Part shown: positions 1 through 64,000 of the stretch, in pieces
How positions within the stretch are numbered: the stretch's first letter is position 1
Layout: the number at the start of each line of letters is the position of its first letter
Assembly (NCBI GenBank): GCA_963813715.1
Contig: CAWFAK010000017.1
Span: forward strand, 110,230-174,229
Length of the DNA stretch: 64,000 nt
Direction of reading: 5' to 3'
Source: an uncultured Planctomycetaceae bacterium
GTDB taxonomy: Bacteria > Planctomycetota > Planctomycetia > Planctomycetales > Planctomycetaceae
The notes under the pieces: model-generated
Databases searched by the model: none
Told to the model about the DNA's origin: nothing
What the model saw: the letters and a program-made list of their open reading frames with translations, nothing else
Made by a program: the position numbers and the translations under genes

Positions 1-629
1 CGCCCGACGTCGCGGCCGAGCCGGCCGCTGCGGCCATGAACTTTCTCGCAAATACAGACGCACTGATCATCGACCTTCGCAAAAACGGCGGCGGTGACCC
101 GGAAAGCGTCGCCCTCCTCTGTAGCTATTTCTTCGGGAGCCAACCGGTCCATTTGAACAGCCTCTACTCGCGCAAAGAAAACAAAACCGAGGAATATTGG
201 ACGCGCAAGGAGGTCGCCGGCAAACGTTATTTGAGCAAGGATGTCTACGTCTTGATCGCGCCACGGACGTTTTCGGGAGCGGAAGAATTCGCCTACGATT
301 TGCAAACACAGAAACGCGCCGTGCTCGTGGGCCAAACGACCGGCGGCGGGGCGCACCCCGGCGGACTCGGCCCGCTTGGCGATCATTTCATGATGTTTGT
401 GCCCACCGGCCGAGCCATCAACCCCATCACGAAAACCGATTGGGAAGGCGTCGGCGTAAAGCCGGACGTGGCCGTCCCCGCCGACGCGGCACTCGAGAAG
501 GCTCACGAACTCGCAATCCAGACACTTTTGAAAAACGCCAAGGACGAGGAAGCGCGTGAACGGATTCAAATGGACGTAAGGCGCTCCGGCGACCGACCGA
601 TGACCAAGGCGACGGCGAGGGTTCGGTGA
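1..629 (+). CDS. S41-family serine peptidase, C-terminal part (5' end lies outside the window)
   Basis: Frame open from window edge to stop at 627-629. Motifs LIIDLRKNGGGD and RTFSGAEEFAYDLQ...LVGQTTGGGAH fit the Peptidase_S41 (tail-specific/Ctp-like) catalytic domain. Confidence 0.75.
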   Translation, partial: PDVAAEPAAAAMNFLANTDALIIDLRKNGGGDPESVALLCSYFFGSQPVHLNSLYSRKENKTEEYWTRKEVAGKRYLSKDVYVLIAPRTFSGAEEFAYDLQTQKRAVLVGQTTGGGAHPGGLGPLGDHFMMFVPTGRAINPITKTDWEGVGVKPDVAVPADAALEKAHELAIQTLLKNAKDEEARERIQMDVRRSGDRPMTKATARVR

Positions 630-679
630 TTCCCACTCGCGAATTTGGGCGGGCGACTTCGTCGACTGCGCCCTGTCGC

Positions 680-2050
680 TCAGCGCCGCTTCTTGCGGCG
701 GACTGAAAACGGTTCGAGCGCCTTGAGCATGGCTCGCGCGGAGGGAAACCGGGCGGCCGGGTCTTTGGCGAGCGCGCGGTGCACGATCTCTTCCACGCCG
801 GACGGAACCTGCGGGGCCCGCCGGCGGAGGGGGACCGGGTCATCTTCCAGCACCACCGCGAGCTTGTTCTTGTCGTCGAAGTCGAACGGAAATTCGTTGG
901 CAAGATAGCGGTAAAGGGTTGCGCCGACCGCGTAGATGTCTCCGGCCGGCCGCGCCTGGCGGCAATCGATCACCAGTTCCGGAGCGAGGTAGGCGATCGT
1001 GCCGCGGATGTCTCCGAGGCGCGAGATTTCGCTCAAGCCGGCATAGGCGTAATTCTTCGCCAGGCCGAAATCGGCGAGCTTGGCGTTGAGTTTTCGCCCC
1101 TTGCGCCACAAGAGCACGTTCTCGGGCTTAATGTCGCGGTGCACGATCGACATCTCGTGCGCGTGGTCCAGGGCCAGCAGAATCTGACAGATGATCGCGC
1201 ACGAGATCCGTGTGCGGGCGGACCCTTGTTCTTCGAGCACCGTTTCGTACGGGATCGCCGGAACGTACTCCATGATCAGATGCAGCTGTCCGGAGTTGTA
1301 GCCGAAATCGAGACACTGCACGATGTGCGGGTGATTGAGCCGGCCCAACAGACTGGCTTCGCGCACGAAAAGCTGCATCGCCGCCTCGGAAGCCGATTGC
1401 CGCGGCGAAATCACCTTGATGGCGACCGGCTTGGCGGTCGCCGAATGGACGGCGCGGAACACCACGCCCATCGAGCCGCTGCCGATCTCTTCTTGCAGCT
1501 CGTATCCGGGAATCTCGCGGACGGAGGCGAACTTCTTTTCGAGCCGCGTCTCGGTCGGCCTCTCGAAGGTGATGGTCGACTTAAACGACCCCAGCACGGT
1601 GGGCGCGTCGACAGCGACGCGCGGCCGACCGGTGGTGACGCTCACCCGGATCTCGGTCTTGCCCCCCGAGATCACGTCGCCGTCGCGGAGAAACGTGGCG
1701 TTGACGCGGTTCCCGTTGACGAACGTGCCGTTGCGGCTCCCCAAGTCGACCAGGTAGCAATCGGGGGGACGGATCTCGATCCGGAAGTGATGCCGCGAGA
1801 AGTGCAGGTCATCCTGCAAGCACAGATGGGACCACGACCCCCGGCCGACAAGAAACGTGTCGTACCGATCGAACTCGAAGTGCTTGCCTTGGTGCGGGCC
1901 GGAAGCGACTTCGAGGGCGACCCGCACGGTCTGCCGCTGCCGAAGCTCGGTGTCGCCAGGCATCCGCCGGTCCCTGAGATGGATTCGGACATGCGGATTA
2001 TCCCACGACCCAGTGGCGGCAACAAGAACCCTGATCGCGGGCAAGGGCAA
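680..2050 (-). CDS. Ser/Thr protein kinase with N-terminal FHA domain
   Basis: 456-aa ORF. FHA signature (FLVGRG...CYLVDLGSRNGTFVNGNRV) is followed by a Hanks kinase core (GSGSMGVVFRA...AIKV, HRDIKPENVLL, DFGLA, APE). Alternative start at 1963. Confidence 0.85.
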   Translation of the reverse strand: MPLPAIRVLVAATGSWDNPHVRIHLRDRRMPGDTELRQRQTVRVALEVASGPHQGKHFEFDRYDTFLVGRGSWSHLCLQDDLHFSRHHFRIEIRPPDCYLVDLGSRNGTFVNGNRVNATFLRDGDVISGGKTEIRVSVTTGRPRVAVDAPTVLGSFKSTITFERPTETRLEKKFASVREIPGYELQEEIGSGSMGVVFRAVHSATAKPVAIKVISPRQSASEAAMQLFVREASLLGRLNHPHIVQCLDFGYNSGQLHLIMEYVPAIPYETVLEEQGSARTRISCAIICQILLALDHAHEMSIVHRDIKPENVLLWRKGRKLNAKLADFGLAKNYAYAGLSEISRLGDIRGTIAYLAPELVIDCRQARPAGDIYAVGATLYRYLANEFPFDFDDKNKLAVVLEDDPVPLRRRAPQVPSGVEEIVHRALAKDPAARFPSARAMLKALEPFSVRRKKRR

Positions 2051-2114
2051 GCTGAGGGTTAACCCCTAGAGGCGGTTTGCGAACCTTTTCGCCGCTATGC
2101 GGGGTCGCGCGCGA

Positions 2115-3594
2115 TCAGTCGAAGCGGGTTGATTCTGACAAGAGTTGCTTCTCGATCGCCAGGCCGAGCGAGCGCAACTTGCCGCGCAGCGTTGTCCGCG
2201 AAATCCCGAGAATCTCGCTGGCACGCAGCTGGTTTCCCTTGGCGTGGCGGAGCACCGTTTCAATGACCGTGCGATCGACGGCCGCGCAGACCTTGTCGTA
2301 AATATCGGACTGCTTGGATTGCAGCATGTCGGCGACGAGGGCCGCTACATCGAGCTCGCGCGGATCGGCATCGGCCGCATGACGGACTCCGGGCGTTTCG
2401 AGGCGCATTGCGCTGCCGTCCCCTTGCAGGTGATCGGGAAGCGAATCGCGGGTGATGACTTCGCCGGCCGATTGGATGTACGCGAAGCGGATGGCGCTTT
2501 GCAGCTCTCGAACGTTTCCCGGCCAGGGGTACGACTCCAGGATCCGCATCGCGTCGGGAGCAACCGAATTCACACGCTTGCCGAACTGTCGGCTCAACTG
2601 AGTCAGGAAGTAGGAAATCAAAAGCGGCAGATCGTCCCGGCGATCGCGGAGCGGTGGGATTGTGATCGTATAGACCCGGAGGCGGTACAACAGATCGCCC
2701 CGGAATCGGCCGGCGGCGACCAGTTCGTCCAGGTTCTGGTTGGTGGCGGCGATCACGCGGACGTCGGTGCGGATCGTTTCCTCGCCGCCGACCCGCTCAA
2801 ACTGCTGCTCTTGCAACAGCCGCAGCACTTTGGGCTGCGTCGTCAGCGTCATGTCGCCGATTTCGTCGAGGAACAGCGTTCCGCGGTTGGCCTGCTCGAA
2901 CTTGCCGATGCGGCGGCGGTCGGCCCCGGTAAACGCCCCCTTTTCGTGGCCGAACAGCTCGCTCTCGAGCAGTCCTTCGGGAATGGCGGCGCAGTTGATG
3001 GCCAGGAACGGCCCTTCGCTGCGGAGGCTGTGCTGGTAGATGGCGCGGGCGACCAGTTCTTTGCCCGTCCCGCTTTCACCCTGGATCAGCACCGGCACGT
3101 CGAGCGGCGCGACGCGGCCGATGCACTTATAAACTTCGCTCATGGCGGACGTGTCGCCCACGATGCGATCGACGCGTTCGTCGTCGGCTGAACCTTCATC
3201 GGGAAAGACGGCCGGCACGTGCCGCAAACGGCTGAGCTCGACCGCCTTGGCCACGAGCGTGCGGAGCGACCGGAAGTCGACTGGCTTGAGCAAGTACTCG
3301 AACGCGCCGCGCTTCATCGCTTCGATCGCCGTGTCGGTGCTGCTGTAGGCGGTCATGATGATTACGGGCAACCGCGGATCGAGCTGGCGGATGCGGTCGA
3401 ACGCATCGAGCCCCGACATATCGGGCAAGCGGACGTCGAGCAGCACCGCGTCGGGCGGCTGGCGGCGGACCTGATCGATTCCCTGGCTGGCGTTCGCGGC
3501 GGTGACGACCTCGAGCGTCTCGGAGCGCAGGCTCTGCTCGAGCGAGTACGCGCAGGTTCGGCTCGTCGTCGATGATGAGCAGGCGTGGACTCAT
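2115..3594 (-). CDS. sigma-54-dependent response regulator (NtrC family), 1-nt frameshift at about 3550 as assembled
   Basis: Receiver (MSPRLLIIDDEPNL in one frame, YSLEQ...AVLLDVRLPDMSG in the next), AAA+ core (GESGTGKE, GAFTGA, RVIAATN) and C-terminal Fis-type HTH. ATG at 3592-3594. Confidence 0.85.
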
Positions 3595-3666
3595 GTTTGT
3601 CTGCCGACTCGCGGCGACGCCCAACCGGCGTCCGGTCTGACCCCCTGGAGGCCAAGGGCTCGAAGG

Positions 3667-6600
3667 TCAGTGCGCCATGCTGCCGGCCGAAGCCGGCGGT
3701 TCTCGGTGTCCATAGAAGCTATAGAGCACGGGCATCAGGTAACGGGTTAGAAACAACGTGGTGATCATGCCGCCCACCACCACAATGGCCAGCGGCTTTT
3801 GCGTCTGTGAACCGATCTTGGTGGAAATGGCGGCCGGCATCAGGCCGAAAATCGCCGTGAGCGCGGTCATCATCACGGGGCGGACTCGCTTTTCGGCACC
3901 GGTGAGGATGGCCTCCTCGACCGGCAGCCCCTGCAAGCGAAGCTGGTTGAAATAGGCCAACAGCAACAGACCGTCCATGATGGCGACGCCGAAAATCGAG
4001 ATGAAGCCGACGGCCGCCGAGATGTTGAAGTTCGTCCCCGTGAGCAAGAGGGCCCAAACGCCGCCGATCGACAGGTCGATCACATTCGAGAAGACGATCA
4101 CTGCGTCGAGCACGTTGCGGAAGGCGATATAGAGCAGCAGGATGATCATCCCCAGCGAGAGAGGCACGATGACCATCAGCCGCGCCTCGGCGTCCTGCAT
4201 TTCCTCGAATTCGCCGCTCCAGACGGAGTGATACGGCGCCTCGAACAGGTCCTTGGTTTTCGCCTGTGCCTCGTCGACGGCGCCGGCCAGGTCGCGGCCG
4301 CGGACGCTGAACTTGATCGCGATCAGCCGCTTGCCCTGTTCGCGATAGATCGTCGAAGCGCCGTGCTGCTGATATTGGCCGTCCGGCAGCGGAGCTCCGT
4401 CCTCGCCGACCGGCGAAACCAGGTCGCGGAGCCGCAGCCGCGGCGTGTTGCTGATGATGTTCCCGGTGTTGGCCTGCGCTCCGACGTTGGACGGCGTCGC
4501 GTTGCCGGTGCCGATCGAGGTCGGGACCACGCCCGGGCCCGTGTTCTGCACGACGTTGTTGTTGATGATGTCGACCGGGATGTCGAGGATGTCGGCTTCG
4601 CTGTTCCGCAGCCGCTTGGGCCAGCGGACCGAGATGTCGAAAAGTTTTTCGCCTTCGACCATGCTCGACAGGGCCCGCGCCCGAGCGCGCTCGTCACCAC
4701 ATTGTTGACGTCGGCCGTCTGCACGCCCCAGCGCTGGCACTTGCTCGGATCGACGCGCCATTCGAGGTGTGATTGGCCACGAATGTGAAAGATGCCGACG
4801 TTCTCGATGCCCCGCACCTGCTGCAGAACATTCTTGGCCTTGGCCGCCAGCAGCTCGAGGCGATCCAGGTCGGGCCCGAAGATCTTGACCGAGTTGTCCC
4901 CTTTGATGCCGGACAGGGCCTCCATCACGTTGTCGCGGATGTTCTGCGAAAAGTTCCAGGTGATGCCGGGGAGCTTTTCACCCAGCTCGGCGTTCATTGC
5001 GTCGACAATTTCATCCTTCGTCCGTGCCCGCTTGGCCCCCAACATCCAGCGCTGCCATTTGGGACGTTCGACCAGCAGAGGCCAGTCTTTCTCCGGTCGC
5101 AGCGGGACGAAGTATTCGCTGTTGTAGTAGCCGTCGGTGTCGGTCGCGTCGTCGGGTCGGCCGAGCTGGTTGACGATCGACTCGACCTCGGGATAGGTGG
5201 CCATGATGGCCCGCGCCTGGGCCGAAAGCTGCGTATGCCTGGGAAGCGAGATATTGAGCGGAGCGGTCCCGCGAATCCACAGGTTGCCCTCTTCCAGCGC
5301 GGGCATGAATTCGCGGCCCAAGAGGGGCAAGAGTGCAGTCGTGCAGATCGTAAGCGCCGCCATCACGCCGACCGTCGCGTAGGGGTGCCGCAGACAGAAC
5401 CGCAGGTTTCGCAGGTAGCGGGCTTTCATGCCGCGGACGAGCCAGTTGTCCGGCGCCGCCTTCAGGTTCTTGAAGCACAACAGGCACATCACCGGGGCCA
5501 TGGTCAGCGCCAAGAACAGCGCGCCGCAGAGGGCGAACGCGTAGGTATCGGCCATCGGCCCGAAGATTTGCCCTTCCGGTCCCTGCATCGTGAACAGCGG
5601 GACAAAGGCGCAGACCATGATGGCCGTCGTGAAGAACAGGCCCCGCTCGACCTCGTGCGTCGCCTTGAGGATCCGTTCTCTCAAGCTGAGCTCGGGATAT
5701 TCGCCCGAGCTCAGATGGCGATAGATATTTTCGACCATGATCACCGACGAGTCGACGATGATCCCGAAATCGACCGCCCCGATCGACAGCAGGTTGGCCG
5801 ACATGCCTCGCATATAGAGGATGGAAAACGCGAAGCAGAGGGCCAGCGGCACGTTGATGGCGACGATCAGCGCGCTGCGGACGTTGCTCAGGAACATCAA
5901 GAGCACGATCGTCACCAGCCCCATCCCCAGGAGCAGGTTCTCCCGGACCGTTTCGGTCGTGACGCCCAGCAGTTCTCGGCGGTCGTAGTAGGTCTCGATC
6001 TTGACGCCGGGCAGCATCCGCCCGCCCTTGGGATCGTTCAGCTCAGCGACCTTGGCCTCGACGTCTTTGAGCGCCGGCAGCGTCTCTTCGTTCTTCCGCA
6101 ACAGCACGATGCACTCGACGACGTCGGGCTCGTCGTGGCCGATTTGCGCCAGGCTCTGCGCCGATCGCGGCGGGCGTTCCTTGTCGGCCCTCCAGTAGCC
6201 GATCCGGCCCGAGCGCGTCTGATGGCTGACGACGACGCCGCGGTCGGTCATTTCGCCCGGCGATGCTCGTCCCCCCTCGACGACGTCTTCCACGCGGACC
6301 GGCTGGTTGTTGGTCGAGGTGATGACCAGCGAGCGGATGATCCTGCAAGCGGCGCTGCTCTTCGGCCCGCAGGATGGCCGAGGCTGCGACGGGCTCTTCA
6401 GTCCGAGCACTTTGACGGTCGGATCGGTGCCGCCGCCGAACAGGCCGACGCTGCGGACGGTCATCGCGACTTCGCCCTGGTCGACGTAGTCGCCCCCGAC
6501 GGTCGCGTTGCTGTTGGAAATGGCGTTCTGCAGCTGGATCAGCGTGAGGCCGAATTTCCGCAACAGATCGGGATCGGGCTGAACTTCGTAGCGGCGGACC

Positions 6601-7166
6601 GTGCCGCCCCAGCCGCAGACGTCGACGATCCGCGGCACCGTGCGGAATTCGCGCTCGAGCACCCAGTCCTGCAGGGCCTTCAGGTCGTTCAGCGTGTAAA
6701 TTTCGCGGCCGGCCGCATCCTTGGGCGAGTTGAGCACGTAGCGGTAAATTTCGCCGGTCGGCGACTCGGGAGAGATCTGCGGCGTGACGTTGGCGGGCAG
6801 CGGCTGCGAAATGGTGGCCAGCCGGTTGATGACTTCCTGGCGGCCGGCCTCGTAAGTGTAGTTGCGGCCGTAATTCCAGTTCATTTTGAGGTCGCTCAAT
6901 CCGTAGAGCGACTTGCTGTGAATCGAATTGAGCCCGGGCATGCCGGCAAACGTGATCTCCAGCGGCACGGTGACCTGGCGCTCGACTTCTTCGGCCGACG
7001 CACCGGGGAACTGGGCGAAGACTTCGATGATCGCGGGCGCCGGGTCGGGATACGCCTCGACGTTGATGTTGAGAAACGAATACATCCCGACAATCGAGAG
7101 CGCGATCGAGAACAGAATGACGACGAGCGGGTTATGCAGAGCCCACTCGATCAGTTTGCGAACCAT
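3667..7166 (-). CDS. RND inner-membrane efflux pump, CzcA/CusA (heavy-metal efflux) family, frameshift at about 4685 as assembled
   Basis: ORFs 4323-7166 and 3667-4761 join as ...VNNVVTSALG / ARALSSMVEGEKLFDISVRWP. Also has N-terminal MVRKLIEWALHNP, motif GAVDFGIIVDSSVIMVENI and 12-TM-type hydrophobic blocks. Confidence 0.85.
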
Positions 7167-7321
7167 CGAAGACGATCCAACCGAAATTCGGGTGTTGGTT
7201 GTTTGTTCGGGCGCTTCGGGGGAGTCGGCCCGTTACGTGGCCCATCTCCGTCGGGAGACACTCGGGGCCAGAGACTTCCTTGGGACTTGCTCTGCCGGAC
7301 GTTCCCAGCTGCCGCAAGGCG

Positions 7322-8902
7322 TCATGGCGTGGCCGCCGCCTCATTTCGAGCCGGCGCGTCCGTATTTTTCTGGGACGCTGCGTCTTTCTGAGCCGCCGCG
7401 AGCTTCTGCGCAGGCGCGTCTTTCTGAGCCGATCCGTCTTTCTGAGGTTGAGACTCCATCTCCGTCAGGGCCGACTTCAGCTCGCCCACACCGGTGCCTA
7501 GAATTCGTTCGCCGGGCAACAGCGGCTGCTTGGGCTGCAGGCCCAGTTCCTGCTCCTCGACCGTGAGCTGCTCGTCCTTGGCGAACGGCCGGCTGCGGAC
7601 GAAGACCGATTTTTCAAAGCGCCGCACCAGTTCCACCCGGTGCATCGTGTAGTACTGTTTTTGCGGATCCGTCTCGACAAAAACGATGCTTTGCTGGCCG
7701 TCATCGCCCACGGCCGAGGGCGGCACCTCGACAACGTCCTGTGGGGGCGGCAGCTGCACCTTGGCGGAAATCATCTTCCCGGCCAAGAGGCGGCCTTCCT
7801 TATTGTCGATGTGTCCTTTGACCTTCGCCGTGTGATCGTTGGGGTCGATGATGTAACTGATGTCATCGATGAAGCCCTCCAGGGGCGTGCTGCCGACGGT
7901 GGTGATCGTCCAGCGCCGCGCCCGTTCGGGCAGGGCTTGCAGCGCCGGCAGATCGTCCTCGGGACAGTTGGCCACGACGGACAGCCGCGGGCCGCCGCCG
8001 TCCGGGTCCAGCTTGGCGATCTGAAACAGGTTGATGGTGTTGTCCGAGACGACCGTGTGGGCGGTGATGTTCTGCTCGACGATGATGCCGTCGTCCGGGG
8101 CCTTGATCTCCACGCGGGCCCAACGGTCGAAATTGGCTTTGTCGCGCTGCTTGAGCCGTTTTTCCGCGTCCTCTGGCTTGACCTTCTCGGCCTCCTCACG
8201 GACGGCCTGAACGTCTTCCTCGGGGATGCCCCACGTCCGCAACGTGCTGACAGCCCGATTGAGGGCGTTGATATCCCCTTGGACCGCTTTTTTCTGTTGC
8301 CAGAGCAGGATGTCTGGAACGACGGCCGCCTTGGCCTGCCATCGATCCAAAATCTGGACGTCGAGCTTGAGCTGGTAGATGGCATCGATGAGGTCGTTTT
8401 TCTTGTTGCCCACGTCGACACTGTAAAAGACGGCCAGCAGATTGCCCTTGGTCACCTTGTCGCCCGAACGCAGCTCGCGGCGATGGCTCGTCGTTGCCCC
8501 GGTCTTGAGGCGATCTTCTTCGATCGTCCCGATCTCGACGCACTGGGCCGAGGACGGAGATGGCGCGAACAGCGCGCGAATGGGGATCAGCCGCGTCGGG
8601 TCGAGCATGGTGGTGCCCGGCATGGGCAAGTCGCGCGTGCGCGTCGGCTTGACGGCGGTGACGATGTTGTCGACGTTGTCTTTGCGAATGCCGAGCGTCG
8701 TCCGCACGTCGGGTGGCACGAACAGCGTGTGCGGTTGGCCTGGCACGAGCTCGACGCCCAAGCCGGACTTGGTTTCCGGATCCTCATTCCGCTCTTCGCG
8801 GTCGGCCGCCAGTTTTTGCAATCCGACTACCCCGCCCACCAGCAGGGCGGCGAAGAGAATCATGCCAATCGTCTTGACGGACTTCAGCTGTAACACCCGC
8901 AT
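7322..8902 (-). CDS. RND periplasmic adaptor (membrane fusion protein, HlyD/CzcB-like) with QKD-rich C-terminal tail
   Basis: 526 aa. N-terminal anchor (IGMILFAALLVGGVVG), a coiled-coil hairpin region and beta-barrel-type segments (VEIKAPDDGIIVEQNI). Sits directly upstream of the RND pump. Confidence 0.8.
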   Translation of the reverse strand: MRVLQLKSVKTIGMILFAALLVGGVVGLQKLAADREERNEDPETKSGLGVELVPGQPHTLFVPPDVRTTLGIRKDNVDNIVTAVKPTRTRDLPMPGTTMLDPTRLIPIRALFAPSPSSAQCVEIGTIEEDRLKTGATTSHRRELRSGDKVTKGNLLAVFYSVDVGNKKNDLIDAIYQLKLDVQILDRWQAKAAVVPDILLWQQKKAVQGDINALNRAVSTLRTWGIPEEDVQAVREEAEKVKPEDAEKRLKQRDKANFDRWARVEIKAPDDGIIVEQNITAHTVVSDNTINLFQIAKLDPDGGGPRLSVVANCPEDDLPALQALPERARRWTITTVGSTPLEGFIDDISYIIDPNDHTAKVKGHIDNKEGRLLAGKMISAKVQLPPPQDVVEVPPSAVGDDGQQSIVFVETDPQKQYYTMHRVELVRRFEKSVFVRSRPFAKDEQLTVEEQELGLQPKQPLLPGERILGTGVGELKSALTEMESQPQKDGSAQKDAPAQKLAAAQKDAASQKNTDAPARNEAAATP

Positions 8903-8914
8903 GGGAATTCCTCA

Positions 8915-8945
8915 GGGCTCGAAACCGGACCGGGCTCGAAACCGG
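8915..8945. repeat. tandem direct repeat GGGCTCGAAACCGG x2 (17-nt period) between receiver gene stop and adaptor gene start
   Basis: gggctcgaaaccggacc / gggctcgaaaccgggcc read directly at 8915-8928 and 8932-8945. Confidence 0.6.
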
Positions 8946-8963
8946 GCCGGCGGACTTAATGGT

Positions 8964-9437
8964 TCATCGACGGGCGACGCGTGCTTGCGGCGAGGCGGCT
9001 TCCGTTGCCACCTCAGTTGCCTCGGACTCAACTAAGGCAGATTCGCGTAACGCGGCGTCGATCGTGCGGCGCAGTTCGGGCAGATCAATCGATTTCGTGA
9101 CCAATCGTTCTCCGCGGCTGGGCAGGTCGGATTTTTCCAGGCGGTGCGTTGTAAGCAAGATCACCGGCACCCTGGCTTCCGTTGACCGGATCGTCTCCGC
9201 GAGTTTCAATCCCCTGCCATCCCGCAATCCGGCGTCGACCAGCACGAGCTGCGGGCGGCCGGCTTGCATCTGCTGCAGCGCCTCGGCTACCGTCCGCACG
9301 TGGAGGGCGATCCGCCCGTCGAACGTGAGGACCCGCGCCAGCACCTGGCCGAGGACCTCGTCATCCTCCACGATCAGAATGGTGCGGGGACGAATCGTGG
9401 CGGGCAGGAGGGTGGCGGGAGTTGAGGAGACCGGCAT
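8964..9437 (-). CDS. single-domain response regulator receiver (CheY-like)
   Basis: ILIVEDDE...LVLVDAGLRDGRG...VPVILLT...TKSID receiver pattern with no output domain. The ORF extends to 9497, but the candidate promoter at 9507-9522 favours the ATG at 9437. Confidence 0.75.
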   Translation of the reverse strand: MPVSSTPATLLPATIRPRTILIVEDDEVLGQVLARVLTFDGRIALHVRTVAEALQQMQAGRPQLVLVDAGLRDGRGLKLAETIRSTEARVPVILLTTHRLEKSDLPSRGERLVTKSIDLPELRRTIDAALRESALVESEATEVATEAASPQARVARR

Positions 9438-9506
9438 GACAACCGCACACCATCCGAACCGTAACGGGGATCGACGGTTCAAGCGCAAAACCGCCAAAGC
9501 GTCCTC

Positions 9507-9522
9507 AGCACTTCGGATGCCA
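9507..9522 (-). promoter_or_regulatory. candidate sigma-54 (-24/-12) promoter TGGCAT-N5-GTGCT
   Basis: Minus strand reads TGGCATCCGAAGTGCT. The GG and GC dinucleotides have consensus spacing (TGGCAC-N5-TTGCW). Lies upstream of the receiver-adaptor-RND-EBP gene string. Confidence 0.4.
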
Positions 9523-9701
9523 ACGGCCGGAGTGTGTCGGCGGCTTCATCAAACGGGCATCAGTTGGGATGATTTCGACGAATTGTGACTGGTTTTTAAG
9601 CGAGTCGACCATCAAGCTCTGGTCAACTCGACCAATTCCTTCTCTCGAATCTGTCCATCGAGACCAGAAACTATACAGGGCTGCTAGGAACACGAGCCGT
9701 C

Positions 9702-9908
9702 ATGAATCAACACCACGACCATCCGGGCCATCACCATCACGATCACGCAGGTCATCACCCCGAGGAAAAGCCGGGTCGTCAGTTCCATAAAGACTGGCGC
9801 GTGTGGCTCGCGGTTGTCGTGATCCTGGCCGCGCTGGGGATCTACGTCCTCACCAATGGCGAAGTTCTCCGCCCAGCGCCGCCGCCGCAACCGCCCGCCG
9901 CGAAGTAA
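9702..9908 (+). CDS. small His-rich single-pass membrane protein
   Basis: 68 aa. MNQHHDHPGHHHHDHAGHH (11 His in the first 19 residues), then one TM helix (WLAVVVILAALGIYVL) and a Pro-rich tail. Confidence 0.6.
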   Translation: MNQHHDHPGHHHHDHAGHHPEEKPGRQFHKDWRVWLAVVVILAALGIYVLTNGEVLRPAPPPQPPAAK

Positions 9909-9964
9909 GACTCGCTATGTGCCACCCACCTTCTGGCGGCGATCCGTCGGCACGCGCGATTCCT

Positions 9965-10657
9965 TCACACGGTGCGCGTGGGCTCGTGCTCACCGCCGAT
10001 GGCTGGAGCCGGCACCGGGGCCGCTGTTACGTGATGCGCATGATGCCCATGCTCGCCGGCAACCGGCAAGTGCCAGCCGCGGCGGACAGCGATCAAGCGC
10101 AGGCTGAAGCACAAGGTCGCTCCGAGAAAGGCCGCGATCGCCGACGGAATTTGGATCTGGTTTCCCAGCACGACAATCGTCGCTCCGCCTCGCGCGGCTA
10201 CCGCGTACAGCTCGGCCCGCAACACGACGGGAACTTCCGCCAGCAAGATGTCCCGGGCCATGCCGCCGCCGATGCCCGTCAGCATTCCCAAGACGGCCGC
10301 CGGCGCGGGATGCAGTCCAAAGGTCAGCGCTTTCTCCGCCCCCGCCACGGCGAACAGCGCAAGCCCGGCCGCATCGAAGATCAGCACCGGATGCTTCAAT
10401 CGCTCCACAAATCCGTCGGCGAAAAAGACCACGATGCCAGCCAGCAGAGATACGACTCCGTACCGCCAATCCCGCACGGCGACCGGCGGCACGTCGCCGA
10501 TCATCAAATCTCGCGCGATGCCCCCCGCGGTCGCCGCCGCGAACGACAACACCAGCACCCCGAATAAATCGAGCTTACGCCGCACCCCGGCGGCGGCGCC
10601 GCTGATGGCAAACACAAACGTCCCGCAGAAATCGAGCACGGACAAGAGCGTGATCAT
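9965..10657 (-). CDS. TRIC / UPF0126 family membrane protein (YadS/YicG-like) with His-rich C-terminal tail
   Basis: MITLLSVLDFCGTFVFAISGAAAG and a second GLALFAVAGAEKA half (duplicated UPF0126 domains). Tail is GEHGHHAHHV. Confidence 0.8.
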   Translation of the reverse strand: MITLLSVLDFCGTFVFAISGAAAGVRRKLDLFGVLVLSFAAATAGGIARDLMIGDVPPVAVRDWRYGVVSLLAGIVVFFADGFVERLKHPVLIFDAAGLALFAVAGAEKALTFGLHPAPAAVLGMLTGIGGGMARDILLAEVPVVLRAELYAVAARGGATIVVLGNQIQIPSAIAAFLGATLCFSLRLIAVRRGWHLPVAGEHGHHAHHVTAAPVPAPAIGGEHEPTRTV

Positions 10658-10750
10658 GGACGGCTCCGAGGCGCGAGTCACTCGACCGAGCGCGCTGCTC
10701 GGCACGGACGGCATCTGCCGTAGAGGATAAAACTCGGTCCGCGCGGCCGT

Positions 10751-12020
10751 CTACTTGGCACTTTTCAACTTGAGAATCAGGCGGGTGCCTCGGCCGGCTA
10801 TTGAATCGAACTGCAGAGTGCCGCCCATCAACTCGGCACGGTGCCGCATGATCCGCAGGCCCATCCCCGAGTTCCCGGCGGGATCTTTGGGCAGGCCGCG
10901 CCCGTTGTCTTCGACTGTGAGACGAAGGCCGTTGGTCTCTTCGAGCTTGATGAGGAGCTGGGTGGCGTTCGCGTGTCGGGCTGCATTGATTGTGGCTTCG
11001 CGGGCGATGAGGAACAGTTGGGTGGCCGTAAAGTTGCTTTCGATCGGTGGGGCGCTCTCGCATTCGCAGCGGCAAGAAATGCGGTAGATCGACGAGGTCT
11101 CTTTGGCAAGCTCCTCGAGAGCGATCCGCAGACCCTGCGAATCGACGTCGACCGGGAAGAGTCCCTTGGAGAGCGCGCGGATTTGCCTCTTGGCTTCCTC
11201 AATACTCGTCTCGAGCTTTTCGGACACTTCGGCGGACGTCCGCTCATTCTCCTGGTGATCCTTCAACGTCGCGGCCAGCACGCCGATCGCGGTCAGTTGC
11301 TGACCCAGCGTGTCGTGCAGCGCCCGGCCGAGCCGTTGGCGTTCTTGCTCGGTGAGGTCGGCCATTTCGTACGCCAGCTGTTCCAACTGAGTCGTCCGTT
11401 GGGCGACGTCTTTTTCCAGCTGTACGCCGTAGTCCGTCAGGGCTTGTTCGCGCTCCCGACGATCGGTCACGTCCGTGATGATGATCACGACTCCGCCAAT
11501 GTGACTATCGTCTGTGCGGTACGGAACGATTCGCTGCAAGTAGCTGCGGCCGGCGGTGTCTTGAATCTCCTTGGCGCGGGGCGTCAGGTCACGCAACACC
11601 CGCTGGGCATCCGGCAATAAGTCGTCGTCCGTGAAGTTTCTGGCAAGATCGCCGAGCGGTCGACCGATGTCGGATTGGATCACGCGGAAGAGTTTCGCGG
11701 TGGCATCCGTGAACCGCTTGATGCGCAGATCCGGGTCGAGCAGGATCGTGGCCACCTCGGTGATCGACAGTAGGTTGTCCAAGTCGCTATTAGTCGATTC
11801 CAGCTCGGCGACCTTTTGCGCGAGTTGGTGGTTGACGGTCTGCATCTCTTCGTTGAGTGACTGCAGGTCCTCATTGACCGAAGTGACCTCTTCCGCGATT
11901 CGCTGCGGCCAACCCGCGCGGGCCGTTCGACCGGCGCGGGGACGACCGTGGCCGGCGCTTCGCGGGCTTCGTTCGCCGGACGGACTTCTTGCCGCCCGGT
12001 GGCTTTTTTTTCTTCGCCAT
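10751..12020 (-). CDS. PAS sensor histidine kinase (HisKA_3 + HATPase_c); start separated from body by a frameshift
   Basis: Coiled coil EDLQSLNEEMQTVNHQLAQK, then a PAS domain, H-box HDTLGQQLTAI and ATPase motifs (DNGRGLP, GMGLRIMRHRAELMGG). The only ATG plus basic N-terminus (MAKKKK, 12018-12020) is in another frame, across an A8 run at 12004-12011. Confidence 0.8.
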
Positions 12021-12403
12021 GCTGCTGCCGCTCGCGGCACAGAGAGACGATTCGCCGAGCACGCGGCGAACGGTCTGGTCCGCAGCCGGATCTTATCCCC
12101 GCCGAGCCGGGGGTTCAAAGAGACGCCACGCCGCCGGTCGCGACTCCGCCGGACAAGCCTTAGCCGTGCCGCCCGACCTGCGTCATTTCTCGTACGGCGG
12201 GGGGCTTTGGCGACGGCGCGGCTCCCCGCGGCCGACGGTCCCTCTCTCCCGGGGGTAGCTGCGGCCTTGCTGTTGACCAAATGAGCAAATTTGGCGAAAC
12301 AGGCGACCGTTTCGAGCCTCCTTTGGCGTTTGCGAAACCGTTCGTCTGTCCGCTCCGTCGGGCTCCGCACCTGCGATCGCCCGAGGCCAATCCCGAGATC
12401 GCG

Positions 12404-13277
12404 ATGAAGAACGAAGCCCTCAAAAGCCAGTCGCCTGTCCCTTCCGTCCCGACGGCCGATGCGGCGGCATCCGCCGGCGATCTGCGGCCTTCGCTGCGGC
12501 TGGCCGGCACGCCCCAGCTTTCGCAGGAAGAATACGAACGCGTGCTGCAGCAGGTGGCCTCCGAGCTGTTTCTCAATGACGAGCAATATCGCAAGTCCGT
12601 CGTGCTCCGCGAGGTCCGCAAGGTTGTGCTCGGCTGGGGGACGGCGATCGGCATCGGCAGCCTGATCGCCGTGATGACGCTCTATATCAACGCGCGTGAC
12701 GCGCTCAAGCAGACCACGACGACGGAATTGTCGAAGGCGGTCAAGGACCACGTGGCGTCGCGGAGCGAGTTGCTCAACGACTCGATCAAGTCGCTTACCA
12801 CAACGGCGATCGGACAGATCGTGCACGTGCAGAAGGAATTGGAAGGCGCCGAGAGCGCCCTCGACCGGTCCGAGCAGCAGCTGGCTCTCGCCAATCAGCA
12901 GAGCGCCGATTTGCAGCGACGCATCGCCAGCATCTCGGAGACGCTCAAGCTGGTCCAACAGAACGCGGCCTGGTTGGGAGACATTCAAAACGCCCAGCGC
13001 GTTGCCAGCTTCATCCGCACGCTGTCGCAGGAGCGGAATGCCAAGGCGGTCGGCGATCTGCTGGTGCGGATCGATCGCGTCGAAGCCCTGCAGATTGAAA
13101 GTGAAATCGTCCGGACAGCCGCAAGCAACGAGGCGCAGCGCCGCCGCGATTGCCGCCGACATGACTCGCCTCATCTTGAACGCGCCGAAAGAGCAGCAGG
13201 GGAAAGTCGACCCGGTCAAGAGCCATGCCTTCGATAAGTGGGACGCCTACATCAAGACGGCCGATCCGCCGAAGTGA
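12404..13277 (+). CDS. hypothetical coiled-coil membrane protein (frameshift at about 13140 as assembled)
   Basis: One TM helix (VVLGWGTAIGIGSLIAVMTLYI) followed by a long heptad-like region. A plausible C-terminus (ADMTRLILNAPKEQQGKVDPVKSHAFDKWDAYIKTADPPK) continues in the next frame. Confidence 0.45.
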
Positions 13278-13467
13278 CCGGCGGACGCGAGGGGCGGTGG
13301 TCCGAATCGCCCGGCGACTGCTAAAGTTGGGTAATCGGGCCGCGAAATCGCGCGGTCCGAGCCGTGGAGGCATCCCAGCATGACATCACCCAGCATGGCA
13401 GCGACTGCTCGTCTTTCTTCGGTCAGTCCTGCGCGTACGGGCGGCCGCGTTCTGCGCGAAATATGGG

Positions 13468-14490
13468 ATGCGCATGCCGATCCTGATGGCGCCGATGGCC
13501 GGCGCCTGCCCGGCGACTCTCGCTGCCGCGGTGGCCAACGCGGGCGGGATGGGAGCGATGGGAGCCCTCGTCAGCCCACCGGCCGCCATTCGCACGTGGG
13601 TTGAGCAATTTCGCTCGGCAGGTGGCGAGGCGTGCCAACTCAACACGTGGATTCCCGACCCTCCGCCGCGCCGTGATGCCGAGGCCGAAGCCCGCGTCCG
13701 CGAGTTCCTCGCCTCGTGGGGACCGCCTGTCGCCGCCAACGCGGGGGACGTCGCCCCGCCCGACATGAACGCGCAGGTCGAAGTCTTCCTTGAACTGAAG
13801 CCGACGATCGTCTCCTCGATCATGGGGCTTTACCCGCCCGAGTATGTCTCGCGACTCAAGCAAAACGGCATCGCCTGGTTCGCCACGGCGACGACACTCG
13901 ACGAAGCCCGCCAGGCCGAAGCCGCGGGGGCTGATGCCATCATCGCTCAAGGGGCAGAGGCTGGCGGCCACCGCGGATCGTTTGACCAGGCGGCAGCCGA
14001 GCGACAACTCGTCGGGCTTTTTGCGTTGCTTCCGCGACTGGCCGATCACGTCGGCATTCCGATCATCGCGGCCGGCGGGATCGGCGACGGTCGCGGCGTG
14101 GCGGCGGCGCTCGTGCTTGGCGCGAGTGCGGCAATGGTCGGCACTGCCCTGCTCCGCTGCCCGGAAGCCAAAACGCATCCGGCTTGGGCCGCCGCGCTCG
14201 ATCAGCTCGAGCCGGAAGGCACGACGCTGACCCGCGCGTTCACCGGACGTCTGGGCCGCGCGATCGCCACCAACTACGTCAAAGCGGCCGCCGCGCCGGG
14301 CGCTCCACCGCCCTCGCCCTACCCAGTGCAACGCGGATTGACGGGCGCGATGAAGGAAGCGGGCGCCGCCGCCAACGACGTGCACCGCATGCAGGCCTGG
14401 GCCGGCCAATCCGCGGCGCTGGCCAAACCAATCCCCGCCGGCGACCTCGTGCGACAAATCTGGGACGAAGCTCAAGCGCTCTTGGCGTGA
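13468..14490 (+). CDS. nitronate monooxygenase (NMO / 2-nitropropane dioxygenase family)
   Basis: [25 protein letters not shown] and [14 protein letters not shown] motifs. The true start may lie upstream (frame open from 13384). Confidence 0.85.
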
Positions 14491-14509
14491 GCGCGATTGC
14501 TACGGCCGC

Positions 14510-15898
14510 TCACGGTTTCGGAAGCTGCTTCAGGTGATAGGACTTCACGCGCGTCAGCGTCGAATAGCCCAGGGCCGAGAGGGTGATGCCGCGGCCCGTT
14601 TCTTTGACGCCCGTCCACGCCAGTGCCGGATCGAGATAGTCGCAACGGTTCATGAAAACGGTGCCCGTCTCGATCTGTTCGCCGATGCGTTCGGCAGCGT
14701 CGACGTCCTGTGTCCAAATCGAGGCGGTCAGACCGTAGGGGCTGTCGTTCATCAGGCGGATGGCCTCTTCGTCTGAGTCAACGGGCATCACGCCGACCAC
14801 CGGGCCGAACGTCTCGTCGCGCATCACGGCCATCTCGTGGTTCACATTTACTAGAACCTTCGGTGCGAGATACGGGGAACCGGGCTTATCAGGGGGAAAC
14901 GTATTGGGCGGCACGAGACGCCGGGCCCCCTGTGCGACGGCCTCGTCAATTTGCTTTCGCACAAAGTCGGCGGCCGTCCCGCGAACCATCGGGCCGAGCG
15001 TGGTTTCCGGATCGAGCGGATTGCCGAGCACGTATTTCGACGCGAATTCGACGATGCCGGCGACCACGCGATCGAAGTGCCGTTTGTGCACGTAGACTCG
15101 TTCGACCGCGCAGCACGACTGCCCCGAGTTGAAAAACGCCCCGTCGGCGATGTTCTCGATCGCGTAGGGCAAGTCGGCGTCGGCCCGCACGTACGCCGGG
15201 TCCTTTCCGCCCAATTCGAGACCTGTGCCGATGAACGTGCCGGCGGCCGCCGTTTCGATCTGGCGGCCGCCCGCGACCGAGCCGGTGAAATTCACCTGGT
15301 GCACGCGGCCCGAGCGGATGATCTGCCCCGTTTGCTCATGATCGAGCACCAGGTTACGAAACAGCCCCGGCGGCAACTCGGCCCGATCGAAGGCGACCTG
15401 AAACCGCTCGCCCACGAGCAACGTCTGCGCCGCGTGTTTCAGCAGCACGGCATTCCCCGCCATTAGCGCCGGCACGACAGAATTGACCGCCGACAAATAT
15501 GGATAATTCCAAGGCGCGATCACGAACACAGTGCCGAGCGGCTCGCGTCGCACAAAGCGGCGAAAACCGTCGACGGGCACGGGACAATGATCGGCCAGCG
15601 CGCTCGGCGCGATCTCGATCATGTGCCGGGCCCGCTCCGCCGTCCGCAACACTTCGTTGCGACCATACCGCACGGGTCGACCCATCTGCCGCGCCAGCTC
15701 CGCGGCGATTTCGTCGGCCATTGCCACGAGCGCATCGACGGCCCGCAGACAGAACCGCGCCCGCTCGGCGACGGGGGTGGCGCTCCACTGCCGCTGCGCC
15801 GTTTGCGCGACCTTGAGTGCAGCATCAACCTCGGACTGCGTGGCCAAGGACCGTTCGGCGACAACCGAGCCATCGATCGGCGAGATGATTTTGACCAT
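14510..15898 (-). CDS. NAD(P)+-dependent aldehyde dehydrogenase
   Basis: 462 aa. ELGGKDP and FFNSGQSCCAVERVYV (catalytic Glu and Cys motifs) and an FTGS Rossmann segment. Confidence 0.9.
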   Translation of the reverse strand: MVKIISPIDGSVVAERSLATQSEVDAALKVAQTAQRQWSATPVAERARFCLRAVDALVAMADEIAAELARQMGRPVRYGRNEVLRTAERARHMIEIAPSALADHCPVPVDGFRRFVRREPLGTVFVIAPWNYPYLSAVNSVVPALMAGNAVLLKHAAQTLLVGERFQVAFDRAELPPGLFRNLVLDHEQTGQIIRSGRVHQVNFTGSVAGGRQIETAAAGTFIGTGLELGGKDPAYVRADADLPYAIENIADGAFFNSGQSCCAVERVYVHKRHFDRVVAGIVEFASKYVLGNPLDPETTLGPMVRGTAADFVRKQIDEAVAQGARRLVPPNTFPPDKPGSPYLAPKVLVNVNHEMAVMRDETFGPVVGVMPVDSDEEAIRLMNDSPYGLTASIWTQDVDAAERIGEQIETGTVFMNRCDYLDPALAWTGVKETGRGITLSALGYSTLTRVKSYHLKQLPKP

Positions 15899-16032
15899 AA
15901 TTCCTGTGTGAATTCCGTAAGCGATCCGGGTGACTCGCGAAGATTATAGCGAATGGCAAAGTCGATCGAGCCCGTCCGGTCGAACCGCGGACTCTACGAA
16001 CGGTCGCGGCTGGAAGAGACGAAAGCCGTGAG

Positions 16033-17076
16033 CTAAGAGTGCGCTTTCACGGGAACCGCCGGTGGAGCGAATGTTTTCAGCGTAATCATGCCCAGGTCGA
16101 CCGGCCGCCGCTCGAGTTTTTCGCTGATCGGCGGCACCTCAAATGCGTAACCCATAACGAATAGCTTGCCGCCAATAAGAGGTACGCTTAGGTAGTATTT
16201 ACCGGCCGGCACATCGTCGATGGAGAATTCTCCCCGATCGTCAACGGTGGCCAGAAAACTCAGCTCCCCCAATCCGCCTCTTCGATCGCGGTGAATATCA
16301 ATGTTAGCGTCACCCCACCGCGGCTCGGGCCCGCCTTCGGGCGCCTTCAGTCGTCCGATGACCGTGCGCCCTGCGTTGCCGAAGTCGATGCGGGTGGTCT
16401 TTCCCGCAAAAAAGTGGGCAGTCATCCGGCAGGTGGACGTCATTTCGCGGGGCTCGCTCGGTTTGCGATTGCGAATACTCCTAATGTAGCTCAGGCCGGG
16501 TAACACGTGCTCGAAGGCGTAGCGGCCGTGGGCGTCGGTTTTTTGTTGATTCGATGTTGTCAGGTGGGCGACACCTTCGCCGATCCACAGGTTGGTGTGC
16601 CCTTCGATTCCCAGTTGCAGATTTGCACACGGTTGACGCGCGACCATGTACGTCCCTTCGGCTCTCGCCCACGGCGACAGTGAGATCGTTTTCGGAGGAG
16701 ACGTTCGCGTGCCCTTCACTTGGGCCCAGCCCGAAGGATGCACGGCGACCAACCAAAACTCGTCCGCGTCGGTCGTGAAATGCCAGTGACCGCTCTGGTC
16801 GGGCTTTGTCGGCAGCGGCAGGGGTGACTGGACGAGTTCGCCGTTAAAGACCGCGGCCGATTCACCGAGTTCGAGCAGAACGACCTTGGCATCGGTCACT
16901 GCCTTCCCGTCGCTGCCGACAACGGCAACCGTAACGTCCAACGATTTTCCGGACCCGGAAAAGACTCCGGTCGCATGCAATGCCTCAAAGCATAAGAGCA
17001 CTCCGGCGACGACGATCACGATGCGGAATTTTGTCCTGCCCAACGATCGCCGAATTGAAATGTCCCGGTCGCTCAT
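16033..17076 (-). CDS. array paralog 8 (short form, 347 aa): signal-anchored carboxypeptidase-regulatory-like repeat protein
   Basis: N-terminal anchor FRIVIVVAGVLLCF. Aligns by eye with the C-terminal third of the long paralogs (SPWARAEGTYMVARQP, DAHGRYAFEHVLPG, GEFSIDDVPAGKYYLSV). Ends with the shared motif EKLERRPVDLGMITLK. Confidence 0.7.
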   Translation of the reverse strand: MSDRDISIRRSLGRTKFRIVIVVAGVLLCFEALHATGVFSGSGKSLDVTVAVVGSDGKAVTDAKVVLLELGESAAVFNGELVQSPLPLPTKPDQSGHWHFTTDADEFWLVAVHPSGWAQVKGTRTSPPKTISLSPWARAEGTYMVARQPCANLQLGIEGHTNLWIGEGVAHLTTSNQQKTDAHGRYAFEHVLPGLSYIRSIRNRKPSEPREMTSTCRMTAHFFAGKTTRIDFGNAGRTVIGRLKAPEGGPEPRWGDANIDIHRDRRGGLGELSFLATVDDRGEFSIDDVPAGKYYLSVPLIGGKLFVMGYAFEVPPISEKLERRPVDLGMITLKTFAPPAVPVKAHS

Positions 17077-17085
17077 GCGTCTCTT

Positions 17086-19545
17086 CTAACGCCGCACTTT
17101 CGCAGGCCCGGCGAACGGTTCGGGTGCCTTCAGCGTGAGCACCCCGAGGTCGACCGGGCGCTGCGACAGCTTTGCGTTGACCCGCGGCACGGTGAAATGG
17201 TGTGACTGCAGCAGCAGGGGCGGCGGGCCGGGAACAAAGGCGTGCAGGAGGTAGTCGCCGGGTGGGATCTCATCGAGTGAGAAGTTGCCGTCGCTGTCGG
17301 GCTTGGCGGAAAATGTCGGGACGCTTTCGATATCAAACCAATCAATATCCGGCATGACCATAATCGAGGCCGAGCTCATCGAAACGTCGGATTTCGATTC
17401 GGGCGGCCGCCGTAACTGACCGATTACCGGCCGCCCCGCGCCGCCGACGTCGACGTGCATGATCTGGCCGGCGGGACAGTCGACCGGCACGGTGGCCGTG
17501 AAGGTGGTTTCGGACTTGCCCTTGCCGGTGACGCGTTTGACGATGATCCAATGCAGTCCGGAAATGGCACGATCGAACGCGAATCGGCCGCTTGAATCCG
17601 TCGTCTGTGTATCTTGATCGCGGGGAGGAGCATTGCGCGGCGGCGCGTTCGAGGCGGACGAGGGGCTGGTGAGCAAAACTTCGACGTCGGACTGCGGTCG
17701 CCGGGCGACTTGGACCGTCCCTTCGACCCGCGCCCACGGCGTCAACTTGAGTTGCCGGGGATTGCCGCTCGGGAGCCCGCTTTGGTCGAGGTATCCCGAA
17801 GGATGCGTGATCACCAGCCGAAAGTTGTTGTTCTTCGCGGCAATCTGCACCCGGCCGGTTTGATCCGCGTCATGAACGTCGCGCTGGTTTTCCAACTCGC
17901 CCCGGTTGAGAGAGACGACTTCGTTCGGGCCCAAAACCGTCACTTTTGCTCCCGCGGCAGGCCGGCCGGCGGGCGTGAGCACGGTCGCCGCGAAGTCTTT
18001 GGCTTTGAGCAACTCGAAATCGATCGTGGTGTTCCCCGCGTCCGATTTAATCTCGCGCGAGACGCTGTGCCAATATCCGTCGGCATCGATTCGCACTAGG
18101 TATGCGAGCTGCAGGTAGGTCTGACGAATCTGATAGGTGCCATCCGCGGCGGCCGGCTTGGTCTCGTTCGTAACGACTTGCCGCCCACTCGTGCGATATC
18201 CGCTCGTGAAGCGAAAGTTGTGGATCGGCTGTTTGGTATCGGCGTCGACGACTCGTCCCGTGATCACCAGCTCCGAGGGAACGCGAAACACATACTCGGC
18301 CTGCCGGGCTGTAACCCTCTGCCAGCCGAGCGTCATCCCGTTGGAGCGATGAATGCTGAGCAGCATTCTTTCCCCGGGCAGGTCGTGCCATTCCCAGGCT
18401 CCGTCCAAGTCCGTCTTCAGGGGGGCCTGATCGACTTCAAAGGCATCGAAGCCGAACTCGCCCCAAAGTGAGACTTGCGCTTTCGGCACAGGGCGCCCGG
18501 CCTCGTCGAGCACGCGCAGGCGGAGCGTCTTGCCCGGTTTGAGCTGAAAGTCAACCGACGCCTCGAGCGTGCCGAGCTCGATCTCTCGGAGCTGTGCGGC
18601 GCACCCCTTGGCCGCGGCCACGAGCTTGAGTTGCGGTGTGCAGCCTTCGAGCCGGTAGCTGCCGTTTTTGTCCGAGAAGGCGGTCCGCGTATCTTCGCCA
18701 ACCCGCGCGCGGACGAGCGCTTTGGCGATCGGCTTGCCAGCCTCGTCGGTGACCTTGCCCATCACCGTGACCCCTCCTTCGAGTACGATTTTTCCAGTCG
18801 GTTCGTGTCCCGGCTCGATCGCAAATTTCTCGCGACTCAAACTCGCCTTGTGCGCCGGGTATTTGGGCTCGCTGACCTCCGCGCTGACGAGCTGCATCGA
18901 CTCCGGGACGCTCTCGAACTTCCAGACGCCTTTGCTGTTGGTCCACAGACGATCGGAATAGCCCAGCTGGCCCGTCCCCTCGAAACGAATCTGCAGCACG
19001 ACCCGCGCGTTCGGCACGGGCTGGCCTTTGCCGTCGACCACGATGCCACCGATCGTCCAGGCCTTCTGCAGCTTGATCGTCAGCGGCTTGTCATAGCGAA
19101 AGATGTAAGTCGAGGAGTAGAAGGCGTAGCCGGGTTTGTGGACGCGGAAGTTGAGTGACTCCAAGTGCGACGGCTGCTCGACAATGATGCGTCCGTCCGC
19201 GTCGGACTGCAGGTTGACTCCGTAGCGCGGCTTATTGAGCAACCTCCCTGCGCGGAGTCGAACTTTTTCCAACGGCGGCTGCGTCGCCAAATTGACCTTC
19301 GCCCCCGCAATCGGCTGACCTTCCGGCCCGACGATCTGCAGCTCGAACACGGGGGGCGCGGACGCGGTCGTGTTGGCAGCCTTGTCAGTTGCCGCCGCGG
19401 ATTTTGTCTGGCCGTCGTCGGCTGGCACCTGCGCCAGCAGCAGGGCGATGAGAATCGCCGCGCAAATCAAGGATGACACCGGCCGAGAAGCCGGTCGCCT
19501 CGACTTCTTCGACTCTCGCCGGAGCTCGGTCTGCTCGTAGTCCAT
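17086..19545 (-). CDS. array paralog 7 (long form, 819 aa, intact; subfamily C)
   Basis: Anchor LICAAILIALLLAQVPADDGQ and repeated G-x-V-x-D-x-x-G-x-P units (GIVVDGKGQPVPNARV, GKVTDEAGKPIAKALV, GRVVDADTKQPI). C-terminus AKLSQRPVDLGVLTLK. SD-like GGGAG lies 5 nt before the ATG. Confidence 0.75.
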   Translation of the reverse strand: MDYEQTELRRESKKSRRPASRPVSSLICAAILIALLLAQVPADDGQTKSAAATDKAANTTASAPPVFELQIVGPEGQPIAGAKVNLATQPPLEKVRLRAGRLLNKPRYGVNLQSDADGRIIVEQPSHLESLNFRVHKPGYAFYSSTYIFRYDKPLTIKLQKAWTIGGIVVDGKGQPVPNARVVLQIRFEGTGQLGYSDRLWTNSKGVWKFESVPESMQLVSAEVSEPKYPAHKASLSREKFAIEPGHEPTGKIVLEGGVTVMGKVTDEAGKPIAKALVRARVGEDTRTAFSDKNGSYRLEGCTPQLKLVAAAKGCAAQLREIELGTLEASVDFQLKPGKTLRLRVLDEAGRPVPKAQVSLWGEFGFDAFEVDQAPLKTDLDGAWEWHDLPGERMLLSIHRSNGMTLGWQRVTARQAEYVFRVPSELVITGRVVDADTKQPIHNFRFTSGYRTSGRQVVTNETKPAAADGTYQIRQTYLQLAYLVRIDADGYWHSVSREIKSDAGNTTIDFELLKAKDFAATVLTPAGRPAAGAKVTVLGPNEVVSLNRGELENQRDVHDADQTGRVQIAAKNNNFRLVITHPSGYLDQSGLPSGNPRQLKLTPWARVEGTVQVARRPQSDVEVLLTSPSSASNAPPRNAPPRDQDTQTTDSSGRFAFDRAISGLHWIIVKRVTGKGKSETTFTATVPVDCPAGQIMHVDVGGAGRPVIGQLRRPPESKSDVSMSSASIMVMPDIDWFDIESVPTFSAKPDSDGNFSLDEIPPGDYLLHAFVPGPPPLLLQSHHFTVPRVNAKLSQRPVDLGVLTLKAPEPFAGPAKVRR

Positions 19546-19609
19546 AGCAGCTCCCTTTACGGAGCATTCACTCGGGACTCAGTCTCAGGAGTCCTGAGTC
19601 CTGGGTTCA

Positions 19610-22070
19610 CTACTTACCGGGTTCTAAGGTCAACACTCCGACGTCGACCGGCCGCGCCGACAACTTCTCGTTCACGGCCATTACGGTAAAACGGTGTGGA
19701 TTGAATTGAGATCGAACAGGCTTGAGAAACTGAAGGCTGAGCGAATACTCGCCCGGCGGGACGTCGTCGATGCAGAAGTTGCCTTCGGGATCGACCGTTG
19801 CTTGGAAGTCCCGACCATTTCCTGTGGCTTGGACCAGAACGAAGTTCCAGCCAATCGTCGGCTTTTCACCGTTTGCCGCTCGCAGCTGTCCGGTCACGGG
19901 CCGCCCCGAGACTCCAAGATCGATGTGCGTGGTCTGGCCCGCGATGAACTTGACCGGCACCATCGTGCTCGACGTCGTCTCGCTCGTTCCCGTGTCCACC
20001 ATGATCAGGATGTACCGGCCGATCGATCCCTGGCCTGGAATCACGTGCTCGAAGGCGAAATGTCCGTTGGCGTCGGTTGTCTGGTTGTAGTCGAGGTAGA
20101 TCGATGCGCCGTTTTGAGCGCGGAGTTGGGCGTTGGCCTGGTGATCGATCGAGATCTTGGCATTGGCCTGCGGTTTTCGCGCGACTCGATAGCTCCCTTC
20201 AACTCGGGCCCAGCGTGTCAGGGGGAGCGTCTTGGGGACCGACTTCAGTGAACACCACTGCTGGGCGTAACCCGACGGATGAATGGCCACCAGCCAGAAC
20301 TCCGACGTTTGCGGGCCGAAGTGAACGCGGCCGGCCTCGTCAGCGTCCTGGCTGGGGCAGTTCACCTGGCCCGGGGCAAAGTCGCCATTTTCGAGCATGA
20401 CGTGCGCGCCGGCGTTGAGGAGCGCCACTTTCGCCCGCGAGGCGGGCGCTCCAGCGGCCGTCACCACGGTCGTGACGATGTCGTGGCCTTTTTCCAGCGC
20501 CAGATCGATCGTGACATTCCCCTCGTCGCTTTTGATCTGGCGTGAGACGCCCGGCAAATGGCCGTCCGCTTCGACCCGCACCTGGTAGGCGTGCTGCTCG
20601 CGGTTCTCGCGAAATTGGTAGTGGCCGTCGATCGCGTTAAAAGCGTGGTCGGTGTTCCAAAAGACATTTGCATTCGACCATTGGATGCCCGGAATGACGC
20701 GAAACGACTTGATCGGCTGTTTCGTTTCGGCGTCGATCACTTTTCCCGAAATCACGAGAGCCGGCGGCACGCGGAACACCTGTTCTTTCTCGCCAGGGAC
20801 AAGCGTCCGATTGCCGAGTTGCATGCCATCCGGGCGGCAGATGTCGGCTTGGATGGGGTCTACGGGCGCGCTCCTTCCATTCCCACAGTCCTTGCTCGTC
20901 CGTGAGCCGCGGCACGTTCTCGAACTCGAAGTACTGGATGCGACCATGCCATTGTTGAAAAAAAATCGTCGCCTTGGGGATCGGCTTGCCGTGTTCGTCG
21001 AGAACGCGGACGCGTAGCGTTGCGGCGGGCTGCATTTGAAAGTCGACGGGCGTATTGCGCGGACCGAGTTGCACCTCTTCTAGCGCTCGAGCGTGCCCCT
21101 TCGCCGCCACGACAATTCGGACCGGTCCTGGCTCGCAACCCTCCAGCCGATACACACCCGTCGCATCGGTGACGGCCGAGTGCTCGTTGTTGCCGTATTT
21201 GGTCCAGACGTTGGCTTTGGCGATCGGTCTCCCGATTTCGTCGGTGACCCGACCCGTGATGATCAGGCCGCGATTCAGAAGAATTTTGGCGGTAGGCCGG
21301 TGTCCCCGCTCGACCTGGAAAAGTGCGCGCGACAGGGTCAGCCGCTGCGCCATGAAGGTGGGATCGTAGATTTCGACGGGTACGGCATTGAGAGAGCTGG
21401 GGACGCTCTCGAAGGTCCACTCCCCTTTGTTGTTGGTCCGCACTCGGTCGCCGGTCCCCATTTGCCTCGAATCGCCGGGGCGTTTGGTGAATTCGATCCG
21501 GAGTCCCACGCGCGCGTTGGGAATGGGTTTGCCGTCGCTGTCGACGACAACGCCCCCCACCGTCCACGCGGGTTCCAGCTTGATCGTGAGCGAGGCGGGG
21601 ATCGGCTCGGAATTCGAGGTGAGAGACCATCCAGCCCAGTACGGGGCGTAGCCAGGAATCGTGACGTAGAGATCGAAACGTTTCGGTTCGGCCGGCCGCT
21701 CGAAGGAAAGCCGGCCATCGGCATCCGCCGTGGCAGTCGCGGCGTAGCGCATTCGGCGGAGGAATTTTCCGCGGTGGATTTGTTTGGCCTGGATAACCGG
21801 CGTCGTCCGCAGTTCGATTTTGGCCTCGGGCACCGACTTCCCGTCGGGCCCGACGATCCGCAAGTCGAACACGGGCGTCGCCGATTCGGGCGCGCTGGCA
21901 GGCTTGGATTTGACCCCTGCCGCATTTGGTTTGCCATCGTCGGCTTGCACCGCAGGCAGTGCCAGGACTGTGAGGAGTATCGCGGCGCAGGCGACGACAC
22001 TACCTCTCGGATTGACCGCTTGCCGTGACGCAGCCGGTCGCGGCTGATGCTTGTTGAATTTATGGTTCAT
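19610..22070 (-). CDS. array paralog 6 (long form, subfamily B), frameshift at about 20868 as assembled
   Basis: ORFs 20637-22100 and 19610-20947 join as ...EQGLWEWKE / APVDPIQADICRPDGMQL. Anchor VVACAAILLTVLALPAVQADDGKP. GGAG lies 6 nt before the ATG at 22070. C-terminus EKLSARPVDVGVLTLE. Confidence 0.7.
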
Positions 22071-22093
22071 GGACAACTCCAATCCGCGCGCTC

Positions 22094-23154
22094 TTACCAT
22101 CGGCCGCCGACATTGAGTTGGAGCACGCCTAAGTCCACCGGCCTTTGCGACAGCTTTTCGTTAATCGTGGGCACCTCGAACGGATGATTCAGGATGTATT
22201 GTCGGCCTTTGTAGAAAAACACACTCAGAACGTGCTTGCCGGTGGGAACGTCATCAACGCAGAAGTTGCCGGCCGGATCTAAGGTCGCCGAAAAGTTGAG
22301 GTCTAGGGCGCCGGCCAGGGGGTGATCGGACGAGACTGCGACGAACGCGAATTTCCACGGAACTTCGTTCGTCGCACCCGTGGGACGCCGAAGCTGACCG
22401 ATGACCGGCCGGCCTGTGGTGCCGAGGTCGACCTGCCTCGTTTGACCGGCCGTAAGACTGATTGGCACAAAACCTCCAGAAGCGATTTCACTCGCGCCGT
22501 CGGTCGCCGAAAACGCGAGCGTGTGGCCAATCCGCAGCGCGCCTGGGACGACGCGTTCGAACACGAATCGCCCGTTCGTGTCGGTCCTCTGCTCTGATCG
22601 GAAGAAGGCTCGCGGCGGGGCGTTGAACGCGCCGAACACGGAGTTGGGATAAATCTCGATTTTGACATGGGGTCGCGGCTTCGCGCGACTCGGTATGTTC
22701 CTTCAACCCGCGCCCATGAGGTGAGTCGAATCGGCTGGGGAATGGAGACGGGGGAACATTTGACCTCTGCGAAGCCAGAGGAGTGCGTGACCACGAGAAG
22801 GCTGTTGCCGGTCACTAGCGGAAAATCAAAGCGGCCAGCGGCATCCGCCTGGCGTCGCTCGATCCCCGTCAATTCGAAAATGTCGTCGCCATTGAGAATG
22901 TTGAGTTGCGCTCCTTGGATGGCCAGCGCAACTTTGGCCCGACCAGCCGGGTTGCCGTCCGGGGTGAGTATTGTCGTGCCGCTCGCGGCGCTCTTGGAAG
23001 GACCGTTCTTCGGCGAGTTGGCAGGCGGATCTGCGTCGGCGTGCGGAGACGCCAGCGCGACGACACCGAAGAGTAACGCTGCCCTCGCGCTGCGCTGCGT
23101 CGCCGCGATCTGTCGCCACATGCCGGTAGGCAACCTTTTCTCCGAGAAGCTCAT
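22094..23154 (-). CDS. array paralog 5 (short form, about 350 aa), frameshift at about 22683 as assembled
   Basis: ORFs 22303-23154 and 22094-22639 join as ...VEGTYRVAR / KPRPHVKIEIYPNSVFGAFN. Signal-like ALLFGVVALASPHADA. C-terminus EKLSQRPVDLGVLQLN. The start overlaps the upstream stop (TAATG). Confidence 0.7.
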
Positions 23155-25766
23155 TATCGAGCGGCTCTCACTCGCGCGGCTCGGGCTGCTTCAGGGCTCG
23201 ACATCGTGAGCACACCCAGATCGACGGGCCGCTGCCACAACTTCCCCTTGGCTTTCGGCACGACGAAACGGTGCTGCTGCATTTGAAGATTCTGCCCCTG
23301 AGCGTTGGGGATGTAGGCGTTCAACCAGTAATTGCCTGGCGGAATGTCGTCGATGGCAAAGTTTCCGTCACGGTCGGTCGTCGCATTGAACTGCAGCTCC
23401 GACTCGCCCCACATCTGGCCACCCTCCTGGCTGACCCAGATCTGAGCCGAACCCAATTGGTCGGCCTTAGCCTCCGGCGGCTTGCGCAATTGCCCGATGA
23501 CCGGACGTCCCTCGGCTCCCAAGTTGACGTGCGTGGTCTCGCCGGGGGGACAGGTCGCGGTCATCGTCATGCTCGACGTCATCTGGCCGTCGCCCGAGCC
23601 GTTCGGCCGCGCCCAACTGATCTGCTGTCGGCCCGGCACGACCCGATCGAAGACGAACCGGCCCTGCGCATCGGTTGCTCGCAGCGATTGCGCCATGATT
23701 TGCGGAGAATTCTGGCCGAAAAAATATTGGGCTCTAGAACCAGAGATCCAAGTGTTTGCCTTGGGCTGTCGAGCGACTTGAAACGTTCCCTCGATCCGCG
23801 CCCACGCCTTGAGCTTGACGATTCGCGGATTGGAACTGGGCATGCCCGGTAGCTCGGCGTAGCCAGTGGGGTGCGTGACCACGATCCAGCAGTTCGTGTT
23901 CTTCGCCTCCGCACGAAGCTTGCCGTCCTTGTCGGTTTCGTGCACGGCGGTCAGCCGTCGGCGCGGCTGGCGAAATTGACGGATCAGTCCGACGATAAGT
24001 CCCCCCATGTTACCGTTGCCGCCGCCCTGCTCCTGCAGTTCACCCCCAGAGACCACCACTTGCTCCCCGGGGCCGGGGATCGCGACTTTCGCTCGCGCGG
24101 CCGGGGCTCCGTCGGGCGTCAAGAACCGTTACCGCGACGGTTTTCCCTTTGAGCAGCTCGAAATCGATCGTGACCTTCGCCTCGTCACTTTTGATCTCGC
24201 GAGATACGGCCGGCATGTATCCGTCCGCTTCAACGCGCACCAGATTCGCGCCCGTATCGTCCGTCTTTTTTATTTCGTAGGTGCTTCCGGTTGACGGCTT
24301 GCCGTTCTGATCCTCCCAGACGACCTGCTGCCCCATCCAGACGTATCCGGACGTCAGCCGAAAACCTTTGATCGGCTGATGCGTTTCGGCGTCGACCACC
24401 TTGCCCGAGATGACGAGTGCCTTGGGGACGCGGAACACGTACTCTTCCTTGCGCGGCGAGAGGGCTCGATTGCTCAGGGTCATCCCGTTGGGACGACCGA
24501 TGTTGGCCAGAACTTCTTCCGGGGGCGCCTCCTTCCATTCCCAGAGACCGTCGACGTCCGTCTGCCGCGGGGCATTGTCGACCTCGAAGAAATCGAACCC
24601 TGGCCGCCACTGCTGGAAATAGACTGTGGCTTTCGGAACCGGGTGCCCCTCTTCGTCGAGGACCCGCACGCGGATCGTGTTGCCCGGTTTCAGCCGAAAG
24701 TCAATTGGGCCCAGCCCCGGGCCGATTTCGATTTCTTGCAAGGCGGGGGCGCCGCCCCTTCGCCGATGCCACGATCCGCGCTGCCAGGCCCGCAGCCCTC
24801 CAGGCGGTAGACCCCCTTTTTGTCGGTGAAAGCGCTGCGGGTGTCGTTGTTAGCCCTCGTCCGCACGAGCGCTTTGGCGATTGGCTTCCCGCCGTCATCG
24901 GTAACCGTGCCGGTGACGGAGAAGCCGCCCTTGAGGGTGATTTTTGCCGTCGGATCATGCCCGGGATTAACCGCGAATTCCGCGCGGTCGAGCGTCGGGT
25001 TTTCCGGCACGAATTTCGGGTCGTTGATCTGGGCGGTGACGGCGTTCATCGATTCGGGCACGCTCTCGAACTTCCAGATGCCCTTGCCGTTGGACCAGAT
25101 GCGGTCCGAGAAGGTGATTTGTCCGCCGGTCATTTGAAGCTGAAGGATAATCCGCACGTTCGGGATGGGTTTTCCGTCGTTGTCGACGATGATGCCGCCG
25201 ATCGTCCAGGCCCGCTGCAATCGGGCCGTCCGTGGAGCGAGCACGGCGTCGGCCTTGTTCTGGAAATTGACCCAGTTCAGGTAGTAGCCATAACCGGGCT
25301 TACGAATTTGATAGTTGAGATAGTCCAAATGAGCCGGCCGCTCGAAGGCCACGCGCCCGTCCGCATCCGACTTCACCACCAGGCTGTTGCGCAATTTCGT
25401 GACTAACGTCCCCGCGCGGAGCCGGACGTCCTTGGGCCGCGGGTTTATGAACAGACTGACCCTGGCATCCGGAACCGGCTTGTCATCGGGCCCAACGATC
25501 CGCAGCTCGAACGCCGGCGCTCGAGGCGCGGGCGCGGTGGTTGCCTGCGGAGCGGGTGCCTGGGGAGTGGGAGCCGGCGCGATCGTCTTGTGGTCGTCGG
25601 CTTTGGCTTTGCTCGCGGCGCCTGGGCCGTCATCGCCCGCGGCCAGGACGGGCATCGGCCGTCCGTCCGACCCAAGCAGCGCGCCGAGCGCGAGCAGGAG
25701 CGTGACGACTCTCCAGCACTTCGATCGCACTCGCCCGCCCGGAGTCGTGATCGGTCGATGAGTCAT
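23154..25766 (-). CDS. array paralog 4 (long form, subfamily C), three frameshifts (about 24123, 24745, 24765) as assembled
   Basis: ORFs 24690-25766, 24040-24741 and 23154-24122 read through: ...YRLEGCGPGS / ARIVASAKG / APALQEIEIGPG... and ...KTVAVTVL / TPDGAPAARAKV. C-terminus GKLWQRPVDLGVLTM. Confidence 0.7.
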
Positions 25767-25778
25767 GGCATCCTCTGC

Positions 25779-28252
25779 TTACGGGTTGCGAGCGGGCACG
25801 GCCTTGGGCTCGTTCAGGTTGAGCACGCCCAGGTCGATCGGGCGTGTGCAAGCTTCTCATCAATCTTTGGGACTTCCACGCGGCGGTTGAACCGGATTCC
25901 ATTGTCGTTCGTAAAACGCACGCTCAGCGAGTAAAAGCCCGCCGGCACGTCGTCGATGCAGAAGTTCCCGTGAGGATCCGCCGTGGCGGCGAAGTGCAGG
26001 CCGTTGCCATCGACCTCGATGAGCGCGAAACTCCAGTGGACTTCTTCCTTCGACTCCGCCGGCGTCTGCAGTTGCCCGACCACCGGCCGACCGGAGGTTC
26101 CCAGGTCGACGTGCGTCGTGGTGCCCGCTGTCAGCTTGATCGGGACCATCGCGGACGAAGTCATCGCGTTCGACCCGGTGAAGGCCATGAGTTGAAGATT
26201 CCGGCCGATCAGACCATCACCCGGCGCCACGTGCTCGAACAGGAACCGGCCGCTCGCGGCGGTGGTTTGCCCATAGTTGAAGAGAATGCTGGGTGCATCG
26301 CCTGCCATCACATTGTGCGACCACTGGTTAATCCAGATTGGAACGTTGGCCTGCAGCTTGCGAGCGACGCGAAACGTCCCTTCGACGCGGGCCCACGCGG
26401 TCAAGCGAATCTCCTTCGGCAGGTGCGCAGCCTGGCACTTCAGCACGGCGAAACCGGCCGGATGCGTGACGACGAGCCAGAAATCCTTGACTTGCGGTGT
26501 GAAGTGAAAGCGCCCCTGCGGATCGGCCATCTCGCGGAGGGAATAAGTTTGGTTCTCGTCGATGTGGCCGTTGGTGACCATGATCTGCGCACCGTGGACG
26601 CCCAGGGCGAGTTTGGCACCGGCGGCCGGTGCGCCGTCGGGACTGTCGACCGTCCCGACGAAGTCTTCCCCGCGCTTCATGTCGAAATCGACGGTGACGT
26701 TCCCTGAGTCAGTCGGAATGTCGCGGGAATCGGCGGGGAAGTAGCCGTCCGCTTCGATCCGCACGCCGAACAATCCCTGCGCATACGTTTCTCGGAGGCG
26801 GTATTGGCCGTCGGCCGCAGTAAAGCCCTCGAACGTGTTCCGAGAGGTCCGGTCTCCTGGGACGACGTGAAACGTTTTGAGTGGTTGCTTCGTTTTCGCG
26901 TCGACAACTTTGCCTGAGATCACGAGCGCCGGAGGCACACGAAATGTGTACTCCTCCTTCCCATCGCCCAACGGCTGATAGCTCAGCTGCATGCCGCCGG
27001 GGCGACAGATATCGGCGGCAAACGTGTCGACCGGCGCTTCGTGCCATTCCCACACGCCGTCTTTGTTCGCGTATTGAGTCACCGAGTCGAACTCGAAGTA
27101 TTGAATCGGTCCCCGCCATCTTTGGAAGAAGATGCGTGCGCGGGGGAGCGGATGCCCCTTCTCGTCCAGCACGCGCACGCGGACGGTCCGGCCGGGCTGC
27201 AGGATAAAGTCGACGTTGGTGCCGCGGGCGATCGCTACATGTTTCATTTCGAGTGCGCGGCCTTTGGCGGAGACGACGATGCGGGCCTCGCCCGGCTCCG
27301 CTCCGGTGACCCGGTATGTGCCGTCGGCACTCGTGACGTCTTTGCGGACGTTGTTGCCGAACTTCGTCCTTACGACGGCGCCCGCGATCGGCTTGCCGGT
27401 CTCGTCGGTCACTCTGCCCGTGACGATCAGCCCCGCTTGCAGGGTCACTCGGGCGGCTGGCTTGTCACCCCGCTTGATGCCGAACTTGGTGCGCGGCAAA
27501 TTCGTCCGCAGGGTCATGAAGTCGTGCTTGCTGATTTCGACCTGGACCGCCTGCACCGAATCGGGGGCGCAGTCGAAGCTCCAGCGGCCGTTGGAATCGG
27601 TGCGGAGGTGAGTGCCAGTCACGAGCTGTCGCGTTTTGCCCGGACCTTTCGCGTATTCAATGACGGGCCAAATCTCCGCCCCGACGATCGGTTGCCCGTC
27701 GCCATCGACGACAACGCTGCCGACCGTCCACGCGCTCTGGAGCTTGATGGTCAACGCCGCCGGAATTGGCTCGGAGTTGACATCCGGAACCCAACCGGTC
27801 CAGTAAGGCGCGTACCCGGGCATTTCCAACAGGAAGTCCAAGTACTTCAATCCGGCCGGCCGAGTGAACACCAGCCGCCCATCCGCATCGGCCGTGATGC
27901 CCACTCCATAAGTCGCTCGCCGCTGGTATTTGCCGACGCGCACCTGGTCCCCTTGAAGCCGGGGCGTGCTCCGTACGTCGACCTTCGCGTGAGGAACGGG
28001 CTTCCCATCCGGCCCGACGACGTGCACCTCGAAGGTCTTTGAATCAGCAGCGGGCGCGGTGTTTTGGGCCGCGGGCGGCGCCGCCGTTGAAGCCGTCGAC
28101 TTATTCTCAGGCTTGCCATCGTCGGCGTGTAGGAGTGACATCCCCAACAACGCCAAAAGGAGGCTCGCGCAAACTGAGCGATAAGGTCGTTCAATTAACC
28201 CGGAGTTCGACCGCTTCGACACTCGTTGGCGCCCAATTTTGTTGTCGTCCAT
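25779..28252 (-). CDS. array paralog 3 (long form, subfamily B), frameshift at about 25842 just before the C-terminal motif
   Basis: The 812-aa ORF ends ...PKIDEKLAHARSTWACST. Shifting one nt gives KLAH(R)PIDLGVLNLNEPKAVPARNP with TAA at 25779-25781, restoring the family motif. Confidence 0.75.
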
Positions 28253-28264
28253 GGCACCCTCACT

Positions 28265-30718
28265 TTAACGCGAGTCGCCGGTTTTCAGTGTCAGCACCCC
28301 CAGGTCGACCGGACGTTGCGACAGCCTTTTGTCGATCTGGGGGACACTGAAGCGGTGCTTGAGTGGGATTCCCTTGAAGGTCTGTACCTGAACGCTCAAT
28401 TCGTAGTCGCCGGACGGAACCGCATCGATGGAAAAATTCCCTTCTGCGTCCAGCGCGGCGACGAAACTCGGCTTCAATTCGGCGAGGCGAGGATCCCGGC
28501 TATCAACTCTCAGGAGAACGCGGTTCCACGGAAATGTCTGCTTCGTCTCAGGTGGCCAGCGGAGCTGGCCGATGACGGGCCGTCCGGAACCTCCCAGGTC
28601 AAAATGCGTGGTTTTGCCAGGCTCGAGTCGGACGGGCATCGAGCCCGTTGAGGCCATTCCGTGGGTCCCGTTCTCGTCGAACAGCTCAATCTGAGGTGCG
28701 ATCGTTCCCTGCCCCGGCAGCAATCGGTCGAAGACGTAGCGCCCGTCGGCATCGGTTGTCTCAGAGAATGACCAGATAATCCGCGGCCTTTTGGGATCGA
28801 ACCGACCCCTCGGGCGTGACAGTGATAACGAGGCCGCCGGTTGCGGTTTTCCCACTACCAGGTACGTTCCCTCCAACCGGGCCCAGGGCGTCAGCTGAAT
28901 GTTGCCGGGATCCGACTGGGGAGAACACTTCGCCTCCGCATAACCGGACGAGTGTGTGATCACGAGCCAATAGTCGGCCTTTTCGCGCGGGAAACGAAAG
29001 TGGCCGGCTTCGTCGGTGATCCTCCGTGCCACTGTTTGGGAATCGCCCTGGTCGCCGTTCTCGATTCTGAATATCGCGCCGGCGGTCAAGAGCGCCATTT
29101 TCGCATTGCGGGCCGGCTTGCCGTCGGCCGTCAGAACGGTGCCGACGATGTCTTCGCCCTTCGTGAGTGCAAAATCGGCTGTCGCATCTCCGTGGTTCTG
29201 CTTGATTGGGTCGGATTCGGCAGGCAAGTAGCCGCCGGCCTCGACGCGCACGCGGAAGGCCGGTTGCCCGTTTGTGTGCCGAAGCCAATAGGTGCCACCG
29301 GTTGCCTCAAAGCCGTCGGCCCAGAGCCATCGCGACGCAGACATGCTTCCTTGGGGCACGACACGAAACCGCTCAATCGGTCGCTTCGTTTGGGCGTCGA
29401 CGACTTTGCCTGAAACGCGCAGGTCGGGCTGTTGTCGCAACACGAACTCCTGTTCGCGGGCTCCCAAATTGTTCCCTCCATTGAGCCAGCTGCCATCGGA
29501 AAGCCTGACCCCCACGACGCAACCGGACGCCGGCGCATCGTTCCATTCCCAAGCGCCGTCGTGATCCGTGAGTTGATTCGTGTCGCTCGTGTCGTAATCG
29601 GCGAAAGGGTACACAAATACCTTCGCACTCGGGATGGGCTTTCCCTGCACGTCGAGCACGCGGAGCCGGAACTTTCCGCCCCTCGTCAACTGAAAATCGA
29701 CGGGCGCGTTTTCGGCCGCCCTGGAAACCGGCTGGGAGGCAGGTGCGAACCCCTTCGCCCGCGCCGTAAACATCACCGGCTCGGGGGGGCAACCAACCAT
29801 CCGGTAAAAACCGTCGGCATCCGTGACGGCCTTAAGGAAAGTATTTCGATAGAAGGTTAGAACGACGGCCCCGACGATGGGCTCGCCCGATTTATTGGTG
29901 ACGCGGCCGGTCACGGTCAGCCCGGGGCCGAGGATGATCTTGCCAGCGGACTTCTTGTTCGTCGCGATGCCGAACTCCGCCGCACTTGAGCCTCGCGCCT
30001 GCGGCATGAAAAGGGGATGGGCGATTTGAACGGTAACTGGATCACTCGAAAGCGGGACGCAGTCAAAGTGCCATTTCCCATCGGCATCGCTCTTTAGCCG
30101 CTCGTCCCGGAGCCATTGCAAGGCTTCCGGGCAGCCGTAGGCGAAATCGACGGGCGGCAAGATCGTCGCGCCGGCGATGGGCTTCCCGTTGACATCGACG
30201 AACGTGCCTCCCATCGACCAACCGGGCTCGAGCTTCACCGTCAACTTCGCTTGGATTGGCTCGGAGCGCAAAGAGGGCGACCAGGATGACCAATAGCGCG
30301 CGTATCCCGGAGCTTCGATATAGAGGGCCAGTCGCTTCCACTCGACCTGCGGCTTCAAAGCAATTCGGCCCTCGCCGTCGGCTTGGAGCGTCGCTCGAGA
30401 GCTCGAACTCCGCACGAGCTTGCCGCGTTGCAGTTGCCCGATCTGAACAAGCGGTTCGCTGAAGACCTCGATCTTGACGTCGGCGACCGGCTTACCGTCA
30501 GGCCCGACGACGTGCAAATCAAAGGGGGCGGTTGCCGACGGGGGCGCAGCAGCGGACTTTGAGTTTGCGGCACCGGGCTGGCCGTCGTCGCCAACCAATA
30601 ATCCGCGCGTCATGAACGTGATGAGCACTCCCAAGCAAACTGCGGCGCGATCCGGATGGTGCGGCCGCGCGCGGCATCGTGTCGTCACATTTCGGCCGCC
30701 GATCTGGTCGTTGCCCAT
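28265..30718 (-). CDS. array paralog 2 (long form, 817 aa, intact; subfamily A)
   Basis: Anchor AAVCLGVLITFMTRGLLVGDDGQPG with the same repeat architecture. C-terminus KRLSQRPVDLGVLTLK. Confidence 0.75.
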   Translation of the reverse strand: MGNDQIGGRNVTTRCRARPHHPDRAAVCLGVLITFMTRGLLVGDDGQPGAANSKSAAAPPSATAPFDLHVVGPDGKPVADVKIEVFSEPLVQIGQLQRGKLVRSSSSRATLQADGEGRIALKPQVEWKRLALYIEAPGYARYWSSWSPSLRSEPIQAKLTVKLEPGWSMGGTFVDVNGKPIAGATILPPVDFAYGCPEALQWLRDERLKSDADGKWHFDCVPLSSDPVTVQIAHPLFMPQARGSSAAEFGIATNKKSAGKIILGPGLTVTGRVTNKSGEPIVGAVVLTFYRNTFLKAVTDADGFYRMVGCPPEPVMFTARAKGFAPASQPVSRAAENAPVDFQLTRGGKFRLRVLDVQGKPIPSAKVFVYPFADYDTSDTNQLTDHDGAWEWNDAPASGCVVGVRLSDGSWLNGGNNLGAREQEFVLRQQPDLRVSGKVVDAQTKRPIERFRVVPQGSMSASRWLWADGFEATGGTYWLRHTNGQPAFRVRVEAGGYLPAESDPIKQNHGDATADFALTKGEDIVGTVLTADGKPARNAKMALLTAGAIFRIENGDQGDSQTVARRITDEAGHFRFPREKADYWLVITHSSGYAEAKCSPQSDPGNIQLTPWARLEGTYLVVGKPQPAASLSLSRPRGRFDPKRPRIIWSFSETTDADGRYVFDRLLPGQGTIAPQIELFDENGTHGMASTGSMPVRLEPGKTTHFDLGGSGRPVIGQLRWPPETKQTFPWNRVLLRVDSRDPRLAELKPSFVAALDAEGNFSIDAVPSGDYELSVQVQTFKGIPLKHRFSVPQIDKRLSQRPVDLGVLTLKTGDSR

Positions 30719-30730
30719 CGGATGCTTCCC

Positions 30731-33136
30731 TTACGGTGCTTTCAATGTCAGCACGCCCAAATCGACGGGTCTTTGCCATAGTTTTTTGTCGATCGCGGGC
30801 ACGTTGAAGTGGTGCTCCAGCTGGGGCGCTGCGATCCAGGCGACCCGAACCGTCAGGACATACTTGCCGGCCGGAACGCCGTCGATGCAGAAGTTGCCGT
30901 CAGGGGCCAACGTGGCACCGAAACTGGGACTCGATTCCCTGAGTTGCGGGTTGTGGGCCTGGACAAGGATGACAGCGTGGCTCCACGGACCTTTCTCCTT
31001 CGAATCGGGAGCTCGCCGCAACTGGCCGATCACCGGCCGGCCGGAGGCCCCCAGGTCGAAGTGCACCGTCTCTCCGGGCTGAAACTGAAGGGGCTGCTCG
31101 CCGTACGATGCCATCCCCAACTCCAGGACCTCCTCCATGAGCAACAACGGCCGCCCGATGGTTCCCGCTCCCGGCATGAGCCGATCGAACTCGTACCGTC
31201 CTCGGGAGTCGGTTGTCTGGGAGAACGACGAGAAGATGGACGGCGCGTTCTTGCCGCCCAAGTCATTGCTGTGGCGCATGACCGAAAGCGAAATATACGG
31301 CTGCGGCTTTCCTGCGACGTAGTAGGTCCCCTCGAGCCTCGACCAGGCAGTCAGGCGAATGGGCTTGGGGTCCGAGTCAGGCGAACATTCGACCTTCGCG
31401 TAGCCGCCTCGATGCGTGATCACAAGCCAATACTTCGCTTTCTCGCGCGGGAAACGAAAGCGACCCGCGTCGTCGGTCAGGCGTTGCTGCGCACCGAATG
31501 GGTGATCGGGAAGTTCGCCATTGGTGATGGTGATATGGGATCCGACATGTCCCATCGCCACTTTTGCGTGGGCGGCAGGACGGCCGTCGGCGGTCAGAAA
31601 CAATCCCGGCGATGTCTTCGGCGGGTGTCAGCGCGAAATCGACTGTCACGTTGCCCTCGTCCTTCTTGATCCGGCCCGACTCAGCCGGCAGATAGCCGTC
31701 GGCTTCGATCCGGATTTGATTGACAGCCGTCTGGTTCTTGGCACGAAACCAGTAGCTGCCGCCACTCGCGAGGAAGTTCTCGTTCCAGACCCACGAGGAC
31801 GCTCCCGGGACGACTCGAAATTTCTTGATCGGCTGCTTGGTCCGGGCGTCGATCACTCTGCCCGAGAAGGTGACGGCGGGTGGCGCCGAAAAAGGATCTC
31901 CCTTGGGCCGGCGACAAGCGGCTGACTGTTGAGCCCTCTGCCATCGGGAAGATTGATCCACGCGCTGAATTGGTCCGCAGGCGCCTGGCTCCATGCCCAC
32001 GCTCCCTGGCTGTCGGTGTATTCGCTGGGCCGTTCCAACTCGTAATCGGCGAATGGCCAGAGAAGGAGCCGCGCCTTTGGAATCGGCTTCCCGTGCTCGT
32101 CAAGCAGCCGGAGGCGGACCGTCCCTCCGCGTTTCATCTGAAAGTCGACGGGCTTCATCCCGGATTGAATCCAAACCGGACGCCAGGCCGGCGCGAGTCC
32201 CTTGGCCGCAGCCAGCACCGTCGTCCCCAACGGCTTACAGCCAACCAGGCGGTAAGCGCCCTCCGCATCCGTGACGGTTTTGCGCTTGCAAAGCTGCAAG
32301 TTGGCTTGGACCAGTGCGCCGGCGACGGGCTCGCCCTCCGCATCGGTGACCTTGCCCACGACTGTCAGGCCAGGGTCCAGGACAATCTTGGCGGAAGGCG
32401 TTTGTCCCCGCCTGACGTCAAAATCCGCGCGATTGAACGTAACGGACTTCGGCATGAAATTCGGATGGTCGACCTCGACTGTGACGGGATCCCGCCAAAT
32501 CGGCACGCAATCAAAGTGCCATTTTCCTGCGGCGTCGCTCTGCGGCCGCTTGTCGAGGCAGCGTTCCGTGGCCTCCTGATCGAATGGCAAATCGACTGGG
32601 GGCAGAATCCTCGCGCCGGCGATCGGTTTCCCCTGATCATCGACGATCGTTCCGCCGACGGACCAGCCGGGTTCGAGTTTGGCGATGTATTCCGCGGGGA
32701 TCGGCTCGGAGCGAACTTGGGGGCGCCACGACGCACAATATCGGGCGTAACCCGGAGCTTCGATAAAAAGATCGAGACGGTTCCACTGGGCCGGCCGCAC
32801 AAGAACGATTCGGCCTTCGCCATCAGACTCGAGCGTCTCCCCGTAGCTTGATTCGCTCACGAATTTGCCGCGCCGGACCTCAGCCGCGTGAATGGCCGGC
32901 TCGCTCAGGAAGTCGACTTGAACGCGCGGAATCGCTTTCCCGTCGGAAGCGACGATGCGGAGGTCGAACGTCGAGGCGACCTGCGTGGGCGCGACCGCGG
33001 CTCGGGAGGTCGGCGGCTCAGCGGCCACCTCGCCCGTCGCGGCTTGCAAGACGGCCCCGGCCACGACAGCGCAGCGCATCGCCGGCGATAACAAGAAACA
33101 TGCTGCCGTGTTTGTGCACCAAGGCGCGAAGTGCAT
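30731..33136 (-). CDS. array paralog 1 (long form, subfamily A), frameshifts at about 31599 and 31900 as assembled
   Basis: ORFs 31853-33145, part of 31377-32000 and 30731-31603 join as ...SQPLVAGP / KGDPFSAPPAVTFSGRVIDA... and ...AEDIAGIV / LTADGRPAAHAKV. C-terminus KKLWQRPVDLGVLTLK. Start uncertain (33145 TTG, 33136 ATG or 33079 ATG). Confidence 0.65.
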
Positions 33137-33290
33137 GGCAAACAACCCGCTGAGATATCTAATGCTGAGGTATCTAATTCTGCCGACCGGCCGAGTTGAT
33201 TTTCAATTTCTTTCTCGCAAATGCGTTTTCGAGCTGAAGATAGTCTGTGTGCCGCTGACAGGATTGGACGGCCTGAAGGCCGAGATTCGT

Positions 33291-33525
33291 TTAACGCTCC
33301 GCCGTCGTGATCCACGTGCGCGGCAACGCGCCGCCAATGCCCGTCGCGGCGATCTTTTTGCTCTTCTGAGCGTCGTCGGCGGTTTGTCGCGGGGCCGCGG
33401 GGGCGACTGCCGCCGCCTTCTTCGTGGAGATGCGCGGCCCGTCGTCGGCCTGCAGGCTCGACAAGCAGCTCGCAACGGCGACAAGGACGAGGACGCGCGT
33501 GCGTCCGGCGATCCGCGTCCATCAT
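33291..33525 (-). pseudogene. N-terminal fragment of an array paralog (signal anchor only)
   Basis: After ATGATG (33520-33525) a shifted frame reads ...RIAGRTRVLVLVAVASCLSSLQADDGPRISTKKAAAVAPAAP... then TAA at 33291. This matches the anchor plus ADDG motif of the long paralogs, but only about 75 codons are present. Confidence 0.5.
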
Positions 33526-33555
33526 GCGAACTCCGAGACTTGGGTCGAGCGGCCA

Positions 33556-33661
33556 CCGTCACGATACCCAAATCGAGCGGGCGCTGCGACAAGTTTTCGT
33601 CGATCGCCGGCCGGCTGAATTGGCAGCGTCCGGGAACCCGATGCGATCGAAGAGCCCTCGC
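33556..33661 (-). pseudogene. C-terminal fragment of an array paralog
   Basis: Reads ...CQFSRPAIDENLSQRPLDLGIVTV, i.e. the family C-terminal motif, preceded by an in-frame TGA (33662-33664) with no upstream body. Confidence 0.5.
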
Positions 33662-33701
33662 TCACGCTTCGGGTTGGTGGGTTGACGCCCGGCCGCGCGA
33701 G

Positions 33702-33917
33702 CTAGCGCTGGCCGTATGGCGGCTGCTGGCCTGGGTGCGCGTCCGGGTCGATGCCCATGCCGATTTTGGCCATCCGCTCGCGGTGATTGATGATCGATTT
33801 CACGATCACGGTGAGCGAGCCGAACACGATCGCCGAAATCGGAATCAAGAGCGCAAACACGCCCGCATCGATGACGATGGGCGAATCGGCAATCAGCGAG
33901 AGGCAGGTAGAGGACAT
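33702..33917 (-). CDS. small single-pass membrane protein, tandem paralog 1 of 3 (71 aa)
   Basis: TM helix (GVFALLIPISAIVFGSLTVIV) followed by KSIINHRERMAKIGMGIDPD and a Pro-rich tail. Confidence 0.6.
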   Translation of the reverse strand: MSSTCLSLIADSPIVIDAGVFALLIPISAIVFGSLTVIVKSIINHRERMAKIGMGIDPDAHPGQQPPYGQR

Positions 33918-33959
33918 CGCGGTCTCGCGAACGGGGTCGCCGTTATCCAGAGGCGAAGA

Positions 33960-34193
33960 TCAATACCCGGCGGGCGCTTGCGGATGATTGGGATCGTACT
34001 TGTGGGGGTCGTAGTCCGGATCGATGCCCATGCCGATCTTGGCCATCCGCTCCCGGTGCTTGATGACCGATTTCACAATCATGACGACCGATCCGCAAAC
34101 GATCGCCACGACGGGGATGCACAGGGCGATCAGGCCCGCATCCGGCGGAGGCCCATTGGAAGTTGCCAGGGCGGACATCAGGTGGAATGCCAT
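33960..34193 (-). CDS. small single-pass membrane protein, tandem paralog 2 of 3 (77 aa)
   Basis: TM helix (LIALCIPVVAIVCGSVVMIV) followed by KSVIKHRERMAKIGMGIDPDYDP. GAGGAG lies 5 nt before the ATG. Confidence 0.7.
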   Translation of the reverse strand: MAFHLMSALATSNGPPPDAGLIALCIPVVAIVCGSVVMIVKSVIKHRERMAKIGMGIDPDYDPHKYDPNHPQAPAGY

Positions 34194-34202
34194 GTTTGCT
34201 CC

Positions 34203-34454
34203 TCAGCCACCCACTTGCGAAGTCGGGTCGTGTGGGCGTCGGTACGGCCCGGCACTCGCGTGTGGGTTATTCGGGTCGACGTCGGCTGGGTCGTAGTCGG
34301 GGTCGATGCCCATGCCGATCTTGGCCATCCGCTCGCGATGCTTGATGACCGACTTCACGATCACGATCACCATCACGATTGCCGCGAGCGGGATCAGCAC
34401 CCAGATCCCCTCATCCGATGCCAGGACCGGGACCGCCAACGAATCGAAAGACAT
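34203..34454 (-). CDS. small single-pass membrane protein, tandem paralog 3 of 3 (83 aa)
   Basis: TM helix (IWVLIPLAAIVMVIVIV) followed by KSVIKHRERMAKIGMGIDPDYDP. GAGGAA lies 7 nt before the ATG at 34452-34454. The longer ORF up to 34715 has no support. Confidence 0.7.
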   Translation of the reverse strand: MSFDSLAVPVLASDEGIWVLIPLAAIVMVIVIVKSVIKHRERMAKIGMGIDPDYDPADVDPNNPHASAGPYRRPHDPTSQVGG

Positions 34455-35059
34455 AACTGCGTTCCTCAACCCGTTACCACGACCCATTCCACGCGGCCGC
34501 ACGGGACATTCGACCGAGCCTTCCCTTTGGACGTCTTCCGGCGATTCTAAACGGCTGTTCGCTCGAACGCACGAAATCTTGGGGCAATTCGGGGAAAAGC
34601 GGCCTGGAATCGCCCCCGATTCAGTTTCACTGGATTGCGTCGTCGCGGCCATTGTGAAGCTTTCTTGAATTCTCGGGCATCGATGACTGCCGTCCTGACT
34701 TCTAACCGCCGACACGCGATGATTTGGTCCAGATGTCCAGCGCCGCGCTTAGGATTTGGTTCCAGATGGCCAGATCTTCGGCTGGTTCCGGAACCGACAG
34801 CAAGCTGTCGGCTGGGAAAGGTGGACGCCGCCCCAGAGTCCACGATCGCTCGGTGCCGCTCGGCTCGCGCGCCAGGAGCCGGAAGCCGATGTGTCCTTCC
34901 GGAAATCGACGTTTTCGCTGACGGAGCGTGCTTTGGAAAAATCGCGGGGCCGGCTCACTGGCTCTTTGGGGCCGGTCGCGGGAAACTACTGGCCAGCGGC
35001 CCGAGTTTGCATCACCCCCGGACCAGCCCGTCCGGCAGTCACCTCGCGAGGATTCAGTC

Positions 35060-37162
35060 ATGACCGTCACGGTTGGTCTTACGGTGGCCGGCGAAACGGC
35101 TCCGATCGAAAAGCTGGCCGTCAACACGATCCGCACGCTCTGCATGGACGCCGTCCAGGCGGCCAACTCCGGGCATCCCGGCTCGCCGATGGACATGGCC
35201 CCCACGGCCTACGTCCTCTGGCAGCGGTTTCTGCGGTTTGACCCGGACGATCCGATCTGGCCCAATCGCGACCGCTTCGTGCTATCCTCCGGGCACGCGT
35301 CGATGCTCCTTTATTCTCTGCTGCATTTGACCGGCGTGAAGGCGGTCAATTGCAAGTACGAACGGGAGGGCGGGCTGTCGGTGCCGTTGGAGGAAATCAA
35401 GCGCTTCCGGCAGCTCGGCAGCAAGTGCCCCGGTCACCCGGAATATCGCTGGACGAGCGGCGTCGAGACTTCGACCGGTCCGCTCGGCCAGGGGCTGGCC
35501 AATAGCGTGGGCATGGCCGTCGCGTCGCGGTGGCTGGCGTCGCGCTACAACACGCCCGGCTTCACGATGTTCGATTTCAACGTCTACGCTCTCTGCGGCG
35601 ACGGCTGCATGATGGAAGGGATCAGCAGCGAGGCCGCGTCGCTGGCCGCCCACTGGAAGCTGTCGAACCTCTGTTGGATCTACGACAGCAACCGCATCAC
35701 GATCGAGGGGCACACCGCGCTCGCCTTCAGCGAGGACGTTGCCACGCGGTTTTTGGGTTACGGCTGGAACGTGACCCGCGTCGGCGACGCGAACGACCTC
35801 GCCATGGTTGAGCGCGCGTTCAAGGACTTTCAGGACACGCAGGATCGTCCGACGTTGATCATCGTCGACAGCCACATCGCCTGGGGTGCGCCGAACAAGC
35901 AGGACACGAGCGCCGCTCACGGCGAGCCGCTGGGCGAGGAAGAAATCCGCCTCACCAAGCGGAACTACGGCTGGCCCGAAGACGCCAAGTTCCTGGTGCC
36001 GGACGGCGTCTACCAGCATTTTCAGAGACGGGATCGGAAAGCGCGGCAAAGGACTCCGCGACGCCTGGTTCAAGCAGTTGGAGGAATATACGAAGAAGTC
36101 GCCCCAGCTGGCCGATGAGCTCACAAAAATCCAGCACCGCGGATTGCCCGCGGGCTGGGACAAAGAGCTGCCGACATTCCCGCCCGACCCCAAGGGGATG
36201 GGCACGCGCGAATCGTCGGGCAAGGTGCTCAACGCAGTCGCCAAAAATGTGCCCTGGCTGATCGGCGGCGCGGCGGACCTGGCCCCCTCGACCAAGACCC
36301 GCCTGACGTTCGAAGGAGCCGGAGACTTCGAGGCCGTCAGTTACGGCGGACGCAACTTCCACTTCGGCATTCGCGAGCACGCGATGGCCGCCATCATCAA
36401 CGGCCTTTCGGTCTCCAAGGTGCGGCCGTTCGGCTCGACGTTTTTCGTCTTCAGCGATTACCTGCGTCCCGCGCTGCGGCTGTCGGCCCTGATGGAGATT
36501 CCGACGATTTACGTCTTCACGCACGACTCGATCGGCGTCGGCGAGGACGGGCCGACTCACCAGCCGGTCGAACATCTGGCCTCGCTGCGCGCGATCCCGG
36601 ATTGATCACGCTCCGTCCGGCCGACGCCAACGAAGTGGTCGAAGCGTGGAAATTCATCATGCACCGGCAGCACGAGCCGGTCGCTCTCGTTCTCTCGCGT
36701 CAGGCGCTGCCCACAGTCGACCGGAAGAAGTATGCGTCGGCCGAGGGACTCCAGCGCGGCGCGTACGTCCTGGCGGATGCGCCCGACGGAAAGCCGCAGG
36801 TGCTGCTGCTGGCGACCGGCAGCGAGGTGTCGCTTGCGGTTGATTGTTACGAGAAACTCGCCGCGGAAGGCATCGGCGCACGGGTCGTGAGCATGCCGTC
36901 GTGGGAGGTCTTTGAATACCACTGCCGGCACAACCCGAGTTATCGGGAGACCGTGCTGCCGTCCGCCGTCAGCGCCCGCGTGTCGATCGAGTTTGCCAGC
37001 ACGCTGGGATGGTGTCAGTACGTGGGCACCGGCGGCGAAAGCGTGGGCATGCACACCTTCGGCGCGTCGGCCCCCCTCAAAGAACTGCAAACAAAGTATG
37101 GCTTCACGCCCGACGCGATGGTTGCCATCGCCAAACAGCAAATCAAGAAGTGGTCGAAGTGA
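35060..37162 (+). CDS. tkt: transketolase, two frameshifts (T-run at about 36016, and about 36598) as assembled
   Basis: Three ORF pieces read through: GHPGSPMDMAP, GPLGQGLANSVGMA, GDGCMMEGIS / DGIGKRG...FHFGIREHAMAAI...THDSIGVGEDGPTHQP...LRAIP / LITLRPADANE...GASAP. Confidence 0.9.
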
Positions 37163-37404
37163 CCTGCGCCTTCTCCGCGCGAGATGATCGGCACCAATCG
37201 ATGCTGGAATCCTGGAAACCATCCACCTTTCCCAAGCCGACGGCTCGCCGTCGGCTCCGGATTCCGACCGCAGACCGTCGGCTGGGGAAATGTCGGACCT
37301 GCTTGAACGATTCACAGCGCAACGTTCAACCGACGTCGCTCGTCCTAGAAAATGCGTGAGATTGCCTCGGTCGCCCTGAGCAGCCAGCAGCAGGAGCAAC
37401 GAAC

Positions 37405-39765
37405 ATGACGGAGCCCCTCTCTCCCGAAAAACTGCGGAAGATCGACGCGTACTGGCGGGCCGCCAACTATCTTTCCGTCGGGCAGATTTACCTGCTCGAC
37501 AACCCGCTGATGAAGGAGCCGTTGCAGCTCAAGCACGTGAAGGCGCGCTTGTTGGGCCACTGGGGCACGACGCCGGGCCAGAACTTCGTCTACGTGCATG
37601 TGAATCGGATCATTCAGGAATACGACCTCGACATGATCTATATCTCGGGTCCCGGACACGGCGGGCCCGCGGTCGTCGCCAACACTTATCTCGAGGGAAC
37701 GTACAGCGAACTTTATCCGGCCATCACGCAGGACGAAGGCGGCTTGCGACGGCTGTTCAAGCAGTTCTCCTTCCCCGGCGGCATTCCGAGCCATGCGGCG
37801 CCCGAAACGCCGGGCTCGATCCATGAAGGGGGCGAGCTCGGTTACAGCCTGAGTCACGCGTTCGGCGCCGCGTTCGACAATCCCGACCTGATCGTCGCCT
37901 GCGTCGTCGGCGACGGCGAGGCCGAGACCGGGCCGCTCGCCACCGGCTGGCACGGCAACAAGTTTCTCAATCCGATCCACGACGGTGCCGTGCTGCCGAT
38001 TTTGCATCTCAACGGATACAAAATCGCCAACCCGACGATCCTCGCGCGGATCGGACGCGAAGAACTCGAGCAACTGCTCCGCGGCTACGGCTACGAGCCC
38101 CACTTCGTCGAGGGGCATGATCCGGCCAAGATGCATCCGCTGATGGCCGAAACGCTCGACGCGTGCGTCGCCGATATCAAGCGAATCCAATCCGACGCGC
38201 GCAAATCCGGCAAGTTCACGCGGCCCCGCTGGCCGATGATCGTGCTGAACAGCCCCAAGGGATGGACGGGTCCGAAAGTCGTCGACGGACAAAAGGTCGA
38301 AGGAACCTATCGCGCGCACCAGGTGCCCCTCTCCGAACCCTCGAAGAATCCCGAACACCTGAAGATCCTCGAAAGCTGGATGCGCGGCTACAAGCCCGAA
38401 GAACTCTTCGACAAGAAGGGCACGCTGATTCCCGAGTTGGCCGCGCTCGCGCCGAAGGGCAATCGGCGGATGGGGGCCAATCCGCATGCCAACGGCGGCA
38501 TTCTGCTCCGCGATCTGCGTCTGCCCGACTTCCGCGCGTACGCCGTGGAAATCCCCAAGCCCGGATCGGTCAACGGTGAAGACACGCGGGTGCTGGGAAA
38601 ATTCCTCGGCGACGTCATCAAACAGAACGCCGACCAGAGGAACTTCCGCGTCTTCGGTCCGGACGAAACGGCCTCCAATCGCCTGTTCGGTGTCTTGGAC
38701 GCGACCAACAAGCAGTGGGAGGCCGAGGTCATCGAGAGCGACGATCACCTCGCCCCCGAAGGCCGCCTGATCGAGGTGCTGAGCGAGCACCAGTGCGAGG
38801 GCTGGCTCGAAGGCTACCTGCTCACCGGCCGTCACGGCTTGTTCAACTGCTACGAGGCGTTCATTCACATCATCGACTCGATGTTCAATCAGCACGCCAA
38901 GTGGCTCAAGGTGACGAAGGGAATCGAGTGGCGGCGGCAGATCGCCTCGCTCAATATCCTGCTTTCCTCGCACGTCTGGCGGCAGGACCACAACGGCTTC
39001 ACGCACCAGGACCCCGGCTTCATCGATCTCGTTCTCAATAAAAAGGCCGAGATCGTGCGGGTCTACCTGCCGCCCGACGCCAACTGCCTGCTTTCGGTGG
39101 CCGACCACTGCCTCCGCAGCCGGCATTACGTGAATGTTGTCGTGGCCGGCAAACATCCGGCTCCGCAATGGCTGAACATGGACCAGGCGGTCAAGCATTG
39201 CACCGCGGGCATCGGCCTGTGGGAATGGGCCAGTAACGACGCCGATTGCGAGCCGGACGTGATCATGGCGGCCGCCGGCGACGTGCCCACGCTCGAAATC
39301 CTGGCGGCGATTCAGCTGCTGCGGGAACATTTGCCCGAGCTGAAAATCCGCATGATTAATGTCGTCGACCTGATGCGACTGCAACCCGCCAGCGAGCATC
39401 CGCACGGCCTGGACGACAACGACTTCGACACACTCTTCACGAAGAACAAGCCGGTGATCTTCGCTTACCACGGCTATCCGTGGCTGATTCACCGCCTCAC
39501 GTATCGGCGGCACAACCACGATAACCTGCACGTCCGCGGCTACAAGGAAGAGGGAACGATCACCACGCCGTTCGACATGACGGTGCTCAACCAGATGGAC
39601 CGCTTCAACCTGGTGATGGACGCCGTCGATCGTCTCCCGCAACTCGGCGGCAAGGCGGCCTACATCAAGCAGGCCTGCCGCGACAAATTGATCGAGCACA
39701 AAGAGTACATCCGGCAGTTCGGCGAAGACATGCCTGAAATTCGCAACTGGAAGTGGCACGTCTGA
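37405..39765 (+). CDS. xfp: xylulose-5-phosphate/fructose-6-phosphate phosphoketolase
   Basis: 786 aa. [29 protein letters not shown] and [15 protein letters not shown] are typical XFP family motifs. Confidence 0.95.
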
Positions 39766-39791
39766 CGCCGCGCCCCGTCGAGGAGTTCTTG

Positions 39792-42377
39792 ATGCCTCGC
39801 AAATCTGACACTCCCGCCGTACCTCCGGCTTCGGCTGCGCCCTCGGCCGCGTAGCTCCGCCCCCCCGTCGACGGTCAGCCGGCCGCGGCTCCGACGCGGC
39901 GAATCGCCCAAGCTCTGGAGCAGTACGAGTGCGGGCCCGTTCGCTTCTCCGGCGACGAGAATGCCTCGTACGAGCGGCACCTGGTCTACGATAACGTCGT
40001 CGATCCCGAGGACGCCGAGCCGCGGCAAAAATTCGAGGCGGTGGCCCGTTCGCTGCGCGACCTGTTGTCGCAGCGATGGATCAAAACGTCCGACACGTAC
40101 GATCGGGCGAACCCCAAGCGCGTCTATTACCTGTCGATGGAGTTCTTGATCGGCCGCTCGCTCACCAACAACATTCACAACTTGCTGGTCGAGCCGATCG
40201 CACAGGAGGCGATGAAGCGGGAGAAACTGGACCTGATGGAGCTGGCCGAAAGCGAGCCCGACGCCGGCTTGGGCAACGGCGGCCTGGGTCGCCTCGCCGC
40301 GTGCTATCTCGATTCCATGGCGACGCTGCAGCTGCCGGCAATCGGCTACGGTCTGCGTTACGAGTACGGCATCTTTCGCCAGGAAATTCGCGACGGCTTT
40401 CAGGTCGAGAGCCCCGACAACTGGCTGCGTCAGCCCGATCCGTGGGAGGTCCCCCGCCCCTCCGAGCAGGTGGAAGTCTGGTCGAACGCCCGGCTCCGCA
40501 TTCAAAACGGCGTCGCGAAGATCGTCGGCGACGCGCCGCATTCGCTCTTTGCCATTCCCTACGATCGCCCGGTCGTCGGCTACGGCGGCAAGACGATCAA
40601 CACTCTCCGCTTGTGGCAAGCCGTCCACCCCGACTACTTCGACCTTCGCGAGTTCGATCGAGGCGACTTCTTCGCCGCCGTGCACGACAAGGTGGCGGCC
40701 GAGAACCTCACCCGCGTCCTCTATCCGGACGATTCCACCTCCGCCGGCCGACGCCTGCGGTTCGCTCAGGAGTATTTTCTCGTCGCGGCGTCGCTGGCCG
40801 ACATCATCCGCCGCTTCCGCCGCTTCAACAGCGACTGGCATGCCCTGCCCGACAAAGTGGCGATCCAGCTCAACGACACGCACCCGTCGCTGGCCGTCGC
40901 CGAACTGATGCGAATCCTCCTCGACGTCGCCCGCCTGGGTTGGGACGAGTCGTGGGATCTCACCGTGCGGACCCTCGCCTACACCAATCACACGCTCTTG
41001 CCCGAGGCGCTCGAAAAGTGGCCCGTCGAGGTGTTCGAGCTGATCGTGCCGCGGCATCTGGAGATCGTCTACGAGATCAATCGGCGATTCCTCGACGATG
41101 TCGCCGCTCAGCACCCCAACGACGACGATCGCGTCCGCCGCATGAGCCTGATCGAAGAAACGCCCGTCCGGCAGGTCCGCATGGCCCACCTGGCGATCCT
41201 CGGCAGCCACAGCACGAACGGCGTCGCGGCGCTCCACTCGGAACTTCTGCGCACGCACACTGTCCGCGACTTCGCCGAGATGTTCCCCGAGCGGTTCAAC
41301 AACAAGACCAACGGCGTCACGCCCCGCCGTTGGCTCGAGCTGGCCAACCCGGCGCTCGCCGCCGTGATTAAAGAGGCGATCGGCGATGGCTGGGTCGGCG
41401 ACCTCTCGCAGCTCACCAAGCTCGCGCCGCTGGGCAATGACAAGGCGTTTCGCGACCGAGTCCGGCAGGCCAAGCGAACGGCGAAAGCCAACTTCGCCAA
41501 GTGGCTGCAAACTTCGACGGGCCAGGTCGTCGATCCCGACACGATCTTCGACAGCCAGATCAAGCGGATTCACGAGTACAAGCGGCAGCTGCTGAACGCG
41601 CTGCACGTGATCGTGCTCTACAACCGCCTTCGCCACGATCCCAAGTTCGATCCGCCGCCGCGGACCGTGTTTTTCGCCGGCAAGGCGGCACCCGCCTACG
41701 CGCTGGCCAAGCTGATCATCAAGTTCATCAACAACGTGGCCGCGACGATCGACGGCGACCCGGCCGCCCGCGGCAAACTTCGCGTCGTCTTCATTCCCGA
41801 TTACAACGTCAGCATTGCCGAGCGGCTGATCCCCGCCAGCGACATCTCCGAACAAATCTCGACGGCCGGCTACGAGGCCAGCGGCACCAGCAACATGAAA
41901 TTCATGATGAACGGTGCGCTCACCGTCGGCACCCGCGACGGCGCCACGATCGAAATGGCCCAGGCGGCCGGCGAGGACAACTTCTTCCTCTTCGGACTGA
42001 CGGCCGAAGAGGTCGCCGCGCGGCGGGGCCACTACGATCCGCACTGGCACTACGACAACGAGCCCGAGACGCGAGAGGCCCTCGACCTGATTTCTTCCGA
42101 TCACTTCAGCCGCTACGAGCCGGGAATCTTCGCCCCCATCCACGAAACGCTGCTGGAGCACGGCGACTTTTACATGCACCTGGCCGACCTCACCGCCTAC
42201 GTGAAGACGCAGACGGCGGCCGGTGCCCTGTATGCCGACGCGGACGCCTGGTTCCGCAAAGTTGTGGCCAACATCGCCAACTCGGGCCGCTTCTCCAGCG
42301 ACCGGGCCATTCAAGAATACGCCGCGGAAATCTGGCACGCACACCCCTGCGCGGTGCCGGCCGCTCCGCCGTCATAA
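39792..42377 (+). CDS. glgP: glycogen/maltodextrin phosphorylase (in-frame TAG at 39852-39854 in the N-terminal extension)
   Basis: Body is conserved from about 39900 (YERHLVY...YYLSMEFLIGRSL...EASGTSNMKFMMNGALTVGTRDGA, carrying the PLP lysine). The only ATG with a good SD (GAGGAG-N6-ATG, 39792) is in the same frame but is followed by TAG 20 codons later. Confidence 0.85.
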
Positions 42378-42429
42378 GAGCGAGTCTGTCGCCAGCGGAC
42401 CCGTGACGCACCTTTAAGAAGGACACATC

Positions 42430-42957
42430 ATGAGACGGTTGACTGCCTTGCTGGCTCTCGTGGGGCTGATTTCCGGCGTGGTTGCCTGGATGACGCCGGC
42501 GTCGGGACTGGCCGAGGGGGAGGCCGCCCCGATTTTCGTAGACAAGGTCCCCGAAGGATATCGCGACTGGAAGTTGATTTCTGTCGCCCACGAAGAAGGG
42601 AATCTTCACAGTTTCGCCGCCGTGTTGGGTAACGACGTCGCGCTCAAGGCAGCTCGCGAGGGGACGCTGCCGTATCCCGATGGCGCGATCGTTGCTGCCT
42701 TGCACTGGCATCACGTTCCGTCAGAGGAAAACAACAAGATCTTTGGACGTTCCCAATCGTTCGTTGCCGGCGCTCCCACGAGCGTTCAGTTCATGGTCAA
42801 GGACTCGAAAAAGTACGCCGCGACGGGAGGCTGGGGTTTCGGTCATTTCAATGGCCGCGAGGAGAAACCTGCCGCAGTGGCGCTGCTTCAAACGTGCTTT
42901 CCTTGCCATCAGAAGATCAAATCTCGCGACTTGGTCTTCACCCGGTACGCGCCTTGA
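42430..42957 (+). CDS. cytochrome P460 family protein (secreted haem protein)
   Basis: Signal peptide, [20 protein letters not shown], haem motif CFPCH and C-terminal DLVFTRYAP. Confidence 0.8.
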
Positions 42958-42977
42958 CGGCTGCGTCAGGAGGACAC

Positions 42978-44618
42978 GTGTCTCTTTCGCCTCTGGCCGG
43001 CAAAGCGGCCCCGCAAAGCTTGCTCATCGACGTCGCCGCGCTCGAGCGCGAATACGCCACTCGCACTCCCGATCTCGCCGACCCGAATCAAAAGGTGAGC
43101 TTCGGCACGAGCGGCCACCGCGGCACGCCGCGCAACGGCTCTTTCACCGACGCGCACATCGCCGCCATCACGCAAGCCATTTGCGAATACCGCCACGAGC
43201 AGAAGATCGACGGCCCCGTTTACATGGGGAAGGACACGCACGCCCTCTCCGGCCCCGCCCAGCGCACGGCGCTCGAAGTGCTGGCCGCGAACGACGTCGA
43301 GACGATCATCCAGCGCGACGACGGCGTCACGCCGACCCCCGTCATCTCGCGGGCGATCATTGTCTACAACCGCGGCAGGAAAGAGCGCCTGGCCGACGGC
43401 ATCATCATCACCCCCTCGCACAATCCGCCTGAGGACGGCGGCTTTAAGTACAACCCGCCCAACGGCGGCCCGGCCGACACCGACGTCACCAGCTGGATCG
43501 AGAACCGCGCCAACGCCCTCTTGCGTGAGAGAAACGCGGGCGTCAAACGCGTTCCGTTTTCCTCCGCGATCAAAGCCGCCACGACGCATCAGGAAGATTT
43601 TTGCCTCCCGTACGTGCAGGATCTCAAGAACGTCGTCGACATGGCGGCGATCAAGAGCGCCGGCCTGAAGCTGGGCGTCGATCCGCTCGGCGGCGCGGCC
43701 GTCCATTACTGGGGACCGATCTGCGAAATCTACGGCCTCGACGTCACCGTCACGAACCCGGCCGTCGATCCGACGTTCTCCTTCATGACGGTCGACCACG
43801 ACGGCAAGATCCGGATGGATTGCTCCAGCCCTTACGCAATGGCCCGGCTCGTCGGCCTCAAGGACAAATTCCGCGTCGCTTTTGCCAACGACCCCGATTC
43901 CGATCGCCACGGCATCGTCAGCCCGTCGGTCGGCCTGCTCAATCCGAACCACTTCCTGGCGGTCGCCATCGACTACCTGCTCGCGCATCGCCCCAATTGG
44001 CCACAGGCCGCGGCCGTCGGCAAAACGCTCGTCAGCAGCAGCCTGATCGATCGCGTCGTCGCTCGACAGCAGCGCCGCCTCAACGAAGTCCCCGTCGGCT
44101 TTAAATGGTTCGCCCCGGGACTTTTCGACGGCACCTGCTGCTTCGGCGGCGAGGAGAGCGCCGGCGCGAGCTTTCTGCGGCTCGACGGCACGGTCTGGAC
44201 CACCGACAAGGACGGCCCGATCATGGATCTCCTGGCGGCCGAGATCACCGCCGTCACCGGCAAAGACCCCGGCGAACACGTGACGCGGCTCACAGCCGAG
44301 TTCGGCACCCCCTACTACACCCGCATCGACGCCCCGGCCACGCCCGAGCAAAAGGCAAAACTCAAGAACCTCTCGCCCGAAGCAGTTCGCACCGAGACGC
44401 TGGCCGGCGAACCGATCGTCGCTCGCCTGACGCGGGCGCCTGGCAACAACGCGCCGATCGGCGGCCTCAAGGTCACCACCAAAACCGGCTGGTTCGCCGC
44501 CCGCCCCTCCGGCACCGAAAACGTCTACAAGATCTACGCCGAAAGTTTCACGAGCCAGAGCAGGCTCGACCAGATCGTCGCCGAAGCCCAACAAATCGTG
44601 AACGCCGCCCTCGCGTGA
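42978..44618 (+). CDS. pgm: phosphoglucomutase (alpha-D-glucose-1-phosphate specific)
   Basis: 546 aa from a GTG preceded by [15 protein letters not shown] (active-site Ser), [27 protein letters not shown] and GEESAGASF. Confidence 0.9.
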
Positions 44619-44683
44619 CCGCTCCGCGGTTTGGCATTTTGAACATATAGCCGGCTCCAATCGCACCTTCCGCGAGACGCCGA

Positions 44684-45347
44684 ATGGCACGAGAAAAAGT
44701 CGTCTTCCTCGTCGACATCGACAACACGCTCCTGGACAACGACCGCATCCAGGCCGACCTCAAGGAGCACATCGAACGCGAATTCGGCCCCGGCCCGCGC
44801 GACCGCTATTGGGCGATTCTGGAACGCCTGTTCGACACGCTCGGCTACCGCGACTACCTGGGCGCCCTGCAGCAATACCGCGTCGAAAACCCGCACGAAG
44901 TGAAGCTCTTGGCCCTGTCGTTCTGGCTGGTCGACTACCCGTTCGCCAAAGTTCTCTACCCCGGAGCGCTCGAAGTCCTGACAGCGCCTCAAGTCCCACG
45001 CACCGACGGTGATACTCTCCGACGGCGACGTCGTCTTCCAGCCCCGCAAAGCCCAGCAAGCGGGCATCTGGGCCACCGTCGACGGCCACGTGCTGATCTA
45101 CATCCACAAGGAACAAGAGCTGGAAGACGTCGAACGCCGCTACCCGGCCGACCACTACGTCCTGATCGACGACAAGCCGCGGATCCTCACCGCCGTCAAA
45201 AAAATCTGGGGCCCCCGCGTGACCACCGTCTTCCCCAAGCAGGGAATGTACGCCCACGATGCCGAGGCGCTCGCCGCCAATCCGTCGCCCGATGTCACGA
45301 TCGACCACCTCGGCGACCTACTCTCGCTCAATCTGGCGAGGCTGTGA
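44684..45347 (+). CDS. HAD-superfamily hydrolase, frameshift at about 44975 as assembled
   Basis: FLVDIDNTLLDN (HAD motif I) in the first frame. ...HAPTVILSDGDVVFQPRK...LIDDKPRIL (motifs III/IV) in the frame of ORF 45009-45347. Confidence 0.7.
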
Positions 45348-45391
45348 GGCCGGCGACAATCTCTGCCCGACCGAGCGCGCGAGCGGCGAGA

Positions 45392-46546
45392 TCAGATTCC
45401 CGTCGAAGTGCCGGCCGGGGCCTTCGTCGGCGCGGGGCCGTGGGACGGCGTGGAGGAGGGAGGTTGAGGCTTGCAAGCCGCTTCAAACTTCTCCAGCGAC
45501 CGCTGCAATATCGACCCCAGCCCTCGTTGAAACGGGGCATTCTCTTGTGTCTGCTCCAGGGCCTCCTTTTCGAGCGTCACGGCTTCCTGGGGATTGCCGG
45601 TTTGGAAATGCGCTTCTGCCGCCGTGTCCAGAAACTCAGCCGAGCGACGCAGTGTGATGGCGTGTGTCGCCAATTCGAAGCCACGCTGGGGATTGTGGAC
45701 GGCAGGGTCCTTCGTCGTCAGATAGAGCCACGCCAAATTGTTCAGCGTCAGCGCATCCTCCGGCTGATACGCCAGAAGCAGTTCGTAGGCCAGGCTGGCT
45801 TTTTGATCGTTCTGCAAGCGCGCTTCCGACACAGCCCAATTGCGGAGGAGTGCCTCTTTCGGCGGTTGACTTTCTACGACTCTGGGCTTCTCCCGCGCCG
45901 CTTGCTCGGGGCTGACGTCCTTGCGCGGGGGGCTGACGTCCTTGCCATTACGCTGGACGAACTTCTCGACCGGGCTGTAAGACGCGTAACCGGCAAAGAA
46001 GAGCGCAACTGCGGCAAAAATCTCGAGAGTCAGGCGGCGTCCGCGGCGCGAGTTCGAGTCGGCTGGCTGGACAGCCACCGACAGAAACGGCCCCTCGTCC
46101 GCAAATTCGTTCGCCAACGGTTCCGCATCCCAGAGCCCATCCGCCGCGGCAAGAGGCGGTGCCTCCCACGCCGGGTCGGCGGCGATCGGCACCTTCGTGA
46201 TCGTCGAGCGAGCCACGTTCTCCGAGATGGTCCGCAGGTCGCGCTGGACCTGCTCGGACAATTCGAGCCGCGCCTCGACTGGCATCGCAGCCAGCCGGCT
46301 GGTCACGTCTTCCAGCCGCACAATCGTCTCGCGGACGCCCACGTCCTCGCTATTCGGATCGCCATAACGGGCGGCGTAAAATCCAATGCTCAACTGCTCG
46401 GCGGTTGCGGCGTCGATGACCCCTCGAGCCACGAGGACCGTCACGTACTCGCTGAAGAGCACGTTCGCGGGACGGCCCAGACCGAAGGCCGCCAATTCCG
46501 AAAGACGCATTTCCAGTGCGTTCGACGCTCCAACACTTGCTGCCAT
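45392..46546 (-). CDS. membrane-anchored TPR-repeat protein
   Basis: 384 aa. Central TM (LEIFAAVALFFAGYASY), C-terminal TPR-like helices (ASLAYELLLAYQPEDALTLNNLAWLYL...AEAHFQTGNPQEA) and an in-frame 21-nt tandem duplication. Confidence 0.6.
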   Translation of the reverse strand: MAASVGASNALEMRLSELAAFGLGRPANVLFSEYVTVLVARGVIDAATAEQLSIGFYAARYGDPNSEDVGVRETIVRLEDVTSRLAAMPVEARLELSEQVQRDLRTISENVARSTITKVPIAADPAWEAPPLAAADGLWDAEPLANEFADEGPFLSVAVQPADSNSRRGRRLTLEIFAAVALFFAGYASYSPVEKFVQRNGKDVSPPRKDVSPEQAAREKPRVVESQPPKEALLRNWAVSEARLQNDQKASLAYELLLAYQPEDALTLNNLAWLYLTTKDPAVHNPQRGFELATHAITLRRSAEFLDTAAEAHFQTGNPQEAVTLEKEALEQTQENAPFQRGLGSILQRSLEKFEAACKPQPPSSTPSHGPAPTKAPAGTSTGI

Positions 46547-46734
46547 GCACGCGACTCCCGATTGTGCGGTCGAAATCGTGTTGCGCTGGTTTTAGCTTCG
46601 CGGCCGAAAAAAATCGACCACCAGAGGGTCAAGCGCGTTGCCGAAGCCCAGACAAATATTTTGCCATCTCCCGGGTCGTAAACCACGCCAAGGGCTCAAT
46701 GTTTTGCGTTTCTGCGGCACTTTCTGAGCTGTCC

Positions 46735-46750
46735 TGTGAGTCTGCTCACA
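46735..46750. promoter_or_regulatory. perfect CRP/FNR-type palindrome TGTGA-N6-TCACA in a divergent intergenic region
   Basis: tgtgagtctgctcaca read directly. Lies 190 nt upstream of the minus-strand TPR gene and 345 nt upstream of the plus-strand membrane protein gene. Confidence 0.3.
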
Positions 46751-47094
46751 ATTTCGCAGCGCTGGGGCTTCGCTGCGCACTTAAGGAAATCTGGATTCAG
46801 CGTCATCCGGCAGAGCGACCCGAGTGTCCCGCACCGGCTTGAAATGCCCAGCGCGTCTTGCGATGCTGCCGGCGCTACTCTCGAAGCAATCCAGCAGGAA
46901 CGCTCGTGCGAGAACTGAATCAACTGCGAATGCCGTCGTCGATCAGGCTGGGGGAGGACGCCTGAGCCAGCCGCAAGAGGCGGCCGACGGCGAGAATCTC
47001 GTTCGCTCTTGAACCTCTTGTCGCGGCGCGAGACAGAGCGAAAGATCGACGCCCGAAACGTGGCAACGGCGCTGGGCGGCGGAGATTTTGATCG

Positions 47095-47514
47095 ATGGAT
47101 GTTCCTGCACGGCACCTGTTGTTGCATGCGGTGATCGTCTACCTCGTCGGCCTCCTCGCGGGGTTCCCGTACGGTGCCGCGATCAATCGCGGCGACTCTG
47201 AGGAGCGGATCCGAGCGTGGCGACTGGCGCATGGGAGCCTGGTCGTTGGGGCGACAATGATGGTCGCGATCGCCGCCGTTCTTTCGCAGCTCAGCGTCGG
47301 GTCTCTCGCCCGCTGGTTGATCGCCGGTTCCTCGATCGCATCAGGCTATGGATTCGCCCTCGCCCTGCCAGTCGCCGCCTGGGTAGGCCAGCGTGGTCTT
47401 ACGGCCTCCGGGCCGCTGTCGAACCGATTCGTCTTCGCGGGCAACAGCCTGGGAGTCTTGGCCTCCTTGCTCAGTGCCGTCGTTTTGCTCTATGCGTGCT
47501 GGATGTCCCTCTGA
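47095..47514 (+). CDS. hypothetical polytopic membrane protein (139 aa)
   Basis: Four hydrophobic helices (LLLHAVIVYLVGLLAG, LVVGATMMVAIAAVL, WLIAGSSIASGYGFALALPVAAW, LGVLASLLSAVVLLYA). Confidence 0.5.
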   Translation: MDVPARHLLLHAVIVYLVGLLAGFPYGAAINRGDSEERIRAWRLAHGSLVVGATMMVAIAAVLSQLSVGSLARWLIAGSSIASGYGFALALPVAAWVGQRGLTASGPLSNRFVFAGNSLGVLASLLSAVVLLYACWMSL

Positions 47515-48351
47515 CATCGAGGACCAGTCGAGCCTGCTGCGCCGCTCGCGCTTAAACCGTCGCCAGCTCGTGCGCCCCGGCGCCGCCGGAATATGCTGAC
47601 GCAGCGCTTCCTCCAATTGCTCCCGCGCGCTTTCCGACAGCGACGGCAGGTCGTACGACATGCGCTGGGCAACCGGCGTATTCGGGTACCGCACGTTCAA
47701 GTGCAGCGTCGACCCATTGTCGCGATCGCTGATGTGAAACCGCTCGATCTGGTCCCAGACGTAAATCCGCATGGTGCGCAGCCGTGAATTTGGCTCGCGC
47801 ACGTCACTCTTCGTCACCCAGGGACGCGTCGGATCGGTGAGGCGGAACAGTCCCTCGCCGGCGATCAGCAGACGCCACGTCGAGTTCTTAAAGCCCACCC
47901 ATTTCAAGGCGACGTATCCCAGCAACTCGAGAAAATGCCGGCTGATCTGCCAGACCGCCGCCGCTCTCGTGCCCGGCTCGGTATCGTCGAGGGTCGCGTA
48001 GGCGTAGGCACCGAACCCAATCAGAAGCACGCCACCCGCAAACTGGTACACCCTGCGGGTCCACCGGGGTGAAATGCTGCCGCTGTAACCGCACCCCACC
48101 AGCACCATGTCGATCGGCCCAATCTCGGACAGCCGCCACAGCCGAGTGCGAACGTGACCCAAGTGGACCAGGCCCGCCGCGCCTGCGCTGAGCGGCAAGG
48201 CGGCGAGTGCTCCCCACCACCCGAAAAACTCGGCCAAGATCGCTGCAACGAACAGGCTCAGCAGGAGCCACACCGCCCAATCGGCCGGATGTTCGTCAAC
48301 GGCGGCAGTAGATTGCGGCGTCGCCATTTCGCGGCTCGTGCTCGTTCCCAT
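47341..48351 (-). CDS. hypothetical membrane protein; 3' end uncertain
   Basis: 336-aa ORF with N-terminal TM helices and a soluble C-terminal domain (RIYVWDQIERFHISDRDNGSTLHLNV). The last 60 or so codons are hydrophilic low-complexity and overlap the convergent gene. Confidence 0.45.
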   Translation of the reverse strand: MGTSTSREMATPQSTAAVDEHPADWAVWLLLSLFVAAILAEFFGWWGALAALPLSAGAAGLVHLGHVRTRLWRLSEIGPIDMVLVGCGYSGSISPRWTRRVYQFAGGVLLIGFGAYAYATLDDTEPGTRAAAVWQISRHFLELLGYVALKWVGFKNSTWRLLIAGEGLFRLTDPTRPWVTKSDVREPNSRLRTMRIYVWDQIERFHISDRDNGSTLHLNVRYPNTPVAQRMSYDLPSLSESAREQLEEALRQHIPAAPGRTSWRRFKRERRSRLDWSSMSEGHPARIEQNDGTEQGGQDSQAVAREDESVRQRPGGRKTTLAYPGGDWQGEGESIA

Positions 48352-48536
48352 TCGTCAGACGCGTCGTTGATTATAGCCAGCAGAGCGAGTGTCCTATCAA
48401 ATCGAAGACATGCCCACGCGGAGCCGTGAGACTGTCGGGGATTCAGAGGGACGATTTTGCCCTCGTTCCCGAGCGGAGAACTATGGCACCCCGCTCTTAG
48501 TCTTGAGGCCCAACGGGCTGAGATCTTCTTTCCTGA

Positions 48537-48579
48537 GCCCCAGCGGGGCGACAGAGAATCGCCCAGGGTTAACCCTGGG
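48537..48579 (-). repeat. REP/MITE-like element, family 1 (CGCCCC-N4-GGGGCG hairpin plus CCCAGGGTT/AACCCTGGG hairpin), inverted copy
   Basis: gccccagcggggcgacagagaatcgcccagggttaaccctggg. Its reverse complement matches 48700-48757. Confidence 0.6.
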
Positions 48580-48654
48580 ATCCTGGACGGCGGATTCCGT
48601 CCTGCGAGGGGCGGCAGTCTGTTAGCCCGACTCTCGCTGGCTCGTGGGAAAAAA

Positions 48655-48757
48655 CTCTGTCGCCCCTGCCGGGGCTCGAAGATCTTTTGCAGGAAGGCTC
48701 GTGTTACCCAGGGTTGAAAACCCTGGGCTATTCTCTGTCGCCCCTTGGCGGGGCGTA
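48655..48757 (+). repeat. REP/MITE-like element, family 1, forward copies
   Basis: ctctgtcgcccctgccggggctcgaagatct ... cccagggttgaaaaccctgggctattctctgtcgccccttggcggggcg. Confidence 0.6.
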
Positions 48758-48921
48758 GATTCAGAATCGATACGCCAGCCCAGTCGCTGCCGACGCCGCG
48801 GGCGTCAGATCCTGGATTCCGCGGAAACTGATCTTGGACGAATCTCATTTTTGTGGCTGAATGGAGAGAGCGGATCTCGACGCGAGCGGTTTTGTGCGCG
48901 CGGATGGCGCCCGCTGGGACG

Positions 48922-48956
48922 AAAAAGGATCCCCGACGGGGTGGGGATCCTTTTTT
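48922..48956. terminator. bidirectional intrinsic-terminator-like hairpin AAAAAGGATCCCC-N8-GGGGATCCTTTTTT
   Basis: Perfect 13-nt arms read directly. A third copy of the arm (AAAAAGATCCCC, 48970-48981) can pair alternatively with the middle arm. Confidence 0.5.
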
Positions 48957-49146
48957 CACACACATGGAGAAAAAGATCCCCGTCAGCGTCGGCGAGCCGA
49001 GCGGACCGGTCGAAATCCGGTCCGGACACTTTCGCCGACAGGGGCTAAGTACTTTCACGGGGGGTTGGGTCACAATTGTTTTCTCTGTAGATGACACACG
49101 AGATTCGTGACCCACCGCCGATCGCACGTCGGGACGGGACACGCGG

Positions 49147-49304
49147 GAGTCCAAGGTCCAAAGTCCAAGTCCAAGGTCGAAGATCAGAGGCTCGCAATCC
49201 TGACTTTGGACTTTGGACCGGGGGACTTTGGACCAACACCGGGACGGGACACGTTGTTTCACCGAGAAATGCCCGAGGAATTGGCCCTCACCCCGGCCCT
49301 CTCC
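49147..49304 (+). repeat. composite repeat, family 2, copy A (GTCCAAGG/CTTTGGAC hairpin module plus GGGACGGGACACGTTGTTTCACCGAGAAA module plus CCCTCACCCC...CCCTCTCC module)
   Basis: Near-identical to 49652-49761 by direct reading. The 3' part also matches 49517-49582. Confidence 0.7.
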
Positions 49305-49418
49305 GGCTCGACTGGGCTCGCCGAAGTCCATCCGAGGCGGACGGGCGAGGGGATGGCTCGGAGCGAGACAGGACACGTCCGCGATCGGGTCCCAACGATC
49401 AATTCACTGACGGATTTG

Positions 49419-49494
49419 AACCACCAAGCCACTAGGATCACCAAGGCAGACAGAATCCGTTGGGGGTCACGTACTCCTTGGTGGCTTGGTGGTT
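49419..49494. repeat. 14-bp perfect inverted repeat AACCACCAAGCCAC ... GTGGCTTGGTGGTT with 48-nt spacer
   Basis: Arms at 49419-49432 and 49481-49494. An inner CACCAAGG/CCTTGGTG pairing is also possible. Confidence 0.6.
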
Positions 49495-49516
49495 AGAGAT
49501 CCGGATTCAGTCCAGA

Positions 49517-49582
49517 CGGGACGGGACACGTTGTTTCACCGAGAAATGCCCGAAGAAAACGGCCCTCACCCCAACCCTCTCC
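49517..49582 (+). repeat. family 2 partial copy (GGGACGGGACACGTTGTTTCACCGAGAAATGCCCGA...GGCCCTCACCCC...CCCTCTCC)
   Basis: Matches 49241-49304 with a few substitutions. Confidence 0.65.
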
Positions 49583-49651
49583 CACCCGAAGCGGGCGGGC
49601 GAGGGGGAAGACTGGGACGGGACACGGGACCGGGACGGGACACTTTCGATC

Positions 49652-49761
49652 GAGTCCAAGGTCCAAGGTCGAAGATCAGAGGCTCGCAATCCTGACTTTG
49701 GGCTTTGGACCGCGGGACTTTGGACCAACACCGGGACGGGACACGTTGTTTCACCGAGAAA
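49652..49761 (+). repeat. composite repeat, family 2, copy B
   Basis: gagtccaaggtccaaggtcgaagatcagaggctcgcaatcctgactttgggctttggaccgcgggactttggaccaacaccgggacgggacacgttgtttcaccgagaaaa. Copy A carries an extra 12-nt aagtccaagtcc. Confidence 0.7.
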
Positions 49762-49799
49762 ATCCCGGCGAATTCGGCCCTGGCAACGACCTGTCCGCA

Positions 49800-50012
49800 C
49801 GTCGTCGGGGAGAGCCGCGGGACGGGACACGAAACGGGACGGGATTGAATTGCACGGAACGGGATGGGATTGGGACGGGATCGGTACGGGAAAGGTCGAG
49901 ACGGGACACGCGACCGGACGGGACGTGGGGACCGGATTGGAGTCGGCGAGAGCGCCCGGCCCCGGGACGCCAACGGGACGGGACATATCGGGACCGGGAC
50001 GGGACGGGATTG
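49800..50012 (+). repeat. degenerate (C)GGGAC microsatellite-like tract, G-quadruplex-prone
   Basis: More than 15 GGG runs separated by 2-9 nt, e.g. GGGATGGGATTGGGACGGG (49861-49879) and GGGACCGGGACGGGACGGG (49990-50008). Confidence 0.7.
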
Positions 50013-50529
50013 AATCGGGGCCGGATTGTTCACGCGGCGTAGGTCGACAGTCTCCGATCACAAATTTGAGACGCGTGCGACGGTCCGGACACAATCGCGC
50101 GAATGGTGCGGACGGCGGCCAGGACCGGCTCTTGGGGCAACGTTCGCAGACACCACTGCTGAGGCTGTCTCGCCCCCTTGGAGCTTCAAGAGGTGATTTG
50201 GGGATCGCTGGATCCTGGGCCTGCGGTGCGCTCCGACCCAGGCGAGAGATGTCTCGGCCCGTTGGGCCTGCAGAGCGGCTCCTGCGCACGCCCAAGAAAA
50301 GCGAGTCGCTTGGAGTCGTATTGAGCCTGCGACTGCCATGTTGAGCGCGCTCCCGAAGGGGCATTGCCGCGAAACGCGGACCGTTATCACCCGGCGACTC
50401 CGATTCGGCCGACACGGCACCGGCTTTGCTCTCGGCCACTGCGAGGCGGACAGATTCAAAGTGGCCCAGGTTCGATTGGTGGCTCAGGGCGTTGTTACAG
50501 CGACGCTCGCAGATAAGAAGAGATACCCC

Positions 50530-50676
50530 ATGTTGTGGACTGTCTTGTTAGTTGTTCTGGTTCTGTGGGCGCTCGGTTTTGGCTTTGGCGTCGCCGGAAA
50601 CCTGGTTCATTTGCTGCTCGTTATCGCGGTCGTCGTGCTGCTCCTCCAGCTACTTGGGGGCCGTCGGGTCGTGTAA
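50530..50676 (+). CDS. lmo0937-family small membrane protein (48 aa)
   Basis: MLWTVLLVVLVLWALGFGFGVAGNLVHLLLVIAVVVLLLQLLGGRRVV matches the two-helix lmo0937 family pattern. Confidence 0.7.
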   Translation: MLWTVLLVVLVLWALGFGFGVAGNLVHLLLVIAVVVLLLQLLGGRRVV

Positions 50677-50724
50677 GGGTTCGCGCGACACCGACCTCGG
50701 TTCTTCCTCAAAGGAGGCTCGTCA

Positions 50725-50967
50725 GTGCAAACCACGTCGATCGAACGGCCGGTTCACGGCCACCATAAAGTTGCTGCCGCAGTTTTTGTCGGGTCGCTGA
50801 TCTTGGGCTCCGCCATGATCCTGTCAGCAGAATTGATGAAGCCGGAGCGATTCGAGTTTCATCCGGGTTCGGTTCCGAATAGCTACATCATTTATGATCG
50901 GAACACGGGCCGGGCCACTTCCGCTCAAATCGATTCCAAGAATCCGACTGTGTCGCTGGAGAACTGA
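50725..50967 (+). CDS. hypothetical small membrane-anchored protein (80 aa)
   Basis: GTG start 7 nt after AAGGAGG. One TM helix (VAAAVFVGSLILGSAMIL) then a soluble tail. Confidence 0.55.
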   Translation: MQTTSIERPVHGHHKVAAAVFVGSLILGSAMILSAELMKPERFEFHPGSVPNSYIIYDRNTGRATSAQIDSKNPTVSLEN

Positions 50968-51106
50968 TCGCGGATTGGAGCTGCCGCCCTGATTGCTGTA
51001 CTGTGGGCGCAGGTGCGCGACGAGTGAGTCTGTACTGTGGGAGGATGGGTCGGGGGAAGCGGTGTCGGGACATTGAGCGACAGAAGTCACAAGTAGTGCG
51101 GCAACT

Positions 51107-51925
51107 TTGTTAATTCGCGTCGGTTACGAGATTGGCTTTGATTTGTCCCAGCCGACCGCGACGCTGATGATGCTCTACGTCCATCCGTCGCGCGCCTCGT
51201 CGATTCGCGAGCCCGAGCGACTCGAGGTCAAGCCCGACGTTCCTGTTTCCGAGTACGTCGATTCGTTTGGCAACCGGTGTGGCCGCCTGTTCGCGCCGGC
51301 AGGCAGGCTGGTGCTCCGCAACGATGCCATCGTCGAGGACGACGGCCAAACGGATCCGCAGGGCTGGGACGCTCCGCAACACGAAGTTCGCGATTTGCCC
51401 GACGACGTCCTGCAGTTCTTGCTCCCCAGCCGCTATTGCGAGGTCGACAGCGAGCTTTCCGACTTCGCCGCCTCTCTTTTTAACCAGGTGGCGCCCGGCT
51501 GGCCGCGCGTTCAGGCGATCTGCGACTTCGTCAACCAGCACGTTCGTTTCGATTATCTGCAAGCGCGGGCCAACCGAACTGCCTTGGAGACGTATCGCGA
51601 GCGTATCGGTGTCTGCCGCGATTTTACGCATCTGGCCCTGACGCTCTGCCGCTGCATGAATGTTCCGGCCCGTTACTGCACGGGTTATCTCGGCGACATC
51701 GGCGTGCCGTCCTCGCCGCATCCGATGGATTTCAGTGCGTGGTTCGAAGTCTTCCTGGGCGGAACCTGGTGGGCTTTTGATCCCCGCAACAATATCCCGC
51801 GGATCGGCCGGATTCTCATGGCCCGCGGCCGAGACGCGGCAGACGCGGCACTGACGACCACGTTCGGCGCGAACCAATTGGCATCGTTCAACGTCTGGAC
51901 TCACGAAGTATTCGACACGCGATAA
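51107..51925 (+). CDS. transglutaminase-like cysteine protease family protein
   Basis: Bact_transglu_N-like start (IRVGYEIGFDL...) and core GVCRDFTHLALTLCRCMNVPARYCTGY...HAWFEV-type catalytic Cys/His region. TTG start. Confidence 0.8.
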   Translation: MLIRVGYEIGFDLSQPTATLMMLYVHPSRASSIREPERLEVKPDVPVSEYVDSFGNRCGRLFAPAGRLVLRNDAIVEDDGQTDPQGWDAPQHEVRDLPDDVLQFLLPSRYCEVDSELSDFAASLFNQVAPGWPRVQAICDFVNQHVRFDYLQARANRTALETYRERIGVCRDFTHLALTLCRCMNVPARYCTGYLGDIGVPSSPHPMDFSAWFEVFLGGTWWAFDPRNNIPRIGRILMARGRDAADAALTTTFGANQLASFNVWTHEVFDTR

Positions 51926-51963
51926 CGATGCCGAGTTGCGAGTCCAGCACTCCGCTAGTCGCG

Positions 51964-53526
51964 TTAGCGCGTCAGATGGGGATGTGATTGGTCTTCGGCG
52001 AGTTGTTTGAGAGCCACCCGGTCGACTTTGCCCGTGGCATTCAGCGGCATTTCGGCGAGGACGACGATTTCCTCGGGCGCTTTGTAGCCGACGTGCTTTC
52101 GCGCGAAGGCGATCAGCTCGGCGCTGGTGGGCCGCTTGGCTCCTGCGCGGAGGGTGACGTAGGCCCGCACGTTTTCGCCGTGGACAAGATCGTGGACGCC
52201 GACGACTCCGGCGGACTCGATGGCCGGGTGTTCTTCCAAAACTTCCTCGACCTCTTGGGGGCAGATGTTCGAGCCATCGTGCACGATGATCTGTTTCTTG
52301 CGGCCGTGAAACCACAGGTAGCCGTCGGCATCGACGCGCATCAGGTCGCCCGTGTCGAGCCAGCCGTCGACGATGGTCTCGGCGGTGGCTTGCTGGTTGC
52401 CCCAATAGCCGACCGTGATGGCCGGCGACCGGACCCAGACCCGACCCGAGGTGCCGGCCGACGCTTCGACGCCGGAATCGTCGCGGAGGGACATTTCAAA
52501 GCCCGGACAAATCTTGCCGATCGAGCCCAACCGGTTTTCGCCGGACGGCGGATTGAGCGTGGCGACGCCGATCTCGGTCATGCCGTAGCTTTCGTCGACG
52601 GGGAAGCCCGCCAGGCCGATGAATTCCTGCTCCAGCTCGGCACTGACTTTGTCGCCGCCGGAAAGGCACAGCCGGATGGACGAAAAGTCGTGCGGGCCGG
52701 CGTCGTGGTCGCGGACCAAGGCGATCAAAGCGGCCGGCAGCATGAACAGCACCGTCGGGCGATACCGCTGCAGGAGGGGCAAGATCTCGGGACCATCGCT
52801 GGCACTTGGCACGATCAGGCGACCGCCAGCCGCAAGCGTCGACAGTCCGAACAGCGACCCGCCGATATGCGAAAACGACGAGCCGGGAAGGAATGTATCG
52901 CCCTCCGCGAGTTCCATCGCCTGAATGAAGGTCGCAATCATGCCGGCGTAGGAGCCGTGCGTATGCGTGACGCCCTTGGGCTTGCCCGTGCTGCCCGACG
53001 TGAAATAGATGAAGGCCGGAGCGTCGGCGGGAGGCGTGGGCAGTTCGCCGCTGGCGGGCGGACCGTCGATCAACTCTTCGTAATGCGGACCGCGGCCGTC
53101 ACTCGCCTCACAACGAATCACGCCCTTGGGGAGACGGTTCGCGAACCGGCTGGCGGCGACATCTCCGTCGCGCTCCGCATGATGCAAGAGCAGCGACGCG
53201 CCACTGACCTCCAAGGCGTGGTCGATCTCCGGCGGCATGTAGCGATAGTTGAGCGGCGTCGCCACCAGTGCGGCTTTCAGGCAGGCGAGATAGTGAATGA
53301 CGAGCGACGGGCGATTGGGCATCAGCGACGCCACCCGATCGCCGGGCTTCAAACCGAGTGCCAGATACTGCACCGCCAGCCGCGTGCTGAGCTCGTCAAG
53401 TTGCCGCCAACTCAGGCACGAAGTGGCCGAGATCAGCGCCAGATCGTCCGGTTTGGTCTTCAGCCCGCGTCCCAGCAGATTGGCGATCGCCGTGGCACGC
53501 GTCAGAGGAGGTCCGGCAAGGGGCAC
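51964..53526 (-). CDS. AMP-dependent acyl-CoA synthetase/ligase
   Basis: 520 aa. YFTSGSTGKPKGVTHTH (AMP-binding motif), YGMTE, TGDLMRVDADGYLWFHGRKK and C-terminal LNATGKVDR. Confidence 0.9.
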   Translation of the reverse strand: MPLAGPPLTRATAIANLLGRGLKTKPDDLALISATSCLSWRQLDELSTRLAVQYLALGLKPGDRVASLMPNRPSLVIHYLACLKAALVATPLNYRYMPPEIDHALEVSGASLLLHHAERDGDVAASRFANRLPKGVIRCEASDGRGPHYEELIDGPPASGELPTPPADAPAFIYFTSGSTGKPKGVTHTHGSYAGMIATFIQAMELAEGDTFLPGSSFSHIGGSLFGLSTLAAGGRLIVPSASDGPEILPLLQRYRPTVLFMLPAALIALVRDHDAGPHDFSSIRLCLSGGDKVSAELEQEFIGLAGFPVDESYGMTEIGVATLNPPSGENRLGSIGKICPGFEMSLRDDSGVEASAGTSGRVWVRSPAITVGYWGNQQATAETIVDGWLDTGDLMRVDADGYLWFHGRKKQIIVHDGSNICPQEVEEVLEEHPAIESAGVVGVHDLVHGENVRAYVTLRAGAKRPTSAELIAFARKHVGYKAPEEIVVLAEMPLNATGKVDRVALKQLAEDQSHPHLTR

Positions 53527-53770
53527 GACCGATTCCTTAAGCTCAAGCGATCACGAAGAATCGCGGCTGCCATGTTACGCCGCCCCATTAATCTTGACAT
53601 CTTTATTATGCGGCATCGACCAATCGCGGTCTGCCGTCTCAACCTTGGCGAGCTAAACGCTTCCCAGCACGCCTGCGGCGGCTCGCCCCGTTTTGAGTCG
53701 TAAGTCGGGTAAGCCGCAACAGGTGCAGGGGCGTGCCCCTGCCGGTAGAATTCGGCCAGGAGGTATCACT

Positions 53771-54859
53771 ATGACGGGCGATTGTTTGCCATTGAAGGCC
53801 ATTCATCACGTTGAGTTGCTGGTCGGAAATGCGAAGCAGGCTGCTTATTTTTATCGGCACGCCTTCGGGTTTTCGCAGCTGGCGTACGCCGGTCCGGAAA
53901 CCGGGCTGAAGGATCAGGCCTCGTACGTGCTCTACCAGGGGGACATCCGCCTGGTGGTGAGCACGCCTCTGTCGCCGGACGACGCGATGGCCGACCACTT
54001 GCGGCGGCACGGGGACGGGGTGCTCGATATCGCCTTTCTGGTCGACGACGTCGATTCGGCGTACGACGAGGCCGTGAAGCGCGGTGCGCAGCCGGCGCTG
54101 CCGCCTTACGATCGCAGCGATCCGTCCGGCCGCATTCGCCGGGCAAAGATTCGCACCTACGGCGACACGCTCCATTCGCTGATCTCGACGGCCGACTACA
54201 CCGGGCCGTTTTTGCCGGGTTACCAGGTCCGCCGCCGACCGTCTCCGGGAGCGGGGCTCGAGCGGATCGACCATATCGTGGGCAACGTCGAAGACGGCCG
54301 CATGAACGACTGGGGGACGTTTTACAACAAGGTCCTCGGCTTCCATCAGTTCATGTCGTTCGACGACAAGGACATTTCGACCGAGTTCTCGGCCCTCCGC
54401 AGCCAGGTGATGGCCGCTCCGAACAATGTGGTCAAGTTCCCGATCAACGAACCGGCTCCGGGCAAGCGCAAGAGCCAGATTCAAGAGTATCTCGACTACA
54501 ACGGCGGGGCCGGCGTCCAGCACGTAGCCATCACCACCCGCGACATCATCCACACGATCTCGGTGCTGAAGGACAATGGTGTCGAGTTTTTGATGGTCCC
54601 GACTTCGTACTACTCGGATTTGTGGGACCGGGTCGGCGAGGTGCGGGAGGACCACCAGGCGATCAAGGATTTGGGGATCCTGGTCGACTGCGACGAAAAG
54701 GGTTACCTGCTGCAGATCTTCACCAAGCCCGTGGAGGACCGGCCGACCCTGTTCTTCGAGATCATTCAGCGGCAGGGCTCTGACGCTTTCGGAAAAGGCA
54801 ATTTCAAGGCCCTGTTCGAGGCGATTGAACGCGAACAAGCGGCTCGGGGGAACCTATAA
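53771..54859 (+). CDS. hppD: 4-hydroxyphenylpyruvate dioxygenase
   Basis: ATG 5 nt after AGGAGG. HVELLVGNAKQAAYFY, GAGVQHVAI and C-terminal IIQRQGSDAFGKGNFKALFEAIEREQAARGNL. Confidence 0.9.
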   Translation: MTGDCLPLKAIHHVELLVGNAKQAAYFYRHAFGFSQLAYAGPETGLKDQASYVLYQGDIRLVVSTPLSPDDAMADHLRRHGDGVLDIAFLVDDVDSAYDEAVKRGAQPALPPYDRSDPSGRIRRAKIRTYGDTLHSLISTADYTGPFLPGYQVRRRPSPGAGLERIDHIVGNVEDGRMNDWGTFYNKVLGFHQFMSFDDKDISTEFSALRSQVMAAPNNVVKFPINEPAPGKRKSQIQEYLDYNGGAGVQHVAITTRDIIHTISVLKDNGVEFLMVPTSYYSDLWDRVGEVREDHQAIKDLGILVDCDEKGYLLQIFTKPVEDRPTLFFEIIQRQGSDAFGKGNFKALFEAIEREQAARGNL

Positions 54860-54903
54860 TTCGAGCGGACAAAAGTCGCCGGCAGATCGAACACTGCATT
54901 GAT

Positions 54904-55001
54904 GGGTGGCACTGGCGGCTCGTCCGCCAGTGTCCATTTTCGGGCCCGTGCGCATTTTCGGAGTTGAAATTCCACTGGCGGACAAGCCGCCAGTGCCACC
55001 C
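54904..55001. repeat. pair of inverted 29-nt REP-like elements, each itself a hairpin (CACTGGCGG-N5-CCGCCAGTG)
   Basis: GGGTGGCACTGGCGGCTCGTCCGCCAGTG (54904-54932) and its reverse complement with one mismatch (54973-55001). Located between hppD and hmgA. Confidence 0.7.
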
Positions 55002-55050
55002 TGCAAGTTGACGTTGTCGGGCGAATTGGTGGCGGGAAGCGAGGTGCTTT

Positions 55051-56217
55051 ATGTCCTCGTATCATCGTTTGGGCGAGTTGCCTCGCAAACGGCACATCGT
55101 CTTTCGGCAGCCGGACGGCAGCCTGTATCACGAGCACGTGATGGGTAGCCGTGGCTTCTCCGGCCCCGAGTCGCTGCTCTATCACCGCCGGCCCCCCACC
55201 GCCATCATCTCGTCGCGGCTGTTGCAAAAGTGCGAATGGGTGCGGGATGACGATGCCACATTGCGGATGCGGCACTTCGCCACCCACAGTCTGCCGCAGC
55301 AAAAGAGTGTCACGCTCAACCGCAGCCCCCTGCTCTTCAACGCCGACGTGGCGATGTCGTACGTGCAGCCGACGACGACCGACACGTTTTTCTACCGCAA
55401 CGCGCAAGGGGACGAGCTGGTTTACGTTTCCGAGGGGACGGGCGTTCTCGAAACGATGCTGGGCGACCTGTCGTACCAGGCGGGCGACTACGTGATCATC
55501 CCTCGCGGGATCACGCATCGCTGGAAGCTCGGCGACAAACCGCCGCGGATGCTGGTGATCGAGAGCGCGGGCCCGATTCGGCCGCCCGCGCGATACGTCA
55601 ACGAGGTCGGTCAGTACCTCGAGCACAGCCCCTATTGTGAGCGCGACATCCGCCGGCCGACGACGCTGCAGTCGCACAACGAGACGGGCGAATTCCCGGT
55701 CGTCGTCAAGCAGAACGACGCGCTGACCGAGGTGATCTTGGATCACCACCCGTTCGACGTGATCGGCTGGGACGGGAACTACTACCCGTGGATTTTGTCG
55801 ATCCACGACTTCGAGCCGATCGTCGGCAGCCTGCACCAGCCACCCCCCGTGCACCAGACGTTTCAGGGGGACGGCTTCGTCGTCTGCTCGTTCGTGCCGC
55901 GGCTATTCGACTTCCACCCCGACGCGGTACCCGTGCCCTACAATCACTCCAACGTCAACAGCGACGAAGTGATTTACTACGCCAACAACGAGTTCATGAG
56001 CCGCAAGGGAATTTCGTATGGCTCGCTGACTCTCCATCCGGGCGGCCTGCCCCACGGGCCGCATCCCGGACGGGTTGAGGAGTCGATTGGCAAGAAACGG
56101 ACCGACGAGCTGGCCGTCATGCTCGACACGTTCCGTCCCCTACAGGTCGGCCAAGGCGTGCAGGCGATCGAGGATCCCGAATACGCGCAGAGCTGGTTCA
56201 GACACATGGCGAAGTGA
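55051..56217 (+). CDS. hmgA: homogentisate 1,2-dioxygenase
   Basis: 388 aa, cupin-type. YHRLGELPRKRHIVFRQPDGSLYHEHVMG...GDYVIIPRGITHRW...SLTLHPGGLPHGPHPG. Sits directly downstream of hppD. Confidence 0.8.
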   Translation: MSSYHRLGELPRKRHIVFRQPDGSLYHEHVMGSRGFSGPESLLYHRRPPTAIISSRLLQKCEWVRDDDATLRMRHFATHSLPQQKSVTLNRSPLLFNADVAMSYVQPTTTDTFFYRNAQGDELVYVSEGTGVLETMLGDLSYQAGDYVIIPRGITHRWKLGDKPPRMLVIESAGPIRPPARYVNEVGQYLEHSPYCERDIRRPTTLQSHNETGEFPVVVKQNDALTEVILDHHPFDVIGWDGNYYPWILSIHDFEPIVGSLHQPPPVHQTFQGDGFVVCSFVPRLFDFHPDAVPVPYNHSNVNSDEVIYYANNEFMSRKGISYGSLTLHPGGLPHGPHPGRVEESIGKKRTDELAVMLDTFRPLQVGQGVQAIEDPEYAQSWFRHMAK

Positions 56218-56272
56218 TCGAGAGCGAAAAACAGGCGGCCGCTTGAGCGAAGACGAGCTGATTCCCGTATTC

Positions 56273-56485
56273 ATGCCGAGCCTGGTCTCGGTTCTGCTCC
56301 GCAGTGAGCGCGACAAGGGGTCTCCGCTCACAGAAGAAGAGGTCCTCGCAATCCGCGACAAGTCGGCAGTGGTGATGATGCGCCGCAGGCACGCTGTTGA
56401 GATGGCTGAGAAGAGGGGATACGACGACATCGACCCCACTCAGTGCTGGTCCGAGTGGCAGCGCGTTCGCGTAGAGCTATTGTGA
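56273..56485 (+). CDS. hypothetical small protein (70 aa; could start at TTG 56243)
   Basis: Only the protein-like tail of ORF 56075-56485 is supported (SPLTEEEVLAIRDKSAVVMMRRRHAVEMAEKRGYDDIDPTQCWSEW). No recognisable domain. Confidence 0.35.
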   Translation: MPSLVSVLLRSERDKGSPLTEEEVLAIRDKSAVVMMRRRHAVEMAEKRGYDDIDPTQCWSEWQRVRVELL

Positions 56486-56564
56486 GTGTCGGCCGCGACT
56501 TGAATCACGTTGCACCAGTCGTCGCGGCCGGCGCCAGACTCAAAACCGAGGAGGCTTGACCACG

Positions 56565-57863
56565 ATGATCGGCAGGCCGCAGGATGGTGCACGCACCGAG
56601 ATCGACGTTCGGCCCGGCTCGTTCGTGCCTCCGTCGCCCGCGGAGCTGACGGCGCGGCTTCCCAATCTCGAAGTGACCGAGATGCTTGGCCACGGCGGAA
56701 TGGGTGTCGTCTACAAAGGGCGACAGCCGTTTCTCGATCGCGCGGTCGCCATCAAGTTGATTCGCCCCGATTTCAACAACGAGGAGTCACAGCAGAGCTT
56801 CATTCGCGAGGCACGATCGTTGGCGAAGTTGACACATCCGTACATCGTCAATGTCTTCGACTGTGGCAAAGCCGGCGATCTGTTCTACTTTGTGATGGAA
56901 TACGTGGAAGGCAACAGCCTTCGGCACTTCCTCTCCCAGAAATCGGTTTCCCAGCGGGATGTTCTCGACTATCTGCCCCAGATCGGCGAAGCCTTGCAAT
57001 ACGCCCACGACAGCGGAATCGTGCATCGGGACGTGAAACCGGAGAACATCATCGTCGATCGCCGCAACCGAGTGCGGCTGGTCGATTTTGGGCTGGCGAA
57101 ATGGCTCGGGTCTGCGGGGATTGACGGACCTCGCGACACGGCCGTGGCCGGCACCTGGGGCTACATCGCTCCGGAACAGATCTCGATGCCTGAAAGCGTC
57201 GACCATCGGGCGGACATCTTCTCCACCGGCGTCGTCTGCTATGAGATGCTGACCGGCCAAGTGCCCCGCGATGGCTTCCAGCCTCCGTCGAATTCCTCGG
57301 CGGCTGACCCGCGGTTCGATCCGATCGTCGGGCGGGCTCTCGAACGCGATCGAGAGCGGCGCTATCAACAGATGCGGGAAATGAATGCCGACGTGCGGCT
57401 GCTGACGAGGACACCGGAGTCGACGCTCCGCTTCGTGCGGACGATTGCCGCCCCGATCGAGAAGGTCTTCGAGGCGTGGACCCGGCCCGAAGTGATGGCG
57501 AACTGGTTCGCACCGACCGACGACTTCGTTCCTTCCGCAGTCGAGGTCGACCTGCGGGTCGGCGGCAACTACCGCGTCGACATGCGGCCGAAAGATAGCA
57601 CCGAAGTTTTTATGCACCGGGGGCAGTATTGCCGCATCGAGCCGCCCCACTTATTGAGTTTTACCTGGTGCCCGGTATCGCGTGGCCCGAACACTCCGGA
57701 AACGCAGGTGACGATCGAACTGCGGCCCAACGGCGACGCAACCGACTTGACGTTGATCCATGAACGATTTCCCGACGAAGCGGATCGTGATCGTCACCAG
57801 AAAGGCTGGCACGGCTGCTTGGGACGATTGGCGAGCAAAGTGGACGCAGCAGATGGCACATAA
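56565..57863 (+). CDS. Ser/Thr protein kinase fused to a C-terminal SRPBCC (AHSA1/START-like) domain
   Basis: GHGGMGVVYKG...AIKLI, HRDVKPENIIV, DFGLAK and APE, followed by RFVRTIAAPIEKVFEAWTRPEVMANWFAP...VGGNYRVDM...LSFTW...TLIHERF. ATG 11 nt after GAGGAGG. Confidence 0.8.
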   Translation: MIGRPQDGARTEIDVRPGSFVPPSPAELTARLPNLEVTEMLGHGGMGVVYKGRQPFLDRAVAIKLIRPDFNNEESQQSFIREARSLAKLTHPYIVNVFDCGKAGDLFYFVMEYVEGNSLRHFLSQKSVSQRDVLDYLPQIGEALQYAHDSGIVHRDVKPENIIVDRRNRVRLVDFGLAKWLGSAGIDGPRDTAVAGTWGYIAPEQISMPESVDHRADIFSTGVVCYEMLTGQVPRDGFQPPSNSSAADPRFDPIVGRALERDRERRYQQMREMNADVRLLTRTPESTLRFVRTIAAPIEKVFEAWTRPEVMANWFAPTDDFVPSAVEVDLRVGGNYRVDMRPKDSTEVFMHRGQYCRIEPPHLLSFTWCPVSRGPNTPETQVTIELRPNGDATDLTLIHERFPDEADRDRHQKGWHGCLGRLASKVDAADGT

Positions 57864-58395
57864 ACGGATAGCGAATAAGCCAGTCGTCCTCGGAGCTGGC
57901 CGTTGGCTGCGTCTGGTTGAAGTCGACGGCTGGGAGTTCGTCGAACGGGTGAAAGCGACCGGCGTCGTGGCAATCGTCGCCGTCACGCCTGATGGCGAAT
58001 TGATTCTGACCGAGCAGTTTCGGCGGTCGGTGAACGGCCGCGTGATCGACTTGCCGGCCGGTTTGGCCGGCGACGGACCAGAAAGCGAAGAACTCGTGAC
58101 GGCCGCGCAACGCGAGCTGATCGAGGAAACCGGCTACGACGCCCGGCGATTCACGCTGCTCGCACACGCACCGACGTCGCCGGGACTGACGACCGAGGTC
58201 GTATCTTTCTTTCGAGCGGCCGGCTTGAAAAAAGTGGGCGCCGGCGGAGGCATCGAAGGAGAAGACATCGTCATCCACAAGGTCAAACTAACCCGGGCCG
58301 ACGCATGGCTCCGCCGCCAGGCGCGCTCGGGGAAACACATCGATTGCAAGGTATTCGCCGGGCTGCATTTCGCGCAGGCAGCCGGAGGGCGGTGA
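57853..58395 (+). CDS. NUDIX hydrolase (ADP-ribose pyrophosphatase-like)
   Basis: Nudix box GLAGDGPESEELVTAAQRELIEETGY. The ATG at 57853 overlaps the kinase stop by 11 nt. Confidence 0.8.
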   Translation: MAHKRIANKPVVLGAGRWLRLVEVDGWEFVERVKATGVVAIVAVTPDGELILTEQFRRSVNGRVIDLPAGLAGDGPESEELVTAAQRELIEETGYDARRFTLLAHAPTSPGLTTEVVSFFRAAGLKKVGAGGGIEGEDIVIHKVKLTRADAWLRRQARSGKHIDCKVFAGLHFAQAAGGR

Positions 58396-58479
58396 ACCAT
58401 CGGTCTCACGGTGACGTCTTAATTAGAGACCTCCATCGGCGAGACGTCTTCGTTGCGCAAGTGCGAATCAAGCTGGCGT

Positions 58480-59031
58480 CTACTTTTCGGACTGCCCCGC
58501 TAACGCCAGCAGCTTGAGCGTGGTGTTCCAGTTGCGGGCTGTGCCGCGCGTGCCGATCTTTTTTTCGATGATGACGTTGGTCAGTTTCGATTCGCCGATG
58601 CCGTCGGGGTAGACGAGGTAGAGGTGTTTGCCGTCGCCGCGGACGATCTCTCGGCCTTTGATCGCTTCCTGCAAGGCTTGCACGTCTTTGGCGCTCGCCG
58701 CCGACTTCAAAAACATGACAACCAGATGGCTGGGGTCGGTCTTCGCTTCTTTGGGAAACGGATTGGCGGCGACGACTTGGGCCAACTCTTTTTCACTGCG
58801 GATGACGTAGTCGGCGGCGACTCCGAATCGTTTCTCCGTTTCCTGTTCCAACTGTTTTTCGAGAGCTGAGGCCGACTTGCTGGCGGCAGTGAACACGAGA
58901 TTGCCGCTTTGCAGCAGCGTCTTGGCGCCGGTGAAACCCAAGCCGCCGACCATGTCGCGGAGGTCAGCCATGGGAACCGCATTTCGGCCGCCCACGTTAA
59001 TCCCGCGCAAGAAAGCGATGTGAACAGGCAT
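58480..59031 (-). CDS. DUF1697 family protein
   Basis: MPVHIAFLRGINVGGRNAVPMADLRDMVGGLGFTGAKTLLQSGNLVF is the characteristic DUF1697 N-terminus. Confidence 0.8.
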   Translation of the reverse strand: MPVHIAFLRGINVGGRNAVPMADLRDMVGGLGFTGAKTLLQSGNLVFTAASKSASALEKQLEQETEKRFGVAADYVIRSEKELAQVVAANPFPKEAKTDPSHLVVMFLKSAASAKDVQALQEAIKGREIVRGDGKHLYLVYPDGIGESKLTNVIIEKKIGTRGTARNWNTTLKLLALAGQSEK

Positions 59032-59110
59032 GGTGTGACCGGTTGTTGACTGAGCTTCCTGTAAGAACCTGCCGGTTCGCTTTCAGCGGCGTGGCGACGA
59101 CGGCGATTGA

Positions 59111-61408
59111 TTATCTGTCGCTCGCGGCTGGTAGCGGGTGCCGACCCAGCAGTAACACGAGCATCAGTCCTGCGAACACGATCACCGATGCCCAATCGAC
59201 GCTGCCCGCAAAGAGCCGCAAATAGGGCTCGGTCGGCCCTTTGGGACCCTCTAGCTTCTGGCCGAAATTGACTAGGTTCTTGACCCGTTCGAAGAACGGC
59301 AATTCCAGAAACGCGATCAGCACTCCCGCCAGTGTGCCGCCTGCAATGTAACCCGACGACAGGAGCACTCCCGGTCCTGTTTCCGATTCGGCGATCGCCG
59401 TGGCTTCGTCCACCTGGGCCGCCGCCGGCTTCGCCGTGAACCGGTCCACGGCGTACCGGATGAGGCCGCCCAGGAAGATGGGCGTCGTGTATTGCATGGG
59501 GATGTAGACGCCGACTGCGAAAGCCAGGGAGCCAACCCCGCACAACTCGAGGCCGACCGACGAGCATGGCTCCGATCAAGATCAAACTCCAGCTCAGCTT
59601 CTGTTGGAGCACGCCGCTGATAATGATGCCGATCACGGCAGTCTTCGGCGCACTCAAACTTCATTTTGACATCGCTGTCGTCGTCGCGCTTTTCCAGGCG
59701 GCCGGTGATGGCCGGATCTTCGAGCACGGCTGGTTTGCGATTGGCGTCAACCAGATACTTGCCGGGTTGCACGCCTTTGACGTCCTGCGGGTGCCAGATT
59801 CGATATTCCGTTCCCTCAAAGACCTGCCGGTCGGTGAGTGCGTCGTAGTCTCTTTCCGACAGCACGATGTCGGGGACCTGCTGGCGGCTGTAGACCGTGC
59901 CTGCCTGATTGAAGAGCGAGCAGAATGAATCCGATGACCAAGGCCGATGAGACCGCGCCGATGAGGATGGCCCACTGCTGGTAAATCGGCGTGGCGCCGA
60001 CCAGATAACCCGTCTTCAAATCCTGAGAGGTCGTGCCGCCGTTGGAGGCGGCGATGCAGACCACGCCCCCGATCGACAACGCGAGGACGCTCTCGACGGG
60101 GCTCGTCATGCCCAGGGTGAGGAAGATCAAGCAGGTGAGCGCGAGAGTGGCGACGGTCATGCCTGAGATCGGGTTGGACGATGAGCCAATCTCGCCGGTC
60201 AGCCGCGAGGAAACGGTGACAAAGAGAAAACCGAAGATCAGCACCAGTCCCGCGCCGAGCACGCCCTTGATCGAGCGCCGCTCACGCCGGCGAGGGTCAA
60301 CTCGCGAACGAGGAACACCGCCAGAAGGCGCCAAAAGTACCGCTGAACCGATCAGGACGGCCTTCCCAGACAGGTCGCGGTCGGTGCGCACGATGCGACT
60401 GGCCCCGCCGGCTCCGCGCAGGCTGCCCAGGCTGGAGCGGAACGAGCGGAACACGAGGGGCAAGGTCCGCATCATGCTGATGATGCCGGCGGCGGTCACG
60501 CAGCCTGCCCCGATAAAGCGGAGGTAGTTCTTCTGGATTTCACCCAGATTCATCTCATGGATCAGCTTGTCGCCGGGAGCGATCACGGTCGTCAGCTGGT
60601 CGCCGAAGGTCGCGATCGCCGGCACGATCACCAGATTGCCGATCACCGCGCCCGCCATCATGATGGACGCGACCCGCACGCCGATCACGTAGCCGACGCC
60701 GAGCAGCTCGGGAGCCATATCGGTGGCGATCACCGCGACTCGGTTGAAGAATTTGAGGGGGATGTTCACGGTCAGCCGCAAAAGCGTCATCCCCTCGATG
60801 AGGAATTTCACGAGGAAGGCGATGCCGAAGCCGATGAACACGGTCTGGCCGCTCGCGCCTCCCTTCTCGCCCGAGATCAGCACTTCGGCACAGGCCGTTC
60901 CTTCGGGGTAGAGCAGGGTATTGGGCTCACCCGGTTTGCCGTGCATGTTGACGATGAAAGCCCGCCGCAGCGGGATCATCATCAGGATGCCAAGCAAACC
61001 GCCGAGCACCGAAACGACCATCACGCGGACGATATCCATTTCGAAACCGAGCAGCATCAGCGCCGGCATGGTGACGCCGACGCCGAAGGCGATCGACTCT
61101 CCGGCCGAACCGGCCGTTTGCGTGATGTTGTTTTCCAGGATGGTGGCCGGACGCATGCCGAAGATCTTGCTGAACGCGCGGAACAGCGTGATCGACAGCA
61201 CGGCCACCGGGATCGAGGCGGAGACGGTCAGCCCGACCCGCAGCACCAAATAGAGCGACGACGCTCCGAAGACGATGCCCAGCAGCGCACCGGCGAGCAC
61301 GGCCTGGAACGTGAATTCCGGGATCGTCTGCTTGTCGGAAATGTAGGGCTGATGCAACGGGGCGATGCGCAGTGCCGCCGACAGCTTCGTGGACCTGGCT
61401 GTCCGCAT
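59111..61408 (-). CDS. OPT-family oligopeptide transporter, at least 4 frameshifts as assembled
   Basis: ORF 59816-61408 (EFTFQAVLAGALLG...TQTAGSAGESIAFGVG...SSNPISGMTVATL) continues through pieces in the frames of ORFs 59317-59865 and 58707-59657 and through ORF 59111-59545 (...SAPKTAVIGIIISGVLQQKLSW... / ...GSLAFAVGVYIPMQYTTPIFLGGLIRY). Confidence 0.75.
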
Positions 61409-61511
61409 CGCCCGGTGGCGATGCCAGTTCTCGGAGTGCGTCGGTCGGCTCGGTCATCACGTGGGCTCCGGCAGTGGGGGCGTAATCAGTCCGTCGCGGG
61501 CGTGGCGCCGG

Positions 61512-63367
61512 TCAACGAGTCGACCACTCGAAGCGCGCGAACTGCGGCGGACGCCGCCTGGTGCCGAGGCCACGGATCTCGATCTTGTCCAGGTCGCTCC
61601 AGCTTCGCAATGGCTGCCCGTCGTCTGTGACGAACTTCACGACGGGGAGCGAAACCCGCTGCCAGCCGGTAGCCCCGTCAGGCGTGGGGACTCGAGCCGT
61701 ATAAGTCTTCGACTGGGGCGTCCAATCATGGGCGGTGAGCCGCACCTCGAGTCCCGGCGGTTCATTGCCGTTCTTTTTCCAGGCTTGGCCGGGCTTGGGC
61801 GCCTTCTTTTCCAGAAATTCGCCCCGATATTCAAATGTCAGCGACATCCCGTCGCGTCCCGCGTAGCCCGGATCGCCCAGGTAGTGCGAGACGATGCCGA
61901 ATTGGAAGTGCTCGCCAAAGATCGCCGGGTTGAGGCAAACCGCATTCGGGTGCTGGGGATCGTCGGATTTCACGAAGTAACGCGAGCGAGATGTTCGGAT
62001 CGGTGTTGGCCGTCGCGATAGACGAACGGGGCTCCGGGATCGTCGGGTTCGGCCGCGGGCTCCGCCCTCCACGCCAGCGAGGCTGCGAGCCGGGCCCAGC
62101 CGATCGGGAGTCGCCCGGGCCGAGATTCGTGCTCAAGCAAACGCCCGAGTGATAGGTGACGTTCGCGAAGGCCCGCAGCAGATCGCCCGTCCGCACGACC
62201 GGCAGTGTTGCCTGCCAGGATCGGGCCGCCTTCAACGGTTGACGCCCGACGCCAGAACCGATTGGGCGACGGTTTTTCGCCCAGCGTATAAAACACCTCC
62301 ACTTTCTCGACCGGCGCCTGATCGGGAATTTGCACGTCGGCCAAGGGATCGCCTGCGGAGTCGAGCCGCAGTTCACTTTCGGCTCGGCGGGGAACGGCGG
62401 GCCGTCTTTGAGTTGCCAATCCATCCACGCCGGCAAGTTGTTGCCTTGGGCATCGTCGATATGGTGGTTGTAGCGCGGCGTGAAGGCGACCCGCCACGGC
62501 CCGCGGACTTGCCCGAGAATTTCGTAGGCGTTGTCCATCCAACCGTGAAAATCATTCGTTGCGTCCAGCAGGAGCAACGGACGGCGAATCGACGAGGCGT
62601 ACCCTTCGGCGCGAGGACCCGCTTGAACAACACGACCGCCGGTTCGAGTTCGGGGAAGCCCCAGGCGGTTTTGTGTTTGTCGAAGTTGTAACCGCAGCCA
62701 TAAATCGGCACCGCGGTCTTCACGCGTTCGTCGGTGGCGGCGACGAGCCAGCAAAGTGTTCCGCCAATGCTCACGCCGAAGATGCCCAGCCGCTCGCGAT
62801 CGACCTTGGGATGATACGAGAGGACGGTCAGGGCACGGCGGGCCACTAGGGCCCAGTGGTACCAGCTCGAAGAGCGGGGTGTCGGCCGGATTTGCAGTCC
62901 GCCGTTGGCGTGCTCCAGATTGGCCTGGGTTATGGGCCCCCAGTCGGTGACGTCCTTGCGACCTTGCCATGGACCCGTGAAATCGAAACTGACACAGACG
63001 TAGCCGCGCCGTCGCCCAGAACCGCACCCACTCGAGCGAGGCCGTCTGCCCGCCACCATGAATGTGCAAAATGCCCGGCAGATGCCTGCCGTCGGTCGGA
63101 GCTGCCGCGGATCGCGAACACGCGAACGCGTCCCTCAGGCTCGCGCTCGGCCGTAAAACGCAACGTCTCGAGATCCACGCCGTTTTCGTGCCAGCTGCGA
63201 ATCGTTTGGATTTCGAGCTCGGGCGAATCGACCCGAAAATCTCGCCAAAGCTTCTCGGGTGTGTCCAGAATGGGAGCCTGCGCGAATACGGGCGCTGGCC
63301 AACCCAGCAGTGCGGTCGCGAGGCCGATAATAAGAGGAGAGAGAAGAAGTTTGGTGAGTCGATTCAT
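61512..63367 (-). pseudogene. secreted alpha/beta hydrolase (acetyl-xylan-esterase/dienelactone-hydrolase-like) with C-terminal beta-sandwich domain; about 7 frame changes
   Basis: Signal peptide MNRLTKLLLSPLIIGLATALLGWPAPVFA, then LPGILHIHGGGQTA, nucleophile elbow GIFGVSIGG, LLLLDATNDFHGW and tail ...FVKSDDPQHPNAVCLNP...WSDLDKIEIRG. These are scattered over all three minus-strand reading frames. Confidence 0.6.
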
Positions 63368-63433
63368 CGGTGTGCGGAAGAATGTCGGTACGGATCGAAG
63401 GCTGCGAGCGGTCATGCTACCGGCGGCCGGAGA

Positions 63434-64000
63434 TCAAATCGATGCGGGTGCGGCATCGGTGTTGGGTGGCGCGGGCACGGCGAGCACATAGGTGAGATAT
63501 GCGAGCGCGAGAGTCCCTCCCAACGTGGCTTTCACCCAGCCCGGAAGTTGACTCGGCGAAATGAAGGCCTCGACCGACGCGGCGATCAACAGCATGGGAA
63601 TCGTGCCGGCGACAACTTGCACGGAACGGCGCGCGGCGAGGCGCAGCTCGACCGATCGTGAATAGTGCGCGGGAAAGATCAGCGCTTCCGCCATCAACAA
63701 CCCGGCCCCGCGCCGATCCAGATGGCGGGCAGCTCGAGCGAGCCGTGCCCGATGACAAACTCCACGAGTGCCGAAAAGAGCCCCGCCCGCATACATGCGG
63801 CAAAAATCGCCCCCAGCATGAGCCCGTTCAAAATCACCTGCCACACCGTTCCGATGCCGAACGTGATGCCCAACGCCCACACCAGCAGAGTCACGGTGAT
63901 ATTGTTGGTCGCGATACGGCTCGAGGCCTGCGGGGCGATGCTCGTGATGTGCTCGGTCCACAGATGTCCCTTGGCCATCCCCCGCATCGCCGGGCTGACA
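63434..64000 (-). CDS. SpoIIM-like (DUF95) membrane protein, 5' end outside window, frameshift at about 63710
   Basis: ...NNITVTLLVWALGITFGIGTVWQVILNGLMLGA...VIGHGSLELPAIWIGAG / ...LIFPAHYSR...IPMLLIAASVEAFISPS. Frame open to the window edge. Confidence 0.65.
   Translation of the reverse strand, partial: CQPGDAGDGQGTSVDRAHHEHRPAGLEPYRDQQYHRDSAGVGVGHHVRHRNGVAGDFERAHAGGDFCRMYAGGALFGTRGVCHRARLARAARHLDRRGAGLLMAEALIFPAHYSRSVELRLAARRSVQVVAGTIPMLLIAASVEAFISPSQLPGWVKATLGGTLALAYLTYVLAVPAPPNTDAAPASI

Follow-up and report, generated by a model that had tools for sequence, protein, structure and literature searches.

A planctomycetal tandem array of predicted exported beta-sandwich proteins shares its eight-domain module with BlaR1-type and sigma-factor fusion proteins

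In the BlaR1 family, whose prototype is S. aureus BlaR1, the extracytoplasmic C-terminal domain provides the signal input (PMC9834060). NOMO, a rod of the ER lumen described as "beads on a string", determines how far apart the ER membranes lie; the NOMO1 rod is ~27 nm long, and at least 8 of its luminal segments have been resolved by EM (PMC8327139). Here we analysed a window of 64,000 nucleotides from an uncultured Planctomycetaceae bacterium (GCA_963813715.1, contig CAWFAK010000017.1), in which eight collinear paralogs, six of them long and two of them short, occupy positions 16033-33145 of the minus strand (Table 1). With frameshifts read through, the long forms have about 784-860 aa and the short ones 344-347 aa. 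Judging from their sequences, all eight are non-enzymatic proteins, with export predicted from their leaders, and they make up a well-delimited paralog family that is functionally uncharacterised. The original prediction was that no described system has this layout; our literature search found none, and nothing relevant emerged from the literature on CarboxypepD_reg, Planctomycetes, BlaR1 and anti-sigma links.

The ectodomain of the array proteins, roughly 750 aa in all, is collinear with that of planctomycetal BlaR1/M56 transducers. The M56 protein P0030 matches g7, an intact long member, at 38% identity; its residues 376-1204 align with residues 17-811 of g7 across the last hydrophobic segment, the linker and domains D1-D8, including the C-terminal "PVDLGVL" strand. 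P0030 fits the NCBIfam BlaR1-family model and, at the one M56 locus examined, its gene follows one of the BlaI type (PF03965). The array proteins, in contrast, have neither the M56 membrane/HExxH protease domain nor a BlaI neighbour, and the planctomycetal ectodomain bears no relation to the penicillin-binding (class D beta-lactamase-like) sensor domain of BlaR1. ECF-sigma fusions share the collinear D1-D8 as well: residues 67-806 of g7 match P0043 at 36% identity, a protein with sigma-70 regions 2 and 4 (PF04542, PF08281/PF04545) joined via a single transmembrane segment, whereas the array proteins lack both regions. Neither PF05569 nor a penicillin-binding sensor domain was detected in the array proteins, the flanking ORFs scanned include no PF03965 neighbour, and a Pfam scan of the window's larger ORFs revealed no gene for an M56 protein, BlaI or an ECF sigma factor.

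The fused arrangement recurs among relatives. Module copies in L006, L008, L009 and L011 share a reading frame with an HExxH M56 region, and of the 1099 cluster representatives of the D6-D8 head at E <= 1e-30, 42 of the best 150 are fused to M56. Giant homologs contain PF05569 in 20 of 23 cases and AhpC-TSA or Redoxin domains in 7 of 23; some M56 proteins carry two or three modules, among them P0207, with three complete D1-D8 copies. These comparisons indicate that D1-D8 is a discrete evolutionary cassette, present in Planctomycetota in free, M56-fused and sigma-fused form. The array had been regarded as an envelope or surface family of unknown function with no recognisable regulatory domain. 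Its proteins do lack such a domain, but they are not an isolated family, since their full ectodomain is the extracytoplasmic part of M56 and ECF-sigma proteins, which links them to regulation through these homologs. Free and fused modules are as alike as the array paralogs are among themselves, and in the tree the fused modules group with the g3 clade with 97% support. Both observations would suit decoy or co-receptor ectodomains that bind the ligand of M56/BlaI or sigma-fused transducers encoded elsewhere and tune those pathways, a reading to which we give little credence, as none of the loci examined has a transducer gene within or beside the array, and eight copies are many for titration.

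Like NOMO, the array proteins are predicted membrane-compartment proteins composed solely of consecutive transthyretin/Ig-like sandwiches, and the expected rod length is similar. NOMO2, a BOS complex subunit (9c7v), was the best match in a PDB sequence search (E 5.8e-9), over one stretch (profile 656-791); the Pfam NOMO and EMC7 sandwich models match the array proteins weakly, and both NOMO and the array proteins come closest to BaTIE in fold searches (PMC8327139). Unlike the array proteins, whose anchor or leader is N-terminal, NOMO is eukaryotic with a C-terminal membrane anchor, and the likeness is at the domain level only. Searches of the PDB by sequence and by fold yielded nothing but proteins built as strings of Ig-like domains (NOMO2, BaTIE, pilins, MG-domain proteins). 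The top Foldseek matches were the CnaB/Ig-like strings of TIE proteins and sortase pilins (BaTIE 6fwv, BcpA 3kpt, PitA 7w6b), with TM-scores of 0.22 or less, so that the resemblance is generic; these Gram-positive proteins differ from the array proteins, which lack both LPXTG and the Cys-x-Gln thioester and belong to a diderm host. PA1324 of P. aeruginosa (1xpn/3qec), a single transthyretin-like sandwich whose structure was deposited as a putative carbohydrate-binding protein, matches D7 alone, with a marginal E of 4e-4 to 5e-4. PADLOC anti-phage models gave no match for g7, g8s, g2, sm1 or sm3. Membership of a characterised family was rejected, as Pfam, NCBIfam, PADLOC, PDB sequence and Foldseek searches gave just domain-level beta-sandwich matches.

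Table 1. Features of the locus (window positions; residue numbers for the domains of g7)
Feature	Position	Strand	Description
sm3	34203..34454	-	single-pass membrane protein, 83 aa; KHRERMAKIGMGIDPD motif after TM
sm2	33960..34193	-	paralogous small membrane protein, 77 aa; dN/dS 0.26 vs L020
sm1	33702..33917	-	paralogous small membrane protein, 71 aa; dN/dS 0.22 vs L020
C-terminal-tail relic	33540..33600	-	lost array member; "ENLSQRPLDLGIVTV" vs family tail "KLSQRPVDLGVLTLK" (three-frame reading)
Leader-only relic	33293..33525	-	"MMDADRR..." then "AVASCLSSLQADDGP..."; frameshifted in window
g1	33076/33145->30731	-	long form, ~785 aa; two 1-nt indels in window, ~31888 and ~31597
g2	30718->28265	-	long form, 817 aa, intact
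g3	28252->~25779	-	long form, ~825 aa; 1-nt deletion ~25850 breaks C-terminal tail
g4	25766->23154	-	long form, ~857-867 aa; indels ~24782/24753 and ~24127
g5s	23154->22094	-	short form, ~342-344 aa, leader + D6-D8; frameshift ~22668
g6	22100->19610	-	long form, ~829 aa; 1-nt insertion ~20870
g7	19545->17086	-	long form, 819 aa, intact; 50% identity with g4
g8s	17076->16033	-	short form, 347 aa, intact; leader + three-domain head D6-D8
g7 domains D1-D4	D1 66-158, D2 161-255, D3 259-335, D4 339-421		AlphaFold
g7 domains D5-D8	D5 426-512, D6 518-600, D7 605-700, D8 705-806		AlphaFold

The predicted run of eight neighbouring same-strand paralogs was confirmed by searching the window by tblastn with the intact members as queries. 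Every long copy was matched collinearly over its full length (E 1e-107 to 1e-170) and the short forms mapped to residues ~514-816 of a long form; the paralogy is therefore not just domain-level, the outcome on which the idea of in-situ amplification would have failed. Pairwise identities among members are 35-51% at the amino acid level, far beyond chance. Unbroken orthologs of g1 (785 aa, 96% aa identity), g3 (815 aa), g4 (867 aa) and g5s (342 aa) are present in the near-identical relative L024, and those of g1 (753 aa) and g4 (859 aa) in L020. The start of g1 is probably 33076, as called in two relatives, rather than 33136. Missing copies are g2 (51% identical to g1) in L024 and g5s in L002 and L020, while g6, 51% identical to g3, has a 93% identical ortholog in L002.

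The locus also extends beyond the eight genes to which it had been confined, taking in the relics at 33293-33600 and the small-protein genes at 33702-34454. At the site of the leader-only relic L024 has an unbroken 76-aa ORF, and a whole 368-aa short form stands in L020 at the position of the tail relic. The sequence comparisons place sm1-sm3 in the same conserved locus: the L020 ortholog of sm3 is 92-94% identical, with a dN/dS of 0.22. The sm3 family comprises 86 clusters and has no Pfam match; in L005 and L022 the small membrane proteins are only loosely associated with the array, and no sequence similarity was found between them and the fused relatives. Gaps between the array genes run from -7 to +64 nt (~12 nt between g3 and g4, taking 25779 as the end of g3), no terminator-like site occurs on the minus strand within the array, an Rfam scan gave no RNA-element matches, and promoter-like sites do not exceed their frequency in shuffled sequence. 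The array genes are probably co-transcribed as one cluster.

Seven frameshifts interrupt the array, two each in g1 and g4 and one each in g3 (near the C-terminus), g5s and g6. So many within 17 kb, together with the relics, could be taken to mean that the array is decaying and consists of pseudogenised remnants of former M56 sensors without a present function, but we consider this scarcely credible. Housekeeping genes of the window (transketolase, AcrB, sigma-54 activator) are frameshifted too, the flank has 47 indels per 13.7 kb relative to L024, a density similar to the array's 26 per 6.3 kb, and the array orthologs are unbroken in both L020 and L024. Since the housekeeping genes are equally broken and the orthologs intact, errors of assembly or sequencing, not pseudogenisation, most likely account for the seven frameshifts. 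Relative to L020, dN/dS is 0.31 for g7, 0.29 for g8s and ~0.3 for the C-terminal part of g4, with a lower value of 0.11 for the neighbouring aldehyde dehydrogenase gene. These ratios indicate that the array members are real genes under constraint.

Additionally, we assessed the age of the duplications. At the nucleotide level the paralogs are at most 68% identical, with a single exact 20-mer in common and no conversion tracts, which rules out recent amplification or gene conversion. A block duplication of g3-g4-g5s and g6-g7-g8s was partly supported, as g3 pairs with g6 and g4 with g7 at 50-51%, with g5s and g8s unpaired. In relatives the locus is fixed between transketolase and aldehyde dehydrogenase/NMO and holds 2, 3, 5, at least 6 or 8 copies. 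Of the in-situ amplification originally proposed, the in-situ duplication thus stands, given the varying copy number at the same site, but "amplified" does not, the duplications being ancient. At the strain level, g2 is gained or lost, the g4 allele is swapped and relic fragments are left. The g4 allele has diverged from that of L024 (79-88% nt identity) with a dN/dS of 0.34-0.38 and a dS of 0.23-0.44, values that exclude positive selection and suggest an older allele brought in through recombination. The array is best described, from these comparisons, as the product of ancient tandem duplications at a single site in the chromosome, where copies continue to be born and lost: members are still being deleted, alleles replaced and leaders swapped.

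A gene that some strains have and others lack (g2) and a diverged allele of g4 are typical of exposed proteins. The array could accordingly be thought to encode cell-surface structural proteins beyond the outer membrane, forming an S-layer-like coat, fibres (for example of crateriform structures) or adhesins, with the paralogs as antigenic or adhesive variants; a dN/dS of ~0.3, which is relatively high, the best fold matches to Ig-string surface proteins (BaTIE, Gram-positive pilins, SlaB) and a weak, partial, domain-level match of P0030 to the anammox S-layer model NF052345 (22.8 bits, cut-off 1400) fit this idea. We regard it as unlikely. That Kustd1514-type model has no match in g7 or g8s, the fold matches are of the generic kind described above, and the dN/dS of the g4 allele is not that of positive selection. 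LPxTG and CxQ are absent from all members, as is any PEP-CTERM, T9SS or other sorting signal. In relatives, moreover, the M56- and sigma-fused forms are tethered to the cytoplasmic membrane, so the same module is periplasmic there.

Every member begins, as originally noted, with a basic stretch and a hydrophobic one: a net-positive segment, reduced in g1 to "MR", precedes 12-21 uncharged residues, which are followed by VPA/DDG, VQA/DDG or LHA/DDG. The equivalent segment in the M56 fusions is a membrane helix. The sequences do not establish the proteins as signal-anchored; with its brief hydrophobic run ahead of A-x-A/DDG, the leader rather resembles a cleavable Sec signal peptide, for which one expects a positively charged n-region, an h-region of 7-15 residues and small residues at -3/-1. 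A low-complexity linker separates the leader from the domains. A Pfam scan detected PF13620 CarboxypepD_reg alone (E 1e-42 to 1e-46), along with overlapping beta-sandwich families. Against a gathering score of 32.3 bits, the intact long forms reach 143.6-154.1 bits over 4-7 stretches, the frameshifted pieces 41-110 bits, and g8s 30.0 bits, just under the cut-off. This bears out the PF13620-type beta-sandwich assignment of the repeat unit, whose previously quoted motifs (GKVTDEAGKPIAKALV, GRVVDADTKQPI and GIVVDGKGQPVPNARV) all lie in g7; the reported lack of catalytic, transport or regulatory domains in the array proteins was likewise upheld by Pfam, NCBIfam and PADLOC.

AlphaFold models g7 as an all-beta protein of eight domains (pLDDT 82) and g8s as a compact three-domain unit equal to D6-D8 (pLDDT 84, pTM 0.77). 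The D1-D8 module, ending in the "...RPVDLGVL..." strand, is present in 6 of 6 long forms, and the short forms hold D6-D8 only. Conservation is highest in D3-D5 (mean identity 0.45-0.47), against 0.35-0.38 in D6-D8, and D8 has the most insertions; the N- and C-terminal domains are just modestly more variable than the shaft. The His of "THPSGY" is nearly invariant. This residue, the DUF4198 (PF10670)/NikK-like matches (53.9 bits in g2 and 36.6 in g3, cut-off 34) and the redox domains of the giant relatives might suggest periplasmic metal- or solute-binding or redox accessory proteins. Such a role seems very improbable: the best DUF4198 stretches cover only positions 141-206 of the 209 in the profile, which are a common sandwich core, no metal-site motif is conserved across the domains, and the redox domains are extras in relatives, absent from the array.

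The reading we favour, with a probability of about one half, is that the array provides free-standing binding or spacer rods of the envelope, without a signalling output of their own. The attachment of the same rod to BlaR1-type and sigma-factor proteins in relatives points to a probable role in binding or spacing some component of the envelope. Once exported, the long forms would make rods about 25-30 nm in length that lie free in the periplasm or stay attached to the cytoplasmic membrane through an uncleaved leader. Within the rod, D3-D5 would form a conserved shaft and D6-D8 a more variable, loop-rich head contacting a partner. This partner would probably be a polymer, from the envelope or the environment, or a further protein of the envelope, and would be the same kind of ligand that serves as signal input to the M56- and sigma-fused relatives, although in these the module could act as a passive spacer and not as a sensor. 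The array would then supply a set of diverged heads for binding or spacing, some on a shaft and some without one, and the three upstream small membrane proteins may partner the rods.

Planctomycetes have an unusual and poorly understood envelope with an unusually wide periplasm, and their BlaR1-like and ECF-sigma signalling proteins form very large sets. A more speculative scheme, which we think quite unlikely, is that D1-D8 is a building block of a planctomycete-specific envelope-spanning apparatus, in which copies anchored to M56 or sigma proteins would report the state of the outer envelope across the periplasm, and free array members, perhaps with the three HRERMAKIGMGIDPD membrane proteins as organisers, would form rods that set or bridge the distance from the cytoplasmic membrane to the outer layers, or else polymer-capture fibres; if true, it would offer the first molecular handle on planctomycetal envelope architecture. 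Finding the partner of D6-D8 would reveal what serves as input to an entire class of planctomycetal transducers and would also explain why some lineages keep up to eight free copies.

Translation of the ORF listing gave eight successive genes running from 33145 to 16033, all on the minus strand: the long forms g1, g2, g3, g4, g6 and g7 and the short forms g5s and g8s. The window was searched by tblastn with four intact ORFs, the long g2 (817 aa), g7 (819 aa) and g3 (called at 812 aa) and the short g8s (347 aa); every long query matched all long copies collinearly and over the full length (E 1e-107 to 1e-170), while g5s and g8s aligned with long-form residues ~514-816. Once reconstructed with the frameshifts taken into account, the six long forms measure 784-857 aa and the two short ones 344-347 aa, with 35-51% pairwise identity among the paralogs and closer pairs g1/g2 (51%), g3/g6 (51%) and g4/g7 (50%). 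Pfam detected PF13620 (CarboxypepD_reg) in the intact long forms (E 1e-42 to 1e-46), overlapped by other beta-sandwich models, and found no catalytic domain in the array proteins. The original prediction of a minus-strand array of eight paralogs, six long and two short, composed of PF13620-type repeats with no catalytic domain, was therefore correct. Neighbouring genes overlap by up to 7 nt or lie up to 64 nt apart, and no terminator-like sites were found on the minus strand in the array, a layout hinting that it may form one transcription unit.

The array encodes a family of exported, enzyme-free beta-sandwich rods. At the N-terminus of each protein, a net-positive stretch precedes an uncharged segment of 12-21 residues, which is followed by a linker of 20-45 residues rich in Ala, Pro, Ser and Thr. 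The proteins had been described as signal-anchored; the basic and hydrophobic leader is indeed present, but it mostly closes with a small-x-small motif ahead of 'DDG' and resembles a cleavable Sec signal peptide more than an anchor. The AlphaFold2 model of g7, calculated with 46 homologs, contains eight beta-sandwich domains (D1-D8; pLDDT 82, pTM 0.53), and the conserved C-terminal 'RPVDLGVLTLK' corresponds to the final D8 strand and not to a sorting tag. LPXTG, thioester, PEP-CTERM and T9SS signals were searched for in the array proteins and are absent. The g8s model is a three-domain unit whose scores (pLDDT 84, pTM 0.77) indicate a predicted fixed mutual arrangement of D6-D8. Conservation across homologs is highest in D3-D5 (mean identity 0.45-0.47) and lower in D1-D2 and D6-D8 (0.35-0.39), with most insertions in D8. 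Searches of solved structures returned only generic Ig-like strings (NOMO2, BaTIE, pilins, alpha-2-macroglobulins, SlaB) with TM-scores <=0.22. By analogy with NOMO1, in which at least 8 discernible segments span about 24-27 nm (PMC8327139), the long forms would be rods of ~25-30 nm, with D3-D5 as the shaft and D6-D8 as a partner-contacting head. That these proteins build surface fibres or an S-layer is rather unlikely, being less well supported than a role as binding or spacer rods.

The complete D1-D8 ectodomain cassette is common to the array family and to BlaR1/M56 and ECF-sigma transmembrane proteins. Searches with g7 retrieved close orthologs at 83-98% together with many stand-alone proteins of 780-870 aa, relatives of ~1200 aa carrying an N-terminal PF05569 (BlaR1 peptidase M56), relatives of 1000-1150 aa with ECF sigma-70 domains, and some variants with extra thioredoxin or AhpC-TSA domains. 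In BLASTP, g7 residues 17-811 aligned with residues 376-1204 of the M56-fused P0030 (38% identity) and residues 67-806 with the sigma-fused P0043 (36%), so that the whole ectodomain is shared at an identity as high as that between array paralogs; in the bootstrap tree, M56- and sigma-fused modules group with the g3 clade (97%). P0030 fits the NCBIfam BlaR1-family model, its start is overlapped by a PF03965 (BlaI-type) repressor gene, and the segment homologous to the array leader is a membrane helix in M56 fusions. Pirellulales and Fuerstiella genomes carry the module once, fused to an M56 region that has the HExxH motif. A D6-D8 head profile matched 1099 cluster representatives at E <= 1e-30, the best 150 of which comprise 51 short stand-alone proteins (<=460 aa), 40 stand-alone proteins of 461-960 aa, 42 M56-fused, 2 sigma-fused and 15 exceeding 960 aa with no M56 or sigma match. 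M56 is present in 20 of 23 giant homologs, and in P0207 (3014 aa) it is followed by three complete modules with low-complexity linkers between them. Since such giants join M56 to concatenated modules, the array is the unfused multi-gene counterpart of a single long M56-anchored chain in other planctomycetes. The metagenomic P0207, P0208, P0211 and P0225 are giant BlaR1/M56 proteins with two or three complete eight-domain modules per chain, to which AhpC-TSA or thioredoxin domains are added in some.

BlaR1 carries its signal-sensing domain where the planctomycetal fusions carry the module (PMC9834060). Because the module occupies this site, the D6-D8 head would most likely recognise an envelope or environmental ligand, and the free array copies would serve in binding or spacing without signalling output. 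Less well supported than this binding or spacer role are decoys for the fused transducers, which we consider improbable, and metal or redox roles, which appear more improbable still.

Seven small indels affect the array (two each in g1 and g4, one each in g3, g5s and g6), and frameshift splits also occur outside it, in transketolase, AcrB and the sigma-54 activator; such split or truncated housekeeping genes point to a noisy long-read assembly. The nearest genomes come from uncultured Planctomycetaceae and were binned from long-read metagenomes. Against the 96%-identical locus L024, gap openings are about as dense in the array, with 26 in 6.3 kb, as in the housekeeping flank, with 47 in 13.7 kb, and orthologs of g1, g3, g4, g5s, g7 and g8s, as well as transketolase, are intact in L024 and in the related locus L020. 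These sequence comparisons make assembly errors the best explanation for the array frameshifts. With a dN/dS of ~0.3, versus 0.11 for the adjoining aldehyde dehydrogenase gene, g7, g8s and the C-terminal portion of g4 are constrained yet fairly fast-evolving; decay is very unlikely and less well supported than binding or spacer rods.

The family is under purifying selection and varies in copy number at a fixed site. All related Planctomycetaceae loci examined have an aldehyde dehydrogenase gene directly downstream of the array and nitronate monooxygenase beyond it, and in L020, L021 and L024 transketolase lies upstream of the array. Loci L003 and L019 have 2 long copies, L005 has 3, L020 has 3 long and 2 short, L002 at least 5 long and 1 short, and the window 6 long and 2 short plus relics. 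Central carbon metabolism genes stand in a row on the plus strand (34928-44618) beside the array locus.

In-situ amplification had also been proposed. The full-length collinear paralogs and the fixed site agree with it, but the duplications are not recent: nucleotide identity among paralogs is at most 68% and no conversion tracts were found among them, so the duplications are old, while turnover continues. In a neighbour-joining tree with bootstrap, g3, g4, g6 and g7 show 1:1 orthology with L002, and the g1/g2 and g4/g7 duplications predate the split from L005. L024, whose positions 13717-20255 were compared with window 21710-30738 for structural variation, is missing g2, and its g3 starts with another leader; its g4 allele is only 79-88% identical to that of the window, against 97-100% for g1, g3, g5s and g6. 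Because this allele has a dN/dS of 0.34-0.38 with elevated dS, it is read as an older allele exchanged by recombination; the same values rule out positive selection. The g4 ortholog of L020 bears a g3-like leader, suggesting a probable deletion via recombination of neighbouring copies. The leader-only relic of the window is an intact 76-aa ORF in L024, and at the relic position L020 has a complete short form of 368 aa.

Upstream of the array, the small membrane proteins sm1-sm3 each consist of one hydrophobic helix, a near-invariant HRERMAKIGMGIDPD motif and a tail that is acidic and rich in proline; the positive-inside rule would place the motif in the cytoplasm. They occur in the same order in L020 (87-94% identical, dN/dS 0.22-0.26), have homologs in L024, and are represented by one copy immediately ahead of the array in the distant L021, whereas in L005 and L022 such genes are nearby yet apart from it. 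sm1-sm3 are probably part of the array locus. The family comprises 86 clusters, every member small and unannotated. In L022 (884-6060), these genes stand immediately upstream of a MoxR AAA / DUF58 / DUF4129 / DUF4350 set and not of the array, a context which hints that the small proteins may have partners besides beta-sandwich proteins.

Elsewhere in the window, two Ser/Thr kinases have unusual partner domains, in one an FHA domain on the N-terminal side of the kinase, in the other an AHSA1/START-like domain fused to it. Several ORFs of 336-665 aa, either candidate genes or shadow ORFs in GC-rich sequence, have no Pfam match.

Positions of features in the window and of the domains of g7
Feature	Position	Strand	Remark
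Ser/Thr protein kinase, one of two	680-2050	-	unusual partner domain
Sigma-54 activator	2115-3446	-	receiver-domain start missing
AcrB-type transporter	3667-7166	-	broken into two ORFs
Array-member relics	33293-33600, sm1-g1 interval	-	C-terminal tail fragment (ENLSQRPLDLGIVTV), then leader-only fragment
sm1-sm3	33702-34454	-	three tandem paralogs, 71-83 aa, single-pass membrane proteins
Transketolase	34928-~37000	+	in at least two frames; central carbon run
XFP phosphoketolase	37405-39765	+	central carbon run
Glycogen/carbohydrate phosphorylase	40041-42377	+	central carbon run
Phosphoglucomutase	42894-44618	+	central carbon run
ORF	44684-46681	+	no Pfam match
ORF	47341-49376	-	no Pfam match
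ORF	51110-52405	-	no Pfam match
Ser/Thr protein kinase, one of two	56556-57863	+	unusual partner domain
ORF	61831-63069	-	no Pfam match
D1	g7 residues 66-158		AlphaFold2
D2	g7 residues 161-255		AlphaFold2
D3	g7 residues 259-335		AlphaFold2
D4	g7 residues 339-421		AlphaFold2
D5	g7 residues 426-512		AlphaFold2
D6	g7 residues 518-600		AlphaFold2
D7	g7 residues 605-700		AlphaFold2
D8	g7 residues 705-806		AlphaFold2

The domain type and many planctomycetal proteins named 'carboxypeptidase regulatory-like domain-containing' are already in databases. Our literature searches found no paper on the array protein family, in line with the original prediction, to which no described system with such a layout was known. 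Apparently undescribed are the eight-domain cassette as defined here, its deployment free, M56-fused or sigma-fused and single or concatenated, and the dynamic tandem array. The array is not a new category but a detached, multiplied BlaR1-type ectodomain.
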